Part shown: positions 1-64,000 of the stretch, one piece after another
Position numbering within the stretch: position 1 is the first letter of the stretch
Layout of the letters: every line of letters begins with the position of its first letter
Assembly (NCBI RefSeq): GCF_020745735.1
Contig: NC_083448.1
Span: forward strand, 8,864,006-8,928,005
Source of the DNA: Hemiscyllium ocellatum
Lineage: Eukaryota
Reading direction: 5' to 3'
DNA length: 64,000 nt
Made by a program: the position numbers and the translations under genes
Notes under the pieces: generated by a model
Told to the model about the DNA's origin: nothing
Seen by the model: the letters and a program-made list of their open reading frames with translations, nothing else
The model's database searches: none

Positions 1-159
1 TACTTCCTCAACTTGTGCAATTTGCATAACATTAACAAATGCTCAAACTGGTGACTAGATTGCATACACAACAGATGAAATGTAATACACATTAATATTT
101 AAATTCCTGAGGGTCAGCAATATAAAGGGTGCACTGAAATGTGACGCAGAGCATACTAC

Positions 160-323
160 CTGAACAAAAAATATGAAGTGCTTGAAGGAAGTATTAAGAT
201 GGGCCTCTTCCTGAAGCTGCATCACAGAGTCGAAATGCTGGTGATAAATATGAGCGTAAACCCTGAAGAGACGCTTAAGAATGGTCTTGGCCACAGACAT
301 GAAATTTTTAGGGAAGGGCACTC
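160..323 (-). CDS. MOB1A: MOB1A exon 5 (the final exon lies outside the window)
   Basis: ttgcag| GVPFPKNFMSVAKTILKRLFRVYAHIYHQHFDSVMQLQEEAHLNTSFKHFIFFVQ |gtagta; DSVMQ is MOB1A-type (MOB1B has DPVIQ), and linkage to MTHFD2 matches human 2p13. Confidence 0.95.
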
Positions 324-498
324 CTGCAATGTAACAGTTATCATGAATTATAACATGGAAAAGCTTCAAAGATTCAGATTTATAAAATCAACTGTACATT
401 TTAATAGTTAATGCTAAAAATCAACTTGAAGAGGCATCACAACTTGAACAAAAACTGCAGTTCGTGGGTGACCAGGGAGAAGAATGGAACAAGACCAT

Positions 499-3400
499 CA
501 TAGAACATACAACAGTACAGCACAGAACAGGCCCTTCAGCCCACAATGTTGTGCTGACCATTGATCCTCATGTATGCAACCTCAAATTTCTGTGACCATA
601 TTCATGTCCAGCTGTCTCTTCAATGTCCCCAATGACCTTGCTTCCACAGCTGCTGCTGGAAACGCATTCCATGCTCTCACAACCCTCTGTGTAGAGAACC
701 CGCCTCTGACATCCCCTCTGTACTTTCCTCCAACCAGCTTAAAACTATGACCCCTCGTGTTAGCCATTTCTGCCCTGGGAAACAGTCTCTGGCTATCAAC
801 TCTATCTATGCCTCTCATTATCTTGTATACCTCAATTAGGTCCCCTCTTCTCCTCCTCTTCTCCAATGAAAAAAGTCCAAGCTCAGTCAACCTCTCTTCA
901 TAAGATAAGCCCTCCAGTCCAGGCAGCATCCTGCTAAACCTTCTCTGAACCCTCTCCAAAGCATCCACGTCTTTCTTATAATAGGGCGACCAGAACTGGA
1001 CTCAGTATTCCAAGTGCAGTGTAACCAAAGTTTTATAGAGCTGCAACAAGATCTCACAACTCTTAAACTCAATCCCCCGTTAATGAAAGCCAAAACACCA
1101 TATGCTTCCTTAACAACCCTGTCCACTTGGGTGGCCATTTTAAGTGATCTATGCGTTTGCATACCAAGATCCCTCTGTGCATCCACACTGCCAAGAATCC
1201 TATCCTTAATCCTGCACTCAGCTTTCAAATTTGACCTTCCAAAATGCATCACCTTGCAGTTATCCAGGTTGAACTCCATCTGCCACCTCTCAGCCCGTCT
1301 CTGCATCCTGTCAATGTCCCACTGCAGCCGACAACAGCCCTCTATACTGTCAACGACACCTCCAACCTTTGTGTCATCTGTAAACTTGCTGACCCATCCT
1401 TCAATACCCTCATCCAAGTCATTAATAAAAATTACAAACAGTAGAGGCCCAAGGACAGAGCCCTGTGGAACACCACTCACTACTGACTTCCTGGCAGAAT
1501 ATTCTTCATCTACTACCATTCGCTGTCTTCTGTTCACCAGCCAATTCTGTATCCAGACAGCGAAGTTCCCCTGTATCCCATTCCTCCTGACCTTCTGAAT
1601 GAGCCTACCATGGAGAACCTTATCAAATGCCTTGCTGAAGTCTATATACACCACATCCACAGCTAGATCCTCATCAACCTTTCTAGTCACATCCTCAAAG
1701 AACTCGATAAGGTTGGTGAGGCATGACCTACCCCTCGCAAAGCCGTGTTGACTGCATTTAATCAAGCCATGCTCTTCCAGATGGTCATGAAACCTATCCC
1801 TCAGAATCCTTTCCAACACCTTGTAGACGACAGACGTGAGACTTACTGGTCTGTAATTGCCGGGGATTTCCCTATTTCCTTTCTTGAAAAGAGGAATTAC
1901 ATTTGCCTCTCTCCAGTCCTCAGGTACGACTCCAGTGGAGAGCGAGGATGCAAAGATCTTCGCAAGTGGCGAAGCAATTGCATTTCTCGTTTCCCAAAGC
2001 AGCAGAGGACAAATCTGGTCTGGGCCTGGCGACTTGTCAATATTAATGTTTGACAAAATTTTCAGCACATCAGCTTCCTTTATCTCTATCCATTCCAGCA
2101 TGCACACCTGCTCTTCAAAGGTTTCATTCACTACAAAGTTCATTTCTTTCATGAAGCCAGAAGCAAAACCTCATTTCGGGCTTCCCCTACTTCCTCAGAC
2201 TCCAATACAAGTTTCTTATGCTATCCCTGATCAGCCCTACTCTTTCTTTGACCATTCTCTTATTCCTCACATAACAGTAAAATGCCTTTGTGTTCTCCCT
2301 AATCCATTCTGCCAAGCCTTTCTCGTGCCCGTGCCTGGCTCTCCCTAGACCATTTTTGAGCTCCTTCCTCGCCTACCTGTAATCCTCTAGAGCTGAGCTT
2401 GACCCTAGCTTCCTCCACCTTATGTAAACTACCTTTTTCCTTTTGACCAGACACTCCACCGCTCTTGTCATCCAAGGTTCCTTTATCTTACCCCCTCTTG
2501 CCGGTCTCAGAGAGACATATTTATTCATCATTCACAACAACTGTTCATTAAACAGTCTCCACATGTCTATCGTGCCTTTACCAAGGAACAATTGCTCCCA
2601 GTCCAGGCTTCCTAACTCATGTCTAATCGCATCATCGTTTCTTCTTCCCCAATTAAATACCCTCCCATTTTGTTCAATCCTCTCCTTCTCCATAGCTATC
2701 AAGAATGTGAGGCAGTTGTGGTCACAATCATCAAAATGCTCTCCCACCACAAGATCTGATACCTGCCCCGGCTCATTTCAGAGCACCAAGCCTAGAATGG
2801 CCTCTCCCCTCGTCGGCCTGTCAACATGAGGAGTTAGGAAACCCTCTTGAAACACCTTATAAAAACAGCTCCATTCAAATCTTCTGCTCGAAGGAGGTTC
2901 CAATCAATATTGGGAAAGTTAAAGTCACCCCTTACAACAACCCTCCTACCTCCACACTTTTCCAAAATCTGCCGACCTATGCTTTCTTCAATCTCCCTGC
3001 TGCTATTGGGGGGCGTAACGAGGTGACTGCTCCCTTGTTGTTCCTAATTTCCACCCATACTGACTCAGTAGACAGATCTTGCTTGACAATGGAAGCTTCT
3101 GCAGCTGCGATACCCTCTCTGATTAGTAGTGCTACATCCCCTCCTCTTTTTTCCCCACTCCCTGTTCTTTTTAAATGCTCTAAACCCTGGAACATCTTGC
3201 AACCATTCCTGCCCCTGAAAAACCTATGTCTCTGTTATGGCCACAACATCATAGCACCAGGTACTATGGTCTAAGTTCCTCACTTTTATTCCTGATACTC
3301 CTTGCGTTAACGCAAACACACCTTAACTGATCACTTGGTTCCTTCCCAGGAAAATCCTTCCCACTAGCTGGTCTACCTCTTGCTATTGCCTCATCTGCAT

Positions 3401-3965
3401 CAACTCTCACCTCCGGTATATAGCCCAGGTTCCCACCCCGCTGCCATACTAGTTTAAACCTTCTCGAACTACTCGAGCAAACCTTCCACCCAGGACATTG
3501 GTCCCCTTCCAGTTCAGATGCAACCCATCCTTCTTGTGCAGGTCCCAGAAGGCTTCCCAATTATTACATATCTGAAGCCCTCCCTCCTACACCACCTGCG
3601 CAGCCACGTGTTAAGCTGTGCCCTCTCCCTGTTCCTCACCTCGCAATCTCATGGCACCGGTAGTAAACTAGAGAACACTACTCTGTTCATCCTGCTTTGC
3701 AGCTTCCATCCTAACTCCCTGAAATCACTTTTTATATTCTCAGTCCTTTTTCTGGCTATATCATTAGTGCCAATATGTAACGCGATTTCTGGCTGTTCGC
3801 CCTCCACTTTAGAACCGATTGGAGACGTCCCGGACCCTGGCACGAGGGAGTCAACAAACCTTCCGGGAATCCTGATCCTGACCACAAAATCTCCTGTCGA
3901 TTCCCCTAATTATCGAGTCTCCTACCACGAGTACTTTTCTATTCTGCCCCCTTCCCTTCTCCCAG
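499..3965 (-). mobile_element. Near full-length degenerate CR1 LINE in MOB1A intron 4
   Basis: ORF1 SGNH-esterase fragment (HIGTND, 3649-3885), APE fragments (2532-3195), RT (887-2152: KSPGPD, NYRPVSLTS, GVPQGSVLGP, KFTDDTK), C-terminus 582-968, CR1 3' UTR near 500; frameshifted. Confidence 0.93.
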
Positions 3966-4342
3966 GAAAGATGTTTCCTCTTGCAGTCTTAAATGTCAAG
4001 TTCACCAATTAAAACTCAAAGCTCATAAATTCAAACTGAGAGAATTTAATCAGCCAGAAGCTTTGCCTTTTAGTCAGCTGATATGATTTTATTTGTGAGG
4101 ACAATGGAACGAAACAACTGTAGTTTCTAATCATAAGTGGATGAGCTGCTTCACATTCCAGACAGGGGAAACGGGATGGAGAAGAGATATGTCAGACACG
4201 TGGCTAATCGTGGCACAAGAGAGCAAGTGTCGTGCCAACCAAAAATGTAAAACTATTTTCTGGTACTACTGATTGCTTATTTCAAGGAGAATGCAATGAT
4301 CATTGCTCACTTTTCCTACGCAGATGAAACAAAATGGCTCAC

Positions 4343-4476
4343 CTATTTTAGAAGGAAAGAGGGTCTCATCATCAAGCTGGTCCTGTACCCATGTCATCAG
4401 GTAATCAATGTATTTTGGAGCAGAACACTTAATTGGTTTTTTAATGTTTGTGCCATCAGCCCAATGGTATTCATAT
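4343..4476 (-). CDS. MOB1A: MOB1A exon 4
   Basis: ttacag| YEYHWADGTNIKKPIKCSAPKYIDYLMTWVQDQLDDETLFPSKI |gtgagc; 134 nt. Confidence 0.96.
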
Positions 4477-6559
4477 CTGTAACAAATGTCCTCAGTGTTA
4501 ATAAAGATGGCAAAAAATCTTCCATTTACATCTATTTAATTGATACTTGAAACATTGCACAACAGTTATAATTTGCCAAAGCATTTAACAATTGTGACTG
4601 AAAGAAAAGGTTGGAAAAGAATCAAACAGCACAAGACAAATCAGATGATCAACTGGACTATCATGTACTACTGAGAAATATTCAACTCTCTTTTCCATTA
4701 CTCCCCGTTTACCAGATATTTACTCCCAACTTTGTTCTATAACGTAGACGTGTGTTATTTAAGGAAGAAATTAACTCAGAGAAACAAGTTCTGGAATCAA
4801 AGCAAGAGGAAAAAGGCACTCGAATTGAGGATAACTAAAAATGTGAACAGATAATGTATGAATTGAAATCATTTCAATCTTCTGTGAGCTTAAGGAAGTT
4901 TTAATTTTTTTTTTGAGGTGAATGTACATTACATTCATTTGGTTTTCAATTTAAACCAACCCCTGACATCCAACATGGTTACTTGTTGAAGTGGAATGTA
5001 TTCTACTATGAATTTCAACATCTAGGAACACATGTTAAGCGTAGAATATAAGAGAGAGCTATCAAGTAAATCAATGGACCACAACAGTCATATCCCAGTC
5101 GATAGAATCAAATTACCTGATGAAAAGGGGCAAAGATGAAAGGGAAAAGAGTAAGTCAAGATACAATGAAGTGTGAAACTAATGTGATCATGATTAAAAT
5201 ACCCAAAAATGCTTTTAGCTTCTTTTTGATTACACACTGCATTTACCAAATAAAAGAAAAACAGTCTGTACAATTATGAACTCTTTTACTGGAGCATTAT
5301 CAAAATGTAAACGATAAGTGTTAACATGTCTTCCACATGCATGAAAAAAACTGCACTTTCTAACAACGTTAGATCATTCAATCACCATGGGGCTATTTGT
5401 GTAACATGTTTGTGGACAGATCTCAGTCATGTCTCACATTCCAGAAATGCCTCATGAAATAAATTGCAGTAAAAATTTGCTTTCTGAATGCATACTTCTA
5501 AGTTGCATCTCAGGTTCTGTGCAACATTAAAATCCAGAAATATGTCCTTTGGCTTGTTGCATTCCCAATCACCTAACACCTCACACCTGCCCACCACAAT
5601 CTCATTTTCCATAACGTGATTCACAGCCTCATGAGTTCCAAGAGATCACCGAAAGACTTTAACCCTACGATGGCTCACTCCTCTACCACTCTTTCAGAGA
5701 ATGGAGTTCCTGGTCCCCATCATCCTCTTGAAATCCCTCTGAACCTCGCGGCCTTTGTCTCAAATCTATGCACCCTGACTGTGGATTATCCTACAAAGGG
5801 GAACACTTTCTTTCCGATCTCCCCCTACTTAAGCCCCTCAATCAAGTCCACCCTCCGTTTTTGCTACTCGAAGGAAAACAAGTTTTTGTGAACAGCGGAA
5901 AAGTTCCAAAGCACATAAGATAAGATATGGTCAATCTCCTCTGCATCCTTTCTCATGCAATCACATAAAAGAATGGTTTCAAATTTGGGATCTAAAAACA
6001 TCTAAACAAATTTCAAAGCACGGTCCATACTGTTTGCAGTTGAGACCATCAGAAACTGATTGGATCATCAAGACTCTGGTTTTCACACTACTTTCACAAC
6101 AGGGTTGTTGAATCTAATATCAAGACTCATTTCGAATACAGCATTTCATTTTCCAAAAGCTTCTCTTCTGAAAATTCACATGACCTTTACTATTCAACAT
6201 GGATTTAAGTGAGCGAGACACAGAAATAAAATTTCTCATTTATATATCAAGCTGACCTCTGCTCCACATGACTCACTGGCAATCTATTACGCAATTCGCT
6301 ATTAACTTACATGTCTTCATGGTTTGGTTCTTGTTTACAAAATTACCACCTTTTATTCTTGCCTCAGGTTAAAAGTTAGTTACAAATGTGACCAAGCTTA
6401 ATTTAACTTTAACTACCCACTAACGGAGATCTTTGTTACTGATACTTAAATGTATGGTTTTTGTAGATTTCCATTTTTAGTTTAATTCTTTATATAGTAA
6501 ATTTCAAGCGATCACAGACAAAAAACACTTATCAGTCTTACATATTCTTGCCTTCATGG

Positions 6560-7115
6560 AGTGCACGAGTTGGGAGGTCATGTCCTGTACAGCCACATCA
6601 GCTAGGCCATTTTTGGAATATTGTATGCAATTGTGGTCTCCCTGCTATAGGATGTTGTGAACAGAAAGGGTTCACAAAAGATTTACAAGGACGTTGCCGG
6701 GGTTGGAGGGTTTGAGCAATGGGCGAGACTGGGGTTATTTTACCTGCAGCATTGGAAGCTAAGAGGTGACCTTATACAGGTTTATAAAATCATGAGGGGC
6801 ATGAATAGGATGAGTAGCTAAGGTCTTTTACCTGGGGAAACTCAAGGGCATAGGTTTAAGGTGAGGGGGGTGAAAGATTAAAAAAAAACAGATCAAGAGG
6901 CAACCTTTTTGCACTGGTATGCAATGAGCTGCCAAAGGAAGTCGGGAAAGCTGGTATGATTACAACACTTAAAAGGTATCTATGTGAATAGGAAGGGTTT
7001 AGAAGAATATTGGCCAAATGTTGGCAAATGGGACTAGATTTATTTAGGTTATCTGGTTGGCATGGACAAGTTGTACCAAAGGGACTGTTTCCATGTTATG
7101 TATCTCTACGATTCT
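6560..7115 (+). mobile_element. CR1 LINE 3' fragment
   Basis: Degenerate ORF2 C-terminus (ERVQ.RFTR.LPGL / LRGDLI.VYKIMRG-like DNA) plus CR1 3' UTR. Confidence 0.8.
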
Positions 7116-7205
7116 ACTGCTGGAAGAAAACCATATTTGAACAGTTCTACTTCTCCAGATATCAGTAGAACAACCAACCATTTGAGGGGGTACGTTCTAG
7201 ATGGC

Positions 7206-7527
7206 GGGCGGCACGGTGGCACTGCGGTTAGCACTGTTGCCTCACAGCGCCAGAGACCCGGGTTCATTTCCCGCCTCAGGCAATTGACTGTGTGGAGTTT
7301 GCACATTCTCCCCGTGTCTGCGTGGGTTTCCTCCGGGTGCTCTGGTTTCCTCCCACACTTCAAAAATGTGCAGGTTAGGTGAATTGACTACGCTAAATTG
7401 CCCGTAGTGTTAGGTGCAGGAGTAAATATAGGGAAATGGTTCTGGGTGCGCTTTGGCGGGTCGGTGTGGACTTGTTGGGCCGAAGGGCCTGTTTCCACAC
7501 TGTAGGTAATCTAATCTAATCTAATCT
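7206..7527 (+). mobile_element. tRNA-derived SINE (shark HE1-like)
   Basis: A box tggcactgcggttagc, B box ggttcatttcc, core gtttcctccgggtgctctggtttcctccc, CR1-like tail gggcctgtttccacactgt followed by (aatct)n. Confidence 0.88.
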
Positions 7528-8599
7528 GATCGGAAGTGTTCAAGTCATTGCACCCATGAAATACAAGTATTGTAGGTCTTTCACTCGTGCAAACTATCTT
7601 GGGTGATGAAGACAGAGAACCAAGCATTGTTATCAGTTCTGGACATTATATTCTGTGAAAGATGTTCTAGAGTTGGAGATTATGGCATATGTTTCCAAGA
7701 ACGCCAAGGGTGAAATTACAAGCAGACATTAGAAAATGGAATTGTATTCCCTGGAGCTTAGAAGGCTGACAGGATGAATTGCTCAAAGTTGACACATATG
7801 AAGGACAACAAAGAAGAGACTATGTGTGGACAAACTATTATCACTCAACAGGAAGTACAGGGCTTGGTACAACATGATCTCAAAATTAAAGCCATACTTT
7901 TGGACTAGCAGATGACTGTGACAAAGCAGATTGGCTGTCAGTGTGAAGATTTGCATCTGCGCAGTCATCACTACCCAAAGGAGGACACTTCACCAGCCAC
8001 CCAACTTTCCTCCTCCTTTAACTGAAACAAAACATTGAGTGGTAGCGAAACGTGCTATTGCTAAATTTGTTGTGGCAGACTAAGACATAGGGCTTTGGAG
8101 GGCAGTGGTTCAGCAAAAAGTCCAGGTAAAGTCCTTTAAATTGTCCTTTTCAGTTTTACAGCAGGTGAGACAGCAGTTAGGCCAGTCACAGAGTCATAGA
8201 GATGTACAGCATGGAAACAGAGCTTTTGGTTCAACCCGTCCTTGCCGACCAGATATCCCAACCAGTTTCTGAGAAATAGAACTTTATTCCACGAGAGTCA
8301 ATGCAATCAGAATGGCAGAAAAAGGCCAAGAAAATAAATAGAAATTCAAAATACTAGACTTCATGTCTGAAGTAAAACAAAAACAACTGTTTCTTCCAAG
8401 ACTGTGATAGTGGAACACTATTTAGAGTTGGACTGGGAGGGAGAGACTATTCAGAACAAGGTGAAAGGGAAACAAACACCATTCAGATTTGTAGGGTGCC
8501 ACAGTACATCATGGTGATCACCACTGGGTGCCTGGCTATGGCTGCAGGGGTGCCTGTCTGGGCATTAAGATGGGAAACTGATTTACAGAGGAAAGTTTA

Positions 8600-11500
8600 G
8601 TAAACTGAAAAATAAACCCTGAATCATTGCCAGCCTGGAGAGGGGATACGCACATGTTGCTACTGCAGGATGTTGGAGCACAGGGAGACTTCCATTATCC
8701 CTGATGACAACATCTGTGAGAAGTGCACCCAGCTGCACCTCCTAGGAGACTGTGTTAGGGAGCTGGATCTGGATGTACTCAGGATCATATGAGATACTGA
8801 GCATTTCATAGATAAAAGAGTTTTAGTGAGGTGGTCACACCTAAGGTGCAGGCAGAGTTGGTGACCACCAGGAAAAGCAAAGGGAATAGATAGAGTGCAG
8901 GAATCCCTGTGGCCATTCCCCTTGAAAACAAGGGGAGGGAAAACGACTGTTCGGAGAAAGCAGCAGCCGCCACATTAATGGCACCATGACTGGCTCTGGG
9001 GCACAGCGAGAGAGGATAAAGGTAAACCAGACCTAACTGATCGGAGACTCGATATTTAGGGGTACAAATAGGAGATTGATTCTGTGGCCATAAACCAGAA
9101 TCCAGAATGGTGTATTGCCTTCCAGGTGTCAGGGTCCTAGATGTCTCAAGAGAGGCTGCAGAATGGTTTCAAGGGAGAGGAAGAGTAGCCAAAAGTCATT
9201 GTGCATGTTGGCACAACTGAGAGGTAGAAATAGGAATGAGGTCCTGCACAGTGATTATAAAGAGCAAGGAAAAAAGTTAAAAACCAGGACATTGTTGGTG
9301 ATAATTTCTGGATGACTTCCTGTGCCACAAGCCAGTGAGGGTAAGAACAGGAGGATATGGCAGATGAATGTGTGGCTAAAAAAAGGGGTAGGGATTCAGA
9401 TTTTTCTATCACTGGGATCTTTTCTGGGGCAGAGATGACCTGTTCCAGAGGAAGGTGTTGCACCTGAGCTGGAGGGAGAACCAATACCGTGGCGGCCAGG
9501 TTTGCTCGTGTTGCAAGAGGGGGTTTAATCTTGATGGGCAGGGGGATTGGTTTCCTCAACAGCAAGGAGGTTCAAGGGATATACAGTAATCAGAAATAGT
9601 AAGTTGAAGAGATAGGTCAGCTAGAACACGACAGGGAGCATAGAATGCCTTTTGGATTAAATTGTAAGGGGACTAACAGGTAATGCTGAAGAATTCAGGG
9701 TATGGATAGGTATGTGGGTCTGGGATATTATAGCCATTATGCAAGATGGCTTAATGGAGGGTCCTGATCGGCAGCTTAATGTGCCAGGGTACAGGTGCTT
9801 TAAGCGGGACAGAGGGTGGAAAGAGGAGAGGGGAGAGTTGCATTTTTTTATGAAGGAGAGTATCACAGCAGTAATAAGAGGTGAAATAACTGAAGGTTCA
9901 TCCAGTGTGACTTTGTGGGTGCAGCTAAGGAATAAGGCAGCGATGGTGACCTTCATGGGGTTGTACTATCGATTTTCAAATAGGCAAGGGGTATTAGAGG
10001 AACAAATATGTAGGGAGACTGGGGAGACTTGCAGGAGCAACAGGGTGTTCGTAATAGGGAATTTTAATTTTTCTAACATAGACTGGGACTGCCAGAGCAT
10101 TAAGGGCTTAGATGGCATGGAATTTGTTAACTGCATTCAGCAAAGTTACCTCAAGCAGTATTAGATTAGATTACTTACAGTGTGGAAACAGGCCCTTCAC
10201 ACCAACCCGCCAAAGCACAATCCACCCAGACACATTCCCTATATTTACCCCTTAACCTAACACTACAGGCAATTTAGCATGGCCAATTCATCTAACCTGC
10301 ACATCTTTGGATTGTGGGAGGAAACCGGAGCACCTGGAGGAAACCCACGCAGACATAGGGAGAATGTGCAAACTCCACCTAGAGTCACCTGAGTAGAGGA
10401 TCCTACTCGGGAAGGGACAAAACTCAACCTACTCTTAGGAAATAGGACAGGAAAGGTGACTGAGGCAACAGTGGGGGAGCACTTTGGGACCAGTGACCAT
10501 CGTTCTGTTAATCTTTAAATAGTTATGGAGAAAAACAAAACTGGCCCACAGGCTCAAGTCCTAAATTGGGGCAAGGCGAATTTTGATGGAATTCGACTGG
10601 AGTTTGTTTGCAGACAAAGGGACCTCTGGCAAGTGGGAAGATTTTAAAAGCGAGATAGATAGAGTTCAATACCTATATGTTCCTGTGAGGGTGAAGGGCA
10701 ATGTTGGCAGGAATAGGGAACCCTGGGTGATGAGATATTGAGCAGTACAAAAGAGGTGTGACTCAGGTACAGGCAGCTGGGTTCAAGGGAATTCCTGGAG
10801 GTAAACAGAAAATAGATAAGTTGACTGAAGGAAATCAGAAGGGCAAAAGGGGGGGGGGTAAATCAGAAGGGCAAAAGGGGGGTTGTGAGAAAGCCTTGGG
10901 TGAGAAAATTCAGGTAATCCAAAGAGGTACTTTGAATAAATTAAAGGAAAAAGAATAACTAGAGAGAGAAAATAGGGCCCCTCAAGGACCAAAGTGGACA
11001 TGTATGTGTAGAACTGCAGGAGATGGGTGAGGTTCTCAAAGAATATTTCTCCTTGTTTACCATTAAGACTTGGGAACTTGGGGAAGGTAGTGGTGATATC
11101 TTGGAGGCAGTCCATATCACAGCAGATGTATGAAGGTGGATAAATCTCCTGGTCATGACCAAACATATCCAAGAACATTGCAAGAGGCTAGGGAAGAATT
11201 TGCAGGGGCCTTTGCTGATACATTTGCATCATCGATAGCCACAGGTAAGGTCCCAGAAGACTGAAGGAGTAGCGAATCTTGTGCCATTATTCAAGAAGAG
11301 CTGTTAAGAGAAGCCTAGGAACAATAGACGAGTATGCCTAATATCTGTGGTGGGTAAGTTACTTGAGAAGATTCTGAGGGATAAGATATACATGCATTTG
11401 GAAAGACATGGTTTGATCAAGAATAATCAGCATGGTTTTGAGAGTGGGAGATCATGCCTGACAAATTTCTTATGGTTCTTTGCTGAAGTGACCAGAAAGG

Positions 11501-12655
11501 TTGATGAGGGCATCGCGGTACATGTAATGCCTTTGATAAGGTTTCACATAGTAGGCTGTCCTGGAAAATTAAATTGCATGGAATCCAGGGCAAGCTGGCA
11601 AATTGGATACACAATTGACTTGATGGTGGGAAGGATGCTGGTCAGACTGGAGGCCTGTATATGGTGGAGTACCTCAGGGGTCAGTGCTGGGCCCATTGCT
11701 GTCGGTTACCTATCTCAATGATTTGAATGAGAATGTACAGGGCATAATTAGCAAGTTTGCTGATCACACCAAAAAAAGGCGGTAACACGGACAGCGAGGT
11801 AGGTTTTCAAATATTGCAGCAGTACCTCGATCAGCTGGTGAAGTAGACCAAGAAATGGCAAATGGAATTTAATATATCTAAGAGTGAGGTCTTGCATTTT
11901 GGAAAATCAAATCAAGGTAGGAGTTTCATGGTGAATGGTAGGGCCTTAAGGAGTGGAGTGGAACAGAGGCACCTTGGAGTTCTGGTTCACAGTTCTCTGA
12001 AAGAGGAGTCACAGGTAGATAGGGCAGTGAAGGAGATTTTTGGCACACTGGCCCTCATCAGTCAGGGCACTGAGAATAGAAGTTGGGAAGTTATGTATAC
12101 AAGGTGTTGTACACAGTATTGTGTTCAGTTTGTGTTCCTTGTTATAGGAAAGATTTTATTAAACTGGAAGGACCGCAGAAGAAATTTGTAAAGGTGTTGC
12201 CTGGACTCAATGGTCTGAGTTCTAAGGAGAGGTTTGACAAGCTGGGACTTCTCTCTTTGGAGCGCAGGAGAATGATGGGGTACCTGGTGGAGATGTTTAT
12301 AGTCAGGAGGGGCATGGATAGGGTGAATGCACTCAGAATTTTAGCCAGGGTTGGGGAATTCGAGGGGTAGAGGGCATCAATTTAAGGTTAGAGGGGAAAG
12401 AATAAAAGGGAACCTTAGGGACCATTTTTTTTTAACACAGAGGGTGGCACACAAATGGAATGAGCTGCAAGTGGAAGCGGTTGAGGTGGATACACTAACA
12501 ACAGTTAAAAGGTATTTGGATAAACACATGGATTGGAAAGGACTTGAAGGACATCAGCCAAATGCAAGGAAATGGGTTTAGCATGGATGGACATTTTGGC
12601 TGGTATTGACCAGTTTGGGCCATAGGGCCCATCTTTGTACTGTAGGATTCCACAG
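8600..12655 (+). mobile_element. Degenerate near full-length CR1 LINE in MOB1A intron 3, interrupted by a SINE
   Basis: Cys-rich ORF1 start (~8650-8800), esterase remnant (~9040-9530), APE (9712-10164), RT fragments (11347-12581), CR1 3' UTR; many stops. Confidence 0.88.
10161..10393 (-). mobile_element. 5'-truncated HE1-like SINE nested in CR1
   Basis: Reverse complement of the 7206 SINE body with an (aatct)n tail; CR1 sequence resumes after it. Confidence 0.82.
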
Positions 12656-13576
12656 CTTGAAGGAAGAAAAATAGGAAAAAGCTTGTTTCCATTTGGTGCA
12701 ACATCAGAACATGAATGTGGCAACAAAGATCGTTTGCAAATGAGGGATAAAAATTAAAGTGAGATTTTGAAAGAAATGGTCTTTTCCTGTCTGCATTAGA
12801 GTTCAAAAGGAATCACTATTTAAATTAAGATAAACTTACTTCAGTTCTACGAAACTGCCTCAAAACCACATTACTTATCAGGGTCTTGGAGATGTGAGTT
12901 CCTGTGTTTTATGCTGTTCTGATTAAATAGACAGATAGAAAACAGGAAGATCAATGTCCGCAAATCCAATTAATGCAGACTGCTGAACAATGAGAAATCC
13001 CTCCAGTTTACAACTACATGGCTATTCTCTGTAATCTAAATTGACAGGTAGTGCTTCATACGCAGCAGCTCCAAGATTAATTGAGACCATGCCTTGTGTA
13101 ACATAAGTTGACCCAGTGGACAGAGACTATCTAACAACATGAAAACTGCGATGCTTCTGTAAAAGCTCTTTGGTGGAAGGTGGGCAAAGATAAAGGAAGG
13201 AAGGAATTGTCAAATAAAAAAAATTTTGGTCCCTAGTACAACTATTATGACTTATTACAAAGCGTGAGCAGGAGACGGCCAATAAATGACAACTATTAGA
13301 ATTAGTTTTGGAATTTGAACATTTAACATAAAATCAACACTAATCGTAGTTAATTTACAAGATGCTTTTGAAATTTCCAGGTGTAAATTTGAAGTCCTTA
13401 TTCACTTTTTAGTCATTAAATTGAAAGACATGTTTGGGCTTGCAAAACATTTCATCATGACACCTGGAAGCATTTTGGAGTCTAACAGATACTTCCAGCA
13501 CGTTGTCACCATCAACCTTATTTTATCTCATCATTTTTCAGAAAATTTTGTTCTGTGTGCATAGAATCTTCCCTAC

Positions 13577-13670
13577 CTTGGTCCTGCTGACATAACAGAA
13601 CAGCTTTGTTCTGTACAAAACTCTGTTATTGTTCCATACAGCATGTTGATTTGGTTGAAGAAGTCTACAG
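13577..13670 (-). CDS. MOB1A: MOB1A exon 3
   Basis: ttttcag| [31 protein letters not shown] |gtaggg; 94 nt. Confidence 0.96.
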
Positions 13671-14950
13671 CTGAAAATAAAAGAACCAGAAACAATTAAA
13701 TATTCATTTCTACTTTAGTTTGGAGGCCATGCTGATGTTATCAAACTTTGATTACATTTCAGGCCCTGGTCCATTTTAGCACCTCTTGACATAAAAACTA
13801 ACATTTAAAATAAGGTGGTCATGTTATCAATACTAACAATAAGTGCTCATTGGTCAGACTGCTGCTGGTGATGATTGGGGAATATGGGGTGGTCTGTTGG
13901 AAAGGAGGAGAAGGGGAAGAAGAAAGAGTGTGAGAGTCAAGCTGGGTCACTTCTGATATTGTTGTCTAGTTCCTGAAGTGGCCAATCAAAACTTCCTGAG
14001 TCACTACAAAGTGTCTGTAGTCTCACACTTCAGCTTCGACTTACAGGCTTTCACAGAGGGACCCAGGAAACATTAGAATGTATCATCACAAGATAAAACT
14101 TGCCATGAAATTCCCATGTGGATCCACACAAGTACTTCTGCAGGGACCTGACAGCCATATGTCTGGTCTCCAACAATCTGAGGATAGGAAAATTTTGACC
14201 CTTAATTCAAGGAAACAGATTTACTCTTTCAGAACAATTAAACAAATACTCCTTTTAAAAATGGAAACTAGGGGATGGAAAATAAATACAGAATATGGAA
14301 AAAGAATCTGATAAAGATTGCTCAGGTACTGTTTTATAACAGGAAAAAAGGGTGACCAGCATTAAAAAAAAGTTGAAGCATTGTTTGAATTCTACAGAAG
14401 TTTATAAAGGAAATAACAAACATGGGTTTTTGGAAGTCTCAGTTTCGTAACTGTTAAACTTCATCTTCACCACGTTTTTCTTACAGCCTTTGCAAGAAAA
14501 AGTCACGTCCTTGCACAATATACATCTTGAGTGCCAAATTTGAGCCATATGTGGGAAACAGTAAGATAGAAAACAAAGATGCTTTCTGTTTACAAGTAGT
14601 TAATCTCATCCAATGTCCCAAGAACACTGCACAAGAGAGGTTGACATCCAAATGCTTAATTAAGAAGGTAAGAAGATTGTTCAAAGTGATAGGTGTTAAT
14701 GAAAGCCTTAAAAAAGTGCTTTGTCAAGAGCATTCCAGAGGTGATGACTCAGGCAGGTGATATGGGGCAATGACAGTGATGAAAAAGTAGGGCAGGGAAT
14801 GTCAGAGTGCAATTATAGTGACCCTACCTCTCCATCAGGAGAGCAGGGTTCAAGTCCCACTGGGTCCACAGGTGTGCAATATGATCTCTGGACTCAATAT
14901 TTCAGAAAAGGGCAGACAGACAGGTAAAATTCAAAGTTTCAGACACTTAC

Positions 14951-15117
14951 TATTGACGGCAATCCATTCATTTAGATCCTCGCCTTCTGGTAATATGACA
15001 GCTTGACGAAGGTTACCGCTTCCCAAGGTTGCTTCAGCATGCTTCAGCAGCTCATATTGATGGGAACCTTCCGGAATGTTCTTCTTTGGTTTGAAAGTTC
15101 TGTTACTTCGATTCCCA
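14951..15117 (-). CDS. MOB1A: MOB1A exon 2
   Basis: tttcag| GNRSNRTFKPKKNIPEGSHQYELLKHAEATLGSGNLRQAVILPEGEDLNEWIAVN |gtaagt; 167 nt. Confidence 0.96.
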
Positions 15118-15519
15118 CTGAAATGCAAGGAAATCATTCATCACCAGCGATTCTTCACACAAAATACTTTTTTTTGGCGTGGAAGAGTGGTTGTCAGTGA
15201 GAAAATGAAATTTTCACTTTTTCAAACAGATCTGTTAACTGCAGACAAGCTTTTAAGGTCTTTTTGAAGTCTCCTGTAATTTTATCTGTTGTGTATGCAA
15301 GTTCTCAAACCTGATGACTGAAGAAAATACACTTATCTATAAAGGCGCATGTCAGACGTACGACGGATGAGTGCAATTCCAACAACACTCAAGATGCTCG
15401 ACACCATTCAGGACAAAGTAGCTTGACGGTCCTTCATTTTCTCCACCATCAACACTCAGCAGTAGGATGTACACTGCAGAAAATCAGAGGTCCTTGGACA
15501 GCACATTCCAAACCCACTA

Positions 15520-15728
15520 CAGGGGAACCTCTATTGTCTGAATTATCCAATTATCCGAAATTCGATTACTCGAAGACGTGTTTCCAACAGTGATCACGTC
15601 TTTTGTTCACAGTGATTAAACAGGCACAATGTCCAAATGACTGACCTCTCACCCTTTCTCTGGAGTTCTACAGAGGGGTGTACCCCAAACACCCCCCCCA
15701 TCTGATTCGGATAATCAAGTTTCCACCA
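15520..15728. mobile_element. Old pogo/Tigger-type MITE
   Basis: TA-flanked degenerate TIRs: caggggaacctctattgtctgaa and ttcggataatcaagtttccacca. Confidence 0.45.
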
Positions 15729-18128
15729 TACTGAGAATGGCTGTTCTAGATGATGGCAAAGGGGGCCATATGGGGCTCTGGCACATTTGAAGAGGGCCAC
15801 AGACTGAAAACTGTGAGGAGGGAAACTCAATGGTTTTTGTGGGGCCAGCGTAACCGAACAGATGAAATACCCAAGCAACCACTTTCATTGAAGTCAATAG
15901 TTTCCCTCCTCTTGATAATATCTTTCCAACAAACCTTTTGAATTTGGGACACCTAGTAAATTAATTGCTTAAGCTCCTGCCACACAGCATGACTGCAGAG
16001 TTAGTCACGAATCAGACTGCACTGGGTCAACGTATTCAATCAAGGTTTCGCTCATTCATTATCACCATACTTCATTATCCAAAGATCAGCATGGCTTGCT
16101 CGGTCTTTTTTATCCTTTCCTTCAATATCTCTCGTTGAAAGTGGAATCTGCAAGGTAGTTTCCTTGACAAAATCCGGGAACAGAATTGACATTGCAACAA
16201 GTGAAATCTGACTGTCACTATCTAATTTGGAGCCCAATATCATGAAACTTGCAGAAACGCACCAAGCTCAAGGATCTCATTGCCTGAAATTAAACATCAG
16301 GCCTAGTCTTTTTTAACTTTTGTCCAGTACGTCCGAACATTCAAGTTTTCTTGGTGTTCAATAAGAAATGATTTTCTGTTTGTGTCTGTTAGTATTGTAT
16401 CCGTTTGAATGGGGGCCCTGGAACCTGAAAAGAGCTGCTGGGGTTCATGGCCAAAAAAACAGTTGAGAATCACTGATCTAGAAGGACAAGGGCAGTAGAT
16501 GTATGGGAACACCATCTCCAAATTCACCTCCCACTACTCACAATCCTGTCTTGGAAATGTGCGGCTGCTCCTTCAGGGTCATCGGATCGAAATCCTGGAA
16601 ATTCCCTCCCTACAGGCATTGCGGGCCAACCTACAGCACATGGACTGCAGCAGTTCACTGTCACCTTAACAACACCAAGGGACAGGGAATAAATTTCCCA
16701 CAAACACCTGGAAAACATTGTTTCAATTCCTGAAATTCATTTCTGAAATGCGATTGGTACTTAATCATTTGATCAACATACTCTGTCATTTCATTCAAGT
16801 GTCACAAACTGAGCCAAATGTACAGCTGTCAACTAACATTAAGTGTTACAAAAGAGACAGGCAATATCACGGGACAAATGTGAACCTGGAGGGTCACAAT
16901 TAGTGCCTTTCAAACCTAAGCACAACAGATCAATGTTTTCTTCAATGGTTCATTGTGACCATCCCATTGTTGCATGTTGCAAGATAAACTTTGAAAAAAA
17001 AATGTAAACAGGAACTTATTACAATAGATTCTCAAGGTTTCTAATTATATTTGAGACTCTTACTCAAGTTGGTGCATTCAAAAAATGGTTGCAATACACC
17101 AGGAAAAAAGTTTGACTCACTTCCAAAGGAACAAAACATCCCACTGAATCAGTGAAATGACCATGTCTGCAAGTACATATCTCATGTCCATGTGTTTTTC
17201 CGTTAACTATAGTATATCAAAAATGTCAACAAACATTCAATGCAAAGAGTCCAAGGTACTTAGGTTTTACTGTCGCCACACCATCTTTCCTCATCCAAAT
17301 TGACCTCTTTAAACCTTTTATTCCATTTGCCCTCAAAGTGCTTGTCCTTCAACCAAATGGTTTGGTTCAAACAATCCTTGTGATATTTTGTTTCATAATC
17401 TTCACCAAGAGTGGCAAGAGGCTCCTTCCAAAATAGCTGTATCCTGGGAGTGAAGCAGCATCACCACTGGTCTCCTCAACTGATTCCCGTCAAAAGATGG
17501 CATTTTCAAAAAGCTAAGAGACTGTGCAGATATAAAGCAAATAATCATAAATACATTAGCTAAAATAGGCAGTGATGTTCTAATAACTGGATGATTCATA
17601 CCCCAAATAGTACAACAGCTACTACCTTCAAATTATGTCAAAGCCACATATTTCAGTGGTCCGATAAGGTTTGTAGCTGCAAAAAAAAAAGCCTGAAAAA
17701 AAATCGCAGAAGAGATTTCATAATTTATTGGAACCCCACAAAGAGGAGCAACACAAACTTAAATACAGTATTCAGTAGTTGTCCGCCAGGAGATAGTTCA
17801 CCAATGAAAAGGTAACAAAACCCTTGTTTAGCTAATCAATGATTAATGCCCTTCATTAGTTGTTAGGAAATGAAATTCAGCCTGGTCATTTCTGGGGTTA
17901 TAGGAATCAGAGGTTCTTGCTTCTCAACATGAATTGATTTTAATATTCTGTACTTGGATAGATAGAGAAGTCAAAATTCCTTGTTTGTTCTCATTGCTTT
18001 AATTCCCTCAGCAGGTGAGGTTAACATGAAAGCCTCTGCTTCTCAACCTCTCCCTTCATCTAAGCTGTGGTGACACTTGGATTAAATCATCAGTCATCTC
18101 TCTAACAAGAGTAGCAGCCCTATGATTT

Positions 18129-18253
18129 ATTCCTGATGAAGGGCTTTTGCCCAAAAGGTCAATTTCGCTTCTCTTTGGATGTTGCCTGAACTGCTGTGCT
18201 CTTCCAGCACCACTAATCCAGAATCTGGTTTCCAGCATCTGCAGTCGTTGTTT
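18129..18253 (+). mobile_element. Penelope-like pLTR fragment with decayed hammerhead motif
   Basis: attc-CTGATGA-agggcttttgccc-AAAA (GAAA lost by CpG decay); same family as the 44435 element. Confidence 0.7.
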
Positions 18254-19028
18254 GTATATCATGGTCTAGTAGGCCAATGACAACAGGATTTATCAGAATA
18301 CTGGTCATCTGAGAAGGATGAAGCCACACAAAATTGGTTCAAATGAAAACAGAATCACTGAAGATGGAAATCAAAAGACGTAATGATAACAAGAACGCCA
18401 CAGCTGCCCCAATATATGATAACGTCCGAAGAATTATTTGTCCTGGTGATGGCAAGCCAAAATGGTCAAGATGCTCACAGTTCGCAGCTAATGTCCATCA
18501 GAAAATAGAAGTGAAGTATTCGCAGTTGAGGCAATTAGTTGAAGTGACTTGACTAAGTTACACCATTACGAAATACAGCAAAAATCTTAGCCTTCAGAGG
18601 CTCCACATCTTCAAAATCAGGGTAAAAAAAATGAGTCTTATTAAGTTGTTTCCGCAATCCATGTTCACATGCACCACTTCCGATTGCAGACAACAAGATG
18701 TACCAAGTACATCAGAGGCTCCCTTTGTTGGATAGACCGCTCAAATAATAATATCCTCACCATTTATTGTGAAAGACAACATTTCAACAGGAAAATCTTC
18801 AACCTAACATCAAATGTTACATGAGGGGAAAGCGGCGAGAGATGGAAAAGAACGGCAATAGGGTTAAGGACGATAGCGATGAAAATTGACATGGGGGTGG
18901 GGGATGAAGAAAGAGGAGAAAGGAAACCGAGGCCTACAAGGCCCAAAGTTTCCAGAAAGGTAGAACCGAAAACAGGAAGAATGGACGAACTGGGCCAGAG
19001 TCAGGCACATCACCCGACCAATACTTAC

Positions 19029-19042
19029 AATAGGAAGCTCAT
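19029..19042 (-). CDS. MOB1A: MOB kinase activator 1A, coding exon 1 (MSFL-F)
   Basis: Minus strand reads ATGAGCTTCCTATT|gtaagt; the 14-nt exon is phase-compatible with exon 2 and lies in the CpG island. Confidence 0.9.
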
Positions 19043-20560
19043 TTTCTTCTAATCTGCTACACTCGGAAAAAGAAGCGGCGGGGGTTAAAGAGTAATCCGG
19101 AAAGACATCACAGTCCGGGCCAGTTTTAGGAGAAAAATTGTCGGAACCAACAACTACCAAGCTGTGAAAAAAAACTTAAACTCTCCTTCCCTAGACAGCC
19201 AAGTGTCGCGAGAACGACCTGACCGCGACACCATGCAAATCAGACCGAATGATTGACAGCGCTACAGACCAATCGACGGCTCAGCCACCGCCCAATAACG
19301 GCCCGTACGTCCTACAAACCAATGACCGGCGGTAAAGAGCGGGATAATCTGTAGACAAGCCCGCCCCTCCCCCATCCGCCGTTAACGGAAAAAACTCAGT
19401 TGTGGTCATTTTACACGATCGTCCTTTTGAATTCGGTAAGGCAAGGAATGTATTTCCCCTCTTAAAATCAAAGCCCGTGAAACATCACTGACGTATGCTT
19501 TCGTCGCTGTAGCCAATCAGAGTGGGCTGGTGCAGTTTTTTGAACGTAAATAGTTGAGCGCAAATGATTTAAAAAAATCAGAGGAGTAGCATCTTTGTTG
19601 TTTGCTTTCTGCCTGTCGTTTACTCGGTGCGTATGATTGATTTCGGACGAAGATTTTTAAAAGATGATGAGAGACGGGGTTGGGGGAGGGGAGGTCTGAC
19701 GGCACAATCCCGTTTATTTCCGGCGGATGACGTTAGTAGGCGCTGTCGTGCTGCTGAGGCGAGGAGGAGAGTCGCAGGTAAAGAGAGGGAGCGAAGAAAG
19801 CATCGCTTGTGAACGTTATCTTACCGCCGGTCCACCGTCAACTATCTGGCCCCTCTACAGGCGTTTCGATCCTGAAGCTATTCCGTACGCGTCTTCCTGT
19901 TTTATGATGGGAGTTGATATTTTAAGGCAGTTTTGGGGAGGGTGGTGGTGATGATATTGGAACACGAGGCCGTTGTGAAGCGCGGCCGCCATTTTACCCG
20001 CGTTCGTTGAGGGGGTGCGTTTGTTTTGTAATGGACGCTGCTGCCGGTTCCTTGGCGCCGTTGGGCTTCCCAGTTACTTCCGATCGACTTTCTTTATTTA
20101 TTTTCGAAGCCTGGCCTCTCATCTCGATCTATCTACGTCCCTCTTTCAGAAGAGAGAATAGCTGCGCGTCCGTAATCGGGCTCGAGGTTTGCTGGCACCC
20201 GGCGGAGTGAATCCGGGGAGTTTTAGTTGGTCCCCTTTGTCTCCGCCGTGGTCTTTAGTTGGTGTCTGCCCATCCTCTTCGTCCCGGGCTTGCCGCCACT
20301 TCGTTCTCGGAGGCCACGTTCCTCCATTCGGGGTCTTTGGCAGTGTTTCTTCACGTTTTCTTTTTTTTCCTCTCGTGCTACCCTGGCGTGGTCGAAATGC
20401 CATCTTCCCTTGTTTCTCGCGGTGTGTTAGCGCCCTGCGTTGGCAAGATCAGTGAAATCAATGACTTGAGGCAAGCCAAATGATTTGAGGACCCCCCCCC
20501 CCCCCACAAAAAAAACAAACCGCACGCCAGGGGGTGCGAGAAGATCACGCAGAACAAGCA
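19043..20560. promoter_or_regulatory. CpG island and bidirectional promoter for MOB1A (-) and the hnRNP H-like gene (+)
   Basis: High CpG density; CCAAT boxes at ~19269, 19292, 19319 and 19513; GC box ~19360; CRE half-sites; YY1 site CCGCCATTTT at 19986-19995; probable non-coding exon 1 of the hnRNP gene ending CAG|gtaaag at 19777. Confidence 0.85.
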
Positions 20561-21801
20561 ACTTGACGTTCTCACTCTACCTGGAATTGCAGTTCGTTGT
20601 TGCTTTGGATCATGTCACTTCTTTGCACGACCAAAATGTTTTTCTCGCCACTGATTTTGTTTTATTTATTGAATTAATGTGGCTGCAGACATTAAGGTTT
20701 TTTTTGTTCATTTTATTTATGCTTTATCTGCTTCTCTGACTCTGTCAGAGACAGAAACGACAGATGTAGGAATGCAGGGTAATCTAGCACGAGGCTAGAA
20801 GAACACAGCAAACTAGGAAGGATTGGGAGGTGAAGTCAATATTTTGGGTGTAACTGTTCTTCAGTGTTGACTTCTCCCCGTTATACGACCTGACTTGCTG
20901 TGTTCTTCCTTCTTGTGTATTTATCATTGTCTCAGTTGTCATTTACTACACATTCCCAGCTACTAGTGGACTACGGGCAATTGCTGTGGGTCTGGATGAA
21001 CATGTAGCCCAGACCAGTACGAATGGTAGATTTCTTTGCTGGAAAAATGATTGTGGTAGACCAGATGGTTTTATCTGATTGTCATACTGCATGAAAACAG
21101 ACCATTTATTCCAAGCAGTCCATTTGGAATATAATGCCAAATTAAATTACTGTCACCTGACCTATATCCCTCCAAACATTTCTTATTCATGTATTTATTT
21201 AAATGTCTGCATCCACCACTTCCTCTGGCAATATGTTCCCATGTCTTGAAATCCCACACGAGGGAAAAGCTGTTTACCTCATCTGTACCTAAGATTTTAT
21301 ACATTTCTAAAAGGTTACCAGTCAAGTTCCTACACTCCAGCAAAAAAATGCCCTCAATCCCTGATTCTTCTATTAATTCATCTTCCACCATCTGCCTTGG
21401 TGGGACTTAAATCGAGGTCCCCAAACATTAGCTGAATTTCTGGATTAATCATCTAGCAATAGTACCATGAGGCTATTGTGTTAAGATTGTGGTTTTCTAT
21501 GTTTGCAAAATAAATTCGTGTATGTGTTTGTGTATGCTAGAAAGTATTCCTTGGATTGCCATGGTGTTAGGATGGTAGTTTTGTAGTCATGGTAGTTTTT
21601 TTCCATGTGTTGTGATGCTTTTGAATTTTTAAGTATACCCATCTGAACACCCAACAAATCTAACTGTAAAATATTACAGTTAAGTATCCTTGCATTGAAA
21701 AGATAAAACCACCTTGCATTGTGTGCAAATATTTATAATTAATCTATTTTTGTATTGCTTTCAGGCTTTGTGAAGAGATCTGTGTGTTACAGGCAATTAC
21801 A

Positions 21802-21880
21802 ATGGATGAAGATTTTGTTGTCCGTGTCCGTGGACTTCCATGGTCTTGCACTGCTGATGAAGTGTTACGCTTCTTCTCAG
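21802..21880 (+). CDS. hnRNP H-family (HNRNPH3-like, three qRRMs) coding exon 1
   Basis: [26 protein letters not shown] |gttttg; start of qRRM1; acceptors at 21764 and 21792. Confidence 0.9.
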
Positions 21881-22209
21881 GTTTTGTGAATTCATCTCGA
21901 TGATAAAGCTTTACGGAAAAATAGAATTTTTAACTTGTGACTTTAAAGTTTGGATTTGATGTTTAGGGAATCACTTTCACAGTAACTCCATATAGTAATA
22001 GGTAAACTTGGGGTTTCTTGCATGAACTTGGGGTTCCTGAATCTTACTGCAGTGTGTTAAAACAGTTTTTGTCTCTGGGCACCATTTTAAGTACCTGAGA
22101 AGAACTGACTTGACACTATTCATACTTGAATTGCTGAATTTTTTTTATGTTTCTGTGCTATACATCTGACTCTTTCTTATTTGTTGGAGCATCATGTGAA
22201 CCAAGGCTC

Positions 22210-22503
22210 GGCGGCATGATGGCTAAGTGGTTAGCACTGCTGCCTCATAGCATCAGGGAACCAGGTTCAATTCCAGCCTCCAGTGACTGTCAGTTTCCTC
22301 TGGGTGCTCAGGTTTCCTTCCACAGTACAAAGATGTGCAGGTCAGGTGAATTGGCTGTACCAAATTGTCTATCATGGTGGTTAGATGCATTCGGCATGGG
22401 ACGTACAGAGTAATAGGGTAAGGGAATGGGTCTGGGTGGATTACTGTTCAGAGGGTCATTGTGGACTTGGGCCAAAATCCTGTTTCCACACTAGGGATTC
22501 TAT
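22210..22503 (+). mobile_element. HE1-like tRNA SINE
   Basis: tggctaagtggttagcactgctgcctca, B box ggttcaattcc, tail tgtttccacactagggattctat. Confidence 0.82.
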
Positions 22504-23388
22504 AGTGTTAAAATGAATTCGCCTGAAGTTGCAGTCTTGCCTATGGAAATCTGTTGTGGTGAGGAGCACCATAGAAGCTGCTGTTTTTCTGATTTTTTTA
22601 TATCATGGTCAAAGTTGTTTTTCCTTACTTCCTTATTGACATTGTCAGTGTCTTATATATTGTTTCCTTAAGCAAATGAGCCCTGGCTTATTTTGAGGAT
22701 CTGAACCTTCTATTGTTTTTTACTCCCTTTTTTTATTTTAAGAGACTTATCGTTTTCTTAGATTTGAATGATCAGCCCCAGTGACTGCATTCCAATTTAA
22801 GTCTATAATGGTGTCATATAGTACTTTTTTTTAGCAGTTTTGAGGACAAGGAATTTTACTTTTCCACTCATTTCAATTTGGTTAATCTCACCAGATTGTA
22901 ATCAAGTCTTTGAACTATCAGTTGACAATTTTTAGAAGTTAAGTATTGTTGGGTTTGCATGCTGAACTGAAATTGAACTAGTTCTGAAGTCTTGCTGTGT
23001 CACTGAATTACAAATAGCCAACATCAGAATGCAGCTGGATTCTGCCCAGCTGCTCGTCAGAAATCCTGTTGGCAAAGTTAAAAATTGAAATGATTTTGGA
23101 CTCTTGAGCTAATTGAAGACTATGAATGTGTGCCCTAATTCTCTAGGAAGATTTTGCTGTGTTTTGTCACATTAAGTAATCAATTGGAGATGCTGAAGGT
23201 AGTGATTGGTTTGCTGGAAGCTGACGTGTTAAGTGTCTCAAATGCAAGTGAAAAATGTGTTGTGCCATTAATTTTTTTTTGATCACCAATGCCTTTGCTG
23301 TTTTTGCATGTCCTGCTTCATATGCCATCACCCCACACCAATTGGGACAAGAGAAAAAATATCAGTTAATCATATGTGCTGCTTTTAG

Positions 23389-23544
23389 ATTGCAAGATAT
23401 TAAATGGAACTGCTGGAATACACTTCACCTATTTAAGAGAAGGCCGCCCAAGTGGTGAAGCCTTTGTTCAGCTGGAAAGTGCGGACGATGTAAAGCGTGC
23501 CCTTGCAAAAGACCGGGAAAGTATGGGCCATCGATACATTGAAG
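23389..23544 (+). CDS. hnRNP H3-like coding exon 2 (qRRM1)
   Basis: ttttag| [52 protein letters not shown] |gtgcgt; 156 nt. Confidence 0.95.
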
Positions 23545-24154
23545 GTGCGTGACATTTTAAACCATCGCTCAACGTTTGTTTATGTCGCAGGTTCTTGTAC
23601 CTTGTAGTAGTTGTAGGGGGAGTGTGCAGGCAGAAGAGGGAGAACTGAAATCAACAGCTTTTTATAGAAGAAACATTGAATACTGAAGTTCTGTGGCAAT
23701 AATCAACTTTTCCAGGATGTTCGTTTGTGCATTACTGTCTTCCACCCTGCTGATTCACATCAGTTCTCGGTTTACACTTCAAACAGACATGTTTCTACTG
23801 ACTCCTCCCAACCTTCCAATTCTAAACTCCTCAGCCCGATAAACCTCTATTCGTGTATCCCAAATTGGTAGCAAGCCTTTAGCTGCTGAGACTCTCGTCA
23901 TATTCTGGTCCAAAATACATAGAATGGTGAGAGCTGAAATTTTGAGATTGCTCCTGCTTAATAATGTTACTTTTGCTTCTCCTTTGTAGGAAGTTTAGTT
24001 GAATACACAATGACTGAACTGGCAATCGACAACTTCTGACACTTAATAATAGAATTAGCTGATGTTTGTAGTGGAGTATGGTTTTCAGTCCTCGTGACCA
24101 TGTTCTAATAGAGAGCGTTGCAGAATATATCAATAAGCAAGAGACTATTAAGGT

Positions 24155-24470
24155 TCAAGGTTTGTGCGAAGATTTGTAGCTCGGGTGCTCGTTGTTGTGG
24201 TTCTGTTCGCCGAGCTGGAAGTTTTTGTTGCAAACGTTTCGTCCCCTGGCTAGGAGACATCATCAGTGCTCTGGAGCCTCCTGCGAAGCGCTTCTTTGAT
24301 GTTTCTTCCGGTATTTATAGTGGTCTGTCCTTGCCGCTTCCACTATAAATACCGGAAGAAACATCAAAGAAGCGCTTCGCAGGAGGCTCCAGAGCACTGA
24401 TGATGTCTCCTAGCCAGGGGACGAAACGTTTGCAACAAAAACTTCCAGCTCGGCGAACAGAACCACAACA
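24155..24470. mobile_element. Young Penelope-derived insertion: perfect 131-bp inverted repeat carrying hammerhead motifs
   Basis: Arms 24193-24323 and 24340-24470 are exact reverse complements; TSD gactattaaggt at 24143-24154 and 24471-24482. Confidence 0.9.
24394..24433 (+). ncRNA. Minimal type I hammerhead ribozyme motif (mirror copy on the minus strand in the left arm)
   Basis: GCA-CUGAUGA-U-GUCUCCU(AGCC)AGGGGAC-GAA-ACGU-U-UGC: helix I GCA/UGC, 7-bp helix II, palindromic ACGU helix III. Confidence 0.7.
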
Positions 24471-24971
24471 GACTATTAAGGTGACACAAACACACAATGT
24501 GCTGGAGGAACCCAGTTTTGACTGCATCTCAGGAGATTGAGATGCATCATGTTTTCAGTTTAATTTCAAGAACCAGCTCTGTCAACTGTTTAGTTCTCTC
24601 CAGATGCTGCCTGACTTCAAATTTATCCAGCCCGTTCTGTTTATTTCAGATTTCCAATATTTTGCTCTTAGACTTTTAAGGGTGAATGGGAAAATTTCAA
24701 TAAATAAATATCTGCTAAAATATTACCAGATAAGATGTTGATATTAATGTCAAACACTTCAGTAGTCTGGACAGTATTGAAAAATGCAGACAGGTGCAAT
24801 TTATGGGTTTTTTTTGTGAGGTAATCTGCTAGACGTGTACTCAAGTATTATTATTGCAATGCAGTGCATGGCATGAGAAATGACTTTGTCCATGTTGTCT
24901 TCTATTGGTATTTGGCAAATAATTGTACAGCATGTTCGTTTTTGTTAGTATTTGCAAACTTGTGTTCACAG

Positions 24972-25115
24972 TGTTTGAGACTAAAGCCACTGAAATGGAC
25001 TGGGCACTAAAACATGCTAACCCTAACCAAACTGAGTCCACGAGCGATGGAACAGTGCGCCTCAGGGGTTTACCCTTTGGCTGCAGTAAAGAGGAAATTT
25101 TGCAGTTTTTCACAG
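24972..25115 (+). CDS. hnRNP H3-like coding exon 3
   Basis: cacag| [48 protein letters not shown] |gtacat; 144 nt. Confidence 0.95.
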
Positions 25116-28100
25116 GTACATGTTAATTTATCACTTTCTCCAATACTGGAACCAAATATTTGGGCTTGTGGATCTGATGTGGGTAGGGGGCACTAATTGT
25201 AATGTGGATTACTTTATTTAAGGGTGGATTTGTGTAGCCCATCCAATGGGTTTTGTATTTGGTGTTAGTGTACACAGCTAATGAATTCTATTTCTTTTGT
25301 CGATGCAGGGGATGGAATAGCAAAATGATTATGACCTAGAGTGGCACATAGAATTGGGCACAAGGTTTTTTTTTGTTTTTAAAAGGATGCTTTAATGAAA
25401 ACAATGATTTAAAATATCTGTTTTAAAGCTTAGCATAGTGACTTAGAATAAAGGTAACTTTGATTAAGACATGCCATTTGTTTTCAACATCACCGTAAAG
25501 AAAATAGTGTTGGGGATTTTGATAGTGGTTTTTGACAAAGGACATTAGTGAGCTTCATGGTCCTGGCAAAGCTTTGTTGCTCGAAGTCACCAAACTAATT
25601 TTGTTGAAAGATGAACTTTTATGGGGCGTAGGTTACTTTTGATGACAAAGCCAGCAAAATTTACTTTTTACCTTTTTTTTTCAAAAAGATACTTTGGGCC
25701 TGTGACTTTATCAGTCCTTTTTGGCTTTTCACTTTTAAGACTGAATTGCTTTTTCTTCCAAAGAAGATAATCCTTGAGTCCAATCTTGTGAGCCAGTAAT
25801 AACAAAATTAGTTGTTCTTGTTAACTTTGGAAGGAATAGTTTAGAATATTAACTTCACCATGCACAGTTGCTAATTGGAAAATGTTAACTGCAGCAGTTA
25901 ACTCAAAATCTTAACTCTAAATATGTTTGGAGTTCTTTCAAATATTAAGGTTTTTATGGGCTGAAATTTAGCTCTGGTAATAATTCATAATGGTATATCG
26001 TACTAGTTATGTGACTTCTGAGCAGTGGTGCTGGTATTCAAAACTATTCCTTTAGTGTTTGTGCACAGTTGAGTGAAATTTCTGGATTCAGGCTATACAG
26101 TCATGCTGTAATTTGGCATTTGTTGTGTTGCACCATGGAGTGGTGGATGCAGGTATGTGCTTGCCATTCCAATGGAGTTTCCAAACCCACCTTTTCCAGT
26201 GTTGGGATAATTTCACCAAAGGCTGGTCACCTCTTTGATACAGAGGATTTGTGACCTGGGTTATTGGGGCTCGAGCCATTGCTTTTATGGCTGTTAACTG
26301 CCTGCCTGCATTTGGCTTCTCACGCCTTCAAATGGGATTACCCACAAAAGGGATGAAACCCTCTAACAGGTGTCTCTCCCTTTTTTTGAATTGGGTTATT
26401 TTATTTCCATAACCGTTTTTACTGATATACAAAATGTAAAGATTTTTAAGTTGTGCAACTGATGTCTCAGCACTACAATTCACTGTAGTTACTGGCTGTG
26501 AAGAATTTATAACTGGACCAGAAGTTTACATTAATCAGAAAACAAAATTCCTCATTATTCATCCAATTAACATTTATATTATGGTTCAATATAATGCCCC
26601 TTACTATGCTTTGTCTCTTGATTTTTAAAAACTGCATTCTCCATTTTTCCGGACGCATGTGCACCTCCAAATGAAGGGACATTTCATGTATGTGTTTACA
26701 AGGCTACTTCTCATGCATGAAACTTCATGATGAGCATTGGCAAGATTTTTGACCACTGCAAGGATCTGTGAGCAAAATGCAGTCCTTGTCGCACTAATCC
26801 TGTCAGCATGGTCAGAGAGCAAATAAGGACACTGCCTGTGATGCATTATTCACTTCGAGTAGCATTTCAAAAAGTACTGGTTTCCCAGAACTCTGACACT
26901 GAATGACTTTGGATTCAGCCAGCTGATGCACTATAGATCTGCCATAGATTTGTAGTATCAGGAGATAGATCGACAATTGAATTTGTGTTGTCGTAAATGT
27001 TTCTGTCTGGACTAACTGAAAGTGCTAGAAAAGTCAGGCTTCATATTGAATAAGTTAACTTCAGTGATGATATAATGCAGTCACCTAGCTGTTGGGACCA
27101 GCAACTGGTTTGATACTCTTATGGTTTCTTCACAGTCAGTAACTTGCAGCATGTATTATAAATGGACTCTTTTATTTTAAGACCATGCTAAATTGGTGTA
27201 TTGATGCAGAGTTTGCTTAGTGAATGCACAGGCTGCATATTGCTAATTACCTAAAGCAAAAGGATCCTCAGTTTAGTGTAATACTGGAGCTTGATGCTCT
27301 TTACTATTTGTGCAGTTTAAACAGTCAATCACAAGTATTGGATTCTATCACTATGCCTAAGATTTACTTGGAGGAAAGTAGTTAAAGTTTCTGCAATCAG
27401 TGTGTAGTTCCTTAATTGCATGCCGATTCATGCATTTCTTCTAAAATTGTTGCATTATTTGTTTTAATTAAGTAAGCTAAGTGTTGTAGGCTGTTAATCA
27501 GTAATTATGTCAAATGATATGATATGGGCTGTTTCCACCTAGTAACTGGCACTGAAAAGGTTCTGTTTCACCAGTTTGTGCTGACTCTTAACAGAGTAAG
27601 TGGGGCTTCATTCATTTGCTTGCAAATAAGGCCCTAACTTTTGATGTGAAGTGGAGAAAACAGCAATTGTTTTTCTTCATTAACAAACTGCATGAAACTC
27701 TCGTCACTGTTCCTTTGTACATTCAAGATAAGAATTGTGCCCAGATACTTAATTTTTTTTTAAAATCCTGGTGACACAAGTGAACAGAAATGTAGTTATT
27801 TATTTCTGAAGTTTTGTCAACACGATTGTTACTTTAGGTAGCACAAATCCGTGAACAAGGACAAATTAATCAGGTCTTAGGTTATGCAGTTTGAACTTTA
27901 ATGTTTATTGGCAGTCATCTTGGTTTCTCTTGTAGGTGTAAGGCTGAAACAATTTGAGTATGACAGTAATGACCTACTGATTGTGGTCATGATTAAATAA
28001 TTTCTTACAATTTAATTCATGTTTTTAATATTAGTTTAAAACAATGTTGTCCTGCTCCTTTGCAAGTGTTGGTTTATATAAATGTGCAAACATATCTAAC

Positions 28101-28272
28101 TTTTTTTTTGTTGGATCTTTGCTTTATTTAAAAAGCATTCTGCAGCCATTGATTTCATTAGTCAATTCTGACATCAGTACTCAATATTTATATTCTATAG
28201 TATGTGCATGAGTAGGAATGTTTCAATTTTTAATATTGTTCCCCTTGTGGGGTATTTGTCCTTGGGTTGAAG

Positions 28273-28411
28273 GGTTGGAAATCGTGCCAAATGGGATAAC
28301 ATTGCCGGTGGACTACCAGGGGAGAAGCACGGGGGAAGCCTTCGTGCAGTTTGCATCAAAGGAGATAGCTGAAAAAGCACTGGGGAAACACAAGGAAAGA
28401 ATAGGGCACAG
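28273..28411 (+). CDS. hnRNP H3-like coding exon 4 (139-nt autoregulated cassette exon)
   Basis: ttgggttgaag| [47 protein letters not shown] |gtggggatgg. Confidence 0.96.
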
Positions 28412-30399
28412 GTGGGGATGGACGGAAGGGTGGCTCATACGTCTTTAAGCCCACTTGTTCAGGTTGCAGAATTCATCTGTTCTTGCAGAGAAAATTGTCG
28501 AACCTCCCACATGCCATTGGAAACCTGAGTGGGGACTCAACTGATTGTTCTAAATTGTCAAAATGATGTCTTATACTGCTGGGCCTTCTATATGTTACTT
28601 CAAAATTAAATTGATTGAATGATAAGCCAGGGCAATGTTTGCCCTTCAGTCCCAACTTTGTAAAGATTGATTTTTTAGAGGGCCTTGCAGTTAGGATTAT
28701 CGTGGATGTAAATGTTTTAAAATTTGAATTGTTTCAATTTGACTCAGTTTGAGTAATTTGTTCAAACATATTGATTTGGATTAATTAAATTGCATATCCA
28801 AAGTGCAGTTCCAAATTAAATTGTAACATTCACAAAGCAATGTCGCAATTGTGGGACATTTTCTCCCCCGCCCCACTTCATTAATTTATCACTTTGTGCG
28901 TCAAGCACACAGCATTCCATGTGTTTGTCTTCATCTCACCAAATGGGAAGATGAAGACTACTTGGTTTGCTGAGTTTTTTAACTGTTCTGTTATTCCAGT
29001 AGAAAAGTATTGCACTTGAAATCAGTATTAAGATTCGCGTTCAGAAGCGTCGGTATTAATAGCTAATTGGTGAAATTTTGTCTGAAATGCTTGTGTTGTA
29101 TCTCTGATATCTTGCATTAAACTTGGTATTTAAAATGTCTGACTTGATGCCTTATTGCATGTAGCTTGAAATTTTATCTCATTCCTCGTTTTGGAGAGAA
29201 CAGTACTAGATATTTAAAATAGTTCAGGTCCCGTGACTGCGTCACCTTGTGTTTTTTATTTTGTTTTGTTTTCTTTGCAGTTTCCCACCAGACCTTAACT
29301 ACTTTGAGCCCCCGGTATTGGATGGCACTTGGGGTTGGTGGATTCCAGAATTCTGGAAACGATGCCAAGATTGCGCTCTGTAGTTACTCATTTGCGAAGA
29401 TGTGTTCCTTTAATCAAATATTTCTGGAGTTGAGGAACTGTACGAGTTGCAATAATAGGATTTATATTCTGATGATGTTTCTGACCATATAGTGGCTACT
29501 TGTAGTCAGGTTTCTGGGAGTCATTACAAATCAGATGGTCACAGTAATCACTGGAACTTAGATGGAATATGCACATGACAAATACAATTTAGACCAAATT
29601 GCATGACACACATTGTGTTCTGTGTTCTTGGATAGTTCACAAATTTCACTATTGGAACCAGATGCAGGTGAATAGTTCATTATTGGCATCAGGTTCATGA
29701 ACACCAGACTATGAAACAACCTGCAGTTACTTCATGTAACTGGCTTCTATGTTTCAAATTTTGCTACTGCAAGTCAGACATTTTATATCTAAATGGCAGA
29801 TTATTTCCAAAATTAAATAGCTGCTATGTTTGAAAAATTGACTATGCTTATTTTTTGTTTAGATAATGTAGACAGATTGCTCTGGTGAAAAGGTAATTAG
29901 ATCCATTTTCAGACGTGCCAGACTGATCATTGAGTGAATTTCAGGGTCCCATCCAGTTATAATGGATAAGACTGCTGTTTTAAATATACTCGCTCATTAA
30001 TAATAGAGATACACCAGGATGCATTTGAAAATTTTGCTTTGTGTATGAATTCAGTTTGTGTAAATGTGTTTTTAAAGTTGCTCCCAAAACCTGTCCCTGA
30101 GCTATGAAGCACATCCTTTGTCTTCAAGAGTCATGCCGTCAACCTTGACACTTCAGCCTGCTTCCAAAATAAATGATGAAAACATCTCTCTTTGGTGTCT
30201 GTGAATGTGGGCTTTTTTTTCCTCTTTTGAAGACCCAATTTCAAATTGCTTATTCTGTTCCAGGATGTGTGTTCTGTTTGAGTGGTTGAATTTTGATGTC
30301 TTTTCACCAGAGCAATCTGCAACCATAATACCAACATGTTGAGTAGTGAACTGAAATAGCTGAAGGCAAGATGTAAATATATCAATTGTGGCTGTTTAG

Positions 30400-30590
30400 G
30401 TATATTGAAATCTTCAGGAGCAGCAGAGGTGAGATTCGAACTTTCCATGATCCTCCAAGAAGGTTAATGGGTCAGCGACCAGGACCCTATGACAGACCAA
30501 TGGGGGGTGGAAGAAGTGGCTACGGTGGTCCAGGGCCCATGAGAGGAGACATGTTTGACCGTGCACGTAGAGGATCTGGCTACGGTGGAG
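30400..30590 (+). CDS. hnRNP H3-like coding exon 5 (GYR region, RPGPY PY-NLS)
   Basis: tttag| [63 protein letters not shown] |gtaaga; 191 nt. Confidence 0.95.
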
Positions 30591-30781
30591 GTAAGAGGAG
30601 AATGGGCAGTTTTCGCTCAATTTTTATGAACAGTTGGGCGTTGCACTAATGCATTGCATTTTTCAGACGTATGAATCAATCATCGTAATGTGCCTCTAAC
30701 TTGAGGCATGTAGTTGAGAGGTTGGAATTAAAGTTTGATCTATCTTTTGGTTGAAGCCAGCCTGTCTCTTTCTCTCCATAG

Positions 30782-30880
30782 GTTATGGCAACTTTGATGA
30801 TTATGGTTATAATGATAACTATGGTTATGGGCGTGATGCATACGGACACAATTCCAGAGCTGGTGCAATGATGGATAGAG
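30782..30880 (+). CDS. hnRNP H3-like coding exon 6
   Basis: ccatag| GYGNFDDYGYNDNYGYGRDAYGHNSRAGAMMDR |gtaggg; 99 nt. Confidence 0.88.
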
Positions 30881-31096
30881 GTAGGGCATCTTTGCTTAAG
30901 AGAAAGAAAGGCGTTTGGCTGAAATTTGGTTAGTGCTTTTAATCAATGGTGTCTTTGCAGCAAAGCAGAAGTTCTTTACTTTGTGCAATTCATTTATTAG
31001 TCTAATTCAAATTGTCTAGAACTTGTGATATGTTAATGTTGGATAACTTGATCATGGAGATATATTCAGTTACATACATGATTGTTCTTGCTCTAG

Positions 31097-31218
31097 CTAT
31101 GGGCAGTCGTGGTTATGGTGGAGCAGGTGATGCTGGTCCGTTGTTTCAGAATGGTACAGGTCATTACGTACATATGAGGGGATTACCTTTCAGAGCTTCA
31201 GAAGGAGATGTTGCTGAT
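31097..31218 (+). CDS. hnRNP H3-like coding exon 7 (start of qRRM3)
   Basis: ctctag| [41 protein letters not shown] |gtaagt; 122 nt. Confidence 0.93.
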
Positions 31219-31599
31219 GTAAGTGTGACTTTTGAGGAATTTGCTCTACGTTTTGGGGAGGGGAGGTTGTTAAGGGCTTATTTTGTTCAGTTCAAATAGA
31301 AACAATTTGAATATTGCATGACATGATGGATGACAGTTTAGTTCTTGTGCTAGCTTTTCATGTGACAGACTGAAGCCCATGATGATGAAAATAGAAGCAT
31401 AATTTCTTGTTTTTGTCTTTGGTTCCTAATGTGAATGTTACACAGTACAAACCTTTACGAAATTATTGCTTGCTTTTGGACCCATTGTGCTTTCATTAAA
31501 TGTTGCAAAACAAATGGTTATTTTATTTTGTTTGAGGGGAAATACCTCTAATTTACTTTTGTTCATCTGTTTACAACTGTACTATTACATTCCTTGCAG

Positions 31600-31735
31600 T
31601 TCTTTTCACCGCTGATTCCTGTAAAGATAAACTTTGAATATGGCTCTGATGGTCGGCTTACTGGAGAGGCTGATGTTGAGTTTGCCACACATGAAGATGC
31701 AGTTGCTGCTATGTCGAAAGATAAAGCTCATATGC
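31600..31735 (+). CDS. hnRNP H3-like coding exon 8 (qRRM3)
   Basis: ttgcag| [45 protein letters not shown] |gtaagt; 136 nt. Confidence 0.95.
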
Positions 31736-32328
31736 GTAAGTAGTTCAGTGTCATAGGGGTACAGCACGGAAGCAGACTCTTTGGTTCGACTTGATTTTAG
31801 CATTTGTCAACAGGTCAGTTTTTCAACTTCAGTTTTCTACCAAGAGCTTCATTGTACATGCTGAGTTTGGATCTGCTAACTTTATACAGATTAGATAAAG
31901 TAAGGACAAATTAAGCATTTGGACTTTGATTTCAAAGCTTTCGATGTGACCAATTCACCGAAAGTACTCTGGTAAAAACAACACGCATGCAACTGCAAGA
32001 ACAATTAAACCAAAACTCAAGTTTTATTCATAACGCAGTCCTTTTAAGTCTTCTTTTGTATTGAAACTCATTTTTAGCTCCCATTGACATGTTTCATATT
32101 GTTACTTTGCCAGATGGCTAAGGCCTAATCCTAGAATTGCCTTTTCTGACACTAAATCTTTTGATGCTTCCAGTTCACAAGTTGAAGGGATTATCTTTGC
32201 ATCTTTTGAAGTTCTGTGGAATTTTGGGAGTTAATTGACTTTAGTTTTTCCTCTGTTTGAGATTGTTCATTAATGTCAAAATGCGTGATTGCAAATTGTG
32301 TCCTTACTAACTGAAATTTACTACTTAG

Positions 32329-32445
32329 AACACAGATACATCGAATTGTTCCTGGATTCCACTGCAAACATGGGAGCTGGGCCTGGTGGCTATGGAAATC
32401 ACAGAATGGGTGCAATGGGCATGGGTATGGACCATTATGCAGCAG
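32329..32445 (+). CDS. hnRNP H3-like coding exon 9
   Basis: TACTAAC branch point at 32305-32311; cttag| QHRYIELFLDSTANMGAGPGGYGNHRMGAMGMGMDHYAA |gtaatt; 117 nt. Confidence 0.9.
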
Positions 32446-32906
32446 GTAATTTTCTCAAATTATGGCTGTCCATCTGACACTGTTTCTAGTTTGCTTTGTG
32501 TCCATGAGTTGATTTTACAGATTTTAGATGGGCCTATATACGCATGTTCGTTAACACTTGTTTGTTCAGCAATGTGTAGGCCAAAAGCTAGAGGATATTG
32601 CTGAGCAGGTCATACCCTCCTCGCACACGCGCGCGCGCACACTATTGCAGGGTGTTTTTTTTTTTAAATCCCTTCAACCAATAAGTGCTATCATGCTCCA
32701 CTCCACCATCTGCTGCCTATTGCAAAGAGTACCTGATCTCAATCCTTCATGTAAAGTAGTTTAGTGCAATATTGAAGCTTAGTGATTTGCAAGCTATACT
32801 GGTGAATGTAAACAAATTAGTGCTTTGTTTAAGCAGGGGTTGCTGCTATGGGGTGGGGGGTGGAAGAATGATAGATCTAAGTGCGCATTTTTGTGTTGAT
32901 ACACAG

Positions 32907-33011
32907 GAACTCAAGGAGGCTATGCTCATAACAGTCAGGCTATGGCCAATAGCTATGGCAATATGGGCAATAGCTATGGATATGGAAATCCTGGAAACAC
33001 ACGTGGATTTG
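32907..33011 (+). CDS. hnRNP H3-like coding exon 10 (Gly/Tyr-rich)
   Basis: acacag| GTQGGYAHNSQAMANSYGNMGNSYGYGNPGNTRGF |gtaagt; 105 nt, frame-consistent. Confidence 0.85.
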
Positions 33012-33288
33012 GTAAGTGCAACTGTATGTTATTAAAACTTTGGTTCCAACTTTTGGATGAGTTGCTTTATATGGGAAATGAAGAGCTTTAGGAGAATTTA
33101 TCACAGTTGACATGTCAATAGCTAACTTGATATGTGAAATGAATAATTGGCAACAATTCATTTAGAGGTTAATTTTCTTTTTACACAAGATTAGGATGCA
33201 AGCTGAATGTAATATTGGAACTTGAAAGTTTGTTAATACGAATTTTAAGTAATGATTGTTCTAAAACCTTATTCTCTTTAAATTGCAG

Positions 33289-33386
33289 GTTATGGTGGTA
33301 TGGGAGGAGGTGGATATTCAGGCAATCCAAATCAGCACATGGGAATGGGCAACCTCGATACGAGCATGGCTGGATGGAGAATGTAA
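33289..33386 (+). CDS. hnRNP H3-like last coding exon
   Basis: ttgcag| GYGGMGGGGYSGNPNQHMGMGNLDTSMAGWRM*; the GWRM end resembles HNRNPH3 GWRGMY; total CDS 1386 nt. Confidence 0.85.
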
Positions 33387-34536
33387 ACTTAATTATGCTC
33401 ATCAGGCCATGAGCCACCAGCTTCAAGAACCCAAACTCTGCCACAATTTCATAATGGATGACCAATGCAGCAGCATTGCTGTTTGTTTTTTCGTCTGAAC
33501 CAAAAGCAGTAATATTTTTACTAATAGAGCTACTTTGCAATTCTTTTTATTTTTTTACATGTTTTGGTGTAAACCTAGAAAGCCCATGTTGTCCAGGCTT
33601 GGGTAACTTTGTTTGAAGCTTCGGGTATTAGACCTGATGGAGAGTTTAAAACTTGTTTTGATAATTTTGGACTTGAGTGAATGTGGCAAATCAAAGTAAA
33701 CATCTCGTTCAAAGCCGCCTTTTGATGAATTCTTAATTATTTTAACTAAACTAAATCTAACATTCAATCACCTTTTACAAATATTCTGAGCAAGTTGTGT
33801 GATTGTGAATACCTTTTTTACTTGGGTGATACCATTTTAAAAATGAAACCAGGAGAGATTTTGCTTCTGTTTCTATGGTCTTTACCAGAGGATCACCAAC
33901 AAAATGTCCACACTTTGTTCAATTTGAGGTTGAATGTCACATGTAGAAATGTGCGGTTATGGACATCTGGTGAACATCTTTTACTAATGTCTTTATAAAC
34001 AATTTCTGTCCCATTCATTCGCCAATTAGACCACAACTGCACATACTGTTCCAAGTTCAAATTGTACGTCTTTTGGTTACCCTGTTCACTTCTGTTGCTC
34101 CCTCTAGCTAATTTTAACAGCTACTTGCGAGGTTCTCAGTTGGCATTTGTTTGTCTTCTGGAATGCAGATATAGGGTGTTACAACAGTGTTGAGCTGCCA
34201 GTTCCTCCTGCTTGTATCCTTGAGCGTTGCTATTGGAAATCCAAGCAAACGTTTTCTTTGGCAGTTGCTGTTGTTTTTTTTTAACTATGTCTGGTTCACA
34301 TCGTTTTTAACCTTTTAGATTCTTAATTTCTTGACTGTTAGCAATGTAGTTTTACAAATAAGAAGTGTACCTTGGTACCTTTTTTTCCTGAAAGGTGGTT
34401 TTTTTTTGGTTGCCATGCTTTGTTCAGTGGGACATATTGACTTTGACTTTGACAATTGAATGTGCAGCTTCTGAAACCTGTACTTTTTTCAGCATATGTG
34501 AAAGATGACTTACTGTACATTTCTAATGGTGAATAT

Positions 34537-34542
34537 AATAAA
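34537..34542 (+). terminator. Probable polyadenylation signal of the hnRNP gene (a second AATAAA at 34823)
   Basis: AATAAA after a U-rich 3' UTR, with an upstream TGTA element. Confidence 0.55.
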
Positions 34543-37089
34543 GTGTAATTTCAGAAATATGTGAACAGGACAAGCTTTCTTCAGGGCTCATGTGGGGCCC
34601 CAGTTTAGTCCCTGAACTTCTGTACATGATTGCCAACTTCACACTTGTGCGATTGATCTTGCCTGGAGAAGCAAGGACATTTGAAGATGCTGCTGCTGTA
34701 CGTTTTTATTTGCAGATGTGAATTACACTAGGTTTCTGTAAATAGTGCACAGGGTACATCGTTTTCATGAATGGCTGAATATGATTATATGCAGGTGAGA
34801 AAAGTATGAAATGACCTGGGGCAATAAATTTAAGATGGCGTATGAGTCATTACACTGTTTAAAATTTGAAATACACTGCCACCTTAGGTGGGACATAAGA
34901 ATCACTATCGTTTCTGACAGATGTTGTCCCAACTTAGTGGGATCTAGTGCACAGAGTGCAGATGCAATGGGCTGACTGAATCAATAACTGACTATTGATC
35001 TTTTAAGTTGCTCTTCACTGCAGGTCCTGGCAAAATTTGTTGCTGACTTATTACTTGAGCTGCACTGTTCACCTGCACCTGAAATGTCATGAGTAATAAT
35101 TCATCACGAGAATGGACTCAAGTTTGTCTAGTGATACAGTCAGCATTTCTTAATACCATTGCAAAAGCGATTTCCGTTTTAAGTATTGTCTGTATGCTCA
35201 TTCTGTTTTCCAATCCATTCTTCGATCCTGTCCACTTCCTTCATTGGTGCATCCCTTTTTGAAGAAAAGTCAAATATCTAAATTTATGAATTGGTCATTG
35301 ACATGTGGTCAGTGAACCTTGCGATTTTTGAGTTTCTAGTAGTAACTGTAAATAGCAAAGAACTGTTATGAAAACAAATCGCTGGAGGAGTGGAGCGAAT
35401 CATCTGGTAGCATCTGTACAGATTAAGTACAGTTAACGTTGAGTCCAGTGATGACTCTTTAGAACTGACACATACAGTATTTTTAATAGGTTTGTCTTTG
35501 GAATCCTTCATGTGACTTGCATCCTCTTAACTAGTATGTCATTTGTTGCTTTTTTTGTTCTCACTGTCAGTATGTCTTTCATAGGACATTGGCAAATCAC
35601 TGAATCAGTCTTGCCACTAACCTGCTGAGTATTCAAAAATCAGAGCCAAAATATCAAATCGCATTGGCCTTCAACAAATGTTATCCAATGAATAGTTTGC
35701 ATGCAACAGTTAACATGTCCAAGATAGGCTGATGTATCAGTTGTTGGTATATTCACCCATAGAATATTTGTAATCCTTTAGGTAATGACCTTTAAAAATC
35801 TGAACATTTTGAAGCCTGAGATTCACTCCACTTTGGGCTGGACATTCAAAGATCAACCTTATGATTGACTGACTTGAAAGTTCACATGGTGGAAAAGGAA
35901 TCCCCTATCCTACAGGCTTTAATCTTTACTCTTGGGCGGTATGTCCTTCTTATGAAGTTAACCTATGTCCTTTGAAGTATTTTGATATTTTGTTCCTGGT
36001 CATTTCATCCTCTCTGATGGACTAGTTGAAGTTATTGATGTACTTCATGGAGAAACTGCAGTAACTGCTAGATTATTCTGAACAACTGTCCAATTGGGAA
36101 GGAAAAACATTTACCAAAAAGTCACCTGTACCTGTCACTGCTTTCATTTAGTAGTTCAGTCATTCTGTCCTGTTCAGTCAAGTCTGTCAGTGTATTGTCC
36201 TGAAGTGGCTTTACCCTAGTAAGCTCATTTTATCCCAGGTCATTTGTTTAGGAGACAGTCACACAGGGGTATCTGTCTGCTTAGTTTCCCTTGTGTTCTG
36301 TAATCCTTTGCACTGGGGTGACACCACTCTTGAAGAAAGTGGCCAAATTTAGAGTTGTGGACATGTTTGTCGGAACCTCTGGTTTTCTTGATTTATTCTA
36401 GACTTGGTTGTGCAGGTCACCTTTCAAAACCTGCGGATCGGGCTGGAAGATATTGTTGTGACAGAAATGCTGACCTTCAGAAGACACCAGTTGCATCAGC
36501 GGAAATTGGTGGCTCGGTGGTAGATTGAATTTCACAACCCATTTAAAATGACTAAATGGGTTTGAAGGACAAGGCAAAATAAAATGATCAAGTCAACAGA
36601 TGGTGCATACTTTATGGCAATCCACGTTACTATACACTTGTTGCAATTTTGTATCCTACAAGAAAAGCTAACTAGTTACAATCTATGTGTATAGATTTTG
36701 GGTTTTGTCCTGTTTGGCATAACATTATCACAGATTGCAAAAACATTTTTTGCGTGATTTTGAGGGACAGCCTTGATTTCCATGCCAGGATGAAAACATG
36801 ATGGTTGTATGATGCAGTTAGTCAAAATTCAGAAGCTAAATTGGGTAGTTGGTGAAAATTTGTTTGCAGGATTCAAGAACCACAAGTGCTCCTTTTTTTG
36901 AGGGGAAGAAAAATAGGGTTTGTGTTCCTTTTTTTTTTTGTTTTTTGCATTGTTAGTTTCCCAATCCTTTGCCATGCCTTACCAGCTGATGTCAAGGTAT
37001 TCCTTTTTAGATGGTATCACCTGTACCAGTATTTGGTTCCAAAATAGAATTTTTCAGCAGTATGACAAATTCATGTCCTGACATGAACT

Positions 37090-38225
37090 ATGTGAACTTG
37101 AGTAAGTTGTTCGACAAGGTTCCCTATGGGAGACTGGTTCGTGAGGTTAGAGCTCATGGTATACAGGAAGAACTCTCCATTTGTGTATAGAGCTGGCTCA
37201 CAGAAGACAAGGTTGTGCTGGAGGGTTTTTCAGATTGGAGGCCTGTGACAGTGGATTGATGCTGGGTCCACTACTTTTTTGTCATTTCTGAAAATGATGA
37301 TATTGGATGTGAACATACAAGGTATAGTTTACTAAGTTTTTTGCAGATTACACCAAAATTGCAGGTGTAGTGGACAGTGCAGAAGGTTACCTCTGATTGC
37401 AATGGAATCTTGATCAGATAAGCTAATGGGCTGAGCAGTGGCAGATGGAGTCTTAGATAAGTGCAAGGTGTTGCATTTTGGGAAAGCAAATCTTCATACT
37501 CCATCGCAGAACATACACTGAATGGTAAGTTCCTAAGAATCCTTGGAGTGCAGGTTTATCGTTCTTTGAAAGTGGAATCTCCGATGGATAGGATAGTGAA
37601 GATGTTTGATATGCTTTCCTTTGCTCAAAGTGTTGAAGACAGGAGTTGGGTTGTCATGTTGCAACTGTACAGAATATTGGTCTGGCCACTTTGGGAATGT
37701 GTGCAATTCTGGTCTCCTTCCTACCAGAAAGATGATGTGAAACTTGAAAGGGATCTGAAAAGATTTTGAAGGAAGTTGCTAGGGTTGGAGGGTTTGAGCT
37801 ATAGGGAGGGGTTGAGTAACTTAAGGCTGTTTTCCCTGGAGTGTCGGAGGCAGAGAGATGACCTTTATATAGAGGTTTACAAAATTTTGAGAGGCACGGA
37901 TTCAATGAATATCCAAGGCCTTTTCCCTGTGGTGGGGGAAGTCCAGAACTCAAGGGCATGGTTTAGGGTGAGAGGGGTAAGATATAAAAGGGGCCTAAGG
38001 GGCAACTTTTTCACTCTGGTGTGAGGGTGGAATGGCCTGCCAGAGGCAGTGGTGGTGGCTAGTATAATTGCAACATTTACCCATCCAGATGCCTTGTATG
38101 TGAATAGAAAGGGTTTGTAGAGAGATGGGCTGGGTGGTGGCAAGTGGGACTAGATTGGGTTGGAATATCTGGTCAGCATGGATGAGTTGCTCTGAAGAGT
38201 CTGTTTTTGTGATGAACAGCTGTGA
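37090..38225 (+). mobile_element. CR1 LINE 3' half, degenerate
   Basis: RT and C-terminal fragments (FDKVP, QLYRILV.P..ECVQFWSP, EGLSYRE) plus 3' UTR. Confidence 0.85.
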
Positions 38226-38589
38226 TCTTGATATTTGCTGCCACGAAATGTCTGGCTGTTGTTTGGAAAATGTTTAGACAAAGCCAAGTTGTTAACCCTC
38301 TTCAGAGGTGTGACCTGAACTTGGGTCTCATGCCTCTGACATAGGGATATGACCATAAAAGCCTTGCTGTGTATAACTATTGGATATCAGGGTCATCAGA
38401 GATGGTATTTAACATGGGGGCAAGGTGGTGCTCTAACCTGTCCTCATTCAGAGGACAGATACTACCACTGTTGGAACATTACTGGATTTGAATGCACTTC
38501 AAGTAATGTGAAATGATCCATTGTCCACTGGTTTTTGCCAATCTTCATAGGAAGTTAGGTATGTGATTGAGTTCTGCTGAGATATTTGT

Positions 38590-39330
38590 ATCATTGATTA
38601 TCTAAGGGTGAGGTACTGGAAAATGGGGGTGGTTAATAGTTGTTTAAGGTGGTAAGGAAAAGCCAGGGGATATCCTAGTTAACCTGATGTCATTGGAGAA
38701 GATTGAGGGACATGCTTTTCCAAATTCCAATTAATCAAGGAGTGATTGGGGATAGTCAACAGGGCATTGTGCAGGGGAAATTGCGTTTATAGAAATGACG
38801 ACACAATTGAAGGGTGACTGGATATCTTGATCAACTGCAGTGGTAGACTGGTTAGCAAGATTCCATCATATGGAATCCTGAGTGAGCTAGCCCTTTTGGA
38901 TACAAAATTAGCTTGAAGGGAGAAGACCAGCGTGATGGAGAGTTGTTGTCAGACTGGAGGCTGTGACCAGTGGTGTGCAACAAGGATCAGTGCTGGCTCT
39001 ACGGCTTTCCATTATTTGTGTGATTTGGGTGTGAATGTCCGAGTAAGTTCGCAGATGACAGCAAAATTGATGGTGTAATGGACAGCAATGAAGGTTACCT
39101 CAGAATAACAAGATCTTGATCAGTTGTGCCAATGGGCTGAGGAGTGGAAGATGAAGTTTAATTTTTGGTAAATGTGAAGTGCTGCATTTTGAAAGGCAAA
39201 TCAGGGCCGGACTTATGCACTTAATGCTAAGATACAGGGAGTGTTGCTTACCTAAGCACCCCTGGGATGCCGTTCATCATTCCTTTTGAAGGTGGAGTTA
39301 CAGGTAGACAGGGCAGAGGAGAAAATGTCT
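38590..39330 (+). mobile_element. CR1 RT fragment, degenerate (continues ~40110-40400 after a Penelope insertion)
   Basis: SKFADDSKI-like DNA at ~39045 and GV.QGSVL motif. Confidence 0.7.
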
Positions 39331-39374
39331 GGAACAAGAGTTACAATGACTGACTTTGCAGCTGTTAAGGATGT

Positions 39375-40092
39375 TGGTTATGCTGCCTCTTGTAAAAATG
39401 CTACCTTATTGCCAATTCCTCTATCTGTGCCAAGGATGACCAATTCCACCACAGAAAATCCCAGATGGCCTCGTTCAAACACTGCAGTTTCCCTTCCGCT
39501 GTGGTCGGCTGTGCTCTGTAGCACATGCCCTTCACTTCCCACACCTCTGCCCTTGAACCCTACCCCTCCCAATGCAACAAGGCCAGATCCCTGTTATGTG
39601 CCTACCTACCTGCATATACATTGCATCATCCTCCTCCACCACCTCCAAACAACAGACTGCACTACTTGGTCTATATTTCCCTCCCACCCTTATCAGCATT
39701 CTCGAGAGACCATTCCCTCCCTACCTGCCTTGGCAGAAGAATGCCTATGGCATTAATGTGGATTTCACTAGTATCCTCAATTTCTTCCCCCTCCCCTCCC
39801 CTTTAGCCTAGTCCCAAGCCTCCAACTTGCCACTGCTCTCTTGACCTAACCCTTATCTGTTTGCTCTACCCTCCTTTCTGACCTTACACCTTCTCTTCCA
39901 CCTACATCTACTTATTGCATTTTCAGCCACTTTCTCTCTTCTCTCCATCCTGCCTCCTTAGCCCCAATTTCCTCCTGCCATGTATCTCTCAGCCACCCAG
40001 ACCACAAGCCTCATTCCCCATGAAGGCTTTATGCCTGAAACGTTGATGTTACCTGACCTGCTGTGTTTTTCCATCTCCACGCTCGACTCTAC
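39375..40092 (+). mobile_element. Degenerate Penelope-like element (RT C-terminal region plus pLTR)
   Basis: DNA resembling the SCKNA.PY.QFL..CAKDDQF thumb region, a C-rich tract, and a decayed hammerhead tcattccccatgaaggctttatgcctgaaacgttg at ~40011-40045. Confidence 0.65.
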
Positions 40093-40934
40093 CTGCCATT
40101 CAAAAAAAAAGTTTTGAAAGGATACCGACAAGCTTTGCAAGGATATTGCTGGGAAACGAGAGGTTGTATAGCCTATTTCCTCTGGAGAATTGGAAGCTGA
40201 CTTTAGAGAGGCTTATATAATCATGAGGGGCATGGATTGAGTAGACAACCACCATCTTTGCCCAAGCGTCGGGGAGATGAGAAAAGATATGAAACGAACC
40301 GAGGACAATTTATCAGGCAGAGCATGGTGTGTGTGGAATAAATTGCCAGAGGAAGTTCCAGGGGCTCGAACAATGAGACATCGTTGAAAAAAAAACCCAG
40401 CGTGGGAACATAACTAAACGGCTTTAAACGGCTATAGGCTGAATAATTTCCTATGCATGAGGTCCACCTCAATGGTAAGCATTATGGCTGTGTGGTGGAT
40501 CAAAATAGCAGAATAGGCGTTGCACTATCTCACGCTTATCAATCCAGAACAGAGGTACGAGTCAATCAAACCACTTCCCTCTGCCTTTTCACGTACAAGC
40601 GGCAAGCAGCAGCAAAAGAAACATTGCCGGAACGCGCAGTCTTCCTGAAGAAATACAACCTGTCCATGACCTGAGATGGATCTCCTGCGCTATCACGTCA
40701 GAAAATTATCTGTGTATCTGTGCCTATTGACCATTTACAAACGTGCTGGTGCAGGCCAAGCACAAAACCTCAGACATCCCATCTCCACTTTTACGCTGTC
40801 TCGATCCAGCATTGGCTTGTTCACTCACAACTGGGATGGAAGAATGATTTGGAGATGCCGGTGTTGGACTGGGTTGTAGAAAGTTAAAAATCACACAACA
40901 CCAGGTTGTAGTCTAACAGGTTTAATTGGAAGCA

Positions 40935-40969
40935 CACTAGCTTTCGGAGCGACGCTCCTTCTTCAGGTG
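40935..40969 (-). ncRNA. Minimal hammerhead ribozyme motif in a Penelope-type repeat (repeat spans ~40846-40972)
   Basis: CAC-CUGAAGA-A-GGAGC(GUC)GCUCC-GAA-AGCU-A-GUG. Confidence 0.7.
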
Positions 40970-41389
40970 ATAGTCATGGAAAAAGGTCGTCATCTGTACC
41001 GATGAGTCTTCAAAGACTCCCTCAACGGCGGCGGCTACGGTATTTAAAACTTCACAGTGACTAATTATTGGACGTTGTTTGATCATGGTGAATGGTGGAG
41101 GTTTTGTTCTTGACATGACGTCTGCTATTTTGCAGTTCGGCGGAGTAAAGAGGATTCATTGAAATATTAAACATAGCTAAATGATCGCTAGTTGCAACAT
41201 AAATGAGATCATGTTGGTTGTCTTGGAGTGGGTGGCAGATTTGAGGGGTAGTGAAAGAAGCCTGTGGCAGCCTCATGTTGGTTCCATCGTTTATTCACGG
41301 TGTAACACGAACTTCCACGCAGCACAAACCATCTTGCTTTCCCAAGTCAGAGCCACGGTGGCTGTAATTCTCTTGCAGAAGCGCTATGA

Positions 41390-42200
41390 ACATGCCTGAC
41401 TCGCCCTCTCCCGCCGCAAGAGGTCAGGGAACGTCAAAACTGGTGACGTGATGTTTGTTGCGCGGCAACCGAAATGGAAACAGTTGACGGACAGGCGCTG
41501 GCTAATCAGCAGGGGGCTCGCCGGGGTGACGTTGGCACGGGGCAGCCAATTGGGTTCCGCCAGGGGCGGGGGTTAACCAGCCCCCAGCCCGCCTTTTGCG
41601 GACGTCAAGGAGATGTAAAAGGCGGTGGAGAATATCCTTCTGTGTCTAGTCAACGCAAGTGGAAGCATGGCACATAGCAGCTGGCTTTTTCGCAGCAGCT
41701 TGGGTAGGCTCTGCTTTCACCGCCAGCTTCACCTGAGCGGCTTGAGGTTGGTATCTTCCCCCTCTTTCGCCACCCCCTACCCCCATCGTTTCATGTCGCA
41801 GGTTGAGGATGTGGTTGCCGGTTTTGCGTGCCGTGGGAGGAGAAAAACCCATCTTTCTTGTTTGATAGGCGCCGGGCATGAGGCTGCTGATGCATGATGA
41901 AATATCTCCAGCTACTTACGCTAGAGTGATCTGAATGCCGGTCAACGTGATCCGCATTGACCGCGGGTCCCAGCATTAAACTTCCCAGGGCGACACGGGA
42001 TGAAAAATCCTCTGCGATCTGCACGTTTCCGCTCCCCTATTTCAACTCCCGCATTTGGCGTGAGGGCGAGAGAAAAAAAGTTAACGCGTTCATTCAGTCA
42101 TTCTTGGGAGTGTTGTTATTGGAGACGGTTTGTGTGTGTTGGTTTGTGCCCGCAATTTGTTTGTTGGGGGAGGGGGCGGGTTGGGGAGGTAGTGAGTAAA
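41390..42200 (+). promoter_or_regulatory. MTHFD2 CpG-island promoter and first intron
   Basis: CpG-rich; GTGACGT (CRE/ATF) at ~41443 and ~41525; CCAAT ~41546; GGGGCGGGG ~41562. Confidence 0.8.
41667..41746 (+). CDS. MTHFD2: MTHFD2 exon 1 (mitochondrial transit peptide)
   Basis: agcATGG; MAHSSWLFRSSLGRLCFHRQLHLSGLR |gttggt; Arg/Ser/Leu-rich with no acidic residues; phase fits exon 2. Confidence 0.85.
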
Positions 42201-44434
42201 AAGTTAACAACCCCTTTCAAACAGCACAAAAAGAAAGCAATCTGACCAACATTCTGTGGTAATTAGGCGAGTTCCTCTCATGAATATTCAAGTGTATTTT
42301 GTATTTGTCCGAGGACATTTTCATATTCCACCCGAAGGAATTCCGATCTTGCAGCTGAGCCAATATTTTCCCCCCCAACAAAACTAAATTTCGAGCTCCA
42401 TCGGTTTTCCATTTTTTGTTTATTGCCAAACTTTAAATCGGGTCTCACTCAGCTGTTCGTCGCTCAGTGAAGTCCCCAGTCTGATATTTGGATCCCAACT
42501 TTTATCAAGATTTTAATCCATTTCCTTTTGTACAGTAATAGCGAATGGATTGTAAGAAGAACACCTCAAAGATTATATCGTTGTTTGGGCATCGTTTTTG
42601 TTTTGCATGTGAACTTGCATGAACATATAGATTTTCAGATTACGATTTTATGGCTCTGGATGAAACCATGGTACTCAATGGAAAACTCAGTGCAGAGCAA
42701 ATAATTGCATTAGCCAGTGCTATTGATTTGTCAGAAGGTTTTTGATTAAAAGCTTGTGTTGAAAACTCATTCTGTTCAAGACATAGTAGTGCAGTCCTTA
42801 TTTGACGATCTCTAATTGCCATCCTTTTTAAGTCCACGGGCTTCTTTAAAGGTAAGCTTCCAAATAACAGCTGCCGATTCTAAATCTGGAGGTTGGACAG
42901 TTCTATCGGTTTCCAGGAACCGTGAGTTACACTGCCGAGAAAGATCTATGTGGCTCCAGTTCACGGAGAAATCTAAGAGTGTTGAAATGCGTAAAACGTC
43001 ATTTTTAGTTAGTGAAGTGACTTGGTAAGGGATAGTTACAATCTTTGCCATGGATACTTCAGCTCTTCATGCACAAAACACCTGTATTTAACCATTTCTT
43101 TTACCGTGCATATAATTATATAAGGGCGATCGTTTCAATAATTGCTATTTGATTTGCAATCTTCAATTACAGTTAATATCATAATTAAAATTCATGATTA
43201 ACTGTGTTGAATACTGAAAAGTTAGCTGAGTTCATGGCAAGCTTCCTCATTGTGATTTTAAGCATGCATACCTTTGTGTTTGCAGCAATGTCCCTCCAAC
43301 ACATTCTACTGGGAGTAACTGTTCCTTTTTTTGTTTTTGGAGAGTATTTTGTTTGAATGACGAGGGCTGGTAATTACATGGGCATATTTGGAATCAAGAA
43401 ATTATGTAGTCCAGCATTTTTGGTGCACCCTAAACCTAACCGATAATCTAAGATTCATCTTCAATTCACTCTGTCTATCTAGAACAAGAGGTTTTTAATT
43501 GGAGGTCAGCACACTGAAGGTTGTATTTTCAAAGCCATTGTTAAAGTATCAGGAAAGATGAGTTTCCTTATCTGTGTGAGAGTACAATACCACCCAAAGT
43601 TTGTCAAATGTCCTCTGAAGGGTTGACGTGTTTTGATTTGTTGCAGTGTCTGCTCGTTTCCCTGTTCTAGCTTCCAGAAAACTCGTGCTAAAAAGCACGA
43701 AGATGTAGATGCTATGCTTTTTCGAAAGTTACTCTATTTTCGCCATCTTGGAGTATTCTATTCATATTACCCACTTCATTCACCGGGTTACCTTTCTTCA
43801 CCTTTTCTCAAGCCCTGGTTTGCTATGAAATAGGTATTGCAAGTGCTAGCAGCCACTTACTCCTATTACCAAAGTGGCTAGTTAAACAGCATTGCCTGTA
43901 GATCATTGAACACTTAAACATTAGAATCCGATTTGATCTGGTTCTCATCCCAATTCCGTAGACACAGTTCCAAATCAGGTCTTGCAGCAGGGATCCAAGC
44001 CAACCTTTGTCTTTTCAGCTGCTTCACTGAGATTAACTGTGGCACCACAATCTTGCTATTGAGCTACAGATTGAGAATTGCATGTGCGTTGCACTTTGTT
44101 TATAATTCTGTTTTGCTTTTAAATATTTAAAGCAGATTAAAAGTAGATCCTATGTTTCATATCCCTTCACGACACCTTAAAGGGAGTGATATTATGTGAT
44201 TGACTTTCTTCCACTTGCTGCACAAGTTGACAATCAACTGGAGTTATGGTTCGCATCAGCTGTGATGGTCAGACTTGCAATCCAATGACCTATTTGTCTC
44301 GCCCACCTGTTCCAAAGGGTTTTTATGAACATCTTGGATAAATGTGACTTGAACCTTCGTGTCCTTCCTCAGATAGGATCAGTACCACTACACTGCAGTG
44401 AGCCCCAAACATGTCATGTGTGTATAACTATATA

Positions 44435-45382
44435 GGCGAAAGTGAGGTCTGCAGATGCTGGAGATCAGAGCTGAAAATGTGTTGCTGGAAAGGCGCAGCA
44501 GGTCAGGCAGCATCCAAGGAGCAGGAGAATCGACGTTTCGGGCATAAGCCCTTCTTCAGGAATGAGGAAAGTGTGTCCAGCAGGCTAAGATAAAAGGTAG
44601 GGAGGAGGGACTTGAGGGAGGGGTATTGGAAATGCGATAAGTGGAAGGAGGTCAAGGTGAGGCTGATGTCAGGAAGATGATTGCAGGCTGGAATCCTTTC
44701 TTCCCTCCAAGGCCCCAAGGGATGCTTCCATATCCACCACAAATTCACCTGCATTCCACAGACATCATTTTACTGCATCAGCTGCACCAGATGTGCCCTC
44801 CTCTATATTGGGGTGACAGGCCGCCTACTTGCGGAACATCTCAGAGAACACCTCTGGGACACCCGGACCAACCAACCCAACCACCCCATAGCTCAACACT
44901 TCAACTTCCCCTCCCACTCCACCAAGGACATGCAGGTCCTTGGACTCCTCCATTGCCAAACCATAGCAACATGACGGCTGGAGGAAGAACGCCTCATCTT
45001 CCATCTAGGAACCCTCCACCCACAAGGTATGAACTCAGATTTCTCCTCCAGTTTCCTCATTTTCCCTCTTTTTCCACCCCCTCCCCCGCCCCCCGCCAAC
45101 CTTGTCTCAGTCAAATCCCTCAAACTCAGCACCGCCTTCCTAACCTGCAATCTTCTTCCTTACCTCTCCGCGCCCCCCCCCCTCCATGCCGGCCTATCAC
45201 CCTCACCTTGATCTCCTTCCACCTATTGCATTTCCCAAGTCCCTCCTCCCTACCTTTTATCTTAGCCTGCTGGACACACTTTCCTCATTCCTGAAGGAAG
45301 GCTTATGCCCGAAACGTCGATTCTCCTGCTCCTTGGATGCTGCCTGACCTGCTGTGCTTTTCCAGCAACACACACTTTCAGC
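44435..45382 (+). mobile_element. 5'-truncated Penelope-like retroelement with inverted pLTRs and a GIY-YIG remnant
   Basis: Inverted arms ~44469-44665 and ~45195-45382; internal FTC..YCISCTRCALLYIGVTGR..EH..IAQHFN..EERLIFHLGTLHPQGMN (GIY-YIG, with a stop); TSD tgt(a/g)taactatata at 44421-44434 and 45383-45396. Confidence 0.88.
44528..44563 (-). ncRNA. Minimal hammerhead motif in the left pLTR
   Basis: AUUC-CUGAAGA-A-GGGC(UUAU)GCCC-GAA-ACGU-C-GAUU; the right-arm copy (45287-45322) has core CUGAAGG. Confidence 0.65.
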
Positions 45383-45892
45383 TGTGTAACTATATAAGTA
45401 GTTACTGCATTCAAGGACTGCACAGATAAAAGTTGCCATTGTTGTCCCAACCATGAGTTTCACTTTTATGTTAGCTGGATCGTGTATGCACCCATAGAGT
45501 CAATAGAATGCATATGAGCCAAATCTGTCTCGTGGTGGTGTCTAGAACTTGAGAAGATTTTCAAAACCAAGCTGTATAATTTTTAAGACTGAGCATTTGT
45601 TTCTTTTTTGATCTGAGGAATTTTTCTAGCCAGAAATTGATGGAGGCTGAGCCACTAAATTGGGCATCTTTTTATTACACAAACGAGGCTGGAGTTAAGA
45701 CCCTAATTGGGTCAGCAGTGGTTTTACTGTGCGGTAAACAAGCTGAAAGACCTATTCCTGCTTCCAATTCCTTTCTTCCTGTTAAGGTATTCATGTCATG
45801 TTAGAAATGTTATGACTAATTTGGCCTCCAAATGAAAACTTTCAATCTACATTTTCCTTGAGCTTATTTTTATTGGCCTATTTTAATTTCAG

Positions 45893-46077
45893 AAATGAGG
45901 CAGTCGTCATCTCTGGAAGAAGGCTTGCGAGGCAAATCCAAAGAGAGGCCAAGGTTGATGTGGAGAACTGGGTTGCTGATGGCAATCGGAGACCACATCT
46001 CAGTGTTGTTCTAATTGGAGACAATCCAGCCAGTCATTCCTATGTGAAAAACAAAACAAAAGCTGCTGCTGATGTAG
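45893..46077 (+). CDS. MTHFD2: MTHFD2 exon 2
   Basis: tttcag| NEAVVISGRRLARQIQREAKVDVENWVADGNRRPHLSVVLIGDNPASHSYVKNKTKAAADV |gtatgg; 185 nt. Confidence 0.96.
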
Positions 46078-48558
46078 GTATGGATTTCAATGTATTGTGT
46101 TCATTTTTATCCAAGTATTCTATTTCACACAACACCAATGATGAAAGAAATCCCTTCAGTTTTAATGTCAGTTGGAATTTAAGACACTTCCTGCCATTAT
46201 GAAGAATAGATTTTGTCACTTGGGAACAATGACAATATCATTTGGCTATCTTTTTAAGGTGGTGTTACGAAGGAATTTTAACCAGCAACCCTCATTCCAT
46301 TGTTCCTGAAACGTACATAAGGTGTGGGGTTTTGTGGGCAAGTTTTTCACAGACTAATCAAGTTTTCAGAAAGCTAATGATTATAGGATTTAAATTCTGT
46401 GTAACTTTCTGATAAGTGTGACTCAAGCCCTAGATTCTGATCATTAGATTATAACAGTTAATATTGATTCTTATTCAATGTTTCCTGAGGTTGGTCAGGT
46501 GACCATTGCAACTATCTTAAGTCAATGTTTTCCTTTTTAAAACTAGTTTAGTCTATGAACGATCCCAGGTACTAGTAGCATCAGATGATGGTGGTATAAA
46601 ATTGTCATCTGGGTTTCACCACAGCCAGAACATTATCAAGTAAATGTGGTAACTTCCATCTGGAGGCCAAAAGCTGCTTTTGAAGTGAGCCAACTAAGTT
46701 TAAATGAAATAAATTTTAATGTGCTTTTTGACTGTACAAGGGGAAGAAAAGATCAGGGGGTTTAGGTGAGGAAAAGATGAGTATTTATTTATTTATGGTT
46801 TGCAATAATAGTATCTTCTTAAAAATAAAACAACTGACTTGCTTAAAGGTATAGTTTTAGATCGGTACTTTGTAACTTGGCAAATGGCAATCATGTCAAT
46901 TCTAAAGGACTTTCAATTTAGACACAGGTTTGTGCCAAAGTTAGTCCACAGTGACATATGTTACTGTGGACTAATTTTGAGTGCTCAGATCTCCTGCTTC
47001 CATGTCTGTGTTATTCATTCCTGTTCTTGGTAACTTTAATTTAAAAATCTCATTGGTGCCTTTAGTAGCTCTTGACTTGTCTACTCCAACATATCCTGAC
47101 GAGCCTTGCTAATTCTAGCATCCATCCAATACCCTCTTAAACTTGATATCTTTAGAAACTCTCTCTAGCCAAACTCTTGGCACCCCTGTTTTTCTATCTG
47201 CCATATGCTTAATGACCTATACTGGCTTTCACATTAGTGATGTCTTGACCTTTAAACCATTTTTCCCTTTTTAAACCATTTTCAGGTCTTGCAGTAGTCT
47301 TCTAATTCAGGGTGTCTGAGCAATCCCAACTTGAGCTGTGCCACTGGTGATGGATGTGCCACTTTATGACTATTGATCATTCTATTGATATCACTCATTT
47401 GTTTAATATCACAGTTTGTTTTTTCTGGACATTGCTGTGTGTAAATTGATTGCTGTATTTCTGACGTTGTGACAGCACTACACTTTGTTTTAAAAAAAAG
47501 AACTTTAGCTGTCAAAAAAATGCTGTAAGAAGTGTTGTCAAGCTTTCTTCTTCAAAGAAATACAGCTGTTGTTATTCCCTTCCTCCCAACTTCTCCACAA
47601 ACACTTGATTTGATTTGGTTCATGTTTCTATTTTAATGATACTTAGCTTTCCCGATAGCTCAGTGCGAAGCTGAATCAGGCACAGGGACAAGATTGCTGA
47701 TTCATTCCCCTTCTGAGCTTGCTGCAAACAGTTGGAGAGGTGGCCCCAAGTGAGAAGAGAAAAATCAGCTTTTGATGTCTGTATAGTGAATGATGTGCTA
47801 AAGGAGTGACTCGGTGGCTTTTGAGTGTGGCCAGGCTCTGGTGTGTAAAGTGTGTGTAGCCGTAGCTCTTTTTCTGAAGGTACATGTACGCTGACTGTAT
47901 CCAGAAGCAAAAAATGAAGAGGAATATCTTGGGAGTAGGCTCATGTGACTGGAAGTCCACTAACCATGGTTCTGAAGTGTTGAGGTGACTTCAAGGTCCT
48001 TTGTTGATAGCCTTTGAGAATCTTGTTCTGTTTTGGGCTTGTTTATGATTTTCTATAACAGTCATTTAGTTTGGTTCCTTGTTTTAACATTCTTAGGGCT
48101 ATCTTTGGCTTTCATTTGTCCAGTTATCTCACATTTGCTACCTAGCACCCCAATGCATTCCATAGTTTTCACAGTATCAACGGAGTTTTCTTTTTGTCAT
48201 ATTAACGTCTCCATTTTCTCTGCATCAAGTTTTCAGAAGTGCCACATCTCCAATCACTTCTTTGTTTTGACGAAACTTTGTCAAACTGAAACATGAACTC
48301 TGTCCCTATCTCCATGCTATCAGACCTTTAAAAGCATGTCTATGATCTTGTTATATTTCAGTTTTCCAACCTGGGCAATGCTTTGCTTTGCTTTACTTTA
48401 CCATACCTTTTGCTGACGAAATTTTGACAGACTTGAGTTCAGGATAACAATAGGCAATAATATTTGGTAGAACAGGCTGGTATGATCATTGACTGACAGT
48501 GCCGATTTGAATTTTGGATGTTTCATTGTAGTAATAGTTATTTTGCTTTATTAAACAG

Positions 48559-48681
48559 GTATCACAAGTGAGACCATTCTGAAACCAGCCAGCATCACTG
48601 AGGAAGAAGTACTCCAGCTGATTGATAAGCTCAACAATGATGACGAAGTTGATGGTTTGCTTGTACAGCTACCTCTGCCTG
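48559..48681 (+). CDS. MTHFD2: MTHFD2 exon 3
   Basis: aaacag| GITSETILKPASITEEEVLQLIDKLNNDDEVDGLLVQLPLP |gtaaga; 123 nt. Confidence 0.96.
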
Positions 48682-51270
48682 GTAAGAGTTTGGTACTCGA
48701 GTGAACTCTTGTGTTTGATCTGAATACTTCTATTTAATCAAACAAACATGTTTTGTTTTTCTTTTTGGGCTGTTTTTGAGTTATATTCAAATCAATTATT
48801 TGAGTAGCTGGAACATATAGCTGACAAATTTTATCATACCTAAAGAAATGCTTAAATGAATAAAGATTTCTCCACATTTTCTTAACAATTCTGTTAAATT
48901 CAAATCTAGTTTAAAACAATTATCGCTTAGTTTGTCACATCAAAGATGTTATAGTGCAGCACAACTGAAGTTAGTTATTGGACAAAAAAACTGCAAGGAC
49001 TTGGTTTGAAAGCTGTTTTTTTTTAAAATAAAATTGGAATTCCATGTTGAGAAGGCCTTTTTTGTATGATTCAGAAATAGTTTTAACCACTTGCCTTGGT
49101 GAACCCATTTTTTTTAGGTTGTGTGCAGCTGGAGTTTTGATATCTGAGAGATACTCTGACTTGCATGCAAGGCAATTTTCATTCCATGACACGCCCAGCT
49201 CAAATGTTTGTTTATTCTTTATCAGTTTGTTTTCTACATTTTTGAATATTGCATGTGAAAAGGTTGTTAACTGTGCCTTACATGAAGTAATACATCTGAA
49301 GATGTTTTCAAGACAGCGTGAAGCCATCTGATTAATTGTCAATGTGCAGGCTCACTACCAGCTTAGTCCAGTACTAACTGGTCTGCTTCTTGCCCCTGTT
49401 GCAACTTTGATCAAAGATGCAATCAACATTTCCTCCGTTCTTATTTCATTCAGTAATTCTGATGTCATGGAATTAATTTAGTCACTTGGTAAAAGAGACT
49501 TTTCCTCATCGCCACCATGTATCCGGATGCTCACTTTTTTCTAATATAAATCGCATTAGATTAAATAGCATGTGTTTATGATTTTGACCATTGGTGCTGT
49601 TTGCTACGTCACTGCCTAAAAGATCAATAGCAGTCTTTGTCACTGTCCAGTTGCAGACCTGGGCACATGTCAAGAGCCAACCATAGGCATTCCAATAATT
49701 AGGATTTTTATGCTCCAGATTTCCCAAAGAAACTTAGCAAATGTATTTTCGTCCTCTTTCCCCCAAGAATATTATGAAACCAGATCATATCTTTAACAGT
49801 CTGTAAACAGTTGAATTGGAACACCCAGACTGACTCTTTCCTGTCTTATTTGCACCACCCTGTATGGGAATATAAAGATGTCTAAAAGTTGTATTGAGAT
49901 CCACGTGACCAAACTGTGAATAGAGGTGCTCGGATGCAGGTATTTCTTTGTAAAAGACCTGTTCTTAATTTAAAAGGGGGGGGAAGAAAGAACATTTGAC
50001 AACTGATTTTTTTTAAAGGAGAAATCTTCCTTCAGGGGTCCCAACCCAGAAACTGTCATTTGTGACTGATTTTTCAAGTGTAGCATGTCATGATCGCTAA
50101 AACAGGAGTCAACTAAAAAGAACATTCAATCCAGCATCATGTATCTCAAAATTTAGGGCTAAGATGAGTAATTCCTTCGTCCAATGGGTGACGAATCCTT
50201 TTGAGTTCCCTCCCTCCCCCTCAAGAGAACTTTGAAATGTTGGTCATCACATTTCGGACAGGAAGAGAAAAGGAAATCCGAGATGTGAGATTCTTCAGGG
50301 ATATACAGATAAGCTGAGCTAGATGATCACCCATGATAGAATGACTGACTGAAAACACTTGAATAGCTGAACAGCCACCCTCTATTTTCCGATTAATACC
50401 AAGGAACACTTACCATACCGGTCAATGTCCAAAATTAATGGTAGCATATTATGCTCAGGGAGCTGACTGCAAAACTGGTGGAAATGCTTTATCTTGCTGT
50501 GGTCGTTGAATTTTCCCTCTTCCCATTGACTACCATTTACTATTCATCAGTTGATATTTTGCAAGTGAGGGGAATGCATTGGAGATGAAGTTTTAAATGC
50601 CATTGGCAGATGAGAAGAAGACATGGAGCAGAAGAATTGCTTGACTAGTATTACCAGTTTACTGTACCTCATGGTACTTTGGGATTGCTACTTCACTGCC
50701 TTTTGATTTATTGCTATCCTATTGAATGTCATCCTGCTATTAAGAACCGAATTCTGCTTTCTTTAACATTTGTATGTAGTAAAACTGAAGTTTAAAATAC
50801 AGTAAAACCATCTTTAGCATTTTGAGTATTATTCTTCAGTTTTTCTCTTGAAACCTGTGGTGAAATCGTTGTTTCATTCTGTTGTGAGAGTAGTGGAACC
50901 TGTGCGAATATTAAAAATCTCACGTCTACGACACAGTAACAAATCATTTTGGCCCAAAGGGTCTCTGCCATATACATGCTTACAATTTTTTTCACTTTTT
51001 TCATTTCAACAATCAACATGTCCTTCTATTTCCTTTCTGCCTTGTTCTTTTCCTCCTGGTCACTTTAAAAATCCAACAGCTTTGGAAGCAATGGTTGCAA
51101 TGTTTAGAATAACATAGCTCAGTTTCATGCTAATGAAATTGGAACATGCTTCATATTATATACCAGTTGGAATCTTTTCTTTTATATTTTAAAAAAAAAC
51201 AAGTGATACACATTGGCTCTTTGTACTGCTAATTTACGCTTGTAAATGTTAATTCATTTCATTTTCCTAG

Positions 51271-51423
51271 AACACCTCGATGAACGCAAGATCTGTAATG
51301 CAGTGTCCCCTACCAAGGATGTGGATGGATTTCATGTGATCAATGTAGGTCGCATGTGTCTGGATCAGAAGTCCATGCTGCCTGCTACACCTTGGGGAGT
51401 GTGGGAAATAATCCAAAGAACAG
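51271..51423 (+). CDS. MTHFD2: MTHFD2 exon 4
   Basis: tcctag| EHLDERKICNAVSPTKDVDGFHVINVGRMCLDQKSMLPATPWGVWEIIQRT |gtaatc; 153 nt. Confidence 0.96.
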
Positions 51424-51573
51424 GTAATCTTAAATAAAATGTTGCTGAAGTACTTTATAACAATTGGTTATTTGAGCAGAGATGTATAAACATACTTACT
51501 TGCACATTGCTGAGTTCTGAAATGGCATGTCTATTCAAATATTTTTTGTTTCAAAACCTGATCTATTTAAAAT

Positions 51574-51715
51574 AGCTGAAAATGTGTTGCTGGTTAAAGC
51601 ACAGCAGGTTAGGTAGCATCTCAGGAATAGGGAATTCGACGTTTCGAGCATAAGCCCTTCATCAGGAATGAGAGAGAGTAGCCAAGCAGGCTAAGATAAA
51701 AGGTAGGGAGGAGGG
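51574..51715 (-). mobile_element. Solo Penelope pLTR fragment (same family as 44435)
   Basis: Close match to 44469-44609. Confidence 0.8.
51634..51669 (-). ncRNA. Intact minimal hammerhead ribozyme motif
   Basis: AUUC-CUGAUGA-A-GGGC(UUAU)GCUC-GAA-ACGU-C-GAAU: perfect helix I and a GUC cleavage triplet. Confidence 0.75.
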
Positions 51716-52584
51716 TTTAGTGCAGTTGTGAAGTGGGTTACTATTTTCAAATGTGGGGATAAACCGATGGCTCTGACAGTGTTCCCTTTGCTTGTCTGAA
51801 GGAACAGAAATTCCCTTGACCTAGATCACCAAAAACATAATCTTGGTGTTGACACAGTGCAAAAACGTACAACTAGGGGAACTTCAACCTCTAAAATGTA
51901 TTGTACGTAACAGAACAGGGAAACAAGAGTTTTTGATGGGCGGGAGGGTATGAGGATAATTTTTCATATTTTAGCAACCAATCAACAGTTTTGTTTTTTG
52001 GTCAGCCTAGAAGACAAGCCACAGTTAGAACCCTTGGTTCTCTAGAGGGAGAAGGCAGAGTTCTTATTCTGGAAAGATTAATACAACTTTTTTTAAAGTG
52101 TTGGCTGGACTAGTTAGCTTTTTTTTATTCATTAATGGAATGAGGGCATCACATTGTAGATGAGCAATTCTTACCCATCCCTAACTGAGTCCTCCATATT
52201 GCTGTGGGTCTGGAGTCACACGTAGTCCAGACCAGGTAACAATGTCAACTTGAATTCCTCAAAGATATTTTTGAGCTGGATGGATTTTTCTGATCTACAA
52301 TAGTTTCAGGTTGATTGTTAGACTCCTTGATTGCAGGTCTTTGCTGAATTCACATTCTGCCATTCTGCTCTGATGGGATTTGAACCTGGGTCCCCAGAAC
52401 GTGACCTTTTGGTCTTTAGATGAACAGTTCAGCAATAATACCACAGGGCAATCACCTCCCCTAATCAGGTTTCATCAGATTGCAGCCTTGGCAAAAACTG
52501 CATTGTAGTGGGAGAGATGTGTGCTCAATATTTCATCATAAAAGTTGTGGCAGTTCTCTAACAGGATAATGTTTTTCCATCCAG

Positions 52585-52692
52585 GAATTGCAACTCTTGG
52601 GAAGAATGTGGTTGTGGCTGGACGGTCCAAAAATGTTGGAATGCCCATTGCTATGCTTCTCCATACTGATGGGGCACACGAACGACCTGGAG
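52585..52692 (+). CDS. MTHFD2: MTHFD2 exon 5
   Basis: atccag| GIATLGKNVVVAGRSKNVGMPIAMLLHTDGAHERPG |gtgagg; 108 nt. Confidence 0.96.
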
Positions 52693-55435
52693 GTGAGGAA
52701 AGGGAGAATCTTACTGTGAAGAATGAAAAGTTTAACAGGACTTCCATTTTTGAAGTTCAGTCTAGTCTACTTATTCTCCTTCAGCGGTTGTTCAGAATGG
52801 CCCATGATGAAACTTTGCAAATGCCATCATGATATTCATCAGGTATAGTTCAGGTCAAAATGTTTGTCACTGAAAAAGTGAACTGCTGGAGTCTTATATG
52901 ACGACATTGAAAGCCCAAGATCTTTGTAGAAGAGTCCTATTGGACCCGATGTCAACTTTGTTTCTCTCTCCACAGACGTTACCACACCTCCAGAGGTTGT
53001 CCCAGTGTTTGCTTATATTTTCAGATCTCCAGCATCCAGAGTATTTTGCTTTTATTATCAAAGTGTTTTGTAATATGTCAGGGAAAAGGAAATGCCCACT
53101 TTTGAAAGTCCGTATTGATTTTGTTATAAAAATGTTCTGAGGAAAAATAACACCTTTTTTCCTGAAAAATAAAACTAAAGCATTATGCTGCTATTCCATT
53201 CTAATTTCACAGCAAATCTGACTCCTGTGACCTGAAACTGGTGCCATTGTATGTTGTATAAATTGTACTTGATAGTGAAAGCTCACACATGCCCAACATA
53301 CCATCCATTGTTGCTAAGAACCTGTCTATTACAGTTAGACTCCTTACAATCTGGATAAAATTAAACCAAGGTACTTTACCAGGCAAGATAATGGAAGGAT
53401 AAAGCAACAAAAATACAAAACTTGATGTGCAATTAGCAGTAGAAGCATTTGCTGACATGGTTTTATGAAATGCATATAGCAAGACTGTCTTGATACATTT
53501 TTCAATTGGTTTCTCCTGTTGGTGCAGAATGACTTAATAAATCCCTCAACACCCAGAGTCTACTTTTATCCTCAGAATATTTGTCATCCCATCAGTGAGA
53601 AGGAACCTCTGGGGGTCCAGAAGCTGCTTCATTGAATGAAGGAAAGACCTAAGCTTTTATACATGTTTTCAGCCTGCCTTTGTTACAAATCAATTGCATT
53701 ACTAATTGATCCGGTACACATCCCACCCCCACCCAAAAAAAATCAAGTTAATCATGTGACTGTAGGATTAGTGATGGGCACTCTTATGGACAATTCTAGA
53801 TATTGGTACGATTGCAGTCTTTACTAGCTAGCCCTTTACAATGCATGGGCCATTTACAATGCATCTTAATCCATCCATATTCCAGTGTCTGTTCATTTCT
53901 GCATCTTATCATTGCATTTTCCTGTAAGCAGTGTGGGGACTTTTTCTATTGACAGACAGCCTTAGATAGTAAGGAATTCAGTCGAATCTGTTAATGCTTG
54001 CTTTTCTTTTTTGGAAGAAAACTTTTTTGTGTAAAGCAACCAGTGTGATATGAATTGTTTGGCTCTTGTCAAAACTGTTTGTCTAGTCTGTCAAGATGAT
54101 TTAGACAACTCCAACCAGAATGTTATGAATGAATTTGCCCAAGTGTCCCACAATGCCAAAGTGGTCAAATCAATACGAACACAAGACCGTACCAATGCAA
54201 AATGGACCCAAATTTATTAGGAACCAAGTTACAATAACCTTTTAATACTAAACAGACAATCTCTAATCCTTTTTGGTCCCTTAAGCATGCAAAACTTTCC
54301 AAGTCTCCTGTAGATCTCAGCTCCCTCTGGGTATGTGAAGCTGCTTGCTTTCTTTCTTTCTGTCTATCTTTGTCTGGATGATCAGCTGGTCTCCTGCCAT
54401 TCTGGTCTCCCTCTGAAGGCCTCCTGATGATTCCGTGAGAGAGGTCTGCAGGTGAAGTCTCTTCTTATACCTTGTGGATGAGTTTTCTGCAGTTTTCTAT
54501 AACTTTGCCCTAGATCAGTGAGACATTCTTCATAGTTTGAAACATCGTCAATCATTTGGTTTGCTTGCTAGAGTTAGTTTATTTGTGTAGAAGGACCTTT
54601 GTGTTTAGTGAATAAGTTATTGGGGGTATGTCTATGCAGGGTAATTGTTGCCTTTTCCTCTATGCTAATATCATTTAGTACCTCACTGCTGCGTTCACAC
54701 TGTTTCTGCCTGGTGTGTGGGTTTTGTGATTTTAGTGTTTTTACTTGGCCAATGTCCCTAGCACCCTTTGCTGTTTGACCAAGTTACAATCTACCTGTGT
54801 TTGAGCAGACCCCAGCTGCTAAGCTGTAAAGAAAACTCCTACAGCAACTCCTAGAAAAACACAGAACAGAAGAGGCCTTTCAGTTCTGAAAGTCTGTACT
54901 GACAAAAATACAATACAATAGCACTCCTCCTACTTTGCCACATTAGGTCCAAAACCTTGGTACTTACAGTGCCTCAAATGTTCATCAAAGTACTTTTGAA
55001 AGGTTGAGATTTCCTGCTTCAACTATCCTCCCAGGCTGTGCATTTCAAACTCCCAATATCCTTTTGATTGAAATTATTTTCCTTAAATCCTCTGTGAACC
55101 ATTAGCCTCCATCTTTAAAAGTGTGCCTCCTTGTTCTTGGTCCTTTGACTATATAGTCCTGTTTTGTCACAGTTGGAGTGGAGAATGAAGGTACTATCTC
55201 ATACGTTTTCACAAGTTAGAAAAGAATTTATGGCATTGATCATCACGGCCTTTTTTTGAAAAACTTCATAGTTTTTTTTGGGTTTTGAAGTTATATTTTA
55301 CTGATGGCTCACTGGAAGTGTTGGTGCCCTGTTTTGTTTGACTTTGTGTTCTCGTATCTCATCCTAATCTTTTGTGCAGAAAGGGGATTTGTTGCTTTGA
55401 TAGCTACTTGCAATAAAACAGTTGTTATCTTGCAG

Positions 55436-55528
55436 GGGATGCTACAGTGACCATCTCTCATCGATACACACCCAAAGACCAGCTGAGGGAACACACCAAG
55501 CTTGCTGATATTATTGTGGCTGCAGCAG
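55436..55528 (+). CDS. MTHFD2: MTHFD2 exon 6
   Basis: ttgcag| GDATVTISHRYTPKDQLREHTKLADIIVAAA |gtgagc; 93 nt. Confidence 0.96.
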
Positions 55529-55811
55529 GTGAGCTTTTGTGCTTCAGTCATGTTTGAGCCTGGGTTTCACAAATTGGCAGAAAGTAGAACTGCACCCCTC
55601 CCAACCCCACATGTCATGCATGCAGCTACATGTGCATACTGACTGCCACGCAATGTCTAAAGTTTTGTTATCCTCAAGGTTTTCTTTTGTTTTCGGAAAA
55701 TTGGGGTAAGTGGTTCCGGAGTAATGACTCACTAAGGGAGTGTCTGGATTTTTCCATCACCCTGACTGATGTGATGGATTTTTCGGTCTAAACTTTTTTT
55801 TTTATTTTAGT

Positions 55812-56090
55812 TTAGATTCCCTACAGTATGGAAGCAGGCCCTTCAGCCTAGCAGTCCTGCTGAAGTGTAACCCACTCATGCCCATGCTCTATATATACTC
55901 CTGGCTAATGTGTTATATAGGCAAGTTAGCATGGCCAATTCACCTGACATGCACCTCTCTGGATTGTGGGAGGAAACCCATGCAGTCACAGGGAGAATGT
56001 ACAAAGTCCACACACAGTCGCCCAAGGCAGGAATTGAATCCAAGTTCCTGGTGCTGAGGCAGCAGAGCTAACCACTGAGCCACTGTGCTG
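55812..56090 (-). mobile_element. HE1-like tRNA SINE
   Basis: Reverse-complement A/B boxes (gctaaccactgagccac, gaattgaatcc) and CR1-like tail. Confidence 0.82.
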
Positions 56091-57387
56091 ACCCATGTTT
56101 CGCCATGTTTAATCAAAAATTTTGATCTGCCAAAATGTTCTCTGAACTATTGTCATCTCTGTTTTTTGAATATGATTTTTTTTCTTTCTCATCCTTTCCT
56201 GAATCTGATCAACTCAACTCCTGTCACCTCTTCCCCTGTCCCTCCAAAAAAGTCAAGTAAGATAAACGTAGAATGTTCTTGGCACGCCTAAAATGTCATG
56301 AAATTTACCGCGGTGGCACTAAGTTTCATGAATTAAGCCAAACACTTTTTTTTTAATTGCAAAAGGAGTCTGCAGTTTCATCTACTCTCTCCTTTATCTG
56401 TCCAAACAAGGGAACAAATAGAAATGAGGCAGGGACAAAGTTTTTTTTTAATGTTGATCCATGATATTTGGAGTTTCTCAGAACTATCTGTCAGAACACT
56501 TGTTTCAGAAAGATATTCTTTCCCAATGGTTGCACAGCATTGAGACCATTGTCATATGTTGATAACAACAGTACCACAAAACAAATTTATCTTGGTGCAA
56601 GGATGGTGAGAAGCCATTTGTGTTATTTCTCATTGTTTTTCTGGAAATGGCAAACTTGTAATAAATGTTTCTTTTCCTGTTCTCTGCATTTTAAGGTTTA
56701 AGTTTTCCCCAAACTCATATCCTTTTTGGGGTTTATTTTCCACAAATGCTATGTTCTGTAAACCTGATGGTTCTTTGTCTTGCAGTAATGGGAGGAAATT
56801 AAGTTGTGCAACATCTTGTGACTAATCAGTCAATAGTTTGCTGTTTATTCTTAATCTGGGTGTGAATTCACAGTCATCACATTATTTAAAATATTTATGT
56901 TGACAGATGTTTTAAAAAAAACACTTGAGCTTAATTCAGGATTCCTGACTTGTCAGAGGTTATGTATCCAAAAAAATGGGAGCGGCAATGGGTTGTACAG
57001 TCACTGCTGCCTTTTGTACCACTTGAATAGATCATGATTCAACTTGCCCATCAAATTCAGTTTCCTATCCTACCTCTGTATATTTTGTGGCCCTAATGTT
57101 CAACAACATGGAACTTTTAGTCATAATTATATTGGAACCCAGAATCCTCTTATATAGACATGTACAAAGATTCATAATCCTCCATGTAGACAAACTTGTT
57201 TTCATCACAGTCCCATCCCAATTTCGTAAACGCCAAAGACAATATGCTCATTAAAAGTACAGTCCTGAGAAAAACAGAAACCGAAAGAACTAAGGATGCT
57301 GTAAAACAATTTCTGTTTTTGTCTCAGAAGAACAAAATTGCGTACGTGCAGAATTGTGACTTAATCACCATTACTTGTGCATTGCAG

Positions 57388-57513
57388 GTATTCCAAAGCT
57401 AATCACAGCTGATATGATTAAAGAAGGAGCAGCAGTCATCGATGTTGGTATCAATCGTATCCAGGACCCAGTCACTGGGAAGCCCAAACTTGTTGGTGAC
57501 GTTGATTTTGAAG
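57388..57513 (+). CDS. MTHFD2: MTHFD2 exon 7
   Basis: ttgcag| [42 protein letters not shown] |gtaaat; GINR is MTHFD2-type (MTHFD2L has GINY). Confidence 0.96.
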
Positions 57514-59479
57514 GTAAATGGCTTACACTGAAATATAAAAATAGCACATGCAATTTGGACAGTGTACAATGATGTTAGCATGAGCAATTCAGTTCTGGTT
57601 CATCAATTGCACAAGAATATATTCTATTTGTAATTGTGCGTTATATTTTGTAAGGGACCAGGAACTTGGAATAATCACAAGAAATGATTAATCATGAATT
57701 TGACATGTTGCAAGGACAGTTAGATTTATCAAACTGGAGACATGTTATGACCCACCTCTGGAGTTGGTGGGACTTAAGCCTGGATCTTCTGGCCTGGACG
57801 TAGGGACACTGCTGTACCTCAGAAGACTACAGGGTTCTTTTGCATTACGGCTCAGGGAGAAGCCCCAACAGTAGTTCGATTGCTGCGTACAGTTAGGACT
57901 CAAATCTTAGGAGTCAGTAGATACAGCTAAGTGTTCGAGTTGGGCTTGACAAAGTCCTGGAAACAAGAAGCTCAAGCCGGTGATTTATTCCTGTTTCACT
58001 GCAGTTGAAAGTCAACTAACAGCATAGACATAGTGCAGCTAAACAAGAGGTGAGAGAGATTGGTGGGGGAGGTAGAAACCAGAGGAAGGAGGGAAAAAAA
58101 CCCAGTGACAAGGCTGTCATGTTGAAGCGAACTGTTTATGAAAAGCTGCAGTTGTGATCAGAGTGGAGTTTCCAGAGTTTGGGTGTGTACACTCAGGAGC
58201 AGAGGCCGAACTACCTGAACATGAGTCATTGAGGTAACCTATGGCAGATTGCCTTCTGAGGGAGATCTGAAACTAGAATTTTACGAGAGAATAGTGCTAA
58301 ATCATCAATCCCTTTATCACAGTCCCTTTCCGGTTTTGAATCCCTTGTAAAGTTTTTTTGACATGTTTGATGACCAACAATGGTACTGAGGTCTGTGGAC
58401 CTTTTGGGAAATCTGTGGTGTCCGTTACAATCGTATCTGTGACTTGGTGTGCTCCATGAGGTTTCTGATTGGTTTCTGTTCAACATATTGACCTCCACTT
58501 AATTCTAATTGGATGTTAAAATTTTAGGCCTTACTCTGGCAATATGCTGGAAATCAGGCTCTGCTATTTTGAGTTGTCACAAAACTCAACCATTTCAAAA
58601 AATATGCAGAAATCCTCCAGTTAACCTGACTTTCTGACTCAAGTTGACAACACATTAGATTTCTATACTTAACAAGAATTACTACTCTTTTACAAGTAAA
58701 TGAACTGTCTTTCCATTTTGACCAGTTATGAATGGTCAGCATATAATCCTCCAAGTTAAAACTCTAAGCCCATTATTAACTCTTGTTTGTTGAAAGTAGA
58801 TGCACTCCAAATCAGAGGAAAAGATATGGGTGGAGGGTAACTCTGGGAAAGCAGCTCATGGTTCCTGTTCACGCGGTTTGCTAAAATGATTCTTGCGCTT
58901 CCTGGTCTTCCATTTCTGAATATTTTCAGTTGTTTGCAAGCAGCACGTGGTGACTGGTTCATGCTTAAAAATGTTTCTGACTACTTACAGCAACTGCTGA
59001 AGGAGAAGTAAAACTGGTTTCCTTCGGGCTTCAAGTGGTTTTTAGTGTAGAAAGCAGGCAGTGATCAGATGTCTTTTTATGAATGTTTTCAGCTGCCTCC
59101 GAATCAGTCACTGAATTGTTGGCAGGCCTTTGTCAGTGATACTTGGAGTAGGGACCAATTATCAATTAGCCACTTGTTGCTGGCCGAAACTTGGACCACA
59201 GCAGAGATTTCTGTAAACAGTCATCCACTGTGTGCACCAGCACCTCTGTAAACAGTCTTGAAGTAGGTGTCAGGTAGCTTAGTTTGCAAAAACTGTTATA
59301 ATCCCTTCAACAATCCTTTTGATGTTTCAAATCATTGTTCTCCCTTTACAGTCCACCATCAAAAACAAAAAACAAAACGCTGCGGTCTTTACAAGATCGT
59401 TACTATTCTAACATGATATTGTAAAAATTACTCATGTTTGTTCAAAATTGTGGAATTTCGTAACTTCAGTGGACTCCCC

Positions 59480-61835
59480 ACATAAACAGTGGCTACAAAA
59501 GCAGGTCCGAGGTCGGAATACTACCGTGACTAACTCTCCTCATGACTCCCCAAAGCCTGTCCATTTCCAAAGCATGAGTCAGAAATGTGATGGAATAGTC
59601 CCCACTTGTCCTGGATGAGTGCAACTCCAACAACACTCAAGGTTTGATACCATCTAGGACAAAGTTGCTCACTTGATTGGCATTGCATCCACTCCCTCCA
59701 CCACTGACAATCAGTAGCAGTGTGTACCATCTACAAGATGCACTGCAGAAATTCAAAGATCCTGAGACCAGTACCTTCCAAACCCACAACCACTTCCATC
59801 TAGAAGGACAAGGGACAGCAGATATATGGTAACACCACCCCCTACAAATTCCCCTCCAAGCCACTCACCATCTTGACTTTTTAATTCATTCATTTTCTGT
59901 GGCATGGGCGATGCTGGCTGGCCAGCATTTATTGCCTGTCCCTAGTAGTGGTGAGCTGCCTTCTTGAACTGCTGCAGTCTACCTGTTATGGTTTGACCCA
60001 CATTAGGGAGGCAATTCCAGAATTTTGATCTGTCGACACTGAAGGAATGGTGATATATTTCCAAGTCAGGATGGTGAGTGGCTCAGAGGGGAACTTGAAG
60101 GTAGTGGTGTTCCCATATATCTGCTGCCCTTATCCTTCTAGATGGAAGTGGTCGTGGGTTTGGAAGTTGCTGTCTGAGGCTCTTTGGTGAATTTCTGCAG
60201 TGAAGGTGCTGAGCATCATTGGTTGCAGAAGTGGATATCTCTTCACATGGTACCTATCAGGCAGGCTGCTTTGTCCTGGATGATGTCAAACTTCTTCAGT
60301 ATTGTTGGGGTTGCACTCAGTCGGGCAAGCGGGGAGTATTCCATCACACTCATGGCATGAGCCTTGCAGATGGTGGACAGACTATTTGGAGTCAGGAGGT
60401 GAGTTATTTGCCACAGTATTGAGTCTCTAGACCTGTTCTTGTAGCCACTGTGTTTATGTGGTGGATTAAGGTGAGTCTCTGATCAATGATAGTTCCCAGG
60501 GTGCTGTTAGTGGGGGATTCAGTGACTGTAAACACCACTGAATGTCAAGGGATGGTCGTTAGATTGTCTCTTATTGGTGACGATCAAAGCCTGGCATTTG
60601 TGTGGTCTGTATGTTACTGGCTATTTGTCAACCCAAGCCTGGATATTGTCCAGATCTTGTTGCATTTGGACACAAACTTCAGTATCTGAGGAGTCACTAA
60701 CTGTGAACATTGTGCAATCATCGAGTGTTCCCACTTCTTACCTTCTGATGGAAGCAAGGTCATTGATGAAGCAGCTGAAGATTTTTTGGACCGAGGATAC
60801 CACCCTGAGAAACTCCTACATAGATAACCTGGAGGTGAGGTGATTGAACTCTAACAACCACCACCATCTTCCTATGTGTCAGGTATGACTCTAACCACCA
60901 GAGAGTTTGCCTCCTTATAACCTATTGATACCAGTTGTGCTGGAGCTCCTTGATGCCACACTTAGTCGAATGCAGTCTCACGTGCTCTCTTTCGCTAATT
61001 CAGCTCTTCTGTCCATTTTTGAACCAAGGCTGTAATGAGCTGAGGAGCTGACTGCCCCTGGCAGAACCCAATTTGAGCATCACTGCACAGGTTGTTGCTG
61101 AGCAGGTGCCGCTTGATAGCCGTCTATCGCTGTCCTGATAATCGACAGTAAACTGATTCAGTGGTAACTAGCCAGATTGGATTTGTCCTTCTTTTAATGA
61201 CATGACATATGTGGGCAATTTTTCACATTGGGTAGATGCTACTATTATAACTGTCCTGGAATAATTTGATTAGGGGAGTGCCAAGGTCTGGGGCACAAGT
61301 CTTGGTTGTGGGATTGCTTAGTTCTGCCTATCACTTGCTGTTTTGACATGCAAATCGTCCTGTTTGGCTAACATTTCATCTTCAGGTATGCTTGGTGCTG
61401 CTCCTGGCATGCCCTCCTGCACTCTCCATTGAACCAGGGTTAGTCCTGGCTTGATGGTAATAGTTGAATAGGGGGTACGGCAGACCATGCGATTGTGCTG
61501 GAGTACAATTCTGCTGTTGATGGCCCACCTGTGCATCAAGGATGCCAGTCTGGAGTTGCTAGATCAGTTTGAAGTCTGCTCAATTTAGCATGGTGATAGT
61601 GCCAACAACACAATGGAGGTTATTCTCAATGCAAAGACTTGGAACTATATTGACTGTTCCTTCGCTATCGCCTGAGGCAAAATTCTGGACTTTCTGCTTG
61701 AATGGAATTGTGAGTCAATCCACAGCAGGTGGGCTGCAGCGGTTTAAAAGGCAGCTCACAACCACATTCTCAAGGGTAACTCGGGATGGGCAATAAATGC
61801 TGGCCAGCCAGTGACACCCACATCCCACAAATGCG
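59480..61835. mobile_element. CR1/L2-clade LINE 3' end (+) split by an opposite-orientation copy of the same family (59880-61635)
   Basis: Plus copy runs 59480-59879 and resumes at 61641; 60060-60330 is the reverse complement of ~59590-59879; GACTT duplicated at 59875 and 61636. Confidence 0.72.
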
Positions 61836-62729
61836 TTTACAAAAAAAAGTGTCTAAGTTCTTTCAATCTCCTACTGTCTGTTGAAAGGGACAAAGTCATG
61901 GGTCCCCATTTAACATGATACGTAACTTTAACATTATAGTCTGGGATCGTAGCATATGACAGTTCTTCAGCCGTGTGTTCATGGCTAATGAACACCTGAA
62001 CTGGGGTTCTACAATTTGCAGGATTGGCCATCAATGCATATATTGTGAGTTAAACAATTGAGTACTGCACATCACTTGGGTCACGAGGACACTTTGGATA
62101 CAAATGGTTCACTTGGAATTGTAGATAACTGAGATGAAATTTCCAGACATTGAATTCACATTTTTATGCCAGAAAACATTTTGAGCTGCAGGAGAAATAC
62201 AGTCCCACATTAAATGTCAGTCTGCATTTGTAGAATGGGTTAACTTTCTTCCAAGTGTCTACCATTTGCGATATTTATAACTTTTTTTTTCCTGGCCTGG
62301 AGAAGCCTATGTTGTTGATTAGATTAGTTCATGAAGCCTTGTTAATGAGCTTGTGACCTGCTCAATACTTCTCCTTTTGCATGTGATTTAAATGTAATTT
62401 GATGGAGAGGGAATGAGACCACGTGGCAATGACTATGTCTGCCGCTTTGCTTTATGGGATTTTAAACTTAGTGGGAATTGTAACATTGTTGGAGAGCAGC
62501 AGATTATTTTGCATTTGAGATGAGGTTGCTTCATTTTATTCAGTCCTATTGCACAACTCAAATTAGGTAGCATTTAAATCCAATGGTGCATGAGCACCTG
62601 GGAAGTTCTTAACTAAATGCATTTGGAAAGCTTGCCAATGTCCTTTTTTATGTTAACAGCTGGGTTTACTTTATGGTGGGGACATACAAAAAGCAAATTA
62701 TCTTGTCATACTACTTTTACTATTTTCAG

Positions 62730-62854
62730 AGGTGAAGAAAAAAGCCAGCTTCATAACACCAGTGCCAGGAGGAGTTGGACCCATGACCGTCGCAATGCTG
62801 ATGAAGAACACAATCATTGCAGCCAAGAAGCTGTTGAAGCTGAGAGAGAACTGA
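62730..62854 (+). CDS. MTHFD2: MTHFD2 exon 8 (last coding exon)
   Basis: tttcag| [41 protein letters not shown]; total CDS 993 nt. Confidence 0.95.
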
Positions 62855-64000
62855 ACAAATGGTTGCCCTCACGGTAGTGCCACAGAGCAATGGGACAGAG
62901 TATCCTCATGAACATTCCAATGGACTGTTTTACATCAACACATACCAAAGGCTAATAGTTGAGCAATTTATTTATTGTCATTGTGCTTAAGGGCGTTAAG
63001 TTTTTTTTTCACTTTTTGCATTGAATATAATTTATTTCAAAGTTCCTTTTGTTAAGGATCTACATTTATGTGCAATTTTATATTTTGTTACTGAGATGCT
63101 TCCTAAAGCAAGGTTAATTGGGGATTGTTCCCTTTAAATTATTTTGGGGGAAAAAAATAGTTTTATTCCTGGAAGTGAAGTTGGAATGAGCAGGTAATCA
63201 ATTGTACATATCAAGGAAGGGCCCTACTATACAGCTGATCTATTCTGAAGGTGTTACGTGAAAAGTCCAGCAAAGAATGAGTACTATCAAATGACTGCAG
63301 TAGTACAGTCATGCTGTAAAAGCAGACAGATGTAACATGATTCGTGAAAATACTTCTATCACTTAGCTGTATTTTGCTGCAGAATAAGATATTACAACCA
63401 CAATTTCTAAATTATATGGATAACTTCTTAATGTCAAACTGTCATAGTAAAATGAGTGCTATCAGTTCTTCCACTGAAACACCACAGTTGACTGAAAGTC
63501 AGGACAGCAACCCCATGTTCTGTCTGTGTCAGATCCTCTCGGTCAGCTATGCAAACCTACTATTATCATGTTATTGACTAGACAATTTTTTGATTTGAGG
63601 TGAGCAGAATAGTATCAAACACAGTTGAGACAGCCTAGCGTGAGATGCTGATGTAGTTTTTGTTTTGTACCTGTCACTGCTTTGTTTGGTTAGTTGATTT
63701 TGCGTTCTTCAGAGATTTCAGAAATATGTAGGTGGAGCTGTTTTATGGGGCAATGTCAACTTCCTAAATTGATGCAAATAATGATTAAGCAATAATTGCT
63801 AGAAATGGCCTAATTTTCCTAATGAGCTGTTACAACAGTTTATCACAACTGTGGGGTCAACATACTTTTAAGAAAGCAGTGACCATAAGTTGCCATAATT
63901 TTCCAGAAAGACATAACTTTTTAAAACCTTTCATGCCAGGTATCAAAGCATTGAGGCATAATATGTATTATGACATGTCTCTTTTAATGGTAAGAGTGGT

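What the first reader, a model, noticed from the sequence alone, without database searches (positions are those of the whole stretch)
19640..34542. hnRNP H-family gene between MOB1A and MTHFD2: candidate fourth WGD paralogue lost in mammals
Seen: an intact 11-exon, 461-aa hnRNP H gene head-to-head with MOB1A and upstream of MTHFD2. Established: human MOB1A and MTHFD2 are neighbours at 2p13 with no hnRNP gene between them. The intron-containing family members lie in the matching paralogon: HNRNPH1 beside RUFY1 (5q35), HNRNPH3 beside RUFY2 (10q21), and GRSF1 between RUFY3 and MOB1B (4q13). Inference: this is the missing fourth ohnologue, sister to HNRNPH3, mirroring the divergent GRSF1-MOB1B arrangement. 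It would be retained in cartilaginous fish and deleted in the mammalian lineage.
Basis: partly seen in the sequence, partly recalled or inferred. Interest (0 to 1): 0.8.

Follow-up and report, generated by a model that had tools for sequence, protein, structure and literature searches.

The report
Shark-only hnRNP H paralogue beside MOB1A
This shark locus carries an intact extra member of the hnRNP H family of splicing regulators, wedged between MOB1A and MTHFD2; it is an ancient duplicate found in every cartilaginous fish sampled and in no bony vertebrate, humans included.

Summary
An 11-coding-exon, 461-aa hnRNP H-type gene lies on the + strand (CDS 21802-33386, AATAAA at 34537). It is head-to-head with MOB1A across a CpG island and upstream of MTHFD2.

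The protein is 95-96% identical to RefSeq "hnRNP H3-like" of whale shark and zebra shark. It falls in a clade of cartilaginous fishes only (100/100 support; sharks, rays, skate, chimaera). That clade is separate from the true H3 clade (PBLD-H3-RUFY synteny in chimaera, shark and bowfin) and from the H1 clade (H1-RUFY synteny).

The same Mob1/H3-like/MTHFD2-type order occurs in the elephant shark. Catshark and skate show the head-to-head Mob1. The lamprey H gene is also head-to-head with a Mob1 gene. dN/dS between shark and skate is about 0.14.

So the gene is an ancient paralogue that arose before the split between cartilaginous and bony fishes. It sits in the 2p13-type paralogon, as a fourth ohnologue beside H1, H3 and GRSF1 would.

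- "Sister to H3" is unresolved (AU p 0.31 against 0.41).
- No orthologue is annotated in any bony vertebrate, so the loss is not specific to mammals.

GRSF1 sequences could not be fetched, so a GRSF1 sister relationship is untested. The gene is already auto-annotated; this reading of its history was not found in the literature searched.

The parts
19727..19762 (+). Part of the 5' exon of the hnRNP H3-like gene (H3L).
   Evidence: It encodes MTLVGAVVLLRR, 12/12 identical to the N-terminus of whale-shark H3-like isoform X1 P0232. It lies in the CpG island.
19201..20400 (.). CpG island between the divergent MOB1A and H3L genes; likely a shared bidirectional promoter.
   Evidence: CpG observed/expected is 0.96-1.39 and GC is 0.41-0.56 in 200-bp windows. 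Promoter function is inferred.
21802..21880 (+). H3L coding exon 1: ATG and the start of qRRM1.
   Evidence: Collinear with P0234.
23389..23544 (+). H3L coding exon 2: the rest of qRRM1.
   Evidence: 103.2 bits to human hnRNP H qRRM1 in the PDB. Splice sites.
24972..25115 (+). H3L coding exon 3: linker and the start of qRRM2.
28273..28411 (+). H3L coding exon 4: the core of qRRM2.
   Evidence: 104.7 bits to human hnRNP H in the PDB.
30400..30590 (+). H3L coding exon 5: the end of qRRM2, the RPGPYDRP motif and Gly/Tyr/Arg-rich linker.
   Evidence: Used as the query.
30782..30880 (+). H3L coding exon 6: Gly/Tyr-rich linker.
31097..31218 (+). H3L coding exon 7: the start of qRRM3.
   Evidence: No in-frame AG is available for the 13-aa extension seen in whale-shark and zebra-shark isoforms.
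31600..31735 (+). H3L coding exon 8: the core of qRRM3.
   Evidence: 66.5 bits to hnRNP H', 65.8 to hnRNP F and 58.3 to GRSF1 in the PDB.
32329..32445 (+). H3L coding exon 9: the end of qRRM3 and Gly/Met-rich tail.
32907..33011 (+). H3L coding exon 10: Gly/Tyr/Asn-rich tail.
33289..33386 (+). H3L coding exon 11. The protein ends ...MAGWRM, followed by a TAA stop.
34537..34542 (+). AATAAA polyadenylation signal, the likely end of the 3' UTR.
   Evidence: Its use is inferred.
145..19042 (-). MOB1A-type gene. ATG at 19042 with donor GTAAGT; exons at 14949-15110 and 145-306. Its 3' end runs off the window. Introns carry LINE-type reverse-transcriptase ORFs.
45891..62877 (+). MTHFD2-type gene. Exons seen at 45891-46079, about 51246-51437, about 52545-52650, 57378-57524 and about 62.7-62.9 kb. 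The first exon was not mapped.

Best explanation
This is a functional third nuclear hnRNP H-type gene of cartilaginous fishes, named 'hnRNP H3-like' by RefSeq and called H3L here.

It most likely arose in the early vertebrate genome duplications from an ancestral H gene that lay tail-to-tail with a RUFY gene and head-to-head with a MOB1 gene. H1, H3 and, by inference, GRSF1 arose from the same ancestor.

The copies then lost different neighbours:
- The H1 and H3 copies kept RUFY and lost MOB1.
- The GRSF1 copy kept both.
- The H3L copy kept MOB1A. H3L itself was later lost on the bony-vertebrate stem, which leaves MOB1A next to MTHFD2 in mammals.

How the protein probably works (inferred from family membership): it is a nuclear G-tract RNA-binding regulator of splicing and polyadenylation. 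It has three quasi-RRMs, Gly/Tyr-rich linkers and an RPGPYDRP (PY-type) import motif. It has no mitochondrial presequence. It is probably transcribed from a CpG-island promoter shared with MOB1A.
For: Shown:
- The gene is intact, with canonical splice sites, and is collinear with RefSeq models.
- All three qRRMs match their positional counterparts in human H/F. Pfam finds three RRM stretches and no zf-RNPHF in the zebra-shark orthologue.
- The first five intron positions match those of the shark H1 gene, so this is not a retrocopy.
- dN/dS is 0.14-0.15 against the skate orthologue over 444 codons.
- The H3L clade has 100/100 support. It holds only cartilaginous fishes, chimaera included. It is separate from H3 (98-99/95-96; cartilaginous plus bony fishes) and from H1 (100/99-100).
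- Forcing H3L to join shark H3 costs 16 lnL units, AU p = 0.032.
- Single species carry H3L, H3 and H1 on different contigs.
- Synteny:
  - Elephant shark: Mob1(-)/H3L(+)/THF_DHG_CYH(+).
  - Catshark and skate: Mob1(-)/H3L(+).
  - Lamprey: its H gene is head-to-head with Mob1.
  - H3: next to PBLD and/or RUFY in chimaera, shark and bowfin.
  - H1: next to RUFY in sawfish and bowfin.
- No bony-vertebrate orthologue appears among the hits.

From the literature:
- A list of the genes in a 1.3-Mb cattle interval includes SLC4A5, MOB1A, MTHFD2, BOLA3, TET3 and DGUOK and names no HNRNP gene (PMC8505495).
- A cattle figure legend names RUFY3, GRSF1, MOB1B and DCK in that order (bioRxiv 10.1101/2021.01.08.425854).
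- GRSF1 is reported only from vertebrates (PMC6028389).
Against: - The order of branching among H3L, H3 and H1 is unresolved.
- With conserved columns only, the AU test no longer formally rejects H3L + shark H3 (p = 0.07).
- GRSF1 and invertebrate outgroups are missing from the trees. 'Fourth member of one quartet' therefore rests on synteny and published knowledge, not on a tree.
- Absence from bony vertebrates rests on annotated proteins only. The MOB1A-MTHFD2 interval of gar, bichir, coelacanth and others was not searched at the DNA level.
- The MOB1A vs MOB1B and MTHFD2 vs MTHFD2L assignments rest on small score differences to human proteins.
- There is no expression evidence for this genome.
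- RNA binding, nuclear localisation and promoter sharing are inferred.
Confidence: 0.75

Rival explanations
1. H3L is a duplicate of H3 specific to cartilaginous fishes. It arose after the split from bony vertebrates, diverged quickly, and happens to sit beside MOB1A.
For: H3L shares H3-type features. It has no zf-RNPHF, an [23 protein letters not shown] linker, a GYGGAGDA motif and a ...GWRM C-terminus (the comparison with human H3 is from memory). RefSeq names it 'H3-like'. With conserved columns only, AU p = 0.07 does not formally reject H3L + shark H3.
Against: H3 of cartilaginous and bony fishes forms a clade that excludes H3L, at 97-99% bootstrap in three analyses. AU p = 0.032 on the fuller alignment. 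A late duplicate would have had to land head-to-head with MOB1, in exactly the arrangement seen for the lamprey H gene and for GRSF1-MOB1B in mammals. The lamprey protein scores best against H3L (561 bits), above shark H3 (537 bits).
Confidence: 0.07
2. The ohnologue reading is right, and H3L is specifically the second-round twin of H3.
For: The shared H3-type sequence features listed above. The AU test does not reject H3L + all H3 (p 0.31, delta lnL 2.3).
Against: H1 and H3 both keep a tail-to-tail RUFY neighbour and lack MOB1. H3L and GRSF1 both keep a head-to-head MOB1 (and this window). The quick tree gave H1+H3 at 88 SH-aLRT with H3L outside. H1+H3 is equally unrejected (p 0.41). The shared features may simply be ancestral.
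Confidence: 0.25
3. An orthologue survives in some bony vertebrates, for example early-branching ray-finned or lobe-finned fishes. It would be unannotated, fragmentary or a pseudogene, so the loss would be patchy rather than a single stem event.
For: Only annotated proteins of 0.55-1.75 times the query length were searched. No DNA-level search of the MOB1A-MTHFD2 interval in bony vertebrates was possible with these tools.
Against: Bichir relatives, sturgeon, gar, bowfin, lungfish and amphibians are all present in the hit lists with their H1 and H3 genes, and none has a third type. No HNRNP gene is named in the cattle interval.
Confidence: 0.12

Closest known systems
HNRNPH3 (hnRNP 2H9), the PBLD-HNRNPH3-RUFY2 gene of jawed vertebrates
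   Same: Both belong to the qRRM family. Both lack the RNPHF zinc finger. The qRRM2-linker sequence and Gly/Tyr-rich tail are similar. Identity to shark H3 is about 65%. RefSeq calls this gene 'H3-like'.
   Different: The clades are separate and the chromosomal neighbourhoods differ: MOB1A/MTHFD2 here, against PBLD/RUFY for H3. Cartilaginous fishes have both genes. Human H3 lacks qRRM1 (from memory), whereas this protein has all three qRRMs, as fish and amphibian H3 proteins also do.
HNRNPH1 and its derivatives H2 and F
   Same: The architecture is the same: three qRRMs with the same intron positions. The qRRM1 and qRRM2 exons score 103-105 bits to human hnRNP H. The RPGPYDRP motif is conserved.
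   Different: H1-type proteins carry zf-RNPHF (PF08080), which H3L lacks. H1 forms a separate clade (100/99-100), and H2 and two unnamed F-like representatives nest inside it. H1 lies next to RUFY.
GRSF1 (RUFY3-GRSF1-MOB1B at human 4q13)
   Same: GRSF1 is also a qRRM protein and is also adjacent to a MOB1 gene, according to the cattle gene order. That I recall the human genes as divergent is from memory. This makes GRSF1 the positional counterpart of H3L. The H3L qRRM3 exon scores 58 bits to GRSF1 against 66 bits to H'.
   Different: GRSF1 is mitochondrial and has an N-terminal extension (PMC6028389). H3L starts only a few residues before qRRM1 and keeps Gly/Tyr-rich nuclear-type linkers. The H3L qRRM1 exon scores 45 bits to GRSF1 against 103 bits to H. 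The phylogenetic relationship was not tested.
Lamprey hnRNP H/F gene (P0271, Petromyzon marinus)
   Same: It is head-to-head with a 216-aa Mob1 gene. Its best non-self match is H3L (561 bits). It has three qRRMs and no PF08080 domain on record.
   Different: The four cyclostome sequences form their own clade outside the three jawed-vertebrate clades (100/99). One-to-one orthology to H3L is not shown.

Membership tests
hnRNP H/F (quasi-RRM) family | Three quasi-RRM domains in the H-type order | tested here: met
   Each qRRM exon hits the positionally matching qRRM of human H/F in the PDB: 103.2, 104.7 and 66.5 bits. Pfam RRM_1 matches three stretches in the 95%-identical orthologue P0234.
hnRNP H/F (quasi-RRM) family | Conserved loop motifs used for G-tract binding: RGLP[WF], GEA[FD]V and HRYIE[VIL]F in each qRRM | tested here: met
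   All three motifs are present in all three domains of the translated model. Their role in G-tract binding comes from the hnRNP F structures cited in PMC6028389.
hnRNP H/F (quasi-RRM) family | Binds G-run RNA and regulates splicing | not testable with these tools
   Needs a binding assay, CLIP or a knock-down.
HNRNPH3 orthologue group | Nests inside the jawed-vertebrate H3 clade | tested here: not met
   The H3 clade (cartilaginous plus bony fishes) excludes H3L at 99/95, 98/96 and 97/92.
HNRNPH3 orthologue group | PBLD-H3-RUFY2 neighbourhood | tested here: not met
   The window has MOB1A and MTHFD2 as neighbours. True H3 has PBLD and/or RUFY in elephant shark, epaulette shark and bowfin.
HNRNPH1 group (including H2 and F) | RNPHF zinc finger (PF08080) between qRRM2 and qRRM3, and membership of the H1 clade | tested here: not met
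   PF08080 is absent in P0234 but hit in shark H1 (below the Pfam cut-off) and in gibbon hnRNP H (above it). The H1 clade excludes H3L at 100/99-100.
GRSF1 group | N-terminal mitochondrial targeting extension | tested here: not met
   The protein begins [14 protein letters not shown], directly at qRRM1. No targeting predictor was run.
GRSF1 group | Clusters with GRSF1 in a tree | not tested
   No GRSF1 sequence could be obtained.
Vertebrate whole-genome-duplication ohnologue set (H1, H3, GRSF1, H3L) | The duplication predates the split between cartilaginous and bony fishes | tested here: met
   H3L lies outside both the H1 and H3 clades, each of which holds cartilaginous and bony fishes. AU for the late-duplication alternative is p = 0.032 and p = 0.07.
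Vertebrate whole-genome-duplication ohnologue set (H1, H3, GRSF1, H3L) | The copies lie in paralogous blocks with paralogous neighbours | tested here: met
   H1-RUFY, H3-RUFY, H3L-MOB1A and lamprey H-MOB1 adjacency. RUFY3-GRSF1-MOB1B-DCK against SLC4A5-MOB1A-MTHFD2-DGUOK in cattle comes from the literature.
Vertebrate whole-genome-duplication ohnologue set (H1, H3, GRSF1, H3L) | The duplication postdates the split from invertebrate chordates, and the shark chromosome belongs to the matching ancestral linkage group | not tested
   No invertebrate sequences and no chromosome-scale data were available here.

The most novel reading that the evidence does not exclude
H3L is the second-round twin of GRSF1 and the direct positional heir of the ancestral MOB1-linked H gene, the arrangement still seen in lamprey. 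It would be the nuclear copy that kept the ancestral role, while its twin moved into mitochondria. Cartilaginous fishes would then be the only living animals that keep both halves of the pair. That would date GRSF1's move into mitochondria and show what it started from.
Probability: 0.35. Interest if true: 0.6.

Novelty: new member of a known kind. Interest (0 to 1): 0.45.

Why it matters
It adds a fourth lineage to a well-studied family of RNA-binding proteins (hnRNP H1/H2/F, H3 and GRSF1) that is usually described from mammals alone.

It allows a coherent reconstruction of the ancestral RUFY-H-MOB1 block and of how its copies lost different neighbours.

It is also a clean example of an ohnologue kept for more than 400 million years under purifying selection in cartilaginous fishes but lost in bony vertebrates.

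For GRSF1 biology it offers a possible nuclear sister gene. Comparing the two would help show how a nuclear G-tract binder became a mitochondrial G-quadruplex factor.

The surprise is limited. Ohnologues retained only in cartilaginous fishes are a known class, and the gene is already auto-annotated as 'H3-like' in RefSeq.

Tried and rejected
- The whole-library HMMER search with exon 5 returned mostly short fragments. Only P0001, a sturgeon H3 with an internal duplication, was usable, as a stepping-stone query.
- The look-up of encoding contigs failed for products that were not the longest isoform (P0174, P0220). I solved this by listing cluster members.
- Two loci came back without DNA.
- RNA evidence failed. 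The look-up of sequencing runs listed no run on record as RNA.
- Earlier notes of this scan had nothing on RUFY, GRSF1 or MOB1, so I could not check whether this very genome has separate H3 and H1 loci. Its closest relatives do: whale shark has H3L and H3 clusters, zebra shark has H3L and H1-like, and epaulette shark has H3.
- GRSF1 and invertebrate outgroup sequences could not be brought in by reference.
- Rfam found no family at gathering score in 19-35 kb.
- Literature searches for an earlier description of this paralogue found none.
- Rejected readings:
  - A retrocopy: the gene has introns at the same positions as H1.
  - A relocated H3 orthologue: true H3 exists elsewhere in the same species.
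  - An hnRNP F or H2 orthologue: those nest in the H1 clade.

Full report
**The thing itself**

Reading frames in 19-35 kb show a string of hnRNP H-type exons on the + strand. With splice sites added, they form eleven coding exons, all with GT-AG introns. The ORF is 1386 nt and encodes 461 aa, from the ATG at 21802 to the TAA at 33384-33386.

The first coding exon has its own acceptor just upstream of the ATG, so there is at least one 5' exon. Positions 19727-19762 encode MTLVGAVVLLRR.

The model is collinear with the RefSeq zebra-shark protein P0234 (462 aa): 95% identity and a single 1-aa gap. So the exon boundaries agree with an independent annotation of a close relative.

**The neighbours**

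Upstream, on the - strand, lies a MOB1 gene.
- Its ATG is at 19042 (ATGAGCTTCCTATT followed by GTAAGT).
- Further exons lie at 14949-15110 and 145-306. Its 3' end runs off the window.
- Both exons score a little higher to human MOB1A than to MOB1B (103.2 vs 100.6 bits and 96.2 vs 92.6 bits). One exon is 49/49 identical to MOB1A.

Downstream, on the + strand, lies an MTHFD2-type gene. Two of its exons score higher to MTHFD2 than to MTHFD2L (88.3 vs 77.3 bits and 76.7 vs 70.4 bits).

These margins are modest. They agree with each other and with the MOB1A-MTHFD2 adjacency known from mammals.

A CpG island (observed/expected 0.96-1.39) fills about 19.2-20.4 kb, between the two divergent genes. A shared bidirectional promoter is the natural inference.

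**What the protein is**

- Each of the three qRRM exons hits the positionally matching qRRM of human hnRNP H/F in the PDB: 103.2, 104.7 and 66.5 bits.
- The loop motifs RGLP[WF], GEA[FD]V and HRYIE[VIL]F are present in all three domains.
- The linker keeps QRPGPYDRP and Gly/Tyr/Arg-rich stretches.
- The protein starts directly at qRRM1, with no N-terminal extension of the GRSF1 kind.
- Pfam finds three RRM stretches and no RNPHF zinc finger in the 95%-identical orthologue. Shark H1 and gibbon hnRNP H do hit that zinc finger; the shark hit is below the Pfam cut-off.
- The first five intron positions coincide with those of the zebra-shark H1-like gene. The gene is therefore a DNA-level paralogue, not a retrocopy.

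**Relatives**

A stepping-stone search, followed by a search with the electric-ray orthologue, showed where the protein belongs.

- It belongs to a group variously auto-named 'H3-like', 'H-like' or 'H2-like'. Members come from electric ray, sawfish, stingray, devil ray, skate, whale shark, catshark, sawshark and elephant shark (755-1055 bits).
- The next hits, at 604 bits and below, are the 'H3' proteins of cartilaginous fishes. After those come their 'H1, like' proteins, and the H1 and H3 proteins of bony vertebrates.
- No bony vertebrate falls in the gap.
- The window protein is 96% identical to whale shark and 95% to zebra shark, 85-86% to catshark and elephant shark overall, and about 65% to shark H3.
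- Single species carry the different types on different contigs. Elephant shark carries H3L, H3 and H1; whale shark and catshark carry H3L and H3.

**Trees**

A careful IQ-TREE analysis (51 rows, 458 columns) gives three strongly supported clades:
- H3L, 100/100, cartilaginous fishes only.
- H1, 100/100, made of cartilaginous-fish H1 (100/99) plus bony-vertebrate H1 (97/95).
- H3, 99/95, made of cartilaginous-fish H3 (100/95) plus bony-vertebrate H3 (100/97).

Adding two lampreys and two hagfishes gives a cyclostome clade outside all three (100/99). The three clades remain an unresolved trichotomy. Keeping only columns filled in at least 90% of rows gives the same picture, with H3 at 97/92.

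AU tests:

| Constraint | Delta lnL | p (AU) |
|---|---|---|
| H3L + cartilaginous-fish H3 (late duplication) | 16.0 | 0.032 |
| Same, conserved columns only | 13.0 | 0.07 |
| H1 + H3, H3L outside | 1.3 | 0.41 |

So the duplication that gave H3L predates the split between cartilaginous and bony fishes. Its partner among the paralogues is not resolved.

H2, and two unnamed representatives that I recognise as F-like, nest inside tetrapod H1. H3L is therefore not a misnamed F or H2.

**Synteny**

| Gene and species | Arrangement found |
|---|---|
| H3L, elephant shark | Mob1(-) / H3L(+) / THF_DHG_CYH(+), the order in this window |
| H3L, catshark | Mob1(-) head-to-head with H3L(+) |
| H3L, little skate | Mob1(-) head-to-head with H3L(+) |
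| H gene, sea lamprey | head-to-head with a 216-aa Mob1 gene |
| H3, elephant shark | head-to-head with a PhzC-PhzF (PBLD-type) gene |
| H3, epaulette shark | tail-to-tail with a RUN+FYVE (RUFY) gene |
| H3, bowfin | Dna2 / PBLD(-) / H3(+) / RUFY(-) |
| H1, sawfish | tail-to-tail with a RUFY gene |
| H1, bowfin | dNK(-) / H1(+) / RUFY(-) |

The bowfin H3 arrangement is, from memory, the human 10q21 arrangement.

Published cattle gene lists complete the picture. One interval contains SLC4A5, MOB1A, MTHFD2, BOLA3, TET3 and DGUOK and names no HNRNP gene (PMC8505495). Another gives the order RUFY3, GRSF1, MOB1B, DCK (bioRxiv 10.1101/2021.01.08.425854).

The simplest reconstruction is an ancestral block of RUFY, H and MOB1, possibly with a deoxynucleoside kinase gene nearby. 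It was copied in the early vertebrate duplications and then thinned differently in each copy.

A late, lineage-specific duplicate of H3 would have had to recreate the MOB1 head-to-head arrangement by chance. Synteny therefore supports the tree independently of it.

**Selection**

Against the little-skate orthologue, 444 aligned codons give dN 0.11, dS 0.75-0.78 and dN/dS 0.14-0.15. Together with about 85% identity to the chimaera protein, this shows long-term purifying selection on a functional gene.

**How it most likely works**

Shown: intact coding capacity; conserved qRRM motifs and linkers; constraint; and a CpG island shared with MOB1A.

Inferred from the family: the protein is imported into the nucleus through the PY-type motif, binds G-runs in pre-mRNA with its qRRMs, and modulates alternative splicing and polyadenylation alongside H1 and H3. 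Nothing here suggests a mitochondrial role.

**Comparison with what is known, and novelty**

The gene is already present in RefSeq and UniProt as an automatically named 'H3-like' protein. Its existence is therefore not new.

I found no paper that treats it as a distinct paralogue or ohnologue. The whale-shark and elephant-shark papers that discuss genes lost in bony vertebrates do not mention hnRNP. Pietras et al. report GRSF1 as vertebrate-specific, which fits an origin in the vertebrate duplications.

I file H3L as a new member (subfamily) of a known kind.

**What remains open**

- Whether H3L pairs with GRSF1, H3 or H1.
- Whether exon relics survive in any bony vertebrate.
- Whether the gene is expressed in this species as modelled.

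The pairing of neighbours hints that H3L is GRSF1's twin: H1 and H3 both sit next to RUFY, while H3L and GRSF1 both sit next to MOB1. I give that reading about 0.35.

Noticed in passing
window 24118-24527: A palindromic insertion lies in intron 2 of the H3L gene. ORFs on the two strands encode the same peptides (for example ...CGSVRRAGSFCCKRFVPWLGDIISALEPPAKRFF...). Rfam found no family at gathering score anywhere in 19-35 kb. A laxer E-value search was not run.
   Followed up: partly
window 582-3560 and 9712-12581: LINE-type reverse-transcriptase and endonuclease ORFs lie inside MOB1A introns, among them a 421-aa RT ORF at 887-2152 on the - strand and broken pieces on the + strand.
   Followed up: no
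window 44411-45463: Inverted copies encode the same peptide (...AGQAASKEQENRRFGHKP.FRNEESVSSRLR): 44411-44593 on the + strand and 45257-45463 on the - strand. They flank a Pro-rich 217-aa ORF just upstream of MTHFD2 coding exon 2. This looks like a repeat element with inverted ends.
   Followed up: no
window 31058-31096; P0235 residues 270-282: Whale-shark and zebra-shark isoforms carry a 13-aa Cys/His-rich extension of exon 7 (DIYRCVTEHYCHL). In the window the matching stretch reads [13 protein letters not shown], and no AG lies in the right frame. This species probably cannot make that isoform.
   Followed up: partly
L007 (Amia ocellicauda) 1-7206: A deoxynucleoside-kinase (dNK) gene lies head-to-head with bowfin H1. 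DCK lies beside MOB1B and DGUOK lies near MOB1A in cattle. A dNK gene may therefore have belonged to the ancestral block.
   Followed up: no
L003 (Petromyzon marinus) 1-19836: The lamprey hnRNP H/F gene is head-to-head with a Mob1 gene. Its best match among jawed-vertebrate proteins is the H3-like group.
   Followed up: partly
P0001 (Acipenser sinensis): This sturgeon H3 model, the representative of its 50%-identity cluster, contains an internal duplication of the qRRM2-linker segment. It is labelled UNVERIFIED_CONTAM and is probably an assembly or annotation artefact.
   Followed up: no
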